This document shows positions 1 to 64,000 of a stretch of DNA of 64,000 nt, piece by piece. The translations under genes and the position numbers were made by a program. The stretch is from assembly GCA_032718475.1 (NCBI GenBank), contig JAUCBJ010001616.1, positions 62,001 to 126,000 of the forward strand, written 5' to 3'. Source of the DNA: Nemertoderma westbladi (Eukaryota > Animalia > Xenacoelomorpha). Within the stretch, counting starts at the first letter, position 1. Every line of letters starts with the position of its first letter. The notes under the pieces are model-generated. The model saw only the letters and a list, made by a program, of their open reading frames with translations, searched no databases and was not told the origin of the DNA.

Positions 1-1873
1 AGGTAAAGTCTCTGAATTATGACAAGTTGGTAGATAAATTTGACTACAAATTTTGTATGAAGAGTTGCGTTAGTACTATAAGGGGTGCGCAACCACAATT
101 TTCCAGGGGGGTGTACATACTGCGATGCCACTGACCGAGACCCACTTGTTCATTTTCCTAGGAGGCCATGTATCGTTTTTTTTAGTCACTTAGGCAGATT
201 AGATAATAGTCCTCTATTATCGCTTACTACTTACTATACCTCTGGTATGTATGTACCATGGCGCGAAAAATAAATTTTTATCTTATGAAAACCCCAAATG
301 ATGTTATACTTGTCATTAAGTCTACTTCAAAAAATGATGAATAATAGAGTTTGGACTTAAGAGGGAATTCTCTCGCTCCTATCACTGTAGTTATCTTAAT
401 AAACAGATTGGTTAGGGCAGGTTGATCTCAGGTGACTAATGAAATTAATAACAGCAGTTATTACAAGCTTTCCCCCAATAGGATTTAATTCAAGCCTATT
501 TTACCACTCTACAAAAATAGGCACCCCAGCGAATTAGATGTAGTGAAAACTACATTACAGTAGTGACTAGGATTCTGTCTACCTTCTAACTTCATTACCT
601 CACTGACAGTCGAAATACCGTAGTATATCATACAACTCAAAACCACATCGCTGTCACCGTGGGTATCTGTAATCGGAGATATTTCGACATCATTTTCTAT
701 CCTCAAGATTCTAGACTGATTCTAATAAATAAAATCTATTATAATGAATAATTCACTTGCAAAAAACGCAGAGTAAATTATTCATTACCCCATCAAATAC
801 CGCCAATCATTAAAGTCAATATAACTAGGTTTTAACAACATATGGCGATAAAAATATGTCAGCCTTGTTAATATATAACTTAAATTAGTTAACATTCTGT
901 CATCACAATTATAAAGCAGTAATTATCATAATATAGAATTAATGAACAATTTTATAAAATAATTTTACACCCGAAATAAATAACAACCATATCATCATAT
1001 ATTAGTTAATATATTTTGTTGACTCCGTTCACCGTTGTAATGACTTACTGAGTAAACTGTTGGTTGTGCAGTACATAGCAATAGTGGGGCCTTCGTGCAG
1101 CAAAAGCTGCAAGCCATCTTAGAGAACAATTATAGTTATACTATGGCTAGTTATATCTTTATTATAGGAAGGGATCTAGGGGTCTTATAGTTATATCTTG
1201 GCTTCCGACATACACACACATAGATGCACCCACCCTCCCTCACCCCACACCGCGACACACACAACAAACTTTCAGTAATATAGTAGTAGTAAAAGTAGTA
1301 AAATTATAACAGTTTGCTGATGGCTCGCAGTTTTGACTCGCCCCACAAGCGTGTGTCCCCCTTATGTCATACGTCATGATTAGAGGCAATACTGAGTTAG
1401 TATAGATACTGTTTATTGGTATTAAACCAGCCCTCTAATTAAAACCATATAACTTGGTATTGTACAATAGATCATGATAAATATCATCACGCTTTATGAG
1501 GTAATAACTATATTTTCATATGAAAGAATGTATCTTTAAATTCTCAGTGATCTTCGGTATAATTATTATTTTTTTAAATTGTAAAGCTATCCATAACCAC
1601 ACAATAATGATTTTCTCTAAATACATCTCTCGATACTAAACAGTTTTCACTTTGAATAATATCATTTGTAGAAGTTAAACATGACTATTATTATGATAAA
1701 CCATATTCTAATCAACCACATCCCTATTCGATCACTCTATCCACCATTCTCACTCATAGATCCACTTAATAGCTCCCGAACTGGTTCATCAACTGGACCT
1801 TATTGTTCAAACTTTCAATCTGAAATATATTACATGTAGCTAAGAGAAAAATTGTTGCCAACATAGGACTCAC

Positions 1874-2470
1874 AGGAAAAGCCACCACCAGTTTAGACTA
1901 AATGTCAACTAAATACCAACATACTATACCAACAAACTATCGTGGGATCAGTCTCTTTGTGGTGACTGCAAAATATACAATAAAATGATTCTATATAGGA
2001 TTAGGCCTCACATAGAGAAACTACTGCGTAAGAGACAAAACGGATTTCGACCAAGTAGATCAACAATAGCTCAGATACTTGCACTACGGAGACTGATTGA
2101 AGGAATTAAGTCAAAGAATCTCCCCGCAGTCATGAATTTTGTGGACTTCAAGAAGGCATTCGACTCCATCCATAGGGGTAAAATGCTTGAATTCCTAAGA
2201 GCTTATGGAATACCAGAAGTAATTGTCGCTGGCATTGGATTATTATACTGTGACACAGAAGCTCAGGTACTCTCACCAGATGGTGTAACTGAATTCTTCT
2301 CAATCGTGGCTGTCATACTGCAAATGTGACACATTGGCGCCATTACTGTTTGCAATTGTATTTGATTTCGCAATAAGGACGGCCACTTTTCTGACAACCA
2401 ACATAGGAAAGCGTAGCCGTGGACAACCGGCTATAATATATTTAGATTAACTTGAAAGAGGTACTAGGAT
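1874..2470 (+). mobile_element. RTE-clade LINE fragment (RT, internally deleted)
   Basis: ORF 1985-2329 has RT motifs QNGFRPSRST..LRRLIE..FVDFKKAFDSI and is near-identical to 30140-30500. It then jumps to the 3' part of the element. Confidence 0.9.
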
Positions 2471-2657
2471 AGGAAAGGAAAGGGATGCTCCATGTGAGCA
2501 ATTTGTTACCAAATGTGGTTGCTGGTGGATAAATTAAAGTAACAAGTAATATCTATTTATAATGTTAAAAGATAACTTTCATTGTTAAAATTACAATTCA
2601 CTGATATAAAATTATATGGTTTAATCGATATGGCGTATTTAAATGACTTAATCTGTT

Positions 2658-2979
2658 ATGTCTAAACCATTATCCTATCAAACATATGTGATGAAAACCG
2701 AAGGGAGTAAATATACAGAGAGAAACAAACCACGAAGGATATGCAAAAAATGGAAGAAAATCCTTCCAATATGCGCGACGATTTTAAAAAAACTATTTGT
2801 TGTTTTATGTATTTCGACCTACATCATCTTTGCCGGTTGTATTATTCATATAATTGAGCGGAAATATACGACTCCTGCACTGGAAATTATTAACCGTTCC
2901 ACGGACGAGATAAAACACACTCTAGAGAAGTTCACTGAAGAAAGACACTGTAAATTAATCAATGTCACCTTATTAGAAG
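2658..2979 (+). CDS. K2P potassium channel paralog A, exon 1 (N-terminus, TM1, cap helix)
   Basis: ATG at 2658; TM1 LFVVLCISTYIIFAGCIIHIIE; cap Cys (RHCKL); donor AAG|gtaggt at 2980, phase 1. Homologous to 35913-36216. Confidence 0.85.
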
Positions 2980-3084
2980 GTAGGTTAAACCAACGCAACC
3001 GTTTATAATTTACTCATCTCTCCTATCCTATGATAATACATTCTGTGGTGAAGTTCAACAGAGAGCTCATCCTTTTACATAGGG

Positions 3085-3175
3085 ATAGGGTGCGGTATTA
3101 GATAGTTAGCGGTATTAGATAGAGTGCCGTATTAGATAGAGTGCGGAATTAGATAGTTAGCGGTTTTAGATAGAG
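3085..3175. repeat. 17-bp satellite, short left block
   Basis: Units of TAGATAGAGTGCGGTAT, the same as the 4376-6065 array. Confidence 0.9.
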
Positions 3176-4370
3176 GAATATCTCCAATGGGAATATCTGG
3201 GAGTACAGACTCAGACACTTTGACTTCTATAAAGTTATCAGGCAATACCCTGTCATTATTGAGGAGCTTTTCAAAGTGGCCCTTCCAACCATTGAGGCGA
3301 TCGGCTGGTGATTCAGCCTTAACTTTGGTGGTTGGTTGGCTATTCCGCAAGGTAAGCAAGTTGATCGATTTCCATGCCTAGGATGATTGCCTGCTGTCGT
3401 CAGAATCATTGATGGCATCAACCTGTTGGTTTATTAGCTCCTGTAGATTAACAGTGTATTGCCTGTTCAGGGACCTAGATGCAGCCTTAACTGCAATCCT
3501 GGCCGCTGTAGTCTGTTTGAGTCGGGACTCTTTCTACGCCTTATCATATTACGCCTTATTCATTTCGGCACTTCTGAATTTTTTTGTCAGTCCAGGGGGG
3601 GGGGCCCTGTTCCTGTTTCGAGTGTATACATGAACTGTTTCTGTAGTTGCTAACTTAACTGCTTCTGTGAAGGCAGTATAGCCCTCGCAGTGATCTGCCG
3701 TTTCAGAGGCAAGAACCTCATACCTGTTGTTCAGCTGTATCTCAAGCTGGATCTCACACTTGGCTGTTGTAACAGAGAGGACCAGTCATGCCGCGGCAAG
3801 GCAGATTTCGTTGTTCGGCTAGCACGCAGACTAAGTCTTACCTTGGCCACAATAAGGCGGTGATCACTGGAGAAGGGTCGAAGTGTAAATGCATTACAGT
3901 CTTGTATAGTAGTATAGTATAGTATATAGTCTAGTATAGTATATATATGGTCTATCTGGGACTTGTGACCACTGGGTCCACTATGAGTCCATAGCTTTCC
4001 AGTTCGCTTCTTGAACTGGGTTCCAGCCGAAAACAATCCATTTCCAGAGATAAAATCCTGAAGATGGACGGAATTTCGGTTAACACTATTGCTATAGACC
4101 CAGGGCGATGTAGGTGATTGATGCAGACTTGCATTAAAGTCTCCCAGGAATGTTAAGAATGCATGCTGATCCACTCCATCAGTAGCTGCTTGTAGATTGT
4201 AGTATAAATTTTCCACCTCCTCTACAGGGGCAACACTAGTTGGAGAGTAGCACACAATCAGAACCACCTTAGGAAACTTCTTAGCCAGTCTTCCAGAACA
4301 TGAGAAGTGGCAACGGATGATGCGGTTAGAGATTGGGTCTATTTTGTCCAATGCTGCATTTGCAGTATAG
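3176..4370 (-). mobile_element. Internal RTE LINE fragment (APE endonuclease and linker) embedded in the satellite
   Basis: ORF 3731-4351 has CYSPT, LGDFNA, KSQIDH and SDHR endonuclease motifs; KVKAESPADRL matches the family at 20478-22899. Confidence 0.9.
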
Positions 4371-4375
4371 ATTAT

Positions 4376-6065
4376 CTATTAGATAGTTAGCGGTAATAGA
4401 TAGAGTGTGGTATTAGATAAGAGTGCGGTATTAGATATAGTGCAGTATTAGATAGAGCGTGGTGTTAGATAGAGTGCGGTATTAGATAAATTGCGGTGTT
4501 AGATAGAGTGCAGTATTAGACAGAGTGCGGTATTAGATAGTGCGGTATTAGATAGAGTGCGGTATTATATAAAGTGCGGTATTAGATAGAGTGCGGTAAT
4601 AGATATAGTGCAGTATTAGATAGAGTGTGGTGTTAGATAGAGTGCGGTATTAGATAAATTGCGGTGTTAGATAGAGTGCAGTATTAGACAGAGTGCGGTA
4701 TTAGATAGTGCGGTATTAGATAGAGTGCGGTATTAGATAAAGTGCGGTATTAGATAGAGTGCGGTAATAGATATAGTGCAGTATTAGATAGAGTGTGGTG
4801 TTAGATAGAGTGCGGTATTAGATAAATTGCGGTGTTAGATAGAGTGCAGTATTAGACAGAGTGCGGTATTAGATAGTGCGGTATTAGATAGAGTGCGGTA
4901 ATAGATAGAGTGTGGTATTAGATAAGAGTGCGGTATTAGATATAGTGCAGTATTAGATAGAGCGTGGTGTTAGATAGAGTGCGGTATTAGATAAATTGCG
5001 GTGTTAGATAGAGTGCAGTATTAGACAGAGTGCGGTATTAGATAGTGCGGTATTAGATAGAGTGCGGTATTAGATAAAGTGCGGTATTAGATAGAGTGCG
5101 GTAATAGATATAGTGCAGTATTAGATAGAGTGTGGTGTTAGACAGAGTGCGGTATTAAATAGTGCGGTATTAGATAGAGTGCAGTATTAGATAAAGTGCG
5201 GTATTAGATAGAGTGCGGTAATAGATATAGTGCAGTATTAGATAGAGCGTGGTGTTAGATAGAGTGCGGTATTAGATAAATTGCGGTGTTAGATAGAGTG
5301 CAGTATTAGACAGAGTGCGGTATTAGATAGTGCGGTATTAGATAGAGTGCGGTATTAGATAAAGTGCGGAATTAGATAGAGTGCGGTAATAGATATAGTG
5401 CAGTATTAGATAGAGTGTGGTGTTAGATAGAGTGCGGTATTAGATAAATTGCGGTGTTAGATAGAGTGCAGTATTAGACAGAGTGCGGTATTAGATAGTG
5501 CGGTATTATATAGAGGGCGGTATTAGATAGAGTGTGGTATTAGATAGAGTGCGGTATTAGATATAGTGCAGTATTAGATAGTGTGCGGTATTAGATGGAG
5601 TTAGGTATTAGATATAGTGCGGTAGTAGATATAGTGTGGTATTAGATAGAGTGTGGTATTAGATATAGTGCGGTATTAGATAGAGTGTGGTATTAGATGT
5701 AGTGCAGTATTAGATAGAGTGCGGTATTAGATAGAGTGCGGTATTAGATAAAGTGTGGTATTAGATATAGTGCGGTATTAGATAGAGTGTGGTATTAGAT
5801 ATAGTGCAGTATTAGATAGAGTGCGGTATTAGATAGTGTACGGTAATAGATAGAGTGCGGTATTAAATAGATTGTGGTGTTAGATAGAGTGCGGTATTAG
5901 ATAGAGTGTGGTATTAGATATAGTGCAGTATTAGATAGTGTGGTATTAGATATAGTGCGGTATTAGATAGAGTGCGGTATTAGATAGAGTGTGGTATTAG
6001 ATAGAGTGCGGTATTAGATAAAGTGCGGTATTAGATAGAGTGTGGTATTAGATAGAGTTAGGTAT
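4376..6065. repeat. 17-bp satellite (TAGATAGAGTGCGGTAT)n with 168-bp higher-order repeat
   Basis: About 100 monomers; the variant ATAAATTGCGG recurs at 4486, 4654, 4822, 4991, 5276 and 5444. Confidence 0.95.
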
Positions 6066-6821
6066 TAGTAACATTTTCACAATTTTCAAAATTCACATGT
6101 GGGCAGGCAATGACGACATGTGTAGTTTGACGTTTGTGTAGAGCTGTAGAAGCAAGACGGTTTAGACTGTCATCGTCGTCATGAACCGTGCTATTATTGT
6201 ATACTGATTGTGCTATTGATGATGATTGTGGATGCGGCGATGAGTAGTACCGAAACGCAAAACACACCGGTCGGGATTCCCTCGCCAACTCGGGGATCCC
6301 GTCACAGTCTAAACCCTGCTTAAAACAGTCTAAACCGCGACTTCAAGTCTAAACCTCTTAGTCAAGACCTACTTGAAGAAAACAAACTGTGACGAAAACA
6401 TGCCAACATGGGTACGATGAGCAAACAACCGCCCCAAGGTCCAGAGGGAGAAGGAAGCCCGCCGCGCACCCTGAGTGATACTGTAGAGACCAAATGATTT
6501 GGGAGGCAGTGACAAGGCGGTACTGGCCCGCCACACTGGATTCACCGATGAGAGACGATTCGGTGGTAGAGGAGGAAGGTGGATGGGTATGAGGGGACGA
6601 GAGACACGAGTCGGCACGAGACCAGAGCGGCGAACGAAGTACCGGAGTCGCTGGCCAACCAGTGGCCGAAGGCGGCGAGTGGCCAACCGGAACGGCAATG
6701 GTGGGGCCGACGGTATCACGCACGATACCAACCGGAAACTCGGAGCAATAGGCCTACTGCTTGTACAATGCATGCCAATTTCAACACCGCCAGGCACTGG
6801 GTGATTGCAGAGTGAGATTAA

Positions 6822-9335
6822 GGGCAGCACACCACTAAAATATATAAAAAAAATGAAAATTGAGTTTTTGATTGTTTTTTGGTGATTCACATATGGTCTT
6901 CGCTGTGGTAAAATTTTGAGTCCATATCAATACAGGAAGATTGTAAAAATTGCCTAGCTTTTGTGTATGTCCGATGGATTTTTGAGACTTTGAGTTACTT
7001 TTTAGCGAACAATACATCTGCCAAATACAGTATCTATAGATGCTGTTATTATGAGTTTCAAATCATCATTTTCTTCAATTTATGTAGTGGAGGGAATTTC
7101 AAACTTCTACTTCTGCAGTTATTTTTAGTAAAATTTTCAGTCTGATGTGTGGCATTGTTACTGTCTTGTTTCAATCGCTTGGCTACTTGACATCTTTCTT
7201 TGAAGACTCTGAAGATCTTATACAACATTATATTATATGTATGTGTCTGTCATCAATCAATGTTATATTCTGCTTACAAACAGGGCCTAAAGCCCTGAAA
7301 CACTTTTTGAGGGTTTGAGGTACTCTCCTACAGTCTGACAGTAGGCCTATCTGAAAAACACATACATCTTCATACATTTGTACCTTGTAGCAGAAGTTCT
7401 GATTTTGTAAATTATAGGCCTATATTAGTATAATATGGGTGTAGGAGTAGTTACCCAAAGATACCCATAACTGCCATAAACAAAACAGAAAATATTTACA
7501 AGTAGGCCTATAGGCTTTTAGATAACTATAATATATGACTACTATCTGACTATTTTCTGTGATATAATTTATTGATTGTTTTTTACTACATGGTACCTAC
7601 AGAGCTTGGTCCTTACCTGCTTGAAGTTACCCTGATGTTCAAGCTTTATAGAGAAACGGCGTTTCAGAGGAAACCGTTACAAGCCAGCAGTCGGTATCAG
7701 TAGTAGTGCTCAGTGCAGCAGTTCTGCCACTGAAAGCAATGCAGAAGTTGTCCCTATTGAAACAACTGGTACTATTTAACGACAAGCAGCTTCTAGTAGA
7801 AAGATAGCTACTGTTCCTGGAACTCTGGGATTTCCTGACTACAGTTCATCTAGGGATGGGTTTGAACTTATGGACATAGAATTATTGAATATTGCTCTTT
7901 CTGAAATTGTTTGCTATCAACATTGCCATGGTTCAAATATCATAATTGAAAAACAAATACAGTGTGGACTGGCTTCAAACTTCCAATTGAAATGCCATTC
8001 TTGTTTCAATTACGTACCATTTGACTCATCACCTCCAGCAAAAGTATCCACAAACAAGAAGGGCCAGGCACACTATGAGAACAATCTTCGTTTTGCATAT
8101 GGAATGAGGTCTATTGGAATTGGTGAAGAAGGAGCTAAAACATTTGCTGCAATAATGGGTATACAATCTCCCATTCAGCATTTTGATAGAACCTATGATG
8201 TAATTCTGCCAGCAGTCAAAGCAGTAGCTAAAGAAACTATGAAGGATGCTTGTTTGGAAGCTGTTTCAGAAAATGCCAATGATAATGCCACTGATATTGC
8301 TGTATGTGTTGATGGTAGTTGGCAACGTCGAGGACATAAGTCTCTCAATGGAGTTGTAACAATGACATCAATGGATACTGGTAAGGTCATAGAGATGTGC
8401 AATGTGTCTCTAAATTCTGCCATGGTTGCATCAAGATTCAGTCTCAGCCTCAAAGTGTGAAAGATGCATACAAGGAGATCTGCATCAAAAACTATGAAGG
8501 TACAAGCGGTGGAATGGAGGTTGTAGGTGCCAAGATGATGTTCAATCGCTCTGTTGATATTTATGGTGTTAGATATACAAAATATCTTGGTGATGGAGAT
8601 AGTAGTTCGTTTTCTACGGTAGCCAATAGTCAACCATATGGAAGTGATTGCCCAATATCCAAATTAGAATGCATAGGGCATGTACATAAAAGGATGGGAT
8701 GTAGACTGCGGCATCTAAAGACCTCTCTCAAGGGTAAGAAATTATCTGATAGTAAAACAATAGGAGGTAGAAACCGGCATACAGACAATACCATAAACTC
8801 TCTCCAACTGTACTATGGGATGGCAATTAGACAAAATACCCATGATCTTCAAGCAATGCATCGTGCAGTCCAAGCTATCCGTTTCCATAAGATGTCCACA
8901 AATGAGAATCCCCAACATGGATTATGTCCCAAAGAGGATAACACCTGGTGTGGATACAACAAATCCCTCATTACTGGAGAAGGTTATAATCATAAACATT
9001 CACTTCCAATAGCAATTATGGATGAGATTCGACCAATTTTCAGAGATCTATCAAACTTGAATCTTTAGAGTAAGTGCTTACATGGGCAAACTCAAAATTG
9101 TAATGAGAGTGTCAATAACTCAATCTGGGTTCTTTGCCCCAAGCGGGTATTTGTTGGATATAAAACTCTTGAGCTTGGGACATATGATGCTATATCATGC
9201 TTTAACTCTGGAAATATATCAAGATTCAAAGTTCTAGAGAAACTCGGAATAGATGCAGGACAATATTCTGTGAATGGATTGCAACAACTTGATGATCTCC
9301 ATATCAAGCGTGCCAATCGAGATTGTCGAGAAAGT
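6822..9335 (+). mobile_element. DNA transposon with frameshifted DDE transposase (Mutator-like domain; TTAA|GG end suggests Kolobok type)
   Basis: ORFs 7870-8460 and 8397-9068 carry VDGSWQRRGHKSLNG, YLGDGDSS and KLECIGHVHKRMG motifs, followed by C-LHGQTQNCNES. TTAA at 6818-6821 precedes GGGCAGCAC. The 3' end is truncated. Confidence 0.8.
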
Positions 9336-10679
9336 ATTAATTATACTTGTACTGATTCGATTTATTTAAATAACATATTTTTTACATAAATTTTTAATCG
9401 CGCTAGACCCTTATATTTACATAGAATGTTTTAAATTTACCTGTCTGTACAATGTACATGATGTTACTAATGTTTTTAATCAAATGTATGATTAATTATT
9501 GCATAATTGTAATGTAATGTATTTTTGCACTGGACCGAGTTAACATTTATTTTAATGTAGTTTTGCACTTGAGACCTTTATTTTAAAATCATGTTACTAT
9601 TTCAATCAACGCGATTCATTTTAATGACATATAAACTGTATATACTGTATATGTATACTGTATATATATATATATATATATGTACTGATTCTATTTATTT
9701 AAATAACATATTTTTTACATAAATTTTTATTCACGCAAGACCCTTGTACATGTACATATAATGTTTCAATTTTACCTGTGTCTGTACATGATGTTAGTAA
9801 TGTATTTTAATCAACTCCATTTATTTTTAAGTATTTTTGCTCTAGACCGAGTTACCATTTATCTTAACATTTATTTTAATGTATTTTGCACCAGACCTTC
9901 ATTTAAAATACTCTTTTTTTCGTACTTTGTACATACAGTTAAAATAATCATTAGTACTTTATATAGTTCTTAATTTCCAAATATATTTTATTGCATATTG
10001 TTTTTATTTATAACATTTGTACTTAGGCAATTATGTCATGTGTCCCGCAATGTAGTGTAATAACTATATAGATAAAACTATTACGACACTAATAAATAAT
10101 ACCAATACCAACACCGAATACAGTATGTTATTTCAGTATTGTCTGATTGCAGGATTCCAGATTCCTGGATTCAGGGATTGAGTATAGTACCGGTACAGGC
10201 AGACAGGCCACAATGGTATTACTGTAATTTCGTAATTTGCCAGAAACCCAGCTGATTTAGTCTCCTAGCAACCCACAGATGTCAAGCGTTATAATTTTGG
10301 ATAATTAAATTTATTATAACTTTAAACAGTTACACTGGTGCTACACGAAGGTCCCAAGCAAATTCAACTTGGAAAATTTCTAAATTTTTGACAGACTATT
10401 TGTCAACCAAGTTTGGTTACATTTCATCGAGGATTGATCGAGTTATTAACGTTCAAAATTGAACATCGCAAAAAAAGCGACAGAACGACAGATCAACAGA
10501 ACGACAGGTTGATTAATGGTACCCCTACGCTAAGGCTCACTCACTTCTTGGTTCGCCCCACAGAACGACAGGTTGATTAATGGTACCCCTACGCTAAGGC
10601 TCACTCACATCATGGCTCGCCCCACAACAGACACACCTTGTATGCTAAGCTCGTTTACTTTCAATGCTCGCCCCACAAT

Positions 10680-10890
10680 TTTTAATAGTAATGGTGCTAA
10701 TGTGTCACCTTGCAGTATGCCAATCTTGTTTTCACCATCTAGAGAGAGCACCTGAACATGTGTCACAATATAATAATCCAATGCAACAATTACTTCTGAC
10801 ATTCCATAAGCTCTTAGGATTTCCATCATTTTCCCTCTGTTGGTGGAATATATGCTTTTTTGAAGTACACAAATGTAACAGAGTACATGC
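10680..10890 (-). mobile_element. Degraded RTE RT fragment
   Basis: GKMMEILRAYG..GILQGDTLAPLL motifs. Confidence 0.8.
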
Positions 10891-11174
10891 ATTCATTGTG
10901 GCAATCTTTTGTGTCTTTTTAGGTTTCAACAGGTTGATTATTATTTCTCTCTAATTTCTGTTGCAGTAGCCGATTTATCGAACCCAGACTCGTGCACCAC
11001 TGAGGGCCATTTGAAGGCCTAGTTGAAGACCGTGGAATGGCCATGATAATTATTGGAGGGATATTTTGGTTGTGGGAGTAAACTGCTTGTGCTCGCAATC
11101 CCTACAAGCATCTTCACAGTAGGCTGCTAATATTGGTTGATTAGCCACAGTGGAAAGTGTACTTTTATAAGGGG

Positions 11175-14010
11175 TATAAAAGTACACTTTCCACTGTGGC
11201 TCGATAGAAATTAGTTTTCAGATGCCTGGAGAGATCTGTTTTCCAGATGGTATCCATTTTTGATAGAGCTACCCATGCCTTTGCTTTCCTAACTTCTATG
11301 TCTTTTTTGGTACTCTCTATCCATGACCCAAGATACTTACTGGAAGTCGTAAACCTTCCTCAGTTGATTATTATCAATTGTTATCAAGTTTCCATTATCA
11401 TTAAAAGTCATTTTGTCTTGGTAGATTTATATGCAATCCAACCTCCTTAGCAGCCCTCTCAACTTTATTCAGTAGAAGCTGTGCTTCTGCTAGCGTATTA
11501 GAGCGCAGGGCGATGTCATCTGCAAAGTCGGTGTCTGTGACTGTAGTTGCCAGATATCTACTACTTCTACGTTCTTGTAGTGTGAATCTCAGATCTTCAC
11601 CCTTTGTGGCTGTCCACATTATGTAATCCAGTACAATTTCAAATAGTAATGGCACCAATGTGTCACCTTGCAGTACGCCAGCCAGGATTGTGAAGAACTC
11701 AGTTTCACCATCTGGTGAGAGTACCTGAGCTTCTGTGTCACAATATAATAATCAGCCACAATTACCTCTGGTATTCCATAAGCTCTTAGGATTTCCAGCA
11801 TTTTGCCTCTATGGATCGAATACTGTCTTGAAGTCCACAAAAGTCAGGACAGCAGGGAGATTCTTTGACTTAATTCCCTCAATCAGTCTCCATAGCGCAA
11901 GTATCTGAGCTATTGTTGATCTATTTGGTCGAAATTCGTTTTAGCTCTTAAGCAGCAGTTTCTCTATGTGAGGTTTAATTATATATAGAATCATTTTGTT
12001 GTATAGCTTGGCAGCCACCACAAGCCAACAGATCCCACAATAGTTTGTTGGTATACAAGGGTCTCCTCTCTTGGGGAGAGGCTTTAGTTGACCTTAGGTC
12101 CAACTTGGTGATGGCTTTCCCCTTTTAATATCCGATTGCAAACATTCAAAAATGGTATGTTTAGCTCTCCTGTTTTCCATACCTCTATAGGGATTTCATC
12201 TTATCCACTCGGTTTATGATTGGACATGCTTTTAATGCTTTTTGGAGTTCGGCGTGTGTGAAGTCCCATGTTTCTATAAGTTGCGTCTTATCATATATTA
12301 TCCTTGTAGGGCTGACCTCTATGTTTGATGGCTGCCCAGCACTTTGCTGAAGTGAGCGTTCCATTTCCCAACATCTTCTTCAGGACTATCATCTTAGAGG
12401 CACCTCCCTTAGCACAACCTTTTTAAGTATTGATTGTTGCTGTATTGGAGCAGTTGTAATTTCTTCCAGTCTTGTCCTGTATGTACTTCTGTTGTTGTAG
12501 TAGTTGATGTTGTAGGCCAATTTAAGATCTTCCTTAGCTTTCTCAACCTTGTTGATATTTTCGGTTGTTGTTTGTACGATATTTTCTTTGAAGGCTATGT
12601 TAAGATCTTCTCTCTTACAAGTAACAACAGGCATATAATGTTTTCGTTTGAGTTTTTGGGGAAAATGCCTCTTGGCTGATTGCTTGTGGGCTTTTATTAT
12701 ATTATGATATATTGAATCAGTAGACTGGTCTTCATTCATTGACTGAAGTACTTCAAAGCAGTTTTGAACTTCTACTGTATAAGCATCCTTTACTGCATTG
12801 TTTCACATTTTCACAGTTTCTCCCAGTCATAGTTGATTCGCTTGCTTGTCCTGGGTTTGCTGGCTCTCAAACTGAGTCTGATCTCTGCAGCCATAATTAT
12901 GTGGTCTGAACCAATTAGGTTGAACGAGCTGTATGCCTCGCAGTTAATCATGCTGTTTCTTCACCTTTTATTTATAAGTATGTAATCCAGCTGTGCTTTT
13001 GATCCATTAGGGTATTGAAAGGTCCATAGCTTCCACTCTTTTAGCTTCATAGCTCTCATAGCTTCCATTCTTTTCGAATGTGGTGTTTGTTAGAATCAAT
13101 TCACATTCTTCCATTAGGTCTAAGAGTAAGCACCAATTTCTGTTCGAACTGGTGTTATAGGTGTCCCTTGATGTCTTCTGGACCAATTTGAGAATTCAGG
13201 ACAACATCAATGACTTTGGCATTGTGTTTCGGAATGTCCTTTATAAGTCCAGTCAGATCTTCATAAAACTTGTCTGCTTGTTCTCGCTCTGATGCATTGG
13301 TTGGACTGTAGCAACATTTTACTGTTGTCTTGGGATTCCCATCAAATGTTGCAATCATGACCCTGCAATTTATAGATTCGGTGTTGTTTATGGTCTGAAG
13401 TGCAAATGGGCTTAGCATAATTCATACTCCACCAATTGATGCATTGGCCAAATTTTTTTTTTCTGAGCTTGTTACCAATGTCCATCCTTTTCCAAAGTCA
13501 TTGTACTTCATGGCAGTGTCTTCATGACAAATCCGATATTCTCGGATACAGATGATGTTGATGTTATATTACATTGCCAGAGCTACCATGTCACCCTGTT
13601 TGCTATATGCTTTCAGTGTGCATGCGTTCAGTGTGGCATTCTTTAGTGTCTTTAGTATCTCTCGTTGGTTCTTCTGTCTTCTGTTCTAGTAGCAGATTTT
13701 TTGACCCCAGCTTGGTGTACCATTGAGGGACGCGGTCCTTGTTGACCCAGGCGACGACTGAGCCAGTATTTCTCCTGGGGGGTTCTCCTATAAGCATCTT
13801 CAAAGTAGGTCACTGTTGGTTGCTGCCGACCTTGTCTGCATGGCTAGTCGTTAGTTGATTACCTTCCACCTGCCCATGGCCTACAGCCCTGCTACCGACT
13901 GTAGGGGTTCTTTTGTTACACCTTGAACCAAGTGTGCCTCCTGGGTTTGGTATAGACAGAGGGGCATTGCAGATGTATGCTCAAGCCTTTGCCTTCAATG
14001 GTGCCCTAGG
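11175..14010 (-). mobile_element. Degenerate RTE LINE (5'UTR, endonuclease, RT; 3' truncated)
   Basis: Fragmented ORFs with CCYSPTN, DTDFADDIAL and GKMLEILRAYG; same family as 28672-31325. Confidence 0.9.
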
Positions 14011-14016
14011 CACTGA

Positions 14017-14386
14017 TTCATTGTGTCAAGTTCAATGCACACATCTCCAACCAGACATTATATAACATTGGAGGTGTCTCATTGGTTCCCCCAAGCTTGA
14101 CACTAGAACAAAGCGCCTCCGCTTTGCAGGACATTGCTTTCGCCGTGAGGACCAGCCAGTGCATAATCTTGTACTTTGGCAGCCTCATGGAGTGAATAAG
14201 CATGGTGGACAGCCCATGACTTTCTTGAGACGCATCTTAAAGGACACTGGCCTTGAAGATGCGGATGATCTAGCAAATGTCATGGGTGATAGGGAGTTAT
14301 GGCGGTGTAATTTTGTCGATAAGCCGGCACAGCATTCTTAAAAATGCAGCTGCAATGCAGCATGCCGATCCTAGTAGTAGTAGTAG
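14017..14386 (+). mobile_element. 5'-truncated RTE LINE 3' end with (TAG)n tail
   Basis: RLRFAGHCFRREDQPVHNLVLWQP..GGQPMTF. The tail GCAGCATGCCGATCCTAGTAGTAG also occurs at ~23405, ~37025, ~63822 and inverted at ~57545. Confidence 0.85.
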
Positions 14387-14995
14387 GCACTGAAGCCCTC
14401 AATGACTTATTTAGTTGATGGGGCATACCAACCCACTCTTGATCAACTAAATAATGAATAGGCTACTGGCACAGATTGGGCTGCCATACTGGGCCGACAG
14501 CTAAAGATAGTACCACAATACTGCCACAGTGGTAGCAGGATCTGTGGATCCTGACATGACACACATATAATGTATAAAAACAAGCAATAAAATCATAAAA
14601 TTCAAATGAAATTTAATTATTAAATCGTGACAATATGAATGAGCGAATATAAATTGCAGGTAAAATAATATTATAAATAATAAATAATTATATATAAATA
14701 AATAAATATATGTAAATATATGTAAGTGTATATTATTAAATATATATACACACTAAAATTGGAATTTGATTTAATTGGAAATTGATTTAATAATAGTCAA
14801 GTAGAAGTAGACAACCCAGAAAAAAATATGGCCAAACTAAGCTTGATTTGCAACAGTGAGTGGTCTGCAGTAACATATCCAAAATCCTCAAAAGTCCAAC
14901 CAAACTTCCGCATCTGCATAAAAATCCGAACAAACTTATGCATCTGCTTACTATGTCAGCTAAGATTAAATTATTTTAAATTTTTGCAATTGTAG

Positions 14996-15118
14996 ATATA
15001 GCTGTTGAAATTCGAAGAACAATTATTAGGAAAGAAGGTTATCGAGTGACATATAGGAATCTAGGTGATGATCTAGCTACCTGTTACTGGTTCATTTTCG
15101 AGGCCATTACGACAATTG
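14996..15118 (+). CDS. K2P paralog A, exon 2 (pore helix 1 to TTIG)
   Basis: Acceptor ttgtag at 14995; encodes DIAVEIRRTIIRKEGYRVTYRNLGDDLATCYWFIFEAITTIG; donor gttagt. 123 nt, phase 1-1, same length as paralog B exon 2. Not in the ORF track. Confidence 0.9.
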
Positions 15119-16626
15119 GTTAGTTAAACTTAAACAGTTATTAATTCTCATTCAGGGCCAATTCGACAGTACAGTAGGTTAGTTAGCCATAGCCAACCTC
15201 ACATTGCTGCAAAAATTTGTTTCAGCATCATATTGCAAGCTCCCTCTCACCTGCAAGTTTTGTTGCAGCAATTTTTATCGACATTTTTGAGAAATTTGAA
15301 GTAAACCTAGTTGAAGTAACAGAAGTTGCATCATGTGTGGCAGGCCTAAGACAATGTAACTGCTACTTGTTCATGTGGTTGAAATAGGCAATAATTTAGC
15401 CTGTATGGCCGTGTATTCCAACAATATTGTAGTTCAGGTTTGTGGACTGAAATTTAAAAAATTATTATGAATAAAAGTAATTATTGTATATGAATTGTAT
15501 ATGTGTAAATATTACAAGAATTAGTTAGAGTTACAAATTTAAATAAATAGAGCTAATGTAGGTATATTTTTATTTTAATCATTATCATAATTTATATTTT
15601 TATACTGTGCCTGAGCCCTTCGGACCATTGCTTTACAGTGCATGGGAACTTTTGAAGAAAACTGAACTGAATGAGGGAAAGTGTTTCTCAATATTTTGTT
15701 ACAATATTATGTTGCTAATTTTGGACAAATTTTAAAATATAGAAAGTTTTAAATTCGGAAAAATAATTTTTATTTATGCCTTTTCTAGGTGTCTACATTT
15801 GTAGTCATTGGGCTGTCAATCGACCTATATTTTATCTATGACTATGGAGTAATAATTTTCATTTTATGTTTAGTATAATTATCTAATAAATATTTTTGTA
15901 TAATATTTTTATAAAATATATATATATTATAAATTATTATATATATATATACATACATATATATATATATAATGATAATAATATTTTAAGATTTCATAAA
16001 GTGACAACTTATATGATCAATCACTAAAAAATTTATTTTTTTTATTATTATCTCACACCCTACAGTCATATTCCCTAACTTTCTTTACTTAATTTAAACT
16101 TATATATATAATGATATATATATTTATATTACAATATATATTTACACTATTTATAAAAAAGTTCATCTCAAAATTACACTATTTATAAATAATATATTTA
16201 ATATAACAATATAAAGTAATAATAATATTCATTTTATATATATTTTCTTTATTTAATATATATTATAGATGTAACATAATATATATAATAATACATATAT
16301 ATTTAATATATATATTTAATTATTGTTTTTACAAGTTTCACCACATTATCATTGATTTTCATGATATCTCTGAAAACAGAACTTCAGGTGTAACGGTTTC
16401 CTGCACTTCACACACTGAATGCGACAGTTTTTCTGACAAAATACGCATCGACGTGGAGGCACATCATCTGGGTAATGGCCGATATTATCAAATTGCGCAG
16501 CTGGTGGAGTGCAGGAAGAGGGACCCGGCCGTGGTTTTGGATGGTAATCAGATAGAATGAGAGCCCTAACCACTGGTTAGGGCTGTCATTCTATCTGATT
16601 ACCATCCAAAACGACGTGAAAGCCAT

Positions 16627-17635
16627 ATGAAAAACACTGTAAAGCACCCGGAAAACATTAAAATTATTGATCAACAGGAAATTTAATACATCGATTACAC
16701 TGAATTGGTAATCTTAAATGTACTGTACTTCTCGCATAGCACACGTTAAGTAATCTCCGTAAAACAGGGAAAACACTATAAACCCTCTGGACAACAGTGA
16801 AATTTTACCTATATTTCGCTAGAAAGCGGGGTAGCTCAATTGGCTGAACGCCAGGCCTGCAATCGATTGGTTCTAGGTTCAGCCCCACCAGGGTCACTCA
16901 GCTGCCTTTCATCCACTGGGGTCGATAAATTGAGTACCAGTTAAATAACTGGGAGCAAATCTTGGGATAATAGTAGCGCCCACCCCTACCCTCGGTAGCA
17001 TCTATCGAAAGAGGAGCCTTTGGGTCACCTCAACTGTTTGCTTGATATGCTGCTAATAATACTAGGTGAAAGAAAAAATCGATCAACATGCATTTCAGCA
17101 CTATCCTTGTTTTACTGGTCAGCCAGTAGTACCAGTGTTGCTGTATTCTGGTATTACATAGTGTATTCCAGTATTGTTAGTGTTGGATCAATTCATCTGC
17201 TAAATGTTGGCAGTTGAAGTGCAGAAGTTGTGGTATTTATTATTAAGGATACCATTCATACCAGAAAACCGAACTGACTAGAACATAGATCTAGATCTTG
17301 CATCCGCGCTTCTAGCCACACTGGTATGCCACTTCACTATGTACGGTATCTCTGTAGGTAGGACCTAACTGTGGCCCTCTTGCTGTCTTAATATTAAATA
17401 CCGCAACATCTGCACTTTAACTGTTCAACATTTAGCAGATGACAAGATCCAACACTAACAATACTTGAATACTGGAATACACTAATACCAGAATACACCA
17501 TTAATGTTGTGATTACTTAATGGTGTGCTATGCGAGGAGTACATTGAAGAATACCAATTCAGTGTAATACATGTATTAAATTTCCTGTTGATCAATATTT
17601 TTACTTTTTCCGGGTGCATTACAGTGTTTTTCATC
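16627..17635. mobile_element. Fold-back/MITE-like element with long imperfect inverted repeats
   Basis: 16627-16756 is the reverse complement of ~17510-17635; ~17140-17240 is inverted to ~17395-17500. Confidence 0.7.
16825..17030 (+). mobile_element. tRNA-derived SINE with Nin/Deu-like core
   Basis: A box TAGCTCAATTGG, degenerate B box GGTTCAGCCC, then CACTCAGC..CTTTCATCC..GGGGTCGATAAATTGAGTACCAG resembling the Nin/Deu central domain. Confidence 0.75.
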
Positions 17636-17789
17636 TTTTTTTCTAGTGCTTTACTGTTTTACTAGTGTTTTCCTAATTTAGAATTATCCTTCTTCCTATA
17701 CAGCTATACCTGCTGTTGTTTATAATATACTTATTGGGAATTTGATCCAAAGGTAAATTCACAGCCAGCTAGCTGGGTTTCTAGTATTG

Positions 17790-18243
17790 AAATATAGTTG
17801 TAATCAAATCAGGGGACTTGGTTTTCACTCAGGAAGAACTCCAAACCCCAGTAAATCGATTTCAACTATAGAGACTGGAGACTACGAAGTAGGTTTGCTG
17901 TATTTTAAGGGTGAAATTTGGCAAATTTTGCAAAATTTTAATGGCCATGAGGCTGGGGTAGATTTATATGAAAATCACAATTTCACATTTTGTGTTTGTT
18001 TCCAACCTATTTGACATTAAATATTTGCATCTACCTTAACTTTTATCAAAAATACAAAATATCTGGGATTTTCAAAACTGGCATTGCCTTCTCAAAAATT
18101 TGAAATTTTCAAGTGTCGTGAGGCCCGCTTAGAATTTTTAAAAATCAAAAATTTTTTTTGCAAAGATAGTTTAGACCGATTTGGCATCAGAAAAATAGTG
18201 CTTCCCTTAAAAATAGAGAAAATTTTTTTTTCACTCCACCCTA
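17790..18243. mobile_element. Probable hAT-type non-autonomous fragment
   Basis: Ends in ..TTTTCACTCCACCCTA (reverse complement TAGGGTGG..., a typical hAT-like terminus); non-coding, inserted within the piggyBac. Confidence 0.4.
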
Positions 18244-18799
18244 CTAACCACTGCTCTCCGGAAATCTACTGTGGGACATTACGACTTTGGGCAAGTTCAT
18301 AGTACCTCCAACTTGCCACACAGGCAATATTGATGGCGTTTATAAGCAACGGAAAATACCACATCAGTAAGGTCAACCCCACCCATTGCCATTCCTTCGT
18401 TATAAGCCGCAACTATATATGGTTGTGTTACATTGACTTTTTCTTTTTCACCACGCTTATACCGCTTTACAGTGGATGTTGGCTTTGTAGTATCACAATT
18501 GCTACCTATTGTCACAACAGCGTTGTCATTCCATCGTCCTATCTCAACAGTACCATCGCTCCTGGAAGGATGAAATAAAACATAATTCAATTATGATTAA
18601 TTATTATTATTTATTTTATAAATATTATATGAGATAATTTATATTATTGAATGAACTGACACGTTATATTATAATTATATACGCATTCAATAGGCCTAAT
18701 AAAAAATATCAAAATAAAGCGAGTATTTATAAATTATAAATAACTTATGCATTGCTAGCATCTATATAAACGAAATCCAAGAAATCCATATATTAGCAA

Positions 18800-19945
18800 A
18801 ATATAGTAGATATAAAACACCTTATAGCACAAAGTACAAATTGCACCACTCTAAAGGGCCCAACACCAAGTGGGGGGGAGATCAATACCGATCCGGTAGG
18901 TCAGATCCCCGTAAACATGCGCCGTCCCCAAATCCAAGACCCCGCCACAGCCGACGACCACCGCGCAGACAGAGGGAGTTGGAACGGAGTAAGGAAAACT
19001 GGAGGCGCCTCCGAACTCCACCCAAGACACAGGCGAGGCCGCGTTCCCTCATACTTTGCCATCGCGAGACTAAGGTCTCGGCGAGGTGGCGAATAAGGAT
19101 TTCGGCCTCCTTGCACCACACCCCGTCGGTGGTTCTGACTAGTGGGTTGAAGGAGATTCGACGATCCTCACACACTGCGCCATAGTGGACCTTCTTAGCG
19201 CGGACCCTCTGCTGGATGACGGAGTCTAGAGACCGATTAACGTATGAGGGGGCGTCAGCGTTAACAATTGCAATGTCGAAAGACGCCACCCTCTGTTCGG
19301 CCCAGACTCCCCTCGCCAGGAGGTCCGCCCTTACACCACCCACCTCGCGGCCTTGTCTATCCAGGTAGCCCGTGGCCAGCGTGACCTCACGCTGGACACA
19401 TGACCCCCCGAACACTGTCGCAATCAGGTCCCCGAACACCTGCCGCACCTCGTCGTGACGCCTAATAATAAGCCCGCCCGACTTACAGTTCAGGGCGTGC
19501 GAGGTCGTAAAAGGTCTCCCACACCCCTCGCAGCTCGCCGGCAGACTAGGTGGCGTCATTCCGTACCTCAGATTGAGGTTGTCGCGGAACACCTCCGGGT
19601 CCAGATCAGTGTGATCAACAATGGAGGGCTGCGCAGACAACCACCCACCCGTCTTGTGGGTGACAGTTCTCTCTCTGTACGACGCCGTTCAGTTGGGACG
19701 CCAAGGAGAGCGGACTCCTGCCTTGCCTTGTACAAGGCGTCCTGGGAGAAGTGTCTCGCAGCCAAGGCGGAGGCGAGGCACGCGGCGTGGTCTGCTACCT
19801 GAAGTGGGCGTCCGTTCAATAAGGCGTCCACAACCCCCACAGTCCCTGCAATCGAAGTTTCCCGAGCAGGACCCTGTCGCATCAACGGGTACCGGATCCC
19901 GATGCCGCCATGACGAACCGGAAGAAGGACCAACTCCTCGTTTAC
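18800..19945 (-). mobile_element. CRE-clade (RLE) non-LTR retrotransposon, 5'-truncated
   Basis: CEGCG..HALNC zinc knuckle, RRHDEV, RADL..FDIAIV..KKVHY..FNPLV restriction-like endonuclease motifs; GC-rich relative to its flanks. Confidence 0.85.
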
Positions 19946-20477
19946 TGTACCTGGAATTTATATTATTTATTTATTTATCCTATATTTATTATTTATTTAT
20001 ATATATTTACATAATATTATATATTACCATAATTATGAATTATCGTAGTCAGATAGCATAGTATAACAAACAAATAGTTAAAATAAAATGAAAATTTCTA
20101 GAATATAAAATGTACAGTATATATCTATGGTGACCTGAAATCATAAACTCCACGGGGTTGCTTCTTCATAGCCTTTGAATCTTGGAGAGGACATTGCCCA
20201 GTGCGATTGTCACGAATAGTGCCAGTTGCCCTGAACCCATTTCATGCAGGTTTGTCAATAAGTCGTGGCTTGTAAAGAAATTGTCAAAGAAAACATGATG
20301 TTGTGACGGATCATGAGTAATGGATAACAACTCAATGACAACACGAGACCCAAGTGGTCCATCGATATTTCCCTGCGACTTTCCCTCATATATAATAGCG
20401 TAGTAAGGCAACCAGAATATCCGCAAATCATCCATAGCTGAAATAAGATATAATTTACAAAACTAATGATGAATACT

Positions 20478-22899
20478 GATGATGATGATGATCGGCTTGC
20501 ACTACGGTGCAGTGCCGGTGGCCCCAGAAACATAGCGCCCCCAGATCTTGCGGTCAGCCATACAATTTCCTAATTCATTCCTGTTCTCAAGTCCTGTGTC
20601 CTTGAGCAGGCGTTTGAGGAAAGTCATTGGCTGTCCACCACGTCTATTCTCGCCAGCAGGCTGCCACAGCACAAGGTTGTGTACAGGTTGATCCTGCCGG
20701 CGGAAACAGTGCCCAGCAAGCATTAGACGGCGTTTCTGCAGGGTGATGCTAGGTCTTGGCAATGAGATGTTACCATATTTATATAACACCTCATTGCTTA
20801 TGTGTGCATCATATGCTATGTTGTGCACCCGGCGAAGCATCCTGGTGTATGTGCCATCCAAGGACCTGGTGTCTTCAGCAGTTAGAGCCCAGCATGGGCT
20901 GCCATAGAGCAGCACAGGCTCCACTGCTGCACGGAAAAGGCGTACCTTTAAAGAGCATGAGATGTCAGAGCTCTTCCAGATCCTGGATAGCTTGTGGATG
21001 GCGGACCAGGCTTTCCCTTTGCGAATTCGGAGATCTTCAACAGACCTCCTTACCCATGATCCAAGGTAGCAGAAGTCGTTCACATGACTTACCAGTCCAT
21101 CCAGCGATTGAATGTTATCCCGATCAATTTTCTGCTGATCTGAATCCATGTTTACTGTCAGAATTTTGGTCTTTGTGCTATTCACAAAGAGGCCAACACT
21201 AGATGCAGCCTCCTCTAAGCTAGATAGCAGCTTCTGTGCTCCTTCTAATGTCTCTGAAAGTAAACCAAGGTCATCTGCAAAGTCAAGGTCGGTTAGATGT
21301 TCTGCTGGGGAACCACGTCTGCGGCTACCTGATGGTGGAGATATTTCCACCCCATCAGCTTCATGAAGATCGAGTGATGTCCGCAGCAAATAGTCCACCA
21401 CAATAATGAAGAGGAACGGGGCTAATGTGTCTCCTTGAAGGACACCCCAGAGAACCTCAAATGGGTCTGTGTCTCCATCAGTAGTGGATACAAAGGTCGT
21501 GGAACCGTCATATACTGATCTGATTGCATTAATGATCTCATTGGGGATCCCATATGCCTGAAGAATTTGGAACATGCGTGGGCGTGACACGGAATCGAAG
21601 GCCTTGAAGAAATTCACAAATATGACATCCAAATGTCTGTCTTTCTTTGTAGAAACCTCTTCAATAATCCTTCTAAGTGCCAGAATGGGTTCAAAGGTAC
21701 CTCTACCTTTTCGAAACCCATTTTGATTCCCACGCAAGAGTCTTTCTACAGGATCCCTAATGCGATTCAGCATTATTCTGTTGAATAATTTAGCTGCAAT
21801 TGAGATTAGACTAATTCCACGATATGAACCAAAATAGGAGAGGTTGCCCTTCTTTGGAATGGGTGTTAGCCGATTAGTCTTCAGTTCTTGTGGTGCAATC
21901 TTAGTGCGGTACATTTCTACTAGGATAGGGTGGACTAGTTGAAGGCATTCTCTGATCTTAAAGACCTCGGGAGGCACATCATCAACACCAGATGCCCTAT
22001 TGGTTTTAATGTCATTCGAAGCAGTTAAGACCTCTTCGAATGTTATGTCACCAATTGGGATGTCTGAGAGTATTGTGTGTGACACAGGCTTTACAATGAA
22101 ATCGTCAGTCAGTTCTCGATCATTATTTAGCAATTTCTCGAAATGAGACTTCCATCCAGCCTGCCAAGCGGTCGGCTGGAGAATCAGCCTTCACCTTGGC
22201 AGTTGGTCGGCTTTTTCTTCCAGAGAGCAGGTTGATTGCTTGCCAGGCTTCAGCAGATTTCCTGCTTTCGTCAGCAGCATTGATAGTATCAACCTGCTCG
22301 CTGATAAGCTTTGCTTTATTAATCGAGTATTGCTTGTTTAGAGATTTCACTGAAGCTTTCACTGCATTTTTTGCAGAAGTTATACGTCAGCTACGATACT
22401 CTCTTTGGGCTTGTTCAATGCCTCTCGCAGGTCTAGAATGCGCTGGTCTGCCCAGGGGATCTTCTTCAACTTCCATGGCTTTAGAGGAACAGTTTTCTTT
22501 GCAGCTGACTTTACTGCTGCAGCAAACTGGGTATATTTCTCACAGTGGTTCATTTCTTCATTTATGAGACTGGAATATCTATTTGTAACCTCAATTGTAA
22601 AGTTATCCTTTATAATGGGGTTTTTATCCAAGGTAGACCAGTCATGATGTGGGGTGGACTTTTTAAGACCCTTGTTTGCACGAAGGCTTAATTTGGTCTT
22701 TCCCATAACCAATCGATGGTCAGTCTGAAATGTCCGCACTGTGAGAGAAGAGCAGTCAATTATTGATCCTCTGTATTTCTTACGGAAGATGAGGTGGTCT
22801 ATCTGGGACTTATGACCACTGGGTCCCACATGGGTGTACAGCTTTCCAGGTCGTTTTTGGAAATTTGTATTGGCCGAAAACAGCTCATTTGCCAGAATC
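20478..22899 (-). mobile_element. RTE LINE, 5'-truncated, with intact 543-aa RT segment, (CAT)n tail and 12-bp TSD
   Basis: ORF 20502-22133 with QGDTLAPFLF and DFADD; TSD ATGATGAATACT at 20466-20477 and 22900-22911. Confidence 0.95.
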
Positions 22900-25632
22900 A
22901 TGATGAATACTACTACAGTACGAATATGTAATATATGTATCATATTTGGTAACAATTATTATTGGTACGATTATAGTACAAATTTTACTATCATTAGTGA
23001 TGCTAAATAAAGCCGCTGGGTGCATTATTGCCCCCAGGTAGTAATAGGGTCAGAGTAAAACGCAGATCCGGATCCAGATTCTACATTTAACATTGTCCCT
23101 ACGGACGTCGATTTTTTTTACATTTTTATAACTCCCAAAAATAAAACTATAACCTTCTAATACTATAACTATAACCGATAACCGTTCTATTGACTTTAGT
23201 TTATTGTTTTGGTTAAAATAACGTGCCACTGTAACCTGTTCCTTTCCCATAATTGATAATTTTGGAATCCGGATCCGCATTTTACACCTACCCATAATAA
23301 TATCTAAAATGGTATACAAATGTACAGTACAATATATATAGGCCTACTGAACTATATAATTTTGTTGACAAGCTGGCACAGCATTCTTAAAATCCAGCTG
23401 CAATGCAGCATGCCGATCCTAGTAGTAGTAGAACTATATATATATAAACATAGAATTTAACCTTTACTGTACTTATAATTAACCTTATAGCCAAAACGAA
23501 TAGGGTTGCCACGAATAAACTGTTTGCAGGAGTGACGTCCAAAATATGGTACCATACTTTCATCAATTGACAGCTTCTCATGAACTATACCAAATTGTTG
23601 TAACTGTTGATTTAGTACTGTAGATCATACAATGGAGAAACTTTCGCCATCTTATTTGAACCGAGATTATTGTTGTCAATAACATGAAGTGCAGTTTTTA
23701 TTGTCTGAAATTTGCTTCTACTCATAGCAGTAGCAACAATATCGCAGCTCAAGTCTTCAGCTTTGGACCAATAACAGCGTTCATTCGGTCTAATATTATA
23801 TCCCGAAAGAAGAATAATACCAATAAACTTCAGAAATTCAGTTTCAGTCAGCACAAAATTCACATTACCAGCACGTTGCGCATACTCCTGGGAATTCTTA
23901 ACAAAATTTCAACAATTTCTTGGCTAAAAATAATTCGAAACATCCCCAATTCATCCAAAGTCTGAAGATTGTTATACTTCGTTAGTAACTTAGATGAATT
24001 CCGGAGAAATTCGCTTCCCTTAGAACTTTTTGGTGCTTCACCCAATTCTCTTTTACGCCATTTTGGCAATAATTTCTCAATTTTCCGCTTTTTTGATTTA
24101 GTGCTCTCCACCCTTTCTGGCCCAATATCACATTCCTCGACTGCCTCATCTATGTCTGGATTGGTATGGACTTCGAGTTCAGCTGCAACTTCGGGAGGTA
24201 AACCCTCTGCAACCAAAAAATCATCGTCATCGATGTTTTCATTGTCACTATCATTACCTCCAATAGGCGGCCCAATCATTACAATGTCTACTAACTCCAT
24301 ATGACTCGGATCCACAGCCTCCTCAATGGCATCGGCCATTTTTATGAAACCAATACGTTTCCCACTCCCATAAAAGCATGATGTATTCATGTTCTGTTTA
24401 TAAAAATCGATAAAACACAGTCAATTTTGGAAGAATCTTAGCTGTATTCAGTACTTAGTATTCTAAAACTTTACAGTTCAGCATTAGGTACATTAGTAGG
24501 CCTATACCGGTAACTTTTGTACTGTACCTATAACAGACTCAATTCTTACAGCACAAATGGGAGTGTGCCAGTGTTTTCATATATAAAATGGGTGTGTGGG
24601 GGTTAATTATCATATATTGTATGATGGAATCGAAGTTTGGGATTGGCCAATTTCACATGATGTCATAATTGCCATATCCCATATACTGCCCAATGACTAC
24701 AAATGTAGTCATTGGCAAAAAGTGCATTTTCAAATAGGAAATAACCAATAGCTATATTTTTTTAAATCAAATAATGATAAAATACATATTTATCATTATG
24801 ATTTATGCCAAAACAAATATTTTTTGCTATTTTATATTTTAACAATTTTTCATTACAAAAGGGCCTCATTTTTGGCAAAAAACGAAAATTTCGAACCAAA
24901 AAAATAAATAAATTAAAAAATAAAAAAATAAAATTTTTGGTTAGAATCCTTCTCAAACATGTCAAAAACACAGAAGAAACACAATGACGTTAAAAAGTCC
25001 CTACATTATGTAAAACTCATGTTGCTTTGCATTAAATGATCTTTCTACAAATGTAGTCATTGGGCTTAACTGGGTTAATGGCATTTGGAGAATATCTCTA
25101 CTTGTTACTGCGTGGGTTAACGATTGAGTCGTTTAGTCGAACGATTAGTCAACTGTCTTACATTCTAATTCATTTCTATCAAAACTACTTTCATACTATT
25201 TTTGGTAGCAGATATGATAACCACGAGAACCTTGTGATGCAAATAGTTTGGTTTGCACTGGTTCTGTGGACAGCAGCCCCCATGCAAATTCAAGTGATAC
25301 CAATCCAATGGATGAGAATCTACATTCTGTAATATCATTCATTATCTGATAGCGTTTTAATGTATGACCCCGCCACCCAGCTCTGAGGAATCATTTGAAT
25401 AGCCGGCATCCACTGTCTAGTAATTATATAAAATCCTTGTCTGGCCATAATTGGTTTACTGGAAGTATCATCGAAGCGGTTATTAAATATTTTTATGAAA
25501 ACTACAAAGGTAAAGCTAGAGTTTTCAATAGGCATTTCTTTGAAGCAATCGAGTGGACCCAAAGAAGCTACTCCAGTAGTTCCAGCCCTAGGTCATCACA
25601 CCAAATCACCCTCCACAGTCATCACACCAAAA

Positions 25633-28232
25633 TAGTGGGAGTGACAACCTTTGTGTAGGGGCTAAGACAGGAATGGAGGGGGCAATCCATGCTTTTAGGG
25701 AATTGCTTGCTGATAACAGGGGGACTGGATGGGGGATGTTGATGATTGATGCTCAAAACGCCTTCAACGCTGTAATCTGTAACTGGGGTGTGGAATGCTC
25801 GCATTCTCTGGCCATCATGTAGCCGCTGTTTGTTTAATAATGGTAATCCACCACTAATAGTGTGGGGAACTGTTGTGATCTTGTTTTCCAAGGAGGGAGC
25901 AACACAGGGTGATCCATTATCAATGAACTTTAATGCATGCTCTGTGCTACCTCTTATTAAGCTCTTACAACAATCGGATACCATACAGATATGGTATGAT
26001 GATAATTCTTCAGAAGGGGCCAGCTTGAAGCCAAAAAAATTTAGTGGCTAGTCAAAATTATAGAACTGGGACCATCCTATGGCTACTTCCCAGGGCCAGA
26101 AAAGTCTTTCATCATCATCATCAATGAGTGTGACTGCCAGGCTGCACAGGAGATCTTCTCCAATTATGTGGTTACAGTGGTTTGCAGCCACAGGTTCCAC
26201 AGGTTCATTGGTGGGAAGCAGGAAGAAACTGAGTATGTAAGGGCAAAAGTTAATTGCTGGATTGATGGGGTTAAGCGACTCGCTGAGATGGGTTCGATCG
26301 GTGCACCGGCACCGGTATTGCCGGTGTTTGGCACCACCGGCACCGGCACCTGCACCGGCAAAAACATTGCCGGTGCCGGTGTTTTTTTAAATTATTTGCT
26401 GCTGTTCAAATTGAAGCCTACTACAGTACCGGTACTGCAGACAGTCTGGCTAAGCTATCGGTCAGCTATAAGGCTATAGCTGTCTGACTGTCTACCGGTA
26501 CTGGACTGGTCTAGCAGTCTAGTGATAGTCAGATAGTGGCTGAGTGGTAGTGTAGTGCAGTAGTTTGTGATTGTGATGATATACGGTACTGTCAGGGTCA
26601 GCGGTCAGCCTGTCCTGTATTAGTGTTATACTGTTATATTATATTTATTCTGTTGATGTTATTATAAGCTCAGAAGCTTAAGCTATATCAGTCTGTCAGT
26701 ATATAGCCTGATAGCTGTATACAGGTATAGGTCAGTATGCTGGTAGGTACTGTTACCGGTAGCGGTAGGCCTACTTTTACTCATTTGTTTGTCTTTGTGT
26801 GCCTATATTGCTATAGGCCTATACAACAGATATATCAGTAGGCTTATGACTGTATGATATTGCTGTGGCAGCTGGTACTCCAAGATATATCATATATTAT
26901 TGTATATTACATGTCAGAATTTTTCTTTCAGAATTTCAAATAGAATTACGCCAATTGCTAAACATTTAAAAACACCGGCACCGGCACCGGCATTTACAAT
27001 GTTACACCGGCACCGGCACCGGCAAAATTTTGGCACCGATCTAACCCTATTTATCAGCATTATTGAAGTCACTTCTGAGCGAATGGTGGTACCTACAGTG
27101 AGTCACGCCTGATTGTTCTTTTTATTTTGCTCCACTGGAGCAGGCCATTCTAGACAATTTTTTACCAACAGTCACCAATGCACCTGTTGGTCCCCTTGAT
27201 CGACAACTCTACTCCCTTCCAGCACGAAAAGGAGGACTGGGTATACCTAATCCAACACAAACATGCAGGCTCGCAAGTAAGTCTTCTAAAGAAGGCACTA
27301 CTGTTGTGCAAGATGCAATCTCAGTCGACATCCTTACTCCACTCACGCCCATGAGCTAACATTAAAAGAAGCACAGGCTGAAAGACGACAGGTACAACGT
27401 AAATGTTATGAACAGTCATATAATGAGATAATATCAAACTTCTGAACATCACATCGTGAGAAAGCTAGGGCAGTGGAACTTGCAGTAGATGGCCTCGGTT
27501 TGGCTAGCAGTTCTGCCAATTGAGCACCAACAGTTCAATCTCTCATGTATCATGACCAACTCGCCTTGCGATATAGTCTGCCTATGGACTCTTTACATCA
27601 AGTTGTGATGGTGATGGTTATAGTGGGCCTTTCTCCTTAGACCATGCCCTGAATTGCAAATCAGATGGGGTTGTAGTGCAGTGGCACAATGAGGTCGGAG
27701 ATGCTCATGGGGACCTTGCTGCATTAGCATACACAGAAAAACGGCAGAACCAGTGGTTAGGGAGGCAATTTTGAAAATGGGGACCCAGAATTAAGGGCAG
27801 ATTTGCAGATCCGTGGAGTGTGGCAGCCACAGACAGAAGCATTGCTTGATTTTAAGATGAACCTTGATGCCAGAACATACATTGGCCGCAGTACAGCTGC
27901 AGTTCTTGCAAAATCAGAAGAAATAAAATGGAAATGCAAAATGCAAATGAAAAATAGAAATGCTCATGAAAAAAGGAGGGCTTCCTTTACCATGGTGTAC
28001 TCGATAGATGGTGTTGATGGAAGAGAGGCACAAAGATTTCTAAAGAATCTTGGGTGTCGACTGGTTACAAAGTGGGGCAAAGGCTATGGGGAGGTTATGG
28101 GATGGGTAGGGCACAACTTCAATTCACAATTATTCGGGCTACAGGTCACTCATTGACTTAACGGGTTGAGATCCAAATGGCGAAGTGGTTTAGGACTAGA
28201 GGATGCAGTAGGGATGAGACTATCAATGAAGT
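25633..28232 (+). mobile_element. Degenerate CRE-clade retrotransposon (RT and RLE)
   Basis: LCVGAKTGMEGAIHA, LIDAQNAFN, EGATQGDPLSM, IWYDD, HALNCK..HNEV and RADLQIRGVW motifs. Confidence 0.85.
26288..27049. mobile_element. hAT-like MITE inserted in the CRE element
   Basis: TIRs ATGGGTTCGATCGGTGC / GCACCGATCTAACCCTA; subterminal (ACCGGC)n repeats at both ends. Confidence 0.75.
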
Positions 28233-28671
28233 AATTCCGGCTTGGTAATTCATTTAAAAGGGTTTCTGAAGTAATGGCATACTGCACTGAAGCAGTCACT
28301 AACTTAATAACTATTGAATTAATTTATGCGAACCTATATATTTAAATAATTTATGTGTATATCTGCTTATTATTAACATAATAAAATGCTCACAGTAATA
28401 TGGGACTGGTTAGTTTATGCAAGTGAACTTTAAACTTTTTATTAATAATTTCCACAAGATGCACAAGATAATACTGTTTAAAGCATATAAGTATAATTTA
28501 GATATGATTTTAGGTATGATTTAGAGTTCGATAACAGGAAAATAACAATAACAACATATTATAAAATAAATACAATACAATTTGTGGTTGGTGGCTGACA
28601 CAGGAGATCCTATTAATTCAGCCACCAAAACAACTACAGTTACACTTACTTATGAAATAAATGGTGCATCC

Positions 28672-31325
28672 TAAATGGATGAACGTTAGTAACAAGCAGT
28701 AAGAAACTTGGTCAATGCATCAATTGGAGGAGTAGGAATTCTGCTAAGCCCATTTGCACTTAAGACCCTAAACAACATCAAATCTATAAATTCCAGGGTT
28801 ATGATCGCAACATTTGATGGGAATCCCAAGACAACAGTTATATGTTGCTACAGACATACCAATGCCTCAGAGCCAAAACAAGCAGTCAAGTTTTATGAAG
28901 ATCTGACTGGACTTATAAAGGACATTCCGAAACACAATGTTAAAGTCATTGTTGGTGACCTGAATGTGCAAATTAGCCCAGAAGACATCAAGGGTTACAC
29001 TTATAACACCAGTTCTAACAGAAATGGGTACTTACTTTTAGACCTAATGGAAGAATGTGAATTGATACAAACAAACAACACATTCGAAAAGAGTAAGGGG
29101 AAGCTATGGACCTTTCATTACCCTAATGGAACCAAAGCACAACTGGATTACATCCTTATAAACAAAAAGTGGATAAACAGCATGATCAACTGCGAGGCAT
29201 ACAGCTCGTTGAACCTAATTGGTTCAGGCCACAGAATTGTGACTGCAGAGAGCCAGACAGTTTGAGAGCCAGCAAACACAGGTCAAGCAAGCAAATTAAC
29301 TATGACTGGAAAAAACTCAGAACTGACAATGCAGTAAAGGATGCTTACACAATAGAAGTTCAAAACCGCTTTGAAGCACTTCAGTCAATGGATGAAGACC
29401 AATTCAATATACCAGAATATAATAACAGCCCACAAGGAATCAGCTAAGAGGCATATCCCCCAGAAACCCAAAGGAAAACATGCCATGGCAAAACTCTGAG
29501 GTTGCTTGTAAGAGAGAAGATCTTAAGATAGCCTACAAAGTTAAAACCGAACAACCAACAACCGAAAACATTAACAAGGTTGAGAAAGATAGGACGATCT
29601 TAAATTGGCCTACAACATCAGCCAGGAAAAGTACATACAGGATAAAACTGAAGCAATTATAACTGCTCACATACAGCAACAATCAAGACTTACCTGGCAA
29701 ACTGTACATGAGGTATCTGGTCGGAAAAGTTGTGCAATGGGGCGCCTCAAAGCCGATAGTCCTGAAGAATGTGTTTGGAAGTGGAAAAATCACTTCAGCA
29801 ACTTGTTTGGGCAGCCACCAAACCCAAACATCGAGATCAGCCCTACAAGGAAAATATATGACAAGATACTACCTATAGAAACAGGGGACTTCACACCTGC
29901 TGAACTCCAAAGAAGCATTATTAAAAGCATGTCCAATAATAAAGTGAGTGGATTAGATGAAATCCCAATGGAGGTATGGAAAACAGGAGTGCTAAACAGA
30001 CCATTATTGAATGTTTGCAACCAGATGTTAAAAGGGGAAAAGCCACCACCAATATGAACTAAAGGTCAACTAAATAAAGCCTCTCCCCAAGAAAGGAGAC
30101 CTTGGTATACCAACAAACTATCGTGGGATCTGTCTGCTTGTGGTAGCTGCCAAAATATACAATAAAATGATTCTATATAGGATAAGGCCTCACATAGAGA
30201 AACTACTGCGTAAGAGCCAAAACGGATTTCGACCAAATAGATCAACAATAGCTCAGATTCTTGCACGAAGGAGACTGGTTGAAGGAATTAAGTCAAAGAA
30301 TATCCCCGCAGTCATGAATTTTGTGAACTTCAAGAAGGCATTCGACTCCATCCATAGGGGTAAAATGCTTGAATTCCTAAGAGCTTATGGAATACCAGAA
30401 GTAATTGTCGCTGGCATTGGATTATTATACTGTGACACAGAAGCTCAGGTACTCTCACCAGATGGTGTAACTGAATTCTTCTCAATCGTGGCTGGCGCAA
30501 TGCAAGGTGACACAATAGCACCATTACTATTTGTAATTGTGCTGGATTACTCCATGAGGACGGCCACAAAGGGTGAAGATCTGGGATTCACAATTCAAGA
30601 ATGCAGAAGTAGTAGATATCCGGCAACTACAGTCACAGACCCCGACTTTGCAGATGACATCACCCTGCTCTCTAATATGCTAGCAGATGCACAGCTTCTA
30701 CTAAATAAAGTGGAGAGGGCTGCTAAGGAGGTTGGATTGCATATAAATGCTACCAAGACCGAATTCATGACCTTTAATGTTGATGGAAACTTGACACCCA
30801 TTGATAATAATCAACTAAGAAAGGTCGACGACTTCCAGTACCTTGGATCATGGATAGAGAGTAGCAAAAATGACATAGAAGTTAGGGAAGCAAAGGCTTG
30901 GGTAGCTCTATCAAAAATGGATACTAACTGGAAATCAAATCTCTCCAGGCACCTGAAGACTAAGTTATTTTGAGCCACAGTGGAAAGTGTATTTTAATAC
31001 GGGGGTGAGACCTGGACACTGACTAAATCACTTGAACAACGAATTGATGGTTGCTACACAAGACTACTAAGGGCAGCCCTAAACATCAGCTGGAGTCAAC
31101 AAATGATAAACGCCGAGCTTTATGGTACAATACCACCTGTATCAACCACCCTCCGTGAATGCAGATTAAGATTCAGTGGGCACTGCTGGCGAAGCAAAGA
31201 TGAGGTCATACCAGATCTACTTTTCTGGAAACCAACTCATGGAAAGCATAGTTGTGGACGACCAGCCATAACATATATAGATCAACTTGAAAGGGATACT
31301 GAACTTGGGAGAAACGAAATTACGA
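28672..31325 (+). mobile_element. Degenerate near full-length RTE LINE ORF (endonuclease and RT)
   Basis: GGVGILLS, VGDLN, QLDYIL, QNGFR, QGDTIAP, DFADD and RLRFSGHCWR motifs, broken by several frameshifts and stops. Confidence 0.95.
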
Positions 31326-31559
31326 CAACTATATTAAAATGTAGTAAATTGTTCCAGATGATTGGTGAAACTTGGAATATTTACTGTTCACGCACACAAA
31401 GTGAATTTCTTACTCTAAAACAATTTTGGGACTGCGAATTTCTAGTTTCAAACTTAAGGATAACTGAATCAGATGTGGTCAAGGAGGCCAGTATACCTCA
31501 ATTTTTGCTTATTTTATTGTTTATTCGAAAAATTTGATGTTTCCAGTTTAATTTTTCAT

Positions 31560-32040
31560 ATATAATAACACCTAAAACTTTAGCATGTTGAACACGTACT
31601 AATTCAATGTTGTTAATGGATAGAGGGTGTGATAATAAAGTGGATTTATTACCAGGTTGGAAAATTATATAGTTAGTTTTTTTAAATATTTAGTGACAAT
31701 CCATTATTAGCACAAAACCATGTATTGAGTTTAGCTAATTCGATATTTGCATTTTCAATCAATTTAGTACTGTCACAGTCTGCTAAAACTATATTTGTGT
31801 CATCTGATATCATTGACGTATATCAAAAATAATAGTGTACCCAGGATCGATCCTTGTTAACCCAATATTCTACATCTACCATATCTAATCTCTTTGTATG
31901 TATTGTTTGCTACATATTGATTCCTATTTGATAAACTTCTGATTCCATTTCAGTGGTGTTCCTTTGGTGCCAAACTGTTCCAGTTTTTTTAATAAAATCT
32001 AATTGTAAGAGCCTAGAATCTTATGTTATCCTACTGCGTC
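31560..32040 (-). mobile_element. Old CR1/L2-type RT fragment
   Basis: Minus strand reads QGSILGTLLFLIYVNDI at ~31855-31805. Confidence 0.6.
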
Positions 32041-32218
32041 TAAAATATTATTAATTCACTATTTATTAATAGTAAAACCATTAATAAAAAATAACAATAA
32101 CTAAAATACTATTTATTAATAAAAATTATTATTAATTAAAAAATTATGCCAAAAGGTACTGATAGCGGTTAGAATAACTAATAATAGTAACTGGCCATTT
32201 ATTTCTTTATTTTTATAG

Positions 32219-32895
32219 GTTATGGAGAGAATGTACCTGGTTCTGTGTTGGGGCGACAATTTACTATAGTCGTTGCTATATTTGGAATCCCTTTGACGAT
32301 TTATACATTAAACTCGTTCTCTGATATCCACAGATACATGGGGCGAGTCATAAACCTTGTTGTCAACCGAGTAATACCTTCAAGCGTATCACCACGAATA
32401 ATTGCTTCTACATCCGCTCTAGCACATATTGTCTTAAAATTTCTTACTATATTTGTGTTACCGGCGTTTCTATTCACGCGTATGGGTTATGGTTGGACAT
32501 ATGAAATTGCTTATTATACCACATTCATAACCTTCAGTACAATAGGTTTTGGAGACTATATACCACTCGAAGGTGGACTCCAACTCGAGGAGCATCTAGC
32601 ATCGGATTGGCGGCACTATGCAGTGTTATTTTTATTAATGGTTCTGATTCTGGCTGCATTATCCTATTTTTCTTCTCTGGTCAATGCAGTGGCGAGTGGT
32701 AGATGGCGACAGCAAATGGGGCTGCAGTTCCCAAATCATGAGCCAGAGGAAAGCAATGAGGCCAATACTGAGGATGAGCCATGTGAAAGTGTTAGTGGAT
32801 CGATGAATCGTAATATTCAGATTGCTGCAATGGAATTTACTGCTCACCAACAACAGAGTACTCAATCAGTATACATAAACAGTGTACACAATTAG
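32219..32895 (+). CDS. K2P paralog A, exon 3 (GYG, TM2, TM3, P2 STIGFGD, TM4); full protein 373 aa
   Basis: Acceptor ttttatag at 32218; G|GT TAT GGA completes TTIGYG; FGIPL; YYTTFITFSTIGFGDYIP. 322+123+677 nt = 374 codons, in frame. Confidence 0.92.
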
Positions 32896-33169
32896 GGTAC
32901 AGCAAAAGTGAACGTGATAATCAGCAAGATAAATAATGCATAAGTACTTGTTGTTTAAAGTCATATCTTTATTGTTTTTTTAAAACTCCATGCATGGTAA
33001 ATATTGTGTCTGAACAACAATATGTTCATATTTGTCCTGTTGATATTACCATGCAATATATAGATACTATTTTATGTTTGTATGTATTATGAAGCCCAGC
33101 TAGCACTACTCGTTTTATTACTTTCGTTATTTGTAATTATAGATTATAGTGACTAAGTCGTGCAAACCA

Positions 33170-33545
33170 CGACTATGACAGTGGAAATGTGATCCTTCCA
33201 GGCTTTCCAATTCTCCCTAGTTGTTGCAATTTCGTTACTCCCAAGTCCATTATAGTATCCCTTTCAAGTTGGTCTATTTATTTCATAGCCAGTCGTCCAC
33301 GGCTACAGTTTCCATGTCTTTTCCATTTTTGCTACTCTCTTTCCATGACCCAAGGTACTGGAAGTCGTCAACCTTCATTAGTTGATTGACATCAACTAAT
33401 GTCGATAACAATCAACTTAGCTGATTGTTATCGATTGTTGTCAAGTTTCAACATTAATATCAAAAGTGATGAATTCGGTCTTGATAACATTTATATGAAA
33501 TCCAACCTCTTTAGAAGCCATCTCTACTTTATTCAATAGAAGCTT
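33170..33545 (-). mobile_element. Degraded RTE fragment
   Basis: KVDDFQYLGSW and RGRLAMK-like segments homologous to 30700-31320. Confidence 0.7.
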
Positions 33546-34589
33546 TAAACGATGACTCATTTAAATTTAAATTACTTACAAGTCATGCGAAAAACTTACA
33601 ATCTCATGTGAATGACTTTCTAAGTCTTGCAAACAACTTACTAACTCGTGCAAACAACTTACTAAGTCGTGCAAAATGATGTAATATTTTGGTTATCTTC
33701 AGAATTGAAAATGAGAAAGTACATTCCCAGGGATTGAACCAGCGTCATATGTACGTTTCGGCCTATCAGGCCTCATCACTAACCAGTTCAGTCACTTCCC
33801 CCTTGACAATTACTCTCCCATCTAATCCGCTTTAATAACAAAAAATGTTGATTATCATAAAAACACCTAAAAAACAGCCTGAATGTGTAGGTGCCCGTGA
33901 ATGTGTGTGATCATATTCAGCGATATCTGATATCAGTGATATCAGTTATATAAATGGTGTGAGAACACCGGAATTACCAGTTCCAGGTTTGCACATTAAC
34001 AGATTGTAAAGTAGAGGTGAAAAGAGAGATGGAAATAGTAAGTAGTAAATAAGGCTTCTTAATGAGAACTATAAATATCATATACAACAATAGTAGTATA
34101 TAAATATATATATTTATGTTCAAGTATAATATATGGCAAGAGCTATTTATAGCAAATTCGTTAGCAAAGTGAATTTTATTAGTATTCCATGGATTAATGT
34201 TCTGTCTTTCAAACCCCTGGGATCCACCATCCAGAACATTTTCTCTATAAACATTAATAATGTTGGAATGCATGCAAGGACACGCAGTGGTACCTGAGCT
34301 TCTGTGTCACATAACACTCCAATGCCATCGACTAATCACTATAAGGTTGAAGAATAACTGCATTGTAACTGGGAAATATCGACAGAGACACATTTGTTAA
34401 TGTTTGTAGCTAAAAAATGAGAGCAAATATAAAAATTCTGACTCACCCACCGGTAACCATCCAGGATGTGTTATGTGAAACTATTTCTATTTCAATTTTA
34501 TGCAATCTTATTAAGATTTGTAGAAAAATTGTGAAAAATTGAAAAAATTTACCAGAATAATTCCAGGACATGGTGTATAAACGGACACA

Positions 34590-35150
34590 AGGTGTATAAA
34601 AGTACACTTTCTGCTGTGGCTAGAAAGAACATGGTCTTCAGGCTACAGGACGGGTCTGTTTTCCAGATTGTATTCATTTTTGATAGAGCTGCACTGCTCA
34701 TGTCTTTGCTTTCCTAACTTTTGTGTCTTTTTTTAAGGTACTAAGGTACTGGAAGTCATCAACTTTCCATAGTGGATTATTATTAATTTTGGACAAGTTT
34801 CCATTAACAGTTAAAGTCATGAATTTGTTCTTGATAGCATTTATATGCAATCTAACATCGCTAGCAGCCCTCTCCACTACATTCAGTTGAAGCTGGACAT
34901 CTACTAGTGTATTAGAAAGTAGGGTGATGTCTTCTGCAAAATCGGTGTCTGTGAATGTATTTTATGTAGTATGGCACCCAGAATTGAGATTAACTCACTT
35001 TCACTATCTGGTGAGATTACCTGAGCTTTTATGTACTATATAATAATCCAATGCCAATGACAATTACTTCTGCTCAATAATCTAATAAGCTAATCTAATA
35101 AGCTCTTAGGATTTCTATCATTTTACGCCTATGGATAGAGTTGAATCACA
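34590..35150 (-). mobile_element. Degraded RTE RT fragment
   Basis: TDTDFAEDITLLSN and ATAESVLLY-like segments on the minus strand. Confidence 0.7.
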
Positions 35151-35912
35151 TTAAAGTATTTAACGTCTTTCTCGCATTACAAATAAAGTTGTATGGATCC
35201 TTAAAATAGGATACCAATAGATAACAAACTGACTATCTGTTATAATGTGATTTAGCATTTTTAATTATTATTATTTATTTATTTGGCCTTGATGATGCGG
35301 ATATTCTCGTGAAAGTTATATGGGTGTCAGGGTGTTGTGGTGTCACAATTCAAAATTAGATTAAGACAATTCATAAGGATTTCATTATCCAGTGTCGATC
35401 TGGTAAAACAGTGATATTCATTCGTCAATATCTGAGCTGACCAGTTGAGAACACTACTTGTGAATCAATTGAGCCATCTCAGGTTTTTTCAATGCACTCC
35501 ATGCAACCATCTGCTTTGAATAATGTAACTACTTTCCATGTTTCTCAACTGCACACTACATCAATATGGAGAATACTTTCCTTGTTGTAGTAATTTGGCT
35601 TCAACATGTGGTCATCACCATTCTAAACACAATGAACATCGCCGTACTCCTATACAGATCATACATATATAATGGAATAAAGTTATTCAGAGTTTTTGTT
35701 AAAGTGAAAGTTTTTTCATATATAAATTAACCACTAATGAATCTTCATTATTTACATTTATAAACGTAATATTATAATGTAAATATAATATTTTGTATTA
35801 AATAATTACAATGAGATCAAAGAATACGGTAAATATGCATTTTTACAGTATTAATAATGTAAACTTTAGGTTCTTCAAAATTTATTACCAGTATTGATGA
35901 TGCAAGAATCCC

Positions 35913-36216
35913 ATGGTGGACAACTTGAAATTGATAAAGATGGAACGACAACACACTGAAGCTGAAAGTAAATACGTTATTGGCAGTACAAGCAGGATCA
36001 GGTCCATATGTGAAGTATTGCTAAAAAAGGCATTAATTGTATTATGTGTTGCTGCCTATATTACTCTTTGTGGCTGTGTTATGCATTTAGTTGAACAAAA
36101 ATATACAAAACCTGCATTGGAAGTTATACGAAATTCTAAGCTTGATGTAGCAAATATTGTCGAACGACTTGCTGTCGCTAAAAAGTGCGAATTAAAAAAC
36201 TATTCTAAGATACATG
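35913..36216 (+). CDS. K2P paralog B, exon 1
   Basis: TM1 ALIVLCVAAYITLCGCVMHLVE, cap Cys (KKCEL), donor G|gtgagt at 36217, phase 1. The start could alternatively be the Met of MERQH. Confidence 0.88.
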
Positions 36217-37289
36217 GTGAGTAAACTTATAGAAAAATAATAAGCAAATTAAATTAAACAAACTTGACCATAAGATATCAATACTGTCACTACTAATCAC
36301 CGGACATATGGACAAGTAACAGGGATGCGTTTGTAGTAGATACAGCATGTACATTGTACAATGTACAACTGCTATAGATCGTTCTAAAGCCCCGGGCATC
36401 ATTAGGTTAGGTACTTCATTGACTATAATAGGAAGGTTCACAGCGTTTTTAGTGAAAATAATTTAACGATATCATATATCATACGATATCAGTTACTGAT
36501 ATACAACTACACAAAATACTGATATCAATACATCCAGCAGTGAAATCTCGCCTACTACTTGTAGAATCAGCAACCTTTCTAATACAATCAGCTGTTGATA
36601 TTGATTGGCGTCACTGATTGGTCAACCATGTTATAACAAACAGCAACAGCCATGTGGTAGTTTTAATCGAGAAAAAGTGAGTAATTCGGTCGACAGCATC
36701 AACAGCTATTATCGATGTAATATAAGATCTTAACGGGTCGCGGAATGATTCCAGAATAGTGCATCTATTAAATTAAATCACTGTTTCGATAATGTTACTG
36801 GGTCAGGGTCACCATTATTTCATTATCTTCATTGTCAAAATAAAAGAATACGGATGTGTGTTGTGGTTTAGTGTGTCACATATTATCTCAAACTTCAATT
36901 CTTACTTTTCAACGAACCCTTTGACAATAGTTTAGTAAAGTAACAGAGATGATAAATAATAATTGTCACCAGTAAGCATTACAGATCTATATGGTCTTAT
37001 GGTCAGGTCAGGTATTCAGGTAATGCAGCATGCCGATCCTAGTAGTAGTACAGATCTTTTCACTGATTCTAAAAGAACTTTGGTACCCAAGTGTTTTGTT
37101 ATACATCAGATAGGTCCTTCCTATATATGGTATACAGACTGTTGTATATATTGGTGTAAACCCTACGCCGACCGATAATCAAAACCGACAAACATTATTG
37201 ACGCTAATTAATGTTAATAATCAATTGAGGGAAAGGTACATCTTACAGTGGATTGTTATTCTAACCAAAACAATAAACAATATCTCATT

Positions 37290-37490
37290 GAGTGAATCAG
37301 TTACAGATTTATATTTGTCATTTGTCGGCAATGGTTGTTGGCTGTCGGTTATCGGCATAGCTTTTATACCCCATATTTATCCAGTTTTTTGCTTGGACAT
37401 TATCCACTTAATCGACCGACACTTCAATGGAAACAATTGTTCCTCTATTGATAAGCTACTTTCTGGAGTTTATTTCGAATATGGATAAGC
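37290..37490 (-). mobile_element. Relic piggyBac transposase fragment in paralog B intron 1
   Basis: Minus strand reads PESSLSIEEQLFPLKCR...KLDKYG, resembling the IDEQL..R..KPDKYG first catalytic region. Confidence 0.55.
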
Positions 37491-37745
37491 CTGTCACTTG
37501 AACGTACTGATCTATTAATCTTGCTAATTTAAAAGTTGTAAGAAGTTTGGGCAAGAAAACTTTATTGGAAACTTGATAAGTTGTTATCAAGTTATATTCT
37601 GATTATTAATTTATTATGACTAAGTAAGTAATTAAGTTATTAATCCTATTAAATCACCATTAATCCTTGCATCCCGCTCAAACCCCATTCTGCTAACTGC
37701 TAATAATTGTTGTCTAATATATAATAACTGTTATATTATTTGCAG

Positions 37746-37868
37746 AATTTGCATCACAAATGCGAAAAGTAATTATTAAAAATGAAGGATATCGAGAAAA
37801 ATTTATGAATATGGGAGACGATCTACCTTATTCGTACTGGTTTATTTTCGAAGTAATAACCACAATAG
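37746..37868 (+). CDS. K2P paralog B, exon 2
   Basis: ttgcag acceptor; encodes EFASQMRKVIIKNEGYREKFMNMGDDLPYSYWFIFEVITTIG; donor gtaggt; 123 nt. Confidence 0.92.
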
Positions 37869-38014
37869 GTAGGTATGGGTTAATTAATAATACTGACGGA
37901 TAGTTGAGAAAATAATTTGTGATACTTTTCTGTAGTAAATACTGTTTTTAATACATTCTAAATGAACAGAAAGAAATGTATATATATATACATATTTATT
38001 TGTTTGTCCTTCAG

Positions 38015-38625
38015 GATATGGTGACGTGATACCTGGTTCTGTGTTGGGCAGACAATTGACAATTGTTATCGCTTTGTTTGGTATTCCACTGATGATTTAT
38101 ACACTGAATGCATTCCGAGGAATCCACACATTCATTGGTTATTGTCTAGACGAAGTTATGTTTCATTTAAAGCCAAAATGGCTAACAGTACAAATGAGCA
38201 CTGCGATCTCGGCAGTCGTCCATATAGTAACTTCCTATTTGCTTATATTTATATTGCCAGCGTTGTTATTCAAACGCATGGGATATAATTGGACTTACGA
38301 AATCGCTTACTATACAACATTTATAACGTACAGTACTATAGGTTTGGGTGATTACATCCCAGGGGATGAGGAAATACAGGAAACACCCGAGCAAAAAGCA
38401 GGATGGCATTCATTGGGAATTCTCTGGTCACTTATGGTGATGATGGTGGCGGCATTGTCATACTTTTCGTCATTAGTCAACGCGTTAGCTGGTGGTACCT
38501 TGAGGCAGCATCTGGGGCTGCATAAATGTAAGAAAGACCAGAGCCAAACCACCAGCTATTTCAATAACATAAGTGTTGGTCAGGATTCTGTCGACGACGC
38601 TTATCTCTTGTCGACGATATCGTGA
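38015..38625 (+). CDS. K2P paralog B, exon 3 (GYGD, P2 STIGLGD); full protein 345 aa
   Basis: cttcag acceptor; GYGDVIPGSVLGRQ..FGIPL..YYTTFITYSTIGLGDYIP. 304+123+611 nt = 346 codons. Confidence 0.93.
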
Positions 38626-38779
38626 AGTTTTTGATATATTTAAAAATTTGATGAGACTTCTAGTTTCCGAGATATAACAATTAATGTGTATTTGTATTTC
38701 CTTTCCATTATCGGGCACTAATGACCCATGCTACTGTACGTACATTTTTAATATACTAAACGAAACACATAACACAAAA

Positions 38780-41700
38780 TTAATTACGGTTGGACCCTAC
38801 AATCTATAATTAAATTCACAGTGACCGACAATCGACCAAAGAAAAAAAGAACAAAAATGAAACCAATAGAACTTCATTATACACTATCATTACAAAGTGA
38901 AAAATGCAAAAAAAAAAACAAAAAAAAAAAAATTTACGAGGGTGGATATTTATGGCCCAGTATTGCGAATATATTAATTATACAATATTACACAGATAGA
39001 AGTACTTCCCAACGGTCCCGTAAAGTCGAGGACGTACAAATATTAAAACAAACTGAAAGTAAATCGTTACTAGAAGACGCTACTCGCCTTGCGAACGAGC
39101 CTGCCGCAACCCTACATATTGCTACAAAAGCATTAACTCGATTATTTACAAAAATTGTATCCGCGTCATCACAGCGACAATACTTAAAAAGTAACCTGAA
39201 CGCAGTATTGTAGGCTACACGGACCTTACGTAGTTCCTCAACTCTAAATATACTCCACAATGAAGTACAATAAAGACTGTAACAATAAGTTTTAAATAGC
39301 GCTCGTTTCACTGGCAATGAGCAACCGCCAAAGAAGCGTGCTAACTGGTTACCATGGCGATAAAGAGAACGCTTAGCAACCATCATATCAGACTCATCTG
39401 ACAGTGAACTACTAAGTATGTGTCCTGGATAAGTAAGTTCTTTTACGCAAGGTATTATTTTACCACATAAATAAACATCCCCAGATCTACCTAGTTTACA
39501 TGGGTGATAATATAAACACTTAGATTTACCGGGGTTATACAGAATATCCGGATCGATACCATACTTTTCACAGATTCGTAATAGCACTCTCAGACCCTGT
39601 ATACTGGGGGCCAAGACACAAAGGTCGTCGGCGTAAAGTAAGTTATTTATCCTACTGGACCCAACTTTACATCCTACAGAAGCACGATTTAATAATTTAC
39701 TCAAATCATTAAGATAAATGTTGAACAAAAGAGGAGACAACAATGAGCCTTGTCGTACAGAGTTACCGACACGAAAAACAGCTGAGGTAGCATTACCCCA
39801 GGTTACAGTTAGCACTTGGTTAGTGTACCAGTAGAATAAAATACGTACTATACACACGGGTACTTTGAGATTTAATAATTTCTGAAAAAGTTTGTAATAA
39901 TTAACCCGATCGAACGCTTTACAGGAGTCTAAGAATGCCACATAAACAGGCGAGTCACGAGAGATATATAAATGAACTGTGTCTTTAAGAACATATATAC
40001 AAGTCTCGGTACCCAGTCCTGGACTAAAACCAAATTGATTGTCGGTCAATTTCGTTTTTTCCTTAATTCTACCAAATATACAAGATTCAAACACTTTAGC
40101 ACAAATATTAGATATATTTATAGGCCTATAATTATCCTTATCAGACAAAGAGGCATTCTTATTCTTTACAATAGGAAACAAAGCACAAACCATAAATGAA
40201 CTAGGAAGATATCCATGCGTTAATAATGCATTAAACAATAACGATAAAATAACACAGAGGTTATCACCGGCATACATAAAAAGTTCCGGACAGACGCCAT
40301 CGGGCCCGGCGGCCTTCCCGCCATTCAGCCCCTCGATAGCCGATTTTACTTCGCGAGGGGAAACATGAGTTTTCCCCTCACCATCCCAATTTTCAAAGGT
40401 TTTCTTTAGAGACGAGATATCTTTCTCGTTGACGTCAACTGAGTTAAAAATACGTTCATAATTACCACGAAACAGATCAGCAATATCCGCGTCAGAATGA
40501 GCGTCACCAACTGAAGACGCTCTAGGGATTCTAGAATTAGTTATTTTCTGGGTTTGACGCCAAAAGTCCTTATTAGAAGCGAGAAATGAATTGGCCAATT
40601 TATCATTCCGAATCTCCTTCTCTCGGGCTCTACAGTTACGTAGAGCCAATTTATATTGAGCTGACGTTTTCCTTTTTACTTCCCAAAGCAACCCCGTTTT
40701 AGGGTTTCCATTTTCCCGCCAAATACGGAAGGCCTCACGAGAGGCCTCTCGTTTTTCTTTCACAAATTCATTCCAACCGGGGACCACTGGTTTGTTAGAG
40801 CCCCCCGTTTTAGAATCCCGAAAACATTCCGAACCAGAATTTTTCAAAATACGCATAACATTATCATGTAGCAACTGAAATTGTAACAAATGTGCCTCGT
40901 TGCAACAATGTACATCAGAACAAATAATTACTTCGTGGGGCAATATAATATCAGAAAATAAAACATTAGTACGATCGGCATATGCACGTTTCATGTTATT
41001 ATCTACTTTGTCCCAGAAGGGGGCGCTATAATTCTTACGTGAGTCATTATTCAAATTATTAGTTCCATTACAAAAATTATCACTGCGAAAAAATAAATTT
41101 GAATGAAATAGGCATATGATCAAACTCTGACACCTCATACAGTATCTTCATATCCAAAATTAACTTATGAAATTCGCAACTCGATATCACGTGGTCGAGC
41201 CAAGACACGGTACCGTGTACATGGCTCGTGTATGTGAACGAGTTACTAGGTAACAAATGAGAGTCAGAAATATACAGCTTTTCACTGTCGCAAAATTTCA
41301 TAAGTTCCTTGCCAAAGCTTCGGCGCGGGTCAGCGTTAAAGTCTCCCAATATACAGTTACTAGTAAAAGTATTAAAATCAATGATCGAACCACATTTACC
41401 CAATAATTCAGAGAAATGGTCCATATTATCGTTCGATTGGCACGGCATATAAACATTGAGAAAAAGGCTCTGTGGGCCATCCGGGGCGCCAACCCGCAGA
41501 CCCATAATACGCTCCTCATTGAACTCCTGAAAATTAATATAAGGAGCCAATGGCTTGCGCCATAAAGCCGCCAAACCACCATGTGGCCTACCCACCCTCG
41601 GGCCGAGGGACAGGTCGACTGAGGAGACTCCCCTACCAAAAAAACTATCGTGGATAGAATTCAGTTTATGCAGATCTTGCTTTACCATCCAAGTTCCCTG

Positions 41701-41880
41701 TAAAAAAACAATATCATGACTGTCTAGCAACTTAGTAACGTGGGGCAGGTTATTATCAATGCCATTACAGTTAAATGTACATATACGGAGCGAACTAGAT
41801 ATGGGTGCCATCACGCTTTCTGGGACCATAGAACGAGCCTGGGCCCCAATACTCGTACGGCTTTATGTGTAACACGCCAG
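38780..41880 (-). mobile_element. Near-intact APE-RT non-LTR retrotransposon (RTEX-like, clade tentative)
   Basis: Endonuclease ORF 41829-41080 (TFNCNG, GRPHGG, GDFNAD, WLDH) and RT ORF 41138-38988 (NQFGF, VRQGSLLSP, YADD) separated by one frameshift. Confidence 0.93.
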
Positions 41881-43729
41881 TGTAAATATTATTAATATCC
41901 TATTGAATCACAGCTTATTGTGAAATTAATTAAATTATTCTGGAACATCACCAATTTGCTACTTACTTTTCCCTACTGTTCCTTTTGTTTGGCTTGTGTT
42001 ATGTAAATTTAGGTAGAATTTCCATGAATAAACATACATAAGCAAAATAAAATTTTGTAGACTTTTTTTTGTCATTAATAAGGTAATATAGAATCCAAAA
42101 TATGTGGTTCGGATTGATTGCGAAATACTTATGGGTTTTTTGCTAGATTGACTCGACTATAAGCCTTTACATTACAATTGAGCTTACCCTGAGTTGATGA
42201 CAGTATTGTAACGATGACAATTAGGCCCTATAGATACATACGATATATAAATAATGTACTGCTTGACATTACACTAACTGGCTGAATAGAGATAGAACTA
42301 TAATAATATAATAATAATAGTAGTAATGGTTTACCCTATTTCTGCGACAGTTTAGTCCAACTTCACACCTTGGGTGTTAAGTAGGTCATTAATTAATTAA
42401 CCAATTAATTAATTGGTCGATTAAACAATTAATTAATTGTTTAATCAATCGATTTGTATCAAATAATGTTGCCAAAGGCAATTTAATTTGACACAAATCA
42501 ATCAGATAGGGACGCGCGATGAATAAATTGTACTACAGCAAACGAAATATCGAGGCCCAAAACATAAATTACCCTCACACGAAAATAAAGTGGCCCCAGT
42601 TTGGCCCCGAGTCATCCCTCAATAATCTATGGCTGGTTGGGATCTTATTAGCCGTAGCATAACTAACCCAAACATCAATGCGTGAATGGGGCCTGCTACA
42701 GAGTTTAAATTATTCAAACCCACAGCTTCGTTATTATATCAATTCATCCAAGAAATTAGAATAAACATCTGGTATGGCAATAGTTTGCATTCTTTCATAT
42801 TGTGCAGTTTACGCATGCATTAGCTCAACAACAAAGCCCTACCCAAACGCCATGTGTCAAATTAATTCCCAACCATATCTATACCACAGTGGATACTGCA
42901 GTTTTATTGTTTGAAAATATGCCTAACCCCTCACGCGCCGTTGGACTCTTATTAGCCGTAGCATGACTAACCCAAACATCAATGCGTGAATGGGGCCTGC
43001 GTGAATGGGGCCTGCCACAGAGTTTAAATTATTCAAACCTTCAGCTTCGTTATTACATCAATTCGCCTAAGAAAATTATAATAAACATCTGCTCTTGCAA
43101 TAGATTGCATTCTTTCGCATTGTACTTTATGAAGCAGTCCACTCGCGTCTGACCGCACATAATTAAATAAGGCCCTCTTTTAATACATAAGTTATATACA
43201 GTTTATCTTAAATTTATTGAATTTGTTTTTATTTACAACCCTAATTGTTCTACCGTATTATAATTTATGTTTTATTATAACAAGCTATACCCTGTTAATC
43301 TTTATTAATTTTATTTGTACTGAAGTTTTCGAGGGCGCTGTTTCCAATGGTCCTACTCTCAAAGCGATCTAACCTACTGTATAATTAATTACTTAAGTCT
43401 GCGAGGTATGCGTAAGTAACAAATCTCGTTTACCAGTTTTCCTTAAAAACTATGAATCTATATTGCTTAAGAGTTCTGAGGGGTGAGCCATGAGGCAAGG
43501 TGTTTGATACTTTTTAGATATATTATTACTTAATTTTGACCCCCCAGACGGTATCTATTACAATATAGGCTATATCTTTTTGCGGAGTCACAGAGTAGTC
43601 TGAAGATCCGAGTCTGCTGCTAGAGGGTGAAATGTCTCAAAGTGAAAATCATACAGTAACTATGAATTGGTTGCTAGGCAATAATACTACATTTTGTATA
43701 GTTAGGCCTATTGCTGATCGAACGAAAAC

Positions 43730-43805
43730 TGCCCTGGTCCATGTGAGGATCGAACCCACGACCTACTGGAGATGTGAATTCAAAGCAACCACTACACCAA
43801 GGTGG
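43730..43805 (-). ncRNA. tRNA(Val-CAC)-like Pol III head, left arm
   Basis: Minus strand: A box TGGTGTAGTGG, loop TTCACAT, B box GGTTCGATCC in a T-arm GTGGG/CTCAC, then TTTT. The acceptor stem is poor, so this is not a functional tRNA. Confidence 0.65.
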
Positions 43806-43876
43806 AACAGTAACGTTCGAATTTGTTCGTTAACGTTCGAATTTGTAAGACTCTGATTTAAGACCTGAGGCACTCC

Positions 43877-44460
43877 CCACAACCACAGCCACAGCCACAA
43901 CCACAGCCACAACCACAGCCACAGCCACAGCCACAGCCACAACCACAGCCACAGCCACAGCCACAACCACAGCCACAGCCACAGCCACAGCCACAGCCAC
44001 AGCCACAACCACAGCCACAACCACAGCCACAGCCACAACCACACCCACAGCCACAACCACAGCCACAGCCACAGCCACAACCACAGCCACAGCCACAACC
44101 ACAGCCACAACCACAGCCACAGCCACAACCACACCCACAACCACAGCCACAGCCACAGCCACAACCACAGCCACAGCCACAGCCACAACCACAGCCACAG
44201 CCACAGCCACAGCCACAGCCACAACCACAGCCACAGCCACAACCACAGCCACAGCCACAACCACAACCACAGCCACAGCCACAGCCACAACCACAGCCAC
44301 AGCCACAGCCACAACCACAGCCACAGCCACAGCCACAACCACAGCCACAGCCACAGCCACAACCACAACCACAGCCACACCCACAGCCACAGCCACAGCC
44401 ACAACCACAGCCACAGCCACAGCCACAACCACAGCCACAACCACAGCCACAACCACAGCC
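43877..44460. repeat. (CCACAG/CCACAA)n hexamer array, left arm
   Basis: Direct inspection; reverse complement of 46065-46875. Confidence 0.98.
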
Positions 44461-44564
44461 TCACCTTCACCCACTTTATTGTTAAATACGCCTGAGAAAA
44501 ATTCAAGAAACATCTGGTTTACAATAGATTATTCTTTTTTCACAACTCCATTCTAGCCTCCCTC

Positions 44565-44599
44565 TATAAAAGCCCCCATTCACCGCATTCTCATTCATT
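44565..44599 (+). promoter_or_regulatory. TATA box and TCATT initiator of the central cassette
   Basis: TATAAAA at 44565; TCATT at 44591 and 44595 (A 28-32 nt downstream); ATG at 44712. Confidence 0.6.
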
Positions 44600-44711
44600 C
44601 TCTAATTTTTATTTTTAAAAGTTTTATTTATTTTCATAAAAGTTTTATTTATTTAAAATTTTGTAAAATCATTCAGCGAAAATTCATAATATCAATTGAC
44701 ATTGCTATATA

Positions 44712-45470
44712 ATGCCTAGCTATGAAAGATGTTTGGTTTGTAATAAAGAAATGAGACGAGACAGTATATCCCGTCATATGAGTATACATAGAAAGGAAGG
44801 TGTAATGGAACCATTACCAAAGAAATTAAAAAATAATGATGATATTTTTAGTGAAGAAGAAAACAAAAAGAGAGTTGAGAGTGATTTTCTAGAGATTAAA
44901 CAAATGATGAAACATAAATTCGAGAAAATCATGAATATTTTGAAGAATATACAGAAACAGCCACATAGTGAAAAGGACGATGAGAGTGAGGAAGAGAATA
45001 AATCAGAGGAAAGTGAGAATGATGAAACGGAGAGTGAGATAGAGAAAGAAGAAAATGAGAGTGGTGGTGAAGAAAATGAGAGCGAGAAAGAAGTCGAGGA
45101 ACATGAAAGTGGTGAGGATAATGACTCAGATAATGAGGAGATATTAAGACATGTATTAGGAAATAAAAATAAATTGCAGAAAATAATTAGACAATTGAAT
45201 GAAATGCAGAAACATTCGCATAAGGAGAGTGATAATGATGGAAATGAGAGTGATGAGGATGAATCGGAGGAGAGTAGCGATGACAGTGAGGAAGAATCAA
45301 AGGAGGGTAGCGATGACAGTGAGGAAGCATCAGAGGAGAATGACAATGAAAATGGACAGAAAATCAGAGTAGGGAATGGAAAAGTTATATCTCCGGCAAC
45401 TGTTGTATATCGACCTAGGATTATGAACAGTAACAGTCGTACAGTTAGTGCGAGACAGTGCAGAAGATAA
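44712..45470 (+). CDS. Intronless C2H2-like zinc finger plus acidic low-complexity protein (element cargo)
   Basis: CLVC-x12-HMSIH (C-x2-C-x12-H-x3-H), basic PKKLK, coiled-coil and D/E/S-rich tracts; upstream TATA/Inr; AATAAA at ~45836. Confidence 0.7.
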   Translation: MPSYERCLVCNKEMRRDSISRHMSIHRKEGVMEPLPKKLKNNDDIFSEEENKKRVESDFLEIKQMMKHKFEKIMNILKNIQKQPHSEKDDESEEENKSEESENDETESEIEKEENESGGEENESEKEVEEHESGEDNDSDNEEILRHVLGNKNKLQKIIRQLNEMQKHSHKESDNDGNESDEDESEESSDDSEEESKEGSDDSEEASEENDNENGQKIRVGNGKVISPATVVYRPRIMNSNSRTVSARQCRR

Positions 45471-45742
45471 TTAGACAATTGAATGAAATGCAGAAACATT
45501 CGCATAAGGAGAGTGATAATGATGGAAATGAGAGTGATGGGGATGAATCGGAGGAGAGTAGCGATGACAGTGAGGAAGAATCAGAGGAGAGTAGCGATGA
45601 CAGTGAGGAAGCATCAGAGGAGAATGACAATGAAAATGGACAGAAAATCAGAGTAGGGAATGGAAAAGTTATATCTCCAGCAACTGTTGTATATCGACCT
45701 AGGATTATGAACAGTAACAGTCGTACAGTTAATGCGAGACAT
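45175..45742 (+). repeat. 284-bp tandem duplication of the 3' end of the ZnF-acidic ORF
   Basis: TGCAGAA(A/G)ATAATTAGAC at 45175 and 45459; the two copies are near-identical. Confidence 0.95.
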
Positions 45743-46064
45743 TAATTATAACCGAAATATTGTATATGTTTGAAATATTTATTATATTTAGTCGTATTAA
45801 TTATGTAATTTCATAATAATATGCTTAATTAAACAAATAAAGTCAACTTGATCCTGAGTTCTGAGTCGTTTTGTGTGGTGGTGGGTAATTGTATTTGTAA
45901 TTTTAATTTGTGTAATGGTCTAATATATATTATATATTATAAACCACTATAAATGATCAGTCCTGTCTGATCCTATTTTAAATGCATAATGAATGAGTAA
46001 CCAAAACATCAAATTAGTTAAACATTTTGACAACAGATAAACAAATATTCTCCTGTGGGGAGAA

Positions 46065-46875
46065 GTGGTGGCTGTGGTTGTGGCTGTGGTTGTGGCTGTG
46101 GTTGTGGCTGTGGCTGTGGTTGTGGCTGTGGCTGTGGTTGTGGCTGTGGCTGTGGTTGTGGCTGTGGCTGTGGTTGTGGCTGTGGCTGTGGCTGTGGCTG
46201 TGGTTGTGGCTGTGGCTGTGGTTGTGGCTGTGGCTGTGGCTGTGGCTGTGGCTGTGGCTATGGCTGTGGCTGTGGCTGTAGCTGTGGCTGTGGTTGTGGC
46301 TGTGGCTGTGGTTGTGGCTGTGGCTGTGGCTGTGGTTGTGGCTGTGGTTGTGGCTGTGGCTGTGGTTGTGGCTGTGGCTGTGGTTGTGGCTGTGGCTGTG
46401 GCTGTGGTTGTGGCTGTGGCTGTGGTTGTGGCTGTGGCTGTGGCTGTGGCTGTGGCTGTGGTTGTGGCTGTGGCTGTGGCTGTGGTTGTGGCTGTGGCTG
46501 TGGCTGTGGCTGTGGCTGTGGTTGTGGCTGTGGCTGTGGTTGTGGCTGTGGCTGTGGCTGTGGCTGTGGCTGTGGTTGTGGCTGTGGCTGTGGCTGTGGT
46601 TGTGGCTGTGGCTGTGGCTGTGGCTGTGGCTGTGGCTGTGGTAATGGCTGTGGCTGTGGCTGTAGCTGTGGCTGTGGTTGTGGCTGTGGCTGTAGCTGTG
46701 GCTGTGGTTGTGGCTGTGGCTGTGGTTGTGGCTGTGGTTGTGGCTGTGGTTGTGGCTGTGGCTGTGGCTGTGGTTGTGGCTGTGGCTGTGGCTGTGGCTG
46801 TGGTTGTGGCTGTGGCTGTGGTTGTGGTTGTGGCTGTGGTTGTGGCTGTGGCTGTGGCTGTGGCTGTGGTTGTGG
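46065..46875. repeat. (GTGGCT/GTGGTT)n hexamer array, right arm
   Basis: Direct inspection. Confidence 0.98.
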
Positions 46876-46944
46876 GGAGTGCATCAGGTCTTAAATCAGA
46901 GTCTTACAAATTCGAACGTTAACGAACAAATTCAAACGTTACTG

Positions 46945-47016
46945 TTTCACCTTGGTGTAGTGGTTGCTTTGAATTCACATCTCCCGCATGTCATGGGTTC
47001 AACCCTCACATGGACT
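46945..47016 (+). ncRNA. tRNA-like Pol III head, right arm
   Basis: A box TGGTGTAGTGG and B box GGTTCAACCC; mirror copy of 43730-43805. Confidence 0.6.
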
Positions 47017-47474
47017 TGACACATGGCGTTTGGGCGATGGCTTTGTTGTTTAGCTAATATGCGCGTGGACTGCTTCGCAATACAATGCGAAAGAATGCAA
47101 TCTATTGCAAGAGCAGATGTTTATTATAATTTTCTTAGGCGAATTGATGTAATAACGAAGCTATAGGTTTGAATAATTTAAACTCTATCGCAGGTCCCAT
47201 TCACGCGTTGACATACAGTATAGGATTCGATGTTTGGATTAGTCATGCTATGGTTAATAAGAGCCCAACGACCGCAGATTATTGAGGGATGACTCAGGGC
47301 CAAACTGGCCCACTTTATTTTCGAGTGAGGGTAATTTATGTTTTGGGCCCCGATTGTGTCTTTATATTTCATTCTAGAGTATAACTCAACGTGGGATTCC
47401 GTGGGATGCTTAATCCTTCACGCATGCCATACCAAAAACTATGGTTCTGTTTGAAATGTTAAGGTGGACCTTTC

Positions 47475-47507
47475 TATATAAATAAAACCATGTAAAGTTA
47501 GATCATT
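47475..47507 (+). promoter_or_regulatory. TATA box and TCATT initiator of the GTSF1-like cassette
   Basis: TATATAAA at 47475; TCATT at 47503 (A 28-30 nt downstream); ATG at 47612. Confidence 0.6.
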
Positions 47508-47611
47508 ATCTCTAAAAAATATTAAGCGAGGTTTTTCAAAGTTTTTTTTTTTTTTTTTTTAAAAAGTAAATCTAAATAAATTTTGTCTTTTGTCTTTTGT
47601 CTTTTGTTACT

Positions 47612-47923
47612 ATGGAATATTTTATATGTCCATATGATGCCACACATCGAATTCATTCAGAAAAATATGTCAACCATTTAAGAAAATGTCGTAAGAACTT
47701 TCCCAGCGAAAAAATGGTTCAGTGTCCTTTCGAAGTCGCACACAGCTTCAGAGAAGCTGAAAAGGACCACCATCTGCTGTATTGCGAATATAGGAACAGG
47801 AACTCAATTTTTCAGAAAATAAAAGAGGAGAAAAAAGAAGAGAAAAAAGAAGAGAAAAAAGAAAAAAAGGTAGAGAAGAAAGGAGAATGTTCGATGGCGT
47901 GGGGAGAAGAGGTGTGGGATTGA
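47612..47923 (+). CDS. GTSF1: GTSF1/Asterix-like protein: two U11-48K-type CHHC zinc fingers, KE linker and EEVWD tail (103 aa, intronless)
   Basis: CPYDATH-x9-HLRKC and CPFEVAH-x9-HLLYC both fit C-x5-H-x9-H-x3-C. CPYD..H.I....HL.KCRKN.P closely matches the GTSF1 first finger as recalled. Acidic Trp C-terminus WGEEVWD. Confidence 0.88.
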   Translation: MEYFICPYDATHRIHSEKYVNHLRKCRKNFPSEKMVQCPFEVAHSFREAEKDHHLLYCEYRNRNSIFQKIKEEKKEEKKEEKKEKKVEKKGECSMAWGEEVWD

Positions 47924-48863
47924 AGTTGGTATGCGCGAGAAAAACTACAGTAACTAGTATAGAGAAGATTGGGGTTAATTTGAGACATGGTGTTTGGGTA
48001 TTGCCTTTGTTGATGAGCTAATACAACGACCGCAGATTATTGATGGATGACTCAGGGCCAAACTGGTCCACTTTATTTTCGAGTGAGGGTAATTTATGTT
48101 TTGGGCCCCGTTCTCATCTTTATATTCATTCTACCTTTACCTACTGTACGGCAAAAATAATACAAATGTATTGTATATTATATTGTATGGTTCCTATTGT
48201 GTTGTATATTTCGTTTGTTATAGTACAATTTATTCATCTCGCGTCCCTATCTGATTGATTTGTGTCAAATTAAATTGCCTTTGGCAACATTATTTGATAC
48301 AAATCGATTGATTAAACAATTAATTAATTGTTTAATCGACCAATTAATTAATTGTTTAATTAATTAATGAACTACTTAACACCCAAGGTGCGAAGTAGGT
48401 CCAACTGTCGCCAAGAGTGGCAAACCATTACTACTGGTACATGTTTAATTTTTATGGTAGATAGTGTTTTCAATGGTAGTTAGTGTATTCATAAAAATGG
48501 TACAGTAGTTATTTAATAGTATTATATTATTAGTACTATTATAGTATTTAAAAATACCAACATATCGTATTATTATTATGAATATCCATATTAAATTTGG
48601 TTTATCTTCATTTATTTATCAGTGAAAAGAGTCTAGTATTGAAGAAAATAAAATAACGTGATTTCTGCAGCAATTTATTAAATAGATAATGAAAAAAATC
48701 TACAGTAGTTGCACAGATTCGGTCGTCCTTACGACTCATTTCCAGTATAGAACCCACAGAACTATACTTCTTACAGGCAAAGAGATAACTGGTGCCGGGA
48801 CTCATTTAAGGACCATTTAATTAACAAAGCAAATATGCGCCCTGGTTTGGTTAGTCCCTTTAA

Positions 48864-50418
48864 CCCTATTAGTACCGGGCTATAAAATGTTGTACAAATA
48901 CCGGGAGGGGGTCATATTGACCCCCCCCTCTAAAATCTACAAATATTTACGAAAACGTCTGATTTCTTGTTTGTACGTAGGTATCACTTGTCTGGATCCG
49001 ACCGAAAAAAAAAATTTCGAAAAAAATGTACTGGGGTGGTTATATTGCAGCACCAAAATTACAAGTAGTGCACAATTTTCACCAAATTTGAAAGTTACAT
49101 TTTCGGCTAATTATTTTTCAATACAGGTTTTCTGGGGTGCAAAATACATTGGAAAATATTAAAAAATGATATGATTACTATAAATGGCTGTTTAGTCCTC
49201 TCTGCGTAGGAAAAAAATGAAAAAAACAAGTAACCAGCACTTTTCAGTTAGAACACAAAATTTTTAATTCACTTATACGATGCTATAAATTCACATTTTC
49301 AGGTTTTCGAGGGCGCTGATTCTAATGGAATACATTTCTAATATGCCAGATCATTGCTACTTGTATTTTTCGGCGTTTTTTGGCAAATTTTGGTGCTAGC
49401 ACCAAATTTCGTACCCATCACCAAAAAGTACAAGTTTGCGATGTCCAGTGCTGTTTTTATTGATTCCATCGGATTCAGGACCCTCATAAACCCGTATAAC
49501 GCAAGAAACAAGGTGATACTATCTACTTATCAATTTGCATATTTTCCAAAATTTGGTGCTGGCACAACAATTTTCACCTACCGGCGAAAAATACCATTTT
49601 GAGAACACTTATGAAATTTTTACTGATTCCATTGAATTCAGAACCATCACAAACCCATATAACGCAAGAAACAAGGTGACACAATCAATTGATATATTTG
49701 ATGGTTTTCAAAATTTGGTGCTAGCACCACATTTTGCACCCACATCCGAAAAATACAAGTTTGAGATGTCTAGTTCGATAATTATATTTTCCATTGAATT
49801 CAGAACAGCCATAAACCTCTAAAACCCAAGAAATAAGTTGTCACAAGCAATTTTATCTATTGAATGGATTTTCAAAATTTCGTGCTTGCACCAAAATTTG
49901 CACACAGCACCGAAAAATACAAGTTTGATACGCTTGGTGCAACTCGTATATATTTCATCGAATCTAGAAACCCAAAAAACCCCAATTGCGTAAAAAACAA
50001 GTTTCAAACGATCAATTTACAAAATTGACTTATTTCAAAATTTGGTGCTGGCACCAAAATTTGGCACCCACCGAAAAAAACAAGTTTGAAATTTCTAAAT
50101 CAATTTATATGAATTCCATCAAATTTCTAACACCAAAAAACCGGTGTAAATAATAAATAGAGATGTTACAATTCATATTTAATGAAATGTAATTTTCAAA
50201 AAACGTCTCAAAAAAAGTGCCAAAAGTAGGGTTAAAAAATGGTGCTATAACTCGAAAAGTACCCAATATTTTTGAAAACGGTTTTCACTACTAGGAAGAC
50301 AATAGATTTTTAGGAAAGGTCATAAAATTTCAGATTCCTAACTGCGTTTGTTTCAGATTTATAATAAAAAAACCACGGGAGGGGTCATATTGACCCCCCC
50401 CCCCCGGGTTTAATAGGG
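48864..50418. mobile_element. Non-autonomous piggyBac (MITE) with TTAA TSD
   Basis: TTAA|CCCTATTA...TAATAGGG|TTAA; subterminal palindrome GGGGTCATATTGACCCC near both ends; internal degenerate repeats. Confidence 0.9.
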
Positions 50419-53400
50419 TTAAAGCATTTATGCCAAAACGAAAACTATCCTGGCCCGCCTGCAGGGGTAGAACCCCACGACCTCTGGAGCGATATTAATT
50501 CAAGGAAATGAATTTAAATGCTACGCAAGGCTTGGAAAAATTTAATATGCGTGTTTGTATTAGGACACGACCCTTAAAAATACAAAGTAAGCTGTCACTT
50601 TGTTCGTTCAATATGCTCAAATTAACAATAAACACAATATTGCAATGTTCTAGAGTTAATATACGGAAATAAAAACCTTCAGCGAATAAAACTGTAATAA
50701 TCACTTCTGCCTTATCCTTCAGCAAATTAACCTAATATACAATACAGGTTAATTTGCTTCTGGAACGGCATCAGTGATTATTCAGTCTTATTCGCTTCAG
50801 GTTATTATTTCCGTATATTAACTCTAGAACATTGCAATATTGTATGTATATTAGATATTAGATATTTGATATTTTTGTTTATTTTTGATATTGTTCATTT
50901 TCATTATGTTTGATATTTTTTTTTATCTGTTCTTTATTATATTTTTCATAAATGGCGAATTTTCAAGGATCTAGAAGCCTTAACATAGTATCAACTGCAA
51001 CTCTGTCAGAGGTGCCTCTTTGGCAACTATAAAAGGTTTATGTAGTTTTGCCGATATTATTTGTTTACATGAGATTATGCTCCCCAAACAGGAGCTTGGT
51101 TTTTTACAAACAATTTCAGATAATTTTTATGCAAAGGGATTTAGTCCTGTTGACTTACAGGAACAATTACTAATTGGAAGGCCATATGGCGGACTAGCAT
51201 TTTTGTGGCGTAAAGTATTGGGAAAAATTATTGTAATTTTAAAGGATATTGGTGATGATAGGATTAGAATTGCAGTAATTAATACACATGAAACTGAACC
51301 TTACTTGTTTAACGTGTATCTTCCATACGAATGTCCAGAAAATGTAGACGATTAATTGGATTACTTGGGTACCCTCACTTCCCTCATAGATGAGATGAAC
51401 AGTCCTTTAATTGCTATTGTAGGAGATTTCAATGGTGACCCCTCAAGACGGAACTTTGGTAATTTTATCAAATTTTTTGTAGAAGATGCCGGGCTCACAT
51501 GGAGAGATTTTGAACGTCAATCAACAGTTACACATACATTTGTCAGTTCAGCCCATCATACTACATATTGGCTAGACCACATCGTATGTAGCGGTTCTAT
51601 GGACTCTAAAGTGTTTCACGTATCAACATTCCCAGAATTACTAACTTCCGATCACATACCGATATCTATGATACTATCTTTGAATTATGAGTTACGCTTT
51701 TGCGACGCGGGAATTCCACCAGGTACAACTCTAGAAAGTTCAGGATCAGTTAGTTTTTGTTTCTCAAAATCCCCCAGTAGAGACTGGTCTCGCGCAACGT
51801 CTTGTCATTTAAACTCATATAAAAGTGTTTTAATTAAGGAACTGAAAAGTATAGATATTCCGTACAGCGTTCTTTCCAACACATCCATTGACATTAGTGA
51901 TGATAATCGTACTCAGGTAATAGATGACTATTATGAGAATATTGTTGATGCCATTTTAAGAGCGTCTAAGGAATCAATTCCGGCTCGTCCTTGTGGAGAG
52001 AAGGATAATAAACATGACCACTCGGTGCCAGGTTGGTCTGAGTTGGTTAAAGATAAATACGATCAGGCCAGGGAGGTCTTCTTATGGTGGCGCGCAGTCG
52101 GTAGTCCTAGAGATGGTCCTATCAGTGTGGAAATGCGTAGAACACGTGCGTTTTTCAAACTAGCTTTTAATTAATGTCGTAGGACTGCAGAAAGAATTAA
52201 ATCTGACAAATTAGCAGAAAGTCTCTTACATAGAAAACCCAATGATTTTTGGATAGAGGTCTCCAAGATGAGTAACCAGCATACAGTCATACCTGACAGT
52301 GTAGATACAGCAAATGGTGAAGAGGCTATATGCGATATATGTGGCGCACTGAGTATAGTCAGCTGCTTAATCAGGATCCCAAGAAAAGCAAGGAACACAA
52401 ATGGAAGATCTAGTACATAATTTGATCCCCGACAGTGAGGAAAATCCGAAGGATAGTGCAGTGAGCGCGTCAGAAATTTTCGAGGCCATTAAGGAATTAA
52501 GTGGAGAGAAAGCAATTGGGACAGATGGTGTAAGTGCAGAACATTTACTCTATGCACCAGCCGAGTTATCTGTGCATATTTCTTTTTTGCTAACAACTTC
52601 ATTGTCTAACAGTTACTTTCCATCAAAGTTTATTGTAAGTTATATTGTACCTGTTTTAAAAAACAAGAATGAAAAAATAACTGATAACTGTAATGATAGA
52701 CCAGTTGCAATATCAAATATTTTGTCTAAAGTTCTATAACGAGTGATTCTTACGCGTTATAAATCACATTTAATAGTCGCTGATAATCAATTTGGTTATA
52801 AAGCTAATCATAGTACTGATTTCTGCAATTTTGTACTGAAGGATATAGTATCAGAATACATCCGTATACATATTACATATGCTTAATTGATGCCTCAAAG
52901 GCTTTTGATAGGGTGATCCATTCATTAATATTATTTTTTAAGTTATTAGACAAGGGCGTGCAGAAATCTGTACTTATTCTACTCACGTCTACTGGTATAG
53001 TCGTCAAGAAATATGTGTTAAATGGGGAAAGATATTTTCTGGTTTATTTTTTGTAACCAATGGAGTTCGTCAGGGTAGTTTAATATCTCTTGTGTTTTAT
53101 AATGTATATATGGATGATCAAACTATTTTACTAAATAATAGTGGTTTAGGGTGCAAAATTAATAATTGTAGAGCTAATAATATTTCTTACGCAGATGACA
53201 TTTCCCTTATGGCAACAAGTACTCTAGCGTTACAGAAATTAATTGATATTGGAAGTAAATACGCTAACGATCATTGTCTTACATTTAATTTAAAGAGAAC
53301 GAAATGTTTATATTTTAAGGCACGTTCTAGAACAGATTTTCCACAGTGCGGTGTATTTAAATAGGGAAGTTGTCAAGGTTGTTACTAGTGCTACTTATCT

Positions 53401-53809
53401 AGGTCATATCATTAACACGAACATTAATGATAAACCAAGGACTTCTAGAACATAGTATATATTCAGGACGCGATGCTCGCATATAGTGTTAATTTTATTA
53501 GAGGCCGGTTTTTTCTATTCAGTGTAGGCCTAATTACTTTAATTTACAGAAGTAAACTTCTCAATTTCCTTTCATTGTTTTTAATGCAAACGTTTTTAAT
53601 GTTTTTAATTTGTATTGCTAACAACCTAATGTACTAATGTACTTAATGTAAATATTTTACGACAATTTGCTAGCGATAATTTATTAGTACAAAAAATAAC
53701 TAACACTGTTGAAAGATATTCGAAATAACCTTTGAAATTGTTCTCTGTTCAAAATTTCAGTTTTCTCTTCTTTCTATTGTTAGTCTCTACATCTCTGACA
53801 TTAGCCGCT

Positions 53810-54445
53810 TTATTGCTGTAGAACTTGGAGAGTCCCTTCATCATTATATTGCAGAGTCTGGATAATACCTGCCTTCCTACCATCAATAGCACTATCTACC
53901 ACGGTATTGTCATATATGATATCGACAAATCGCCTCATCCTGGTTGTACATCCAATATAGCGCCGTTTGGTAAGTGACAGTGAAGCACAGGCTAGATGAA
54001 ATATATCTGCACGGGGAATTGAAAGCTTTCCTCTAGAGACCATGTTCGTGAAGTCACACTCTGGAAGTTGTGAACAATCTCCAAGTTCTGAGACATCAAT
54101 GGGCAGTTGTTTCTTGAAGGTCACATAGCCGCATGCATACATCAAAGCGCTTTTCTCTGTGTCACTAATGCTGTATTTTTCATTTTCAAGGACGTAGTCA
54201 ATATCTTCCAGTTCATTATTAGTTAATTCGCTCGTGCAGCAGTGGTTCTTTTCGTGACTAATAGGTTCGATGTCAAAGCTGTGGTAAATCTTCGCTCGTC
54301 GTAATCTCTCTGAATACATGACCTGTTCTAGAGAGATGTTATAATTTCCGCCACTCATTTGCCTATATACTCCAAACTCTCCTTCGATCGGATCAGACTG
54401 TAGTAAGCCAAGCAAGACATAATTATATCCATTGACTCTAAGCAA
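53810..54445 (-). pseudogene. C-terminal part of the P transposase
   Basis: YVLLGLLQSDPIEGEFGVYRQMSGGNY matches the QD..E..F..R..GG.N motif around the catalytic Glu. Confidence 0.85.
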
Positions 54446-54539
54446 GTCCTCTATCTGACAGATCTTTTGTCAAACTCGTCAGATCAGGTGATATTTTATC
54501 TAACTGAATGAATTCCGCTAGTTCATCTCCTTGTTGATT

Positions 54540-54857
54540 TCAGATACTCGAAGATACTCCACGCTTATTAACTTCTCTTGATGATGATGAAGTTTGTCTG
54601 TTGTTTATATCAGTTCCGAATACTGATGGAGCCTCCAGCGGTCTTTCATACCTTTTTATCTTGATCATCTCAGCGTTTTCTGGCCAATGTCGCGCACATA
54701 CTCCAATATTTGGCGTTACTTTCTCTATTCTATTTGGTATATTCTCCAACCAATAATGTTGGTCTATTAAGTTTTTTGGGAACTGGTAAACTGTTACCTT
54801 CTCTTCTTGCGAGGCATAATTTCCTTCACAGCCTGCCACAGAGCATTTGCGTGGCAT
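54540..54857 (-). CDS. THAP zinc-finger domain of the P transposase (105-aa ORF)
   Basis: MPRKCSVAGC..FPK..W..VCARHW..APSVF is the C2CH THAP signature. Confidence 0.85.
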   Translation of the reverse strand: MPRKCSVAGCEGNYASQEEKVTVYQFPKNLIDQHYWLENIPNRIEKVTPNIGVCARHWPENAEMIKIKRYERPLEAPSVFGTDINNRQTSSSSREVNKRGVSSSI

Positions 54858-55933
54858 CGATAATGTGATGATTTGCAGAGATTATCAAATGTCTGTTATA
54901 TTATTATCATGTACTGTATGTTCGAACTAATTGACTGATAAATTATGAGATCTACTCACCCATGGAATACTAAATAATTATACATGTATATTTAGTATTC
55001 CATGACTCACCTAATGCTACTTACAGATCATTTCTATTTAAATGTTAAAAATATTATAATCTTAAAATATTTCAATAATAAAAAAAAATACGTTTTAAAA
55101 AAGTAGCAACAACTAGCTAGTATGTACAAGATCTTTTAACTTGATGAAACAAGTTCTTGAATAAAAAGTTAAGATTAAAACCAAGGGGTCCTAAACTATT
55201 TGATTGTTAAATTTGCGAGAAATTTCCACTGTGTTTCTGTTTACTATGTAATAGGCAATACTATTAATTGTATATGTGCAACTATAGATAGTTTATGTAT
55301 TGGTAATTTTTGTAATAATATTGTAGTATAATTTCCGCCATTACTATAGTATTTCAACTGCATTTCTTTTATTTAGCTACACTTTATCTATAAACTAAGA
55401 AACTAAGATAATGAATACCGGCCTCTAATAAAATTAATTAACACTATATGCGAGCATCGCGTCCTGAATATATACTATGTTCTAGAAGTCCTTGGATAAA
55501 CTCGATATTGAAAATCAAACTCGTAGCCTGTACCGCAGAGGTAACAGTATTGTTAGGAAATTTAATAATTGTTCAACTGCAGTTAAAAATACTTTGTTTA
55601 GATCATTTTGTTCCGGTATCTATGGGTGTAGTCTGTGGTCCGTATATACAGTTAGTGCATTAAAATCAATACAGCTCGCTTACCACAGGATCTTTCGGAA
55701 ATTACATCATTACCCCAGTAATTGCAGTGCAACAGAAATGTTTATATTTAATAGGGTTCCTACTTTCTTACATATAAGACGTAGATCAGCGTACAGTTTA
55801 TATTCTAGAATACAACTATCTGATAATTCCATAGTTAGGTGTGTTCGAATGTTACGTTTTAAGTACGATTCAAGTTTATGGTCTGTATTTAATTTCCTTT
55901 TGTTCTAGTTTCTACGAATTAATATCAATATCT

Positions 55934-56774
55934 GTGGCTGGCCACGAGAAAAGGGACCTTATGTCACCGGAGGTCGATTTTGAGTTATTAGGCCTACGAG
56001 ATGCAGAATTTTCCAGAGATTTTAACAAAAAAAACGGTGTCTCAATATCAATTTCTAAAAAAAAGTTATAGCGATTTATGTGAAGGTGAATCGGGTAGCA
56101 AAAATTTTTTTAATAATAGCGGTTATAATAAGCGATTATTTAAAAAAATGGAAAATATTAATAATATCATAGCAATTCTTACTATATAGTTAGGCAGTTC
56201 AATGTTAATTGGCTTTTTATACAACTTTTAACACTTTGAAACTATTAATATTGTTCATGAACTATTTAAAAAAAAAATTTGCAAAATTTTCAAAAAAACA
56301 TGTAGGCCTAACCAAAAAAATTTTTTTTTAATTTAACATTTTTTCAAAAAGATAAATTTTTTTAACAAATTTTAAAATTATTTGTATTTTGAATTCTTTA
56401 TTGGGATTACAAAATTTAAGAACTAACGAATTTAAATTAAGAAAATGACAGCCATATTACATTTAAAAAATAACTGTAGGCCTACAGTACCTATTACAGT
56501 ATTAGAATTTCATTTTATTACAGTCCTAAATTCAGACATGAAAACCCTAAGACAGTGTTGTATACAACACTGCAACATCTTATATTGCTTCCTGTAATTA
56601 GTTATTTCCTAGGTATATTGAATATCAGAACCAATTTGAATTTCCCTCATCGTTTTATACATTTCTAAATTGATAATCCAATTAAATTTGTTCAAAAATA
56701 GAGGGAAACTTTAAACGCGATTATCTCAGAATCAGGTTTTGCGACATAAGGTCCCTTTTCTCGTGGCCAGCCAC
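55934..56774. mobile_element. Non-autonomous DNA transposon with 4-bp TSD (Sola-like)
   Basis: 32-bp TIR GTGGCTGGCCACGAGAAAAGGGACCTTATGTC; TSD ATCT at 55930-55933 and 56775-56778. Confidence 0.85.
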
Positions 56775-57542
56775 ATCTACAGTACATATTATACATACTT
56801 AACACTATATTGTGCTATTTATCTATGCGTCACTATAATATTGTATATGGGCCTTGGCCTGAATTAAAGATAACATAACATACCATGAACTGTAAAAAAG
56901 GTCCACCACCTATTGCTCAGCTTGAAACAAATCAATTTAATTTAAATTACGTTTAGCAGACCTTATATGTTTGGTGTTAATCAACACCAATTTCAATTTG
57001 ACATTAATATATTAAACATAGACCCTAATACTATATTTCGGTAATTATAACAATATAATAATAAATGTAATAATAATCAAATAATAAATGTACATTAAAA
57101 AATATACTTTATTATCCTTCCCATCTCTAGATTAGTTTATCGTAGCGTTCGCCTGTAAAATAAAGTGATTTTGGATGAGCGATAGATACCAGTAAGGCAT
57201 ATTTTATTTATTGTCATATAAAGGAACAGATTTCAGTGAAAAAGTTTTTTGAATTTTTAACAATAATAATTATTTATTACATGATAAAAAAACTAGAACT
57301 TTTTTCATTATTTTAATTGCATTATTTTGCATTTAATTTTGCATTATATTCTTAGTTAAGAAGATATAATAATGTAGTTGTATTTACTTTACACAGGCTA
57401 AACCAATAAAGGGCGAAATTTGTATGGACACCTCCATCCCCGGAACCATGGACCCCACCTTGTCTGAAAGCATCCAACATCGTATCCATGGACTAACTTC
57501 TCTGAAAGCCTCCAACATTGGAACCATGGACCCCTACTTCTA

Positions 57543-57720
57543 CGATCGGCATGCTGCATTGCAGCTGCATTATATATATTACATTACATATTAAGAATGA
57601 TATGCCGGCTTGTCGACAAAATTCCTCCCCCAAAACTCCCTATCACCCAAGATATTTGCTAGATCATCCGCATCTTTAGGGCCAGTGTCCTTTAAGATGT
57701 GTCTTAAGAAAGTCATGGGT
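57543..57720 (-). mobile_element. RTE 3' end fragment
   Basis: Reverse complement of the 14210-14370 family end (PMTFLRHILKDTG). Confidence 0.8.
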
Positions 57721-58424
57721 TCACGCAGTGCTTTTGGGAATTTTGTCCAAAAGACTTTCAAGGATGCGATATGTACTGGCAGTATTTATCGTGTGATATA
57801 GCATGTAATCTGGCGAATATAATCTAATCTCGAAATGTATGTCAACTTGTGTTAGTGGATCGTTAGTTGAGGAGTTGCTTTGTTGATAAGCCGGCATAAC
57901 ATTCTTAATGTACGCTGCATTGGGTTTGCCAAATCTGAATTACATGGTGGTGACAAAATGTTATTGTCCAACCGGCATAGCATCTCAAATAGTTTCAATG
58001 CTGTAGGCCGACTATAGTAGTTGTAGTTATTGGTTCGACCCATTAATCCTAATCCATCATGTCTGTCCCCTTCCATACTATTACACTTGTACAGATAGTC
58101 TAATATTTTATTTATTGCTGAAGACTTACAACACATCGTAGGCAACCATCTCAACTCATTTTTCCATCCGGCACGGCACTATAGCAACTAAAACCGTAGC
58201 TAACTGCCACAAGTGATGTAAGAATCAACAATTGTTTCATAATTATTGAAATAATTTTATACTAAAGAGATTGTAAAAGTTTAATATAATATGTTAACAA
58301 AATAAATAATATTTTTTCAAATAATAATTAAGACAATCTGAAGGCAATGCTATAAAAAAATGTAGTAATGAATCAAAAGCAAACGCACAAATGGCACAAG
58401 TTTTCCACTCTCTCTGTCTGTCTT

Positions 58425-59775
58425 TATCTGTCGGTCTCTGTTCGCCCCCTTCTTGGTTCGGTCCGGGTCTCTGTCCACCACCTGGGTTTGGTTCGGGCCT
58501 CTGTCTGCCTCATAAGCCAACTGGGGGTAATTGACCGACCCCTTGCCTTGGTTCGGTCCGGGTCTCTGTCCACCCACTGGGTTCGGTCCAGGACTCTGTC
58601 CGCACCCTGGTTTGGTCCAGGACTCTGTCCGCTCCCTGGATTCAGTCCGGGGCACTGTCCGCCCCATTGGTTCGGTCCGGGTGTCTGTCCACCCCCTGGG
58701 TTCGGTCCAGGACTCTGTTCGCACCATGGTTCGGTCCAGGACTCTGCACGCCCCCTGGGTACGGTCCGGGACACTGTCCGCCCCCTTGGTTTGGTCCGCG
58801 TCTCTGTCCACCACCTGGGTTTGGTTCGGGCCTCTGTCTGCCCCATAAGCCAACTGGGGGTAATTGTCCGACCCCTTGCCTTTATTCGGTCCGGGTCTCT
58901 GTCCAACCCCTGGGTTCGGTCCAGGACTCTGTCCGCACCCTGGTTTGGTCCAGGACTCCGTCCGCTCCCTAGGTTCAGTCCGGGACACTGTCCGCCCCAT
59001 TGGTTCGGTCCGGGAATCTGTCCACCCCCTGGGTTCGGTCCAGGACTCTGTACGCACCCTGGTTCGGTCCAGGACTCTGTCCGCCCCCTGGGTACGGTCC
59101 GGGACACTGTCCGCCCCATTGGTTCGGTCCGGGTCTCTGTCCATCCCCTGGGTTCGGTACAGGACTCTGTCCGCCCCCTGGATACGGTCCGGGACACTGT
59201 CCGCCCCATTGGTTCGGTCCGGGTCTCTGTCCACCCCCTGGGTTCGGTCCAGGACTCTGTCCGCCCCCTTGGTACGGTCCGGGACACTGTCCGCCCCATT
59301 GGTTCGGTCCGGGTCTCTGTCCACCCCCTGTGTTCGGTCCAGGACTCTGTCCGCACCCTGGTTCGGTCCAGCACTCTGTCCGCCCCCTGGGTACGGTCCG
59401 GGACACTGTCCGCCCCCTTGGTTTGGTTCGGGTCTCTGTCCACCACCTGGGTTTGGTTCGGGCCTCTGTCTGCCCCATAAGCCAACTGTGGGTAATTGTG
59501 CTCCCCCTTGCCTTGGTTCGGTCCGGGACTCTGTCCGCCCCCTTGGTTCGGTCCGGGACTCTGTCCACCCCCTGGGTTCGGTCCAGGAGTCTGTCCGCAC
59601 CCTGGTTCGGTCCAGGACTCTGTCCGCCCCCTGGGTACGGTCCGGGACACTGTCCGCCCCCTTGGTTCGGTCCGGGTCTCTGTCCACCCCCTGGGTTCGG
59701 TCCGGAACTCTGTCCACCCCCTTGGTTCAGTCCAGGTCTCGGTCAGCCCCCTGGGTTCGGTCCGGGACTTTATCA
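58425..59775. repeat. GC-rich ~30-bp minisatellite (GGTTCGGTCCGGGACTCTGTCCGCCCCCTG)n
   Basis: About 40 variant units; the spacer CCATAAGCCAACTG(G/T)GGGTAATTG recurs at ~58510, ~58844 and ~59475. Confidence 0.95.
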
Positions 59776-60724
59776 ATGATGAGTGATTTTTTGCCGAGTT
59801 GGCAACCGTTGGATCGAGTTTTGTAATGCAGCAGAGAGAGAATAAACCATAATAATTTATTGGCGCTGATCTGCGAAAATCATATCAGATCATTGTAGGT
59901 CAACTATTACAGTTTCATTTAACTCAGTCTGACTCTTGAGCCTATATCTATCATTACTGTGATGTGTCTATTTTTGATTCCTTAAAATAATTCAAAGTAT
60001 CATTTTTAGTGTATTTGTCCATATCACATCAAGGCGGTAATGTAGACTTGTGCCGGACTTCACATTTTCTGCGACATCTCAAGAACTATTCCCTCTATGT
60101 TTGTTTTGAAGGTGTCTACCCCCACCCCCGGTCATTGCGGTTCTAATGAACATAATATTAATGTAGTAGGAGAACTCAAAGTTGGCCAACGCGAAAATTT
60201 GAGAATAATCAACACTTGCGCCAAATGGTAGGTTCTGGCCATGTGCCTGTGGCACTAGTTCCCTTGATCCATAAAAAATAAAAATTTTGTAATCTAACTA
60301 AGTTTGGACACATTGGATGACATTTTATGTATGCAGGAAGTTCTTTCATGAGTCATTGATCTTTCATCCATGTGTTTATATTGCTATAAATTTCATTATG
60401 GTTAATGCTATTATTATATCGCTGATTGTGCTTTATAGATCTGATATTACGAACAACTGTAACTATAAACTCAGTAATTTTACCAGCCTTCGGCCTTTCA
60501 GCATCCTCAACAGCCGTTCAGTAGCCTAACAGACGCGGCGACGAGTATTTTCCACACGACTCAAAATACCACACCGGTCGGGATCCTCGCCAACTCGGAT
60601 CCCGTCACACTAACTCCAGACATTATTTTGTTAATAAAAAAAGCATTGCCTTACTTTATGTTGTCTGTTTTACAAAACATTGGAAAGTGTGTTTGTATTG
60701 AATAGTTTGCGATGGCAGAAATTA

Positions 60725-61151
60725 TAAAGTGCTAACTCGACGAGATTGTTACGTCTCATAAAAAGCAATCAATTAGTTCAATATGACTGCCATCAATTTC
60801 ATACTAGGTTAGCACTACAGTATAATATTCAATTTACTTTTAAAATATTATACTACTAACATTTACACATTGCAGTTAGCACTATATTAACTTTACTATC
60901 AAAATGTTATACTGCTAACATTTACACACAAAGTTAGCACTACAGAAGATTCAGCCGATATAGTGATGCACACATGAGACGCTAGGGGGCGCATCGCAAT
61001 TTACACATACACATGTACGTGTTTGCAACAACTTTAAAGTGCTAACAGCCAAACTGAAAGCAAATTTGGACCAATCATGGCTTAAGAATTCATTTGGCAG
61101 GTTTGGTTAGCACTTTAAGTTAGCACTTTAAAAAAGTTAGCACTTTACCCT
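60725..61151. mobile_element. Probable MITE remnant with AAAGTGCTAACT/AGTTAGCACTTT motifs
   Basis: Multiple subterminal motifs in both orientations; ends TTTACCCTA (TAGGG-type terminus). Confidence 0.45.
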
Positions 61152-61304
61152 AAAAAGCTGCTGTATAGTTAGACCTTTAGGGGTTCTACAAACACATTCA
61201 CGGTGACACACTTACACCCTTTATATTCGTAATTGTAGTTGACTATTTTATTCGCATGTCCTTAGATCATCATAATGATGATGGGTGATAACTCCACCTA
61301 CTGT

Positions 61305-63000
61305 ACTGGCACAAATAAATAAATACGGCGTACCACAGGGAAGTGTGCTCGGTCCCATCTTATTTATTATTTACATAAATGACCTTGTTGATGTATTGTC
61401 GGCAAACTGTTCACTGTTTGCTAACGATACATCTCTTTTATCTAGAATCATTCATCCTGTTGTGCGCGCTCACTTTCTTAACCACGAACTTCATGAACTA
61501 CACACTTGGGCTACTAAATGGCTCGTAACTTTTAACCCAGAGAAAACCATTGTAATGACTATGTGTGGTACCATCCCCTACCAGACAGTGCCATTCCATC
61601 TAAATGGTGATGTCCTTCCGTGTGGTGAGACTCAGAAACACCTGGGACTGGTATTTTCTTCCAATTTCAAGTTCAATGACCATGTCCTAGAACTAATTAA
61701 CTCAGTTTCGAGAAATCTATTGGTTCTGCGGAAAACTAAATACATCCTATCCAAAGATGCAATACTAAAAATATACAAAACATTTATACGTCCTAAACTG
61801 GAATACGGCTGTGCGGTCTGGAACAACATATCTCAAGAAATGTCGGTCTACTTGACAATTTTGAACTTGAAATTCTAAGAATTGCCACTGGTGCTCCATC
61901 TCGCACATCACATAGAAAGTTGCATACCGAATGCAACATACAGAGTCTCTCTTCCAGGCGCTCAGCCATCTGCTTAATAACTTTTTATAAAATTATTAAC
62001 AAGTTAACTCCGGAGTACTTATTTTCCAGAATCCCAATTACAGTAGGGCAAAACCCATCACATAGTTACCCTCTCAGAAATAGTGCCATTTCTCAAACAT
62101 TTCTCAAATATCGTACCGTAAAAACCTTTATGGCAAATCTTTCTTTCCAAACACTATAAAAAATTGGAACGATCTCCCTTTATCAACACGTTCACTCCCT
62201 CTCCCAACGTTTAAATCCCGACTTATTTCAAATAATGTTATCAAACCATTTTACTGTGTTGGAACCCGCAAATTTCAAATCATTGTCTGCCAGTCGCGAT
62301 TGCGGTCTAGTGAACTATCTGCAGACATGGTATCCAGGCACCTTCAGGACTCACTTGAGTGCACCTCATGCGGTGCTGCCACAGAAACCGACTTTCACTT
62401 TTTTATAACTTGTCCGAGTTCCTCTGGTGCCCGCCGTACACTGAAGGTTGGGTTGTAAGCTCTGGGGGCTTCACTGTTATTAAACTCTGTATTAGAGGAA
62501 CAAGGTATATCTGCGACCGATTACAACAAATTTGTCTCCCTTCTAAACACCTTTATTGTCTCTACTCAGCGTTTTCGGCTACTTTCACAATAAAACAAAA
62601 CCATTAGCCCAAAATATTTACTTACTTGCTTGCATATATACCTTTTCCCTTCAACTGTCATTGTTAGCTAATTAAATAGATTCATTTGGTAATGTAAATT
62701 AAATTTCACTGTATGTTGCTACATTATATTATTATATTATTAATGTTTATTGATGTGCCTTCTATTTTGTGGCTTGGGTTGTGAGTCAGCGCGCCCGTCG
62801 GTCTAGTATATTTTTATTTTATAAAGTTTATTGTTTACCATATTTTTACAACTTTCACTCCTAGCACCTCTAATTTGATCTAATAACTAAGCTGGATATA
62901 GGGCCTCATATGTCCTAATTGTTATTGTTATTGTCAATTGTCAAAATGTGACCCTTAAGCTTAATTTAATATACAGTCCTCCGCTAGAGAAAATAAATAC
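61305..63000 (+). mobile_element. CR1-clade LINE 3' fragment inserted into an RTE remnant
   Basis: GVPQGSVLGPILFIIYINDL..LFANDT..FNPEKT..RPKLEYG motifs. The RTE RT (GDTL..VVDY) at 61178-61300 resumes (LTDLEFADDLG) at ~63020. Confidence 0.9.
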
Positions 63001-63019
63001 CGGTAAATCCATTAATGTA

Positions 63020-63960
63020 CCTTAACTGATCTAGAATTTGCTGATGACTTAGGGGTACCGGAATTACTAGAGGGAGCCAAAAGGCTCCTGTTTTCATTGG
63101 GGCAGCTTTTTCTTAACTCCAAGAAGACCAAAATTATGACAGTGAACATTGACTGCCCTCAAGTAATGTGTAATAAGCTCCATAGGGATGGTTTGCTTGA
63201 GCATGTAATTAAATTCTAGCACTTGGGATCACGGATCTGCAAGTCAGGTCGAGAAGAAAACCTTAGTATATGTAATGCAGGAGAAGAAGATCATTAGAAC
63301 ATGCTGCTTCTAGTGGTGGTCTTTTTATTAACTCCAGAAAGACCAAAATTTTGACAGTTAACTTTGAACGTTCTCAGCAAGTCTCTGATCGGATGAGCAT
63401 AAGCTCAAAGGATGGTATGCTTGAGCCGGTGGACGACTTCTGTTACCTGGGATCATGGATTCGGAAGTCAGGTGAGGACCTTCGAATACGTAAGGGAAAG
63501 GCATGGGCAGCCGTGAATAGGCTTTCCAGGACTTGGAAGTCACCGAGAATTAATCGGAAACTTAAGGTCCGATTATTTAGAGCAGAAGTAGTTCCAGTAC
63601 TCCTCTACGGGAGTCCATGCTGGGCTCTAACTGCTGATGATACCAAATCTCTGGATGGCACATTCACAAGAATGCTACGCCGGGTTCATTGTGTCAAGTA
63701 CAATGCACACATCTCCAACCAGACACTATATAACATTGGAGATGTCATGGGTGATAGGGAGTTGTGGCGGCGCAATTTTGTCGACACGCCGGCACAGCAT
63801 TCTTAAAAATGCAGCTGCAATGCAGCATGCCGATACTAGTAGTAGTATGCTGGGCTCTATCTAACTGCAGAGGATGCCGAATCTCTGGATGGCACTTTCG
63901 CAAGAAGGGTGCGCAATGCGTATTGCGGCGAAATTTTGTTGACAAGCAATCACATCATAC
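63020..63960 (+). mobile_element. Rearranged RTE RT and 3'-end fragments
   Basis: DFCYLGSW..LLYGSPCW..RMLRRV motifs, (TAG)n tail at ~63836, partial duplications. Confidence 0.85.
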
Positions 63961-64000
63961 TTAATATCGACATAAAAAGTTGCGTGCCCAGGTCACCGGC

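Follow-up and report, generated by a model that had tools for sequence, protein, structure and literature searches.

A 6.1-kb element in the genome of Nemertoderma westbladi, spanning positions 42319-48435, encodes a homologue of GTSF1/Asterix, a piRNA-system cofactor, between ends that match those of Mavericks. We put at roughly 50% the probability that the element is a non-autonomous Maverick derivative that maintains a PIWI cofactor, probably as counter-defence. Positions are those of the window, the whole 64,000-nucleotide stretch of contig JAUCBJ010001616.1 that was analysed. An earlier note on this DNA had likewise favoured a non-autonomous Maverick-like element; the end motif, the length of the terminal inverted repeat (TIR), the lack of an enzyme, the cofactor cargo and the type of the central zinc finger argue for that reading, and the absence of a 6-bp target-site duplication (TSD) argues against it.

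Ends and mosaic arms

The two arms are composed of the following features.

42319..42550, plus strand: left TIR, begins AGTAGT, two AT palindromes (arm comparison, palindrome scan)
42549..42906, plus strand: subterminal unit 1, full length (repeat comparison)
42934..43147, plus strand: partial subterminal unit (unit 2), sharing 81% with unit 1 and 87% with the right inner unit
43150..43712, no strand: left-only segment, without partner in the window and without Pfam family
43713..43802, minus strand: left tRNA-like head with A box, B-box-like GTTCGATCC, terminal stem and TTTT just 3'
43803..43876, minus strand: leader linking the left head to its array, with a mirror copy on the right
43877..44460, minus strand: left hexamer array, GCTGTG/GTTGTG in 97 units as read on this strand
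44463..44537, plus strand: degenerate subterminal-unit fragment, 76%, on the inner side of the left array
46068..46875, plus strand: right hexamer array, 134 units
46876..46948, plus strand: right leader, mirror of 43803-43876
46949..47015, plus strand: right tRNA-like head, 3' end cut by a subterminal unit
47016..47354, minus strand: inner subterminal unit of the right arm, 80% identical to unit 1
47266..47376, plus strand: direct repeat, 93% with 48024-48133, flanking the GTSF1 cassette on both sides
47940..48110, minus strand: right outer subterminal unit, internal deletion
48111..48205, no strand: right-only segment, 95 bp
48206..48435, minus strand: right TIR, ends ACTACT, AT palindrome 48310-48337 (arm comparison, palindrome scan)

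Comparison of the arms showed that their homology stops exactly at AGTAGT...ACTACT, the termini that the earlier note had given. This is the commonest Maverick end motif in print, 5'-(AGT)2//(ACT)2-3', the published motifs being this one, (AG)3//(CT)3 or (AC)3A (PMC8097293); all three together cover about 0.0007 of window positions. The TIR measures 232 bp, within the published Maverick range of 46-1447 bp, and is 93% identical between the arms (217/233), with 14/14 matches at the tip, 35/46 in the next zone and 168/173 in the inner part. The middle figure counts against a Maverick origin: positions 15-60 are only 76% identical, whereas real ends should be best kept. Perfect AT palindromes occupy 42400-42417 (18 bp) and, 28 bp each, 42419-42446 and 48310-48337; the 28-bp pair are the longest perfect palindromes of the window, and searches of viral and metagenome contig collections gave no match to the TIR palindrome. 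As previously noted, there is no 6-bp TSD, the longest exact flank match within 12 bp of either end being 4 bp, and an 8-11-bp TSD of the Foldback/MULE kind is absent from the flanks as well. None of the 24 loose ends listed, out of 1063, in contigs from public runs falls at 48435, so the end point of the family has no independent fix.

The mirrored AT palindromes, subterminal repeats, tRNA-like heads and hexamer arrays were all found as described. The inverted arms of about 2 kb, however, hold only as mirrored modules; there is no continuous 2-kb repeat, and the true TIR is the 232-bp stretch alone. Each arm is a mosaic of TIR, subterminal units of ~310-360 bp (80-93% identical between arms), tRNA-like head with hexamer array, and unpaired inserts. 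Mirror partners exist for 1540 of 2156 bases on the left and 1695 of 2376 on the right, the hexamer arrays supplying 584 and 808 of these; about 590 bp is confined to the left arm, and the GTSF1 cassette, which lies within the right arm, is confined to the right. VA/PQ repeat frames in the arrays were rejected as genes because the hexamers contain no stops. A fold-back artefact of assembly, a possibility raised in the earlier note, would account for the mirror layout, and no public-run contig spans the element; its probability is nevertheless negligible, since the inequality of the arms (97 versus 134 hexamer units, the TIR and unit divergence, unpaired inserts and a non-palindromic centre) excludes it.

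The A boxes of the tRNA-like heads lie at 46953(+) and 43799(-), the B box fits the short consensus only, and a 70-bp common leader with the hexamer array lies upstream of the head. ARAGORN made no call on the heads and Rfam gave no match to them at E<=1; an Rfam Plasmid_RNAIII match (E 0.18, below the cut-off) was rejected. A third head occurs outside the element at 50429-50510 (E 0.0015). By way of background, tRNA-derived SINEs begin at their 5' end with the A and B boxes of Pol III, and Helitrons have a 3' hairpin with CTRR, a 5' TC and no TIR. The arms could thus be two one-ended repeats, either Helitron-like or tRNA-headed retroposons with an ATT/ACT tail, placed head to head through chance or a local inverted duplication, with GTSF1 captured by one of them and unrelated trapped DNA as the centre. 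We regard this origin, the main rival of the Maverick reading, as unlikely, although the earlier note had considered independent arms and the third head speaks for them. The right end, CTGG followed by T and preceded at 12 nt by a 4-bp hairpin, resembles a Helitron 3' end, but the left end reads CTAT without a hairpin and the inner ends of the arms are not TC-defined. The left end alone runs on into an AAT-rich tract, which could be a retroposon tail and as such weighs against a Maverick origin, and no TSD is common to both ends. Inspection by eye showed no SINE-style TSDs of the single arms. The TTTT stop right after the left head makes a 1.4-kb Pol III transcript headed by it unlikely.

Contigs from three public runs (X1-X3, at most two samples, cover limited to 46880-49350) bear on both sides of this question. 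In some of them other sequence replaces the array beside the leader, and the two arms of the element hold different inserts, as expected of separate repeats. The arms nonetheless share three minority letters in two separate modules (at 5-21%, 17-40% and 18-30% of depth), which would also be expected of a young subfamily, and they differ at three other sites tested in the same comparison. The exact Maverick motif at the boundary also argues against head-to-head repeats.

Coding content and promoter-like sites

Two intronless ORFs and three promoter-like sites lie in the centre and right arm.

44565..44599, plus strand: TATA box plus initiator-like TCATT motif, with no intervening ATG before the central ORF
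44712..45470, plus strand: central ORF, 252 aa (759 bp), with N-terminal C-x2-C-x11-H-x3-H finger, long helix and acidic tail (71 D+E)
45175..45741, plus strand: tandem duplication of 284 bp (98%) that covers the central ORF's 3' end
45924..45962, plus strand: third site, TATA..TCAGT, pointing into the right array, followed by short ORFs only
47475..47507, plus strand: TATA box plus initiator-like TCATT motif, with no intervening ATG before the GTSF1 ORF
47612..47923, plus strand: GTSF1/Asterix homologue, 103 aa, two CHHC fingers, tail tryptophans W97 and W102

Pfam searches of 24 read-through frames, hexamer arrays left out, revealed no transposase, integrase, polymerase, Rep or capsid family and none (0 families) for the Maverick core genes pPolB, integrase, ATPase, protease and capsids. 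The claim that no mobilisation enzyme is encoded is therefore upheld and, because the TSD is absent too, the element cannot be filed as a Maverick. Elsewhere in the window there is a remnant of a Mutator transposase. Both cargo ORFs are uninterrupted at the DNA level, as had been stated, and both do follow a TATA-TCATT arrangement, the first bases of the two motifs lying 26/30 nt and 26/28 nt apart. The element contains three sites of this type, where 1000 local shuffles predict 0.57 (P=0.02); such a site occurs in 2.4% of random 200-bp windows. The supposed 1.6-kb central gene proved to be a 759-bp ORF within a 1.6-kb centre, its stop lying 12 bases into the second copy of the 284-bp duplication. 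Word-based protein searches gave no match for either ORF, and neither is present in the protein cluster collection.

Whole-protein searches with the central ORF returned nothing, and fold searches of its N-terminus produced no match at E<=0.001; atlas rows for this region (score 0.85-0.87) are leads only. Matches to BUD22 and phrog_1576 were rejected as reflecting the acidic stretch. The finger pattern itself occurs seven times on six viral contigs, three of which have Sputnik capsids, one an rve integrase and an A32 ATPase, and one a weak capsid match; the sixth has no hallmark in the three ORFs tested. The pattern also begins a Polinton-type polymerase in one metagenome locus (L025), and among 18 metagenome loci scanned for finger neighbours, five have virophage/Polinton-type genes, one a HET gene and 12 no such hallmark. 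This weakly suggests that the finger is of a type recurring in virophage- and Polinton-like contigs, judged on some 20 pattern-selected residues that are not exclusive to them. Vesanto proteins account for three of the 20 best fold rows obtained with the finger, and bidna/Vesanto-like viruses have 3.3-5.8-kb segments with common inverted terminal repeats (PMC8363768). It is nonetheless very improbable that the element is an endogenised, amplified segment of such a segmented DNA virus, as the Vesanto rows reach only E 0.16-0.82 over 22-30 columns, none at E 0.001, and the arms are decayed mosaics with microsatellites.

Foldback and MULE elements have 8-11-bp TSDs and long, modular, unequal inverted repeats, and Foldback/Galileo and Pack-MULE elements, like this one, place inverted repeats around captured genes without an enzyme of their own. 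A cut-and-paste element of either type could have picked up GTSF1 and been moved by a DDE transposase resident in the host. The modular, asymmetric arms with internal repeats would suit such an element, as would the Mutator remnant, but the end motif and the missing long TSD do not fit: the ends match Maverick, the end motifs of MULE or hAT elements fit less well, and the type of the central finger suggests a link to Polinton-like viruses. We consider this origin quite unlikely, even though MULEs have been described as capturing Maverick cargo (10.1101/2022.07.12.499685).

A GTSF1 homologue within a repeat family

The ORF at 47612-47923 is a GTSF1/Asterix homologue. Pfam zf-U11-48K matches it twice (E 2.8e-9), mouse GTSF1 matches at E 1.2e-12 and the 9nhb chain at E 8.6e-10, and 6x46 and 9nhc rank first in a fold search. 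All eight zinc ligands are present (C6 H12 H22 C26 and C38 H44 H54 C58) and, together with W97, are conserved in an alignment of 18 sequences; the tryptophan region of the mouse protein lines up with W97 and W102. GTSF1/Asterix proteins use aromatic residues past the fingers to bind PIWI, whose slicing they speed, and are expressed in the germline. The best full-finger matches are ~47% identical, and no relative was found in the viral contigs searched. Like mouse GTSF1 (6x46) and the SIWI-complex chains 9nhb/9nhc, the protein has two CHHC fingers, a basic ridge and an aromatic tail residue, and it differs from the GTSF1/Asterix proteins described in these sources in its 103-aa length, its end right past the tryptophans, its basic linker and its intronless gene (PMC9385479, PMC9539491). 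It also differs in existing as several versions within one repeat family and in having His at the mouse R26 position. Three of the four RNA-binding basic residues of the mouse protein (R26, R29, K36, K39) are kept, the corresponding positions being H15, K18, K25 and K28.

In the public-run contigs, diverged GTSF1 pieces with 22/160 and 26/162 differences are free of gaps, and X1 and X3 contain junctions at which the ORF or cassette end passes into subterminal-unit sequence. Thus, the GTSF1 copy belongs to a repeat family, and a host parent gene could be among the diverged pieces. Up to seven contigs have other letters at one ORF position; three of eight listed variants are silent (one at ligand His12) and five change a residue. 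In X5 the cassette is without cover, which by itself proves nothing. Summed depth, which is not a copy number, differs about 100-fold between modules, and this spread, together with the third tRNA-like head, indicates that modules also occur apart.

A candidate piRNA counter-defence

The element shares with Maverick/Polinton its ends, a TIR length in range, intronless ORFs and accessory genes near the ends, whereas intact vertebrate Mavericks are 12.7-24.6 kb long, and the element has 6.1 kb, mosaic arms and neither core genes nor a 6-bp TSD (PMC8097293). Cargo between Maverick TIRs has precedents in nematode Mavericks with wasp and krma (10.1101/2022.07.12.499685) and, as host-type or accessory genes, in polB-less insect polintons, one group of which is linked to a gene named mael (10.1101/2025.02.07.637071). 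The main text of the latter source makes no mention of GTSF. In these sources the cargo Mavericks of nematodes and insects keep core genes, whereas our element has ends and cargo only.

As a deleted Maverick/Polinton derivative, the element would keep its terminal repeats and encode no mobilisation enzyme; an intact Maverick would supply integrase and protein-primed polymerase in trans, recognising the AGTAGT ends, and recombination between modules may have made the arms unequal and removed the TSD. The cargo genes would be expressed in the germline, and the GTSF1 homologue is predicted to bind host PIWI and so blunt piRNA silencing of the family. The earlier note had proposed counter-defence cargo; a homologue of a piRNA-pathway cofactor fits that proposal, and the role itself we infer. 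The least certain step is that this small protein would act as a competitor of the host cofactor for PIWI and not as a helper, which we think somewhat less likely than not even if the rest is correct. Against a decoy, the copy is without visible breakage, the R26 site varies in any case (35 of 150 matches have R there) and short homologues are common (<=114 aa in 25 of 150). The same element might instead carry a working cofactor that adds to host silencing, or a neutral passenger, a possible but somewhat unlikely case whose probability overlaps that of the Maverick counter-defence reading. The zinc ligands, K18, K25, K28 and W97, features that mouse GTSF1 needs for activity, are kept, and animals retain several working GTSF paralogues; yet stronger silencing would bring a selfish element little, and its own promoter-like site and the gap-free diverged versions argue against a dead passenger.

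Further still, the Maverick-derived family might be an anti-piRNA module, in which the miniature GTSF1 would occupy host PIWI and high-copy tRNA-like Pol III genes would titrate the tRNA-binding host GTSF1; we think this improbable. If true, an animal transposon would encode a mimic of a piRNA cofactor. Within the open-licence full text of papers, we found no report of a transposon-borne GTSF1, and the literature searched there held no anti-silencing protein built from a piRNA cofactor in an animal transposon. Plant transposons offer a parallel in the VANC proteins encoded by Arabidopsis VANDAL elements, which, should the decoy reading be right, would resemble the GTSF1 copy as transposon-borne proteins with an effect on host silencing; as described there, they belong to Mutator-type elements, act through DNA demethylation and do not copy a host piRNA cofactor (PMC5735166, PMC10398659).

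A mobile family that keeps an intact GTSF1 is a small, directly testable candidate for PIWI counter-defence or else for a host defence gene amplified by a transposon. The mael gene of insect polintons is presumably the piRNA factor Maelstrom. Together with those mael-linked polintons, the present family would suggest that Polinton-type elements acquire piRNA factors more than once.

Anatomy and surroundings of the element

The anatomy of the element (42319-48435) was derived by self-comparison.

Parts of the element, from left to right (TIR, terminal inverted repeat; unit, subterminal repeat unit)
42319-42550: left TIR
42549-42906 and 42934-43147: left subterminal units
right of unit 42934-43147: left-only stretch of ~590 bp, without partner
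between left-only stretch and hexamers, minus strand: left tRNA-like head and 70-bp leader
left arm: hexamer array of 97 units (GCTGTG/GTTGTG on the minus strand), then a degenerate unit fragment on its inner side
44461-46067: centre
right arm: hexamer array of 134 units, then leader, then tRNA-like head cut at its 3' end
47016-47354: right inner unit
right arm: GTSF1 cassette, flanked by 110-bp direct repeats
between GTSF1 cassette and 95-bp piece: right outer unit, carrying a deletion
inner neighbour of right TIR: 95-bp unpaired piece
48206-48435: right TIR

The earlier note had described inverted arms of ~2 kb; the mirrored layout stands, but a partner is present for only 1540 of the 2156 left-arm bases and 1695 of the 2376 right-arm bases, the inserts being unpaired. 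The tRNA-like heads and hexamer arrays do lie on both sides, and the observation as a whole is confirmed in part. TIR identity is 217/233 (tip 14/14, then 35/46, inside 168/173). An assembly fold-back, which the same note had raised against itself, cannot be the source of arms this unequal around a unique centre, and we consider such an artefact practically negligible.

Both cargo ORFs, the central one (44712-45470) and the GTSF1 homologue (47612-47923), share the previously described design, with TATA..TCATT 110-120 nt upstream and no ATG in between. A third site (TATA..TCAGT, 45924-45962) is directed into the right hexamer array, where there is no long ORF; it could yield RNA pairing with the mirrored arm. 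Three TATA-initiator sites in the element compare with 0.57 expected (P=0.02). The tRNA-like heads fit an A box and a short B box, and the left one also has a terminal stem and TTTT; neither ARAGORN nor Rfam called a tRNA in them. Outside the element, a third, diverged head (50429-50510) adjoins a piggyBac-type non-autonomous element at 48859-50422, which is bordered by TTAA on either side and has short TIRs, hairpins close to its two ends and 163-bp tandem repeats inside, with very high depth over the part covered by run contigs.

The window is animal DNA (GC ~37%), containing LINEs, a Mutator transposase, a THAP ORF and two-pore channel pieces. Two related yet distinct LINE copies with endonuclease and reverse transcriptase, at 38988-41829 (-) and ~50930-52739 (+), flank the element, one on each side and directed away from it. 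The transposase (7870-9068) is Mutator-like and split in two pieces, and the THAP domain lies in an ORF at 54540-54857. Pieces at 2658-3008, 32338-32895, 35913-36224 and 38092-38625 resemble clustered genes for divergent two-pore potassium channels; of the two scanned, 32338-32895 matched Ion_trans_2 and 2658-3008 gave no match at all. The window also holds a 17-bp array (4377-6068, 100 copies), a 30-bp array (58546-59769, 41 copies) and an inverted repeat (50628-50694/50783-50849).

Ends, missing enzymes and the central finger

Homology of the arms stops exactly at AGTAGT and ACTACT, which bears out the termini first proposed. In PMC8097293, 5'-(AGT)2//(ACT)2-3' is the commonest end motif of vertebrate Mavericks and TIRs measure 46-1447 bp; the three published Maverick end motifs together occupy ~0.0007 of positions in the window. 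As the earlier note had stated, the element ends lack a target-site duplication (TSD) and a mobilisation enzyme is missing; for the enzyme, 24 read-through frames were covered. In addition, three letters common to both arms are minority letters in the public sequencing runs X1-X3, and the arms differ at 3 other tested sites. On the strength of the exact end motif and the three shared minority letters, we read this as a single Maverick-derived element, with a probability of about 0.5. Against these two points, the absent TSD, the diverged sequence just inside the TIR tip and the fact that modules are also free-standing would suit two one-ended repeats, a reading we find unlikely. The end letters could also be read as a trinucleotide tail, since an AAT-rich tract adjoins the left end; at the right end there is a weak likeness to Helitrons. 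Both features lean the same way. A Foldback/MULE-type element is somewhat less probable still, and a bidna-like segment very improbable.

The central ORF encodes 252 aa, with a C-x2-C-x11-H-x3-H finger at the N-terminus (modelled as beta-beta-alpha), followed by a long helix and a tail of acidic character. A tandem duplication of 284 bp extends over the end of this ORF. Whole-protein searches found no relatives. A pattern derived from the finger matched six viral contigs of 13-30 kb (27 ORFs scanned): three with Sputnik capsids, one with rve integrase and A32 ATPase, one with a weak capsid match and one with no hallmark in the three ORFs tested. One match (L007) is identical to the central finger at 13/17 positions. 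In metagenomes the pattern matched at least 120 loci. Across 50 ORFs from 18 of these loci, virophage/Polinton-type genes occurred at 5, a HET gene at 1 and no such hallmark at 12. One Polinton-type polymerase (L025) begins with an 11-spacer finger of this type. The finger, 20 residues picked by pattern, weakly suggests a Polinton-lineage origin. The finger C-x2-C-x-K-x-M-R-x-D-x-[ILF]-x-R-H is in frame in 105/120 metagenome loci (L001-L127), in 18 of the 105 at the end of GIY-YIG-like proteins; in the ORF of the window it does not reach the Pfam thresholds. The polymerases at L025:367-4116 and L003:1993-5748 are Polinton-type with an endonuclease VII-like insert; Pfam gives no polymerase name.

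The GTSF1 homologue and its family

The 103-aa GTSF1 ORF contains two zf-U11-48K domains. It matches mouse GTSF1 with E 1.2e-12 and, with E 8.6e-10, the chain that represents GTSF1 in a SIWI complex; these structures also rank first in a search with its predicted fold (pLDDT ~90 over the fingers). All eight zinc ligands are kept, and W97 is unvarying among 18 aligned sequences. At the four basic positions that mouse GTSF1 requires for RNA binding, according to parts of PMC9385479, the ORF has three Lys and one His, the latter position being Arg in only 35/150 hits. Its C-terminus directly follows the tryptophans; 25/150 hits are likewise of <=114 aa. Of the 527 representatives matching at E<=0.001, none is close.

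All genome-level evidence comes from one comparison of public contigs (runs X1, X2, X3 and X5; X1 and X3 are one sample) with 46880-49350. Among 40 rows listed (112 more exist), the ORF has at least eight variants, three silent, one of them at ligand His12, and five altering non-ligand residues; at one position the letter is a different one in up to 7 contigs. X2 holds a piece with 2 differences/143 and an overlapping one with 22/160, and X3 one with 26/162, all without gaps; such diverged pieces could include a host parent gene. Joints lead into unit sequence from the ORF end in X3, retaining the last codons and stop, and from the cassette end in X1. A joint 47376 -> 48141 is compatible with cassette-free arms, and could also stem from a variant outer unit. 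Summed depth in X1-X3, which is not copy number, is 0.1-4 thousand in ORF bins, 4-51 thousand in the inner unit and 17-132 thousand in the TIR core; this hints at more copies with a TIR than with GTSF1. The right flank (48457-48788) is repeated too in X1-X3 and lacks cover in X5. The GTSF1 ORF belongs to a family; because the window's own letters are frequently in the minority, the runs document that family and not the locus 42319-48435 itself.

Known elements and a possible role

The element would work like a non-autonomous Maverick, but, lacking a TSD and core genes, is not classed as one. The earlier interpretation, a Maverick-like cargo vehicle with counter-defence genes, is supported in part. 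The mael of insect polintons is presumably Maelstrom. Nematode Mavericks carry cargo (10.1101/2022.07.12.499685). In insects, a gene named mael goes with one group of polintons, and some polintons lack polB (10.1101/2025.02.07.637071); the main text of PMC8502044 mentions none of mael, piRNA or GTSF. Portions of PMC13269885, PMC11512509, PMC9808576, PMC5753468, PMC4028283 and PMC8363768 also entered the comparison. The open-licence full texts searched contained no transposon-borne GTSF1, which supplements or Repbase element catalogues may already list.

We infer that an intact Maverick would supply integrase and protein-primed polymerase in trans, while the derivative would retain ends and accessory genes, and exchange between modules would reshuffle the arms and lose TSDs. 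Since GTSF1 binds tRNA (PMC9539491), its presence beside tRNA-like heads is at most suggestive. The GTSF1 cargo is the main point of interest. The prediction for the small protein is that it engages both PIWI and RNA. A working cofactor or a passenger is about as likely as a competitor, because none of the residues required for activity is missing. That the element encodes an anti-piRNA module is doubtful; competition with the host cofactor would be the strongest reason for a selfish element to retain GTSF1.

Follow-up and report, generated by a model that had tools for sequence, protein, structure and literature searches.

How animal transposons counter piRNA silencing is a long-standing question, and in the cases that we found it is captured RNA fragments that act, and no proteins. 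The locus described here raises it at the level of a gene: does a mobile element carry an intact component of the pathway that silences transposons, and what might the product do? We analysed 64,000 nucleotides of a Nemertoderma westbladi contig (JAUCBJ010001616.1), called the window below and numbered from its first letter. An earlier note, made from these letters, had proposed a mobile element carrying a minimal GTSF1/Asterix-like gene, which might serve as a decoy or a self-regulator.

Identity of the ORF

The note had described an intact, intronless ORF of 103 aa with two CHHC fingers and the C-terminus WGEEVWD*, and had taken it to be GTSF1/Asterix-like. Translation bears out the ORF, which lies on the plus strand at 47612-47923 without an internal stop, and the Pfam profile zf-U11-48K matches it in two stretches with 37.1 bits (cut-off 21.1). 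The gene has the following features.

47612..47923 (+), GTSF1/Gtsf1L-like ORF, intact and intronless, 103 aa (translation, profile and structure matches)
47627..47689 (+), CHHC finger 1 (C6, H12, H22, C26), with H15, K18, K25 and K28 at mouse R26, R29, K36 and K39
47723..47785 (+), CHHC finger 2 (C38, H44, H54, C58)
47900..47920 (+), terminal W97-x4-W102-D103, predicted PIWI- or Tudor-binding (aligned to mouse W107 and W112; function by analogy)

Both fingers follow the pattern C-x5-H-x9-H-x3-C (residues 6-26 and 38-58), with all eight ligands kept. When solved structures were searched with phmmer, the top match was mouse GTSF1 (6x46, E 1.2e-12, alignment reaching query residue 102) and the second family match was again GTSF1 (9nhb_E, E 8.6e-10), while U11-48K reached just 0.05. 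An AlphaFold model of the ORF had a mean pLDDT of 82, and 90-96 across residues 1-60; with this model Foldseek placed 6x46 at rank 1 and the GTSF1 chain of the SIWI-piRNA-target-GTSF1-Maelstrom complex at rank 2. HMMER against 1.84 billion representatives gave 527 matches at E <= 0.001, the best of them about 47% identical over both fingers. A word-index protein search gave no match, which we attribute to its limited sensitivity because the full HMMER search was so productive. The names of nine HMMER matches were checked: six clusters were called gametocyte-specific factor 1, three were uncharacterised and none was TRM13 or U11-48K. Clusters with zf-U11-48K only accounted for 29 of 30 matches in the ESM Atlas. 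The ORF is closer to GTSF1 than to U11-48K or TRM13 and has no methyltransferase domain. By every sequence feature examined it is a member of the GTSF family; the TRM13/U11-48K identity was ruled out by phmmer, Foldseek and the names of the matches looked up. No relatives were found among 601 candidates in viral contigs or 593 in metagenome contigs, and Foldseek of the model against viral structures returned nothing at E <= 0.001.

The carrier element

The claim that the ORF sits in the right arm of an element, between direct repeats, was confirmed, the repeats being slightly longer than first described. The element spans 42319-48435 (6.1 kb) and is bounded by an inverted repeat (42319-42550 against 48435-48206) that is 93.1% identical over 233 nt and whose tips are exactly AGTAGT (42319) and ACTACT (48435).

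42319..42550 (+), left terminal inverted repeat (TIR), AGTAGT start (Maverick-type); 93.1% over 233 nt to 48435-48206
42549..43146 (unstranded), left arm subterminal segment, inverted homology to 47016-47354, internal duplication of ~320 bp, without the GTSF cassette; 80-92% to the right arm
43737..44474 (unstranded), left inner arm: tRNA-like segment, A/B-box-like (minus strand), and (CCACAG)n microsatellite; 92% inverted to 47015-46272
44565..44595 (+), TATA + TCATT promoter-like site of the central ORF
44712..45470 (+), central 252-aa ORF: weak N-terminal C2H2-like motif, acidic low-complexity region
46068..47015 (unstranded), right inner arm: (GTGGCT)n microsatellite and tRNA-like segment (A-box-like 46953, B-box-like 46996, plus strand)
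47016..47265 (unstranded), right arm subterminal segment upstream of the cassette; 80-87% to the left arm
47266..47376 (+), direct repeat copy 1, part of the element arm; 92.8% over 111 nt to 48024-48133
47475..47507 (+), TATATAAA + TCATT (Inr-like), predicted promoter of the GTSF gene
47941..48025 (unstranded), second, shortened arm-segment copy behind the ORF; 78% to 42905-42816, 82% to 47016-47059
48024..48133 (+), direct repeat copy 2; 92.8% over 111 nt to 47266-47376
48206..48435 (-), right TIR, ACTACT end, no TSD; depth step at 48435

Homology between the arms reaches inward to 44474 on the left and to about 46070 on the right. The GTSF cassette is found in the right arm only, where two copies of the same arm segments flank it, one full and one shortened.

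The TIR tips carry the Maverick-type motif 5'-(AGT)2//(ACT)2-3', which is the commonest end motif among vertebrate Mavericks (PMC8097293). Mavericks also take up host cargo genes near the TIR, such as the nematode wasp proteases and krma kinases (10.1101/2022.07.12.499685). The element thus shares with Mavericks/Polintons (general background in PMC6431247) its ends, TIRs of at least 233 bp and a host-derived cargo adjoining the TIR. Unlike them it is only 6.1 kb long, has no ORF of at least 100 aa for pPolB, integrase, ATPase, protease or capsid anywhere in 42319-48435, and has no 6-bp TSD in this copy (AATAAT on the left, GGTACA on the right). Because both a Maverick core gene and a TSD are missing, we file it only as a likely non-autonomous Maverick/Polinton derivative. 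It also differs from known Maverick carriers in that its cargo is part of the very pathway with which the host silences transposons. A longer pattern of the element ends had 0 matches in metagenome contigs. The 14-nt end motif had at least 120 matches in viral contigs, and these are ascribed to chance, since the 80 loci compared had no blastn or tblastn similarity beyond the motif.

The central ORF has its 3' end altered by a 283-bp tandem duplication (45175-45457 and 45459-45741). Pfam C2H2 matched it only at E 0.37, the word-index protein search found no homologues, and its ESM Atlas matches, all under 0.9, included C2H2 proteins of large DNA viruses.

Outward-facing tRNA-like segments with A-box- and B-box-like motifs were noted in both arms (46953-47005, plus strand; 43799-43747, minus strand). 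They were not called by ARAGORN or Rfam. Contig depth over them is the element maximum (1e5-3e5), and from this depth a SINE head or a Pol III unit is the probable identity of the segment. About 600 bp downstream lies the GTSF gene, a member of a family that binds tRNA; this may be chance. AT-rich palindromic 24-bp repeats in the TIRs (42392-42454 and 48302-48379) are hairpin-forming and are possible replication or protein-binding sites; Rfam matches to them were far under gathering scores.

Promoter-like site and ORF ends

The gene had been credited with its own TATA + TCATT promoter and with none of the poly(A) or TSD marks of a simple retrocopy; the promoter-like motifs and the lack of such marks were both confirmed. 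TATATAAA lies at 47475 and TCATT at 47503, with 30 nt from the start of the TATA to the Inr A. This pattern occurs four times in the window against 1.55 expected, and two of the four sites precede the element's two ORFs; it is weak evidence alone, because 8 of 100 shuffles also gave four. Spacing at the central ORF site is like that at the GTSF gene. TATA-TCATT sites are also present at 3228 and 35721, by a potassium channel-like gene cluster.

There is no poly(A) tract 3' of the GTSF stop, and neither AATAAA nor ATTAAA occurs from the stop to 48200. A simple L1-type retrocopy was rejected, as the poly(A) tail is lacking and the flanking 111-bp repeats are element-arm sequence and no TSD.

Other copies in public contigs

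Further copies were sought in contigs under the same species label, from data sets X1 and X3 (one sample), X2 (a second study), X5 (a third study) and X6; one of these may be the source of the window itself. Just outside 48435 the summed depth drops 8- to 25-fold, so this position is a real repeat end. The ORF is covered by 36 contigs in X1, 29 in X2 and 27 in X3. The 24 contigs listed over it are 1 to 26 letters off the window in 66-162 nt, with per-contig differences among those listed (X1/X3, X2) of 1, 2, 5, 7, 9, 10, 12, 13, 15, 16, 22, 25 and 26 letters over 77-162 nt. Versions up to ~16% divergent are present in contigs of two studies, and divergent versions are deep themselves (334 in X1; 320-431 in X3). 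At four listed loose ends (47596-47602) diverged versions continue into a window-like 5' UTR. Fourteen listed loose ends inside the ORF were judged by eye: 12 were in frame, one was unrelated and one, from X3, had an in-frame stop at codon 41. Other damage comprised H44->Q in one version and a 5-nt insertion at 47728 in one X3 contig. A single-copy gene with chance flanks was ruled out, several diverged versions being present; with the depth step at 48435, this upholds the earlier note in treating the gene as part of a repeated element and not as a lone host gene.

Most arms appear to lack the cassette. Depth at the element end is 23 to 29 times that over the ORF, and at 47647 it exceeds that of the shallowest contigs listed by a factor of 22 to 51; summed depth being no copy number, these values mean only tens of cassette copies, in a minority of elements. 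An empty-arm joint, 47376->48141, was found in X1, X2 and X3, with sides of just 18-28 nt. X5 has the arms and similar empty joints, at depths too low for its lack of ORF cover to count; X6 contributed no contigs. The earlier note had foreseen an objection if other copies lacked the gene and it evolved neutrally without transcription. The first part appears to hold for most arms, by depth and empty joints, whereas neutral evolution is contradicted by the site counts given below.

One X1 contig joins repeat copy 1 to the cassette (47331-47421), and the joints 47919->47131 (X3) and 48022->47063 (X1) tie the 3' side of the cassette to fuller arms in other copies. No contig spans from the ORF to the element end, so that for most versions a place in full elements is unproven, which counts against the element-borne reading.

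Selection on the protein

The measurement of selection covers codons 1 to about 73, the KE-rich stretch 47829-47945 having been skipped as a repeat, and uses site counts across versions rather than a tree-based dN/dS. The covered part of the ORF has 40 listed differences, and 15 more are unlisted. Of the 40, silent changes make up 24 and replacing ones 16, and no stop occurs. Randomisation of the same changes gave an expectation of 10.5 silent changes and 1.5 stops, and the maximum of silent changes in 20000 randomisations was 23, so that none reached the 24 observed. A crude pN/pS over the 40 listed changes was 0.24. Variation is seen at 12 of 16 four-fold sites but at only 12 of 140 zero-fold ones (Fisher p 1e-8), and this indicates that the protein has been under purifying selection. 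With all 15 unlisted rows counted as replacing, p was 0.004. None of the listed replacing changes falls at the finger-1 ligands or at K18, K25 or K28.

The protein therefore does not evolve neutrally. A recently captured gene, decaying without function, would suit the predominance of arms without it and the few broken copies. Against this stand the contrast between four-fold and zero-fold sites and the absence of stops where 1.5 were expected; as regards differences between versions, such a reading is already largely refuted, and we consider it very improbable. The observation as a whole is real and more than chance, with stronger backing than the earlier note could give, and its anatomical and selective part, a GTSF gene in an element arm, present in several versions and constrained at the protein level, is in our judgement highly probable.

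The site counts could fit selection inside the element or in host paralogues before capture alike. The gene might thus belong to a small family of host GTSF retro-paralogues under host selection, one or several of which were taken up by the arms and multiplied with them as passengers, the silent excess then predating capture. Several GTSF paralogues are common in animals (four in flies, three in mice, two in silkworm; PMC9539491, PMC9808576). Moreover, four-fold sites mostly vary while an X2 contig over the promoter (47402-47518, 117 nt, depth 597) is identical to the window, and the ORF versions look older than the promoter. This account is improbable, since the diverged versions run into the window-like 5' UTR at the four listed loose ends, one version whose 3' surroundings differ is nonetheless joined to an arm right at the ORF end (47919->47131), and the divergent versions are deep. 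The same contrast between identical promoter and variable silent sites suggests that old ORF versions have a common promoter that became homogenised. Depth over the promoter region (47402-47518) also exceeds that over the ORF, most in X3. Further divergent ORFs, or other genes, may lie behind the same promoter.

Predicted residues for RNA and PIWI binding

In mouse GTSF1, R26, R29, K36 and K39 are needed for RNA binding and PIWI activation, and W98, W107 and W112 for PIWI binding (10.1101/2021.05.04.442675). Residue counts were made on 140 tandem-CHHC homologues, 10 of 150 matches without the tandem pattern being left out. The element protein has H15, K18, K25 and K28 at the four basic positions, three of them basic. 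Homologues are basic there in 47, 135, 133 and 116 cases of 140, so H15 is unremarkable. In the phmmer alignment W97 and W102 fall on mouse W107 and W112, and W98 is without a counterpart. To judge from these alignments, both the predicted basic RNA-binding ridge of finger 1 and the putative PIWI-binding aromatic residues after the fingers are present. The distance from finger 2 to the acidic-Trp motif is 39 and 44 residues, with a homologue median of 40, and three of the 140 homologues likewise end within six residues of the motif. The one unusual feature is the KE-repeat linker: its net charge of +4 stands at the top of the range of the 95 homologues with a scorable motif, whose median is -4.

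The short layout is not in itself a sign of a decoy. Bombyx Gtsf1L, whose tail is 39 residues long and has W99, D100 and D101 among the final ten, binds Vreteno and BmAgo3 via W99 (PMC10711660), and activates BmAgo3 (PMC9808576). Since this protein shares the short layout and yet activates its PIWI, the argument from shortness fails; it was dropped, also because both activation surfaces are kept, and with it the suggestion of the earlier note that the gene had been reduced to a minimal decoy. A decoy role would accordingly rest on evolutionary logic and not on a missing part.

These features could equally belong to a working activator, a complete Gtsf1L-type cofactor borne by the element, which would boost PIWI slicing or silencing, the extra dose helping the host or limiting the element or competing transposons. 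The layout is like that of active Gtsf1L, K18, K25 and K28 stand at the positions of mouse R29, K36 and K39, and replacing changes avoid both these positions and the ligands of finger 1, the more conserved finger in host GTSF1 (PMC9539491). Three points speak against it: a selfish element would gain little from aiding what silences it, each one of tens of redundant copies would come under weak selection only, and the linker charge is atypical. Judged by sequence an activator would fit at least as well as an inhibitor and appears nearly as likely; on its own merits we rate it as possible, on the unlikely side.

A possible inhibitor of host GTSF1

The reading that we tentatively prefer, at somewhat less than an even chance, is that the GTSF gene is cargo in a likely Maverick derivative and that its product docks on PIWI and competes with host GTSF1, weakening silencing. 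It would begin with one ancestral capture between duplicated arm segments, probably through mRNA, as the ORF is intronless; a cassette between full and shortened arm copies is what capture into a tandem duplication might leave. Recombination between the 111-bp repeats could then remove the cassette from some copies. The gene would be transcribed in germ cells from the TATA-Inr site, and its product would bind RNA through finger 1 and PIWI (or a Tudor protein) through the W-x4-W-D end. Host GTSF1 and Maelstrom assemble a silencing complex on target-engaged PIWI (PMC13269885; review PMC9539491). Docking of the element protein at this stage would yield an unproductive complex in which host GTSF1 is outcompeted, to the benefit of the element. 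This competition is the weak link of the scheme.

Inhibition is favoured by the selfish nature of the carrier and by precedent: Drosophila telomeric TEs repeatedly acquired pieces of piRNA-pathway genes (nxf2, piwi, aub) as counter-defence (PMC13534243). For a suppressor that acts in trans, polymorphism among TE copies is expected (PMC13534243), which matches the empty joint 47376->48141 of X1, X2 and X3. GTSF paralogues can also fail on a non-cognate PIWI (10.1101/2021.05.04.442675; PMC9808576), and the linker charge of +4 lies well off the homologue median. Inhibition is opposed by the intact basic ridge and Trp motif, by a layout equal to that of active silkworm Gtsf1L, and by replacing changes that spare K18, K25, K28 and the finger-1 ligands, as expected of a working activator. 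The scheme as a whole is further weakened by the lack of a TSD, of a Maverick core gene in the window and of any autonomous partner, by a silent excess that could predate repeated captures, in host paralogues, by the damage in some copies (H44->Q, the 5-nt insertion, the stop at codon 41), and by the absence of a canonical poly(A) signal after the ORF.

In a bolder form, which we rate slightly lower, a virus-like Maverick family would encode an anti-piRNA protein derived from the cofactor itself, a GTSF1 mimic that enters and blocks the PIWI-GTSF1-Maelstrom complex and, with a promoter common to its versions, diversifies as element and host engage in an arms race.

Counter-defence might also act on RNA, as with Drosophila TART, the captured sequence feeding piRNAs against host GTSF1 mRNA and the protein being secondary. 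The nxf2, piwi and aub fragments are a precedent (PMC13534243), and the long inverted arms could give double-stranded or cluster transcripts. That the ORF is whole, has a promoter-like site of its own and shows a silent excess points instead to selection on the protein, and versions are up to ~16% apart, while targeting is reported to be lost at ~79-82% identity to the host gene (PMC13534243). An RNA-level role is thus quite improbable.

Relation to known systems

The closest known relatives of the element protein are GTSF1/Asterix proteins of the short Gtsf1L type (structures 6x46 and 9nhb/9nhc). It shares with them the tandem N-terminal CHHC fingers, the basic finger-1 ridge, the acidic-Trp spacing, a length of ~100 residues and the W-D end. 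It differs from known members in lying inside a repeated element, in several diverged versions and without introns, and in its KE-rich, net-basic linker, the lack of a counterpart of mouse W98 and a best identity of ~47%.

Proteins by which TEs or viruses suppress silencing include plant VANC and the viral dsRNA-binding and RNase III suppressors. The GTSF gene resembles these in that its product, encoded by an element, is proposed to dampen the host's silencing in trans, inhibition being a prediction here. To our knowledge, no VANC-like or viral anti-silencing protein is a homologue of a PIWI cofactor. The Drosophila telomeric TEs are alike in being mobile elements with piRNA-pathway gene sequence for which counter-defence is proposed (PMC13534243); those cases are gene fragments in retrotransposons acting via piRNAs, whereas the present one has an entire ORF, in a DNA element, whose protein shows selection.

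No report of a TE- or virus-borne GTSF1 was found among the matches listed in a search of full-text literature, a corpus without most subscription journals, supplements and Repbase; a TE-borne GTSF that passed without remark could exist in Repbase or in supplementary repeat libraries. PMC11125864 names both GTSF1 and Polinton, but apart.

With a GTSF gene that is intact, under selection and carried by a mobile element, counter-defence at the protein level becomes open to direct test in existing PIWI slicing assays. If the product is an activator, a transposon would be carrying and amplifying part of the transposon-silencing system, a matter of interest for self-limitation and domestication. 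In both cases, the natural variants of GTSF would show which surfaces decide PIWI activation.

Other features of the window

Pieces of a tandem cluster resembling two-pore-type potassium channels lie at 2658-3008, 32338-32895, 35913-36224 and 38092-38625, two of them with Pfam Ion_trans_2. A Mutator-like transposase is split over two ORFs at 7870-9068 (Pfam PF20700). The segment 53435-55495 has 78-bp inverted ends (94%), a THAP-domain ORF (54543-54857, minus strand) and a further ORF, and is probably a broken P-like DNA transposon. To the right of the element lies a 163-bp tandem repeat array (49380-50201), a 26-nt piece of which is also present in the left-arm insert (43325-43350).
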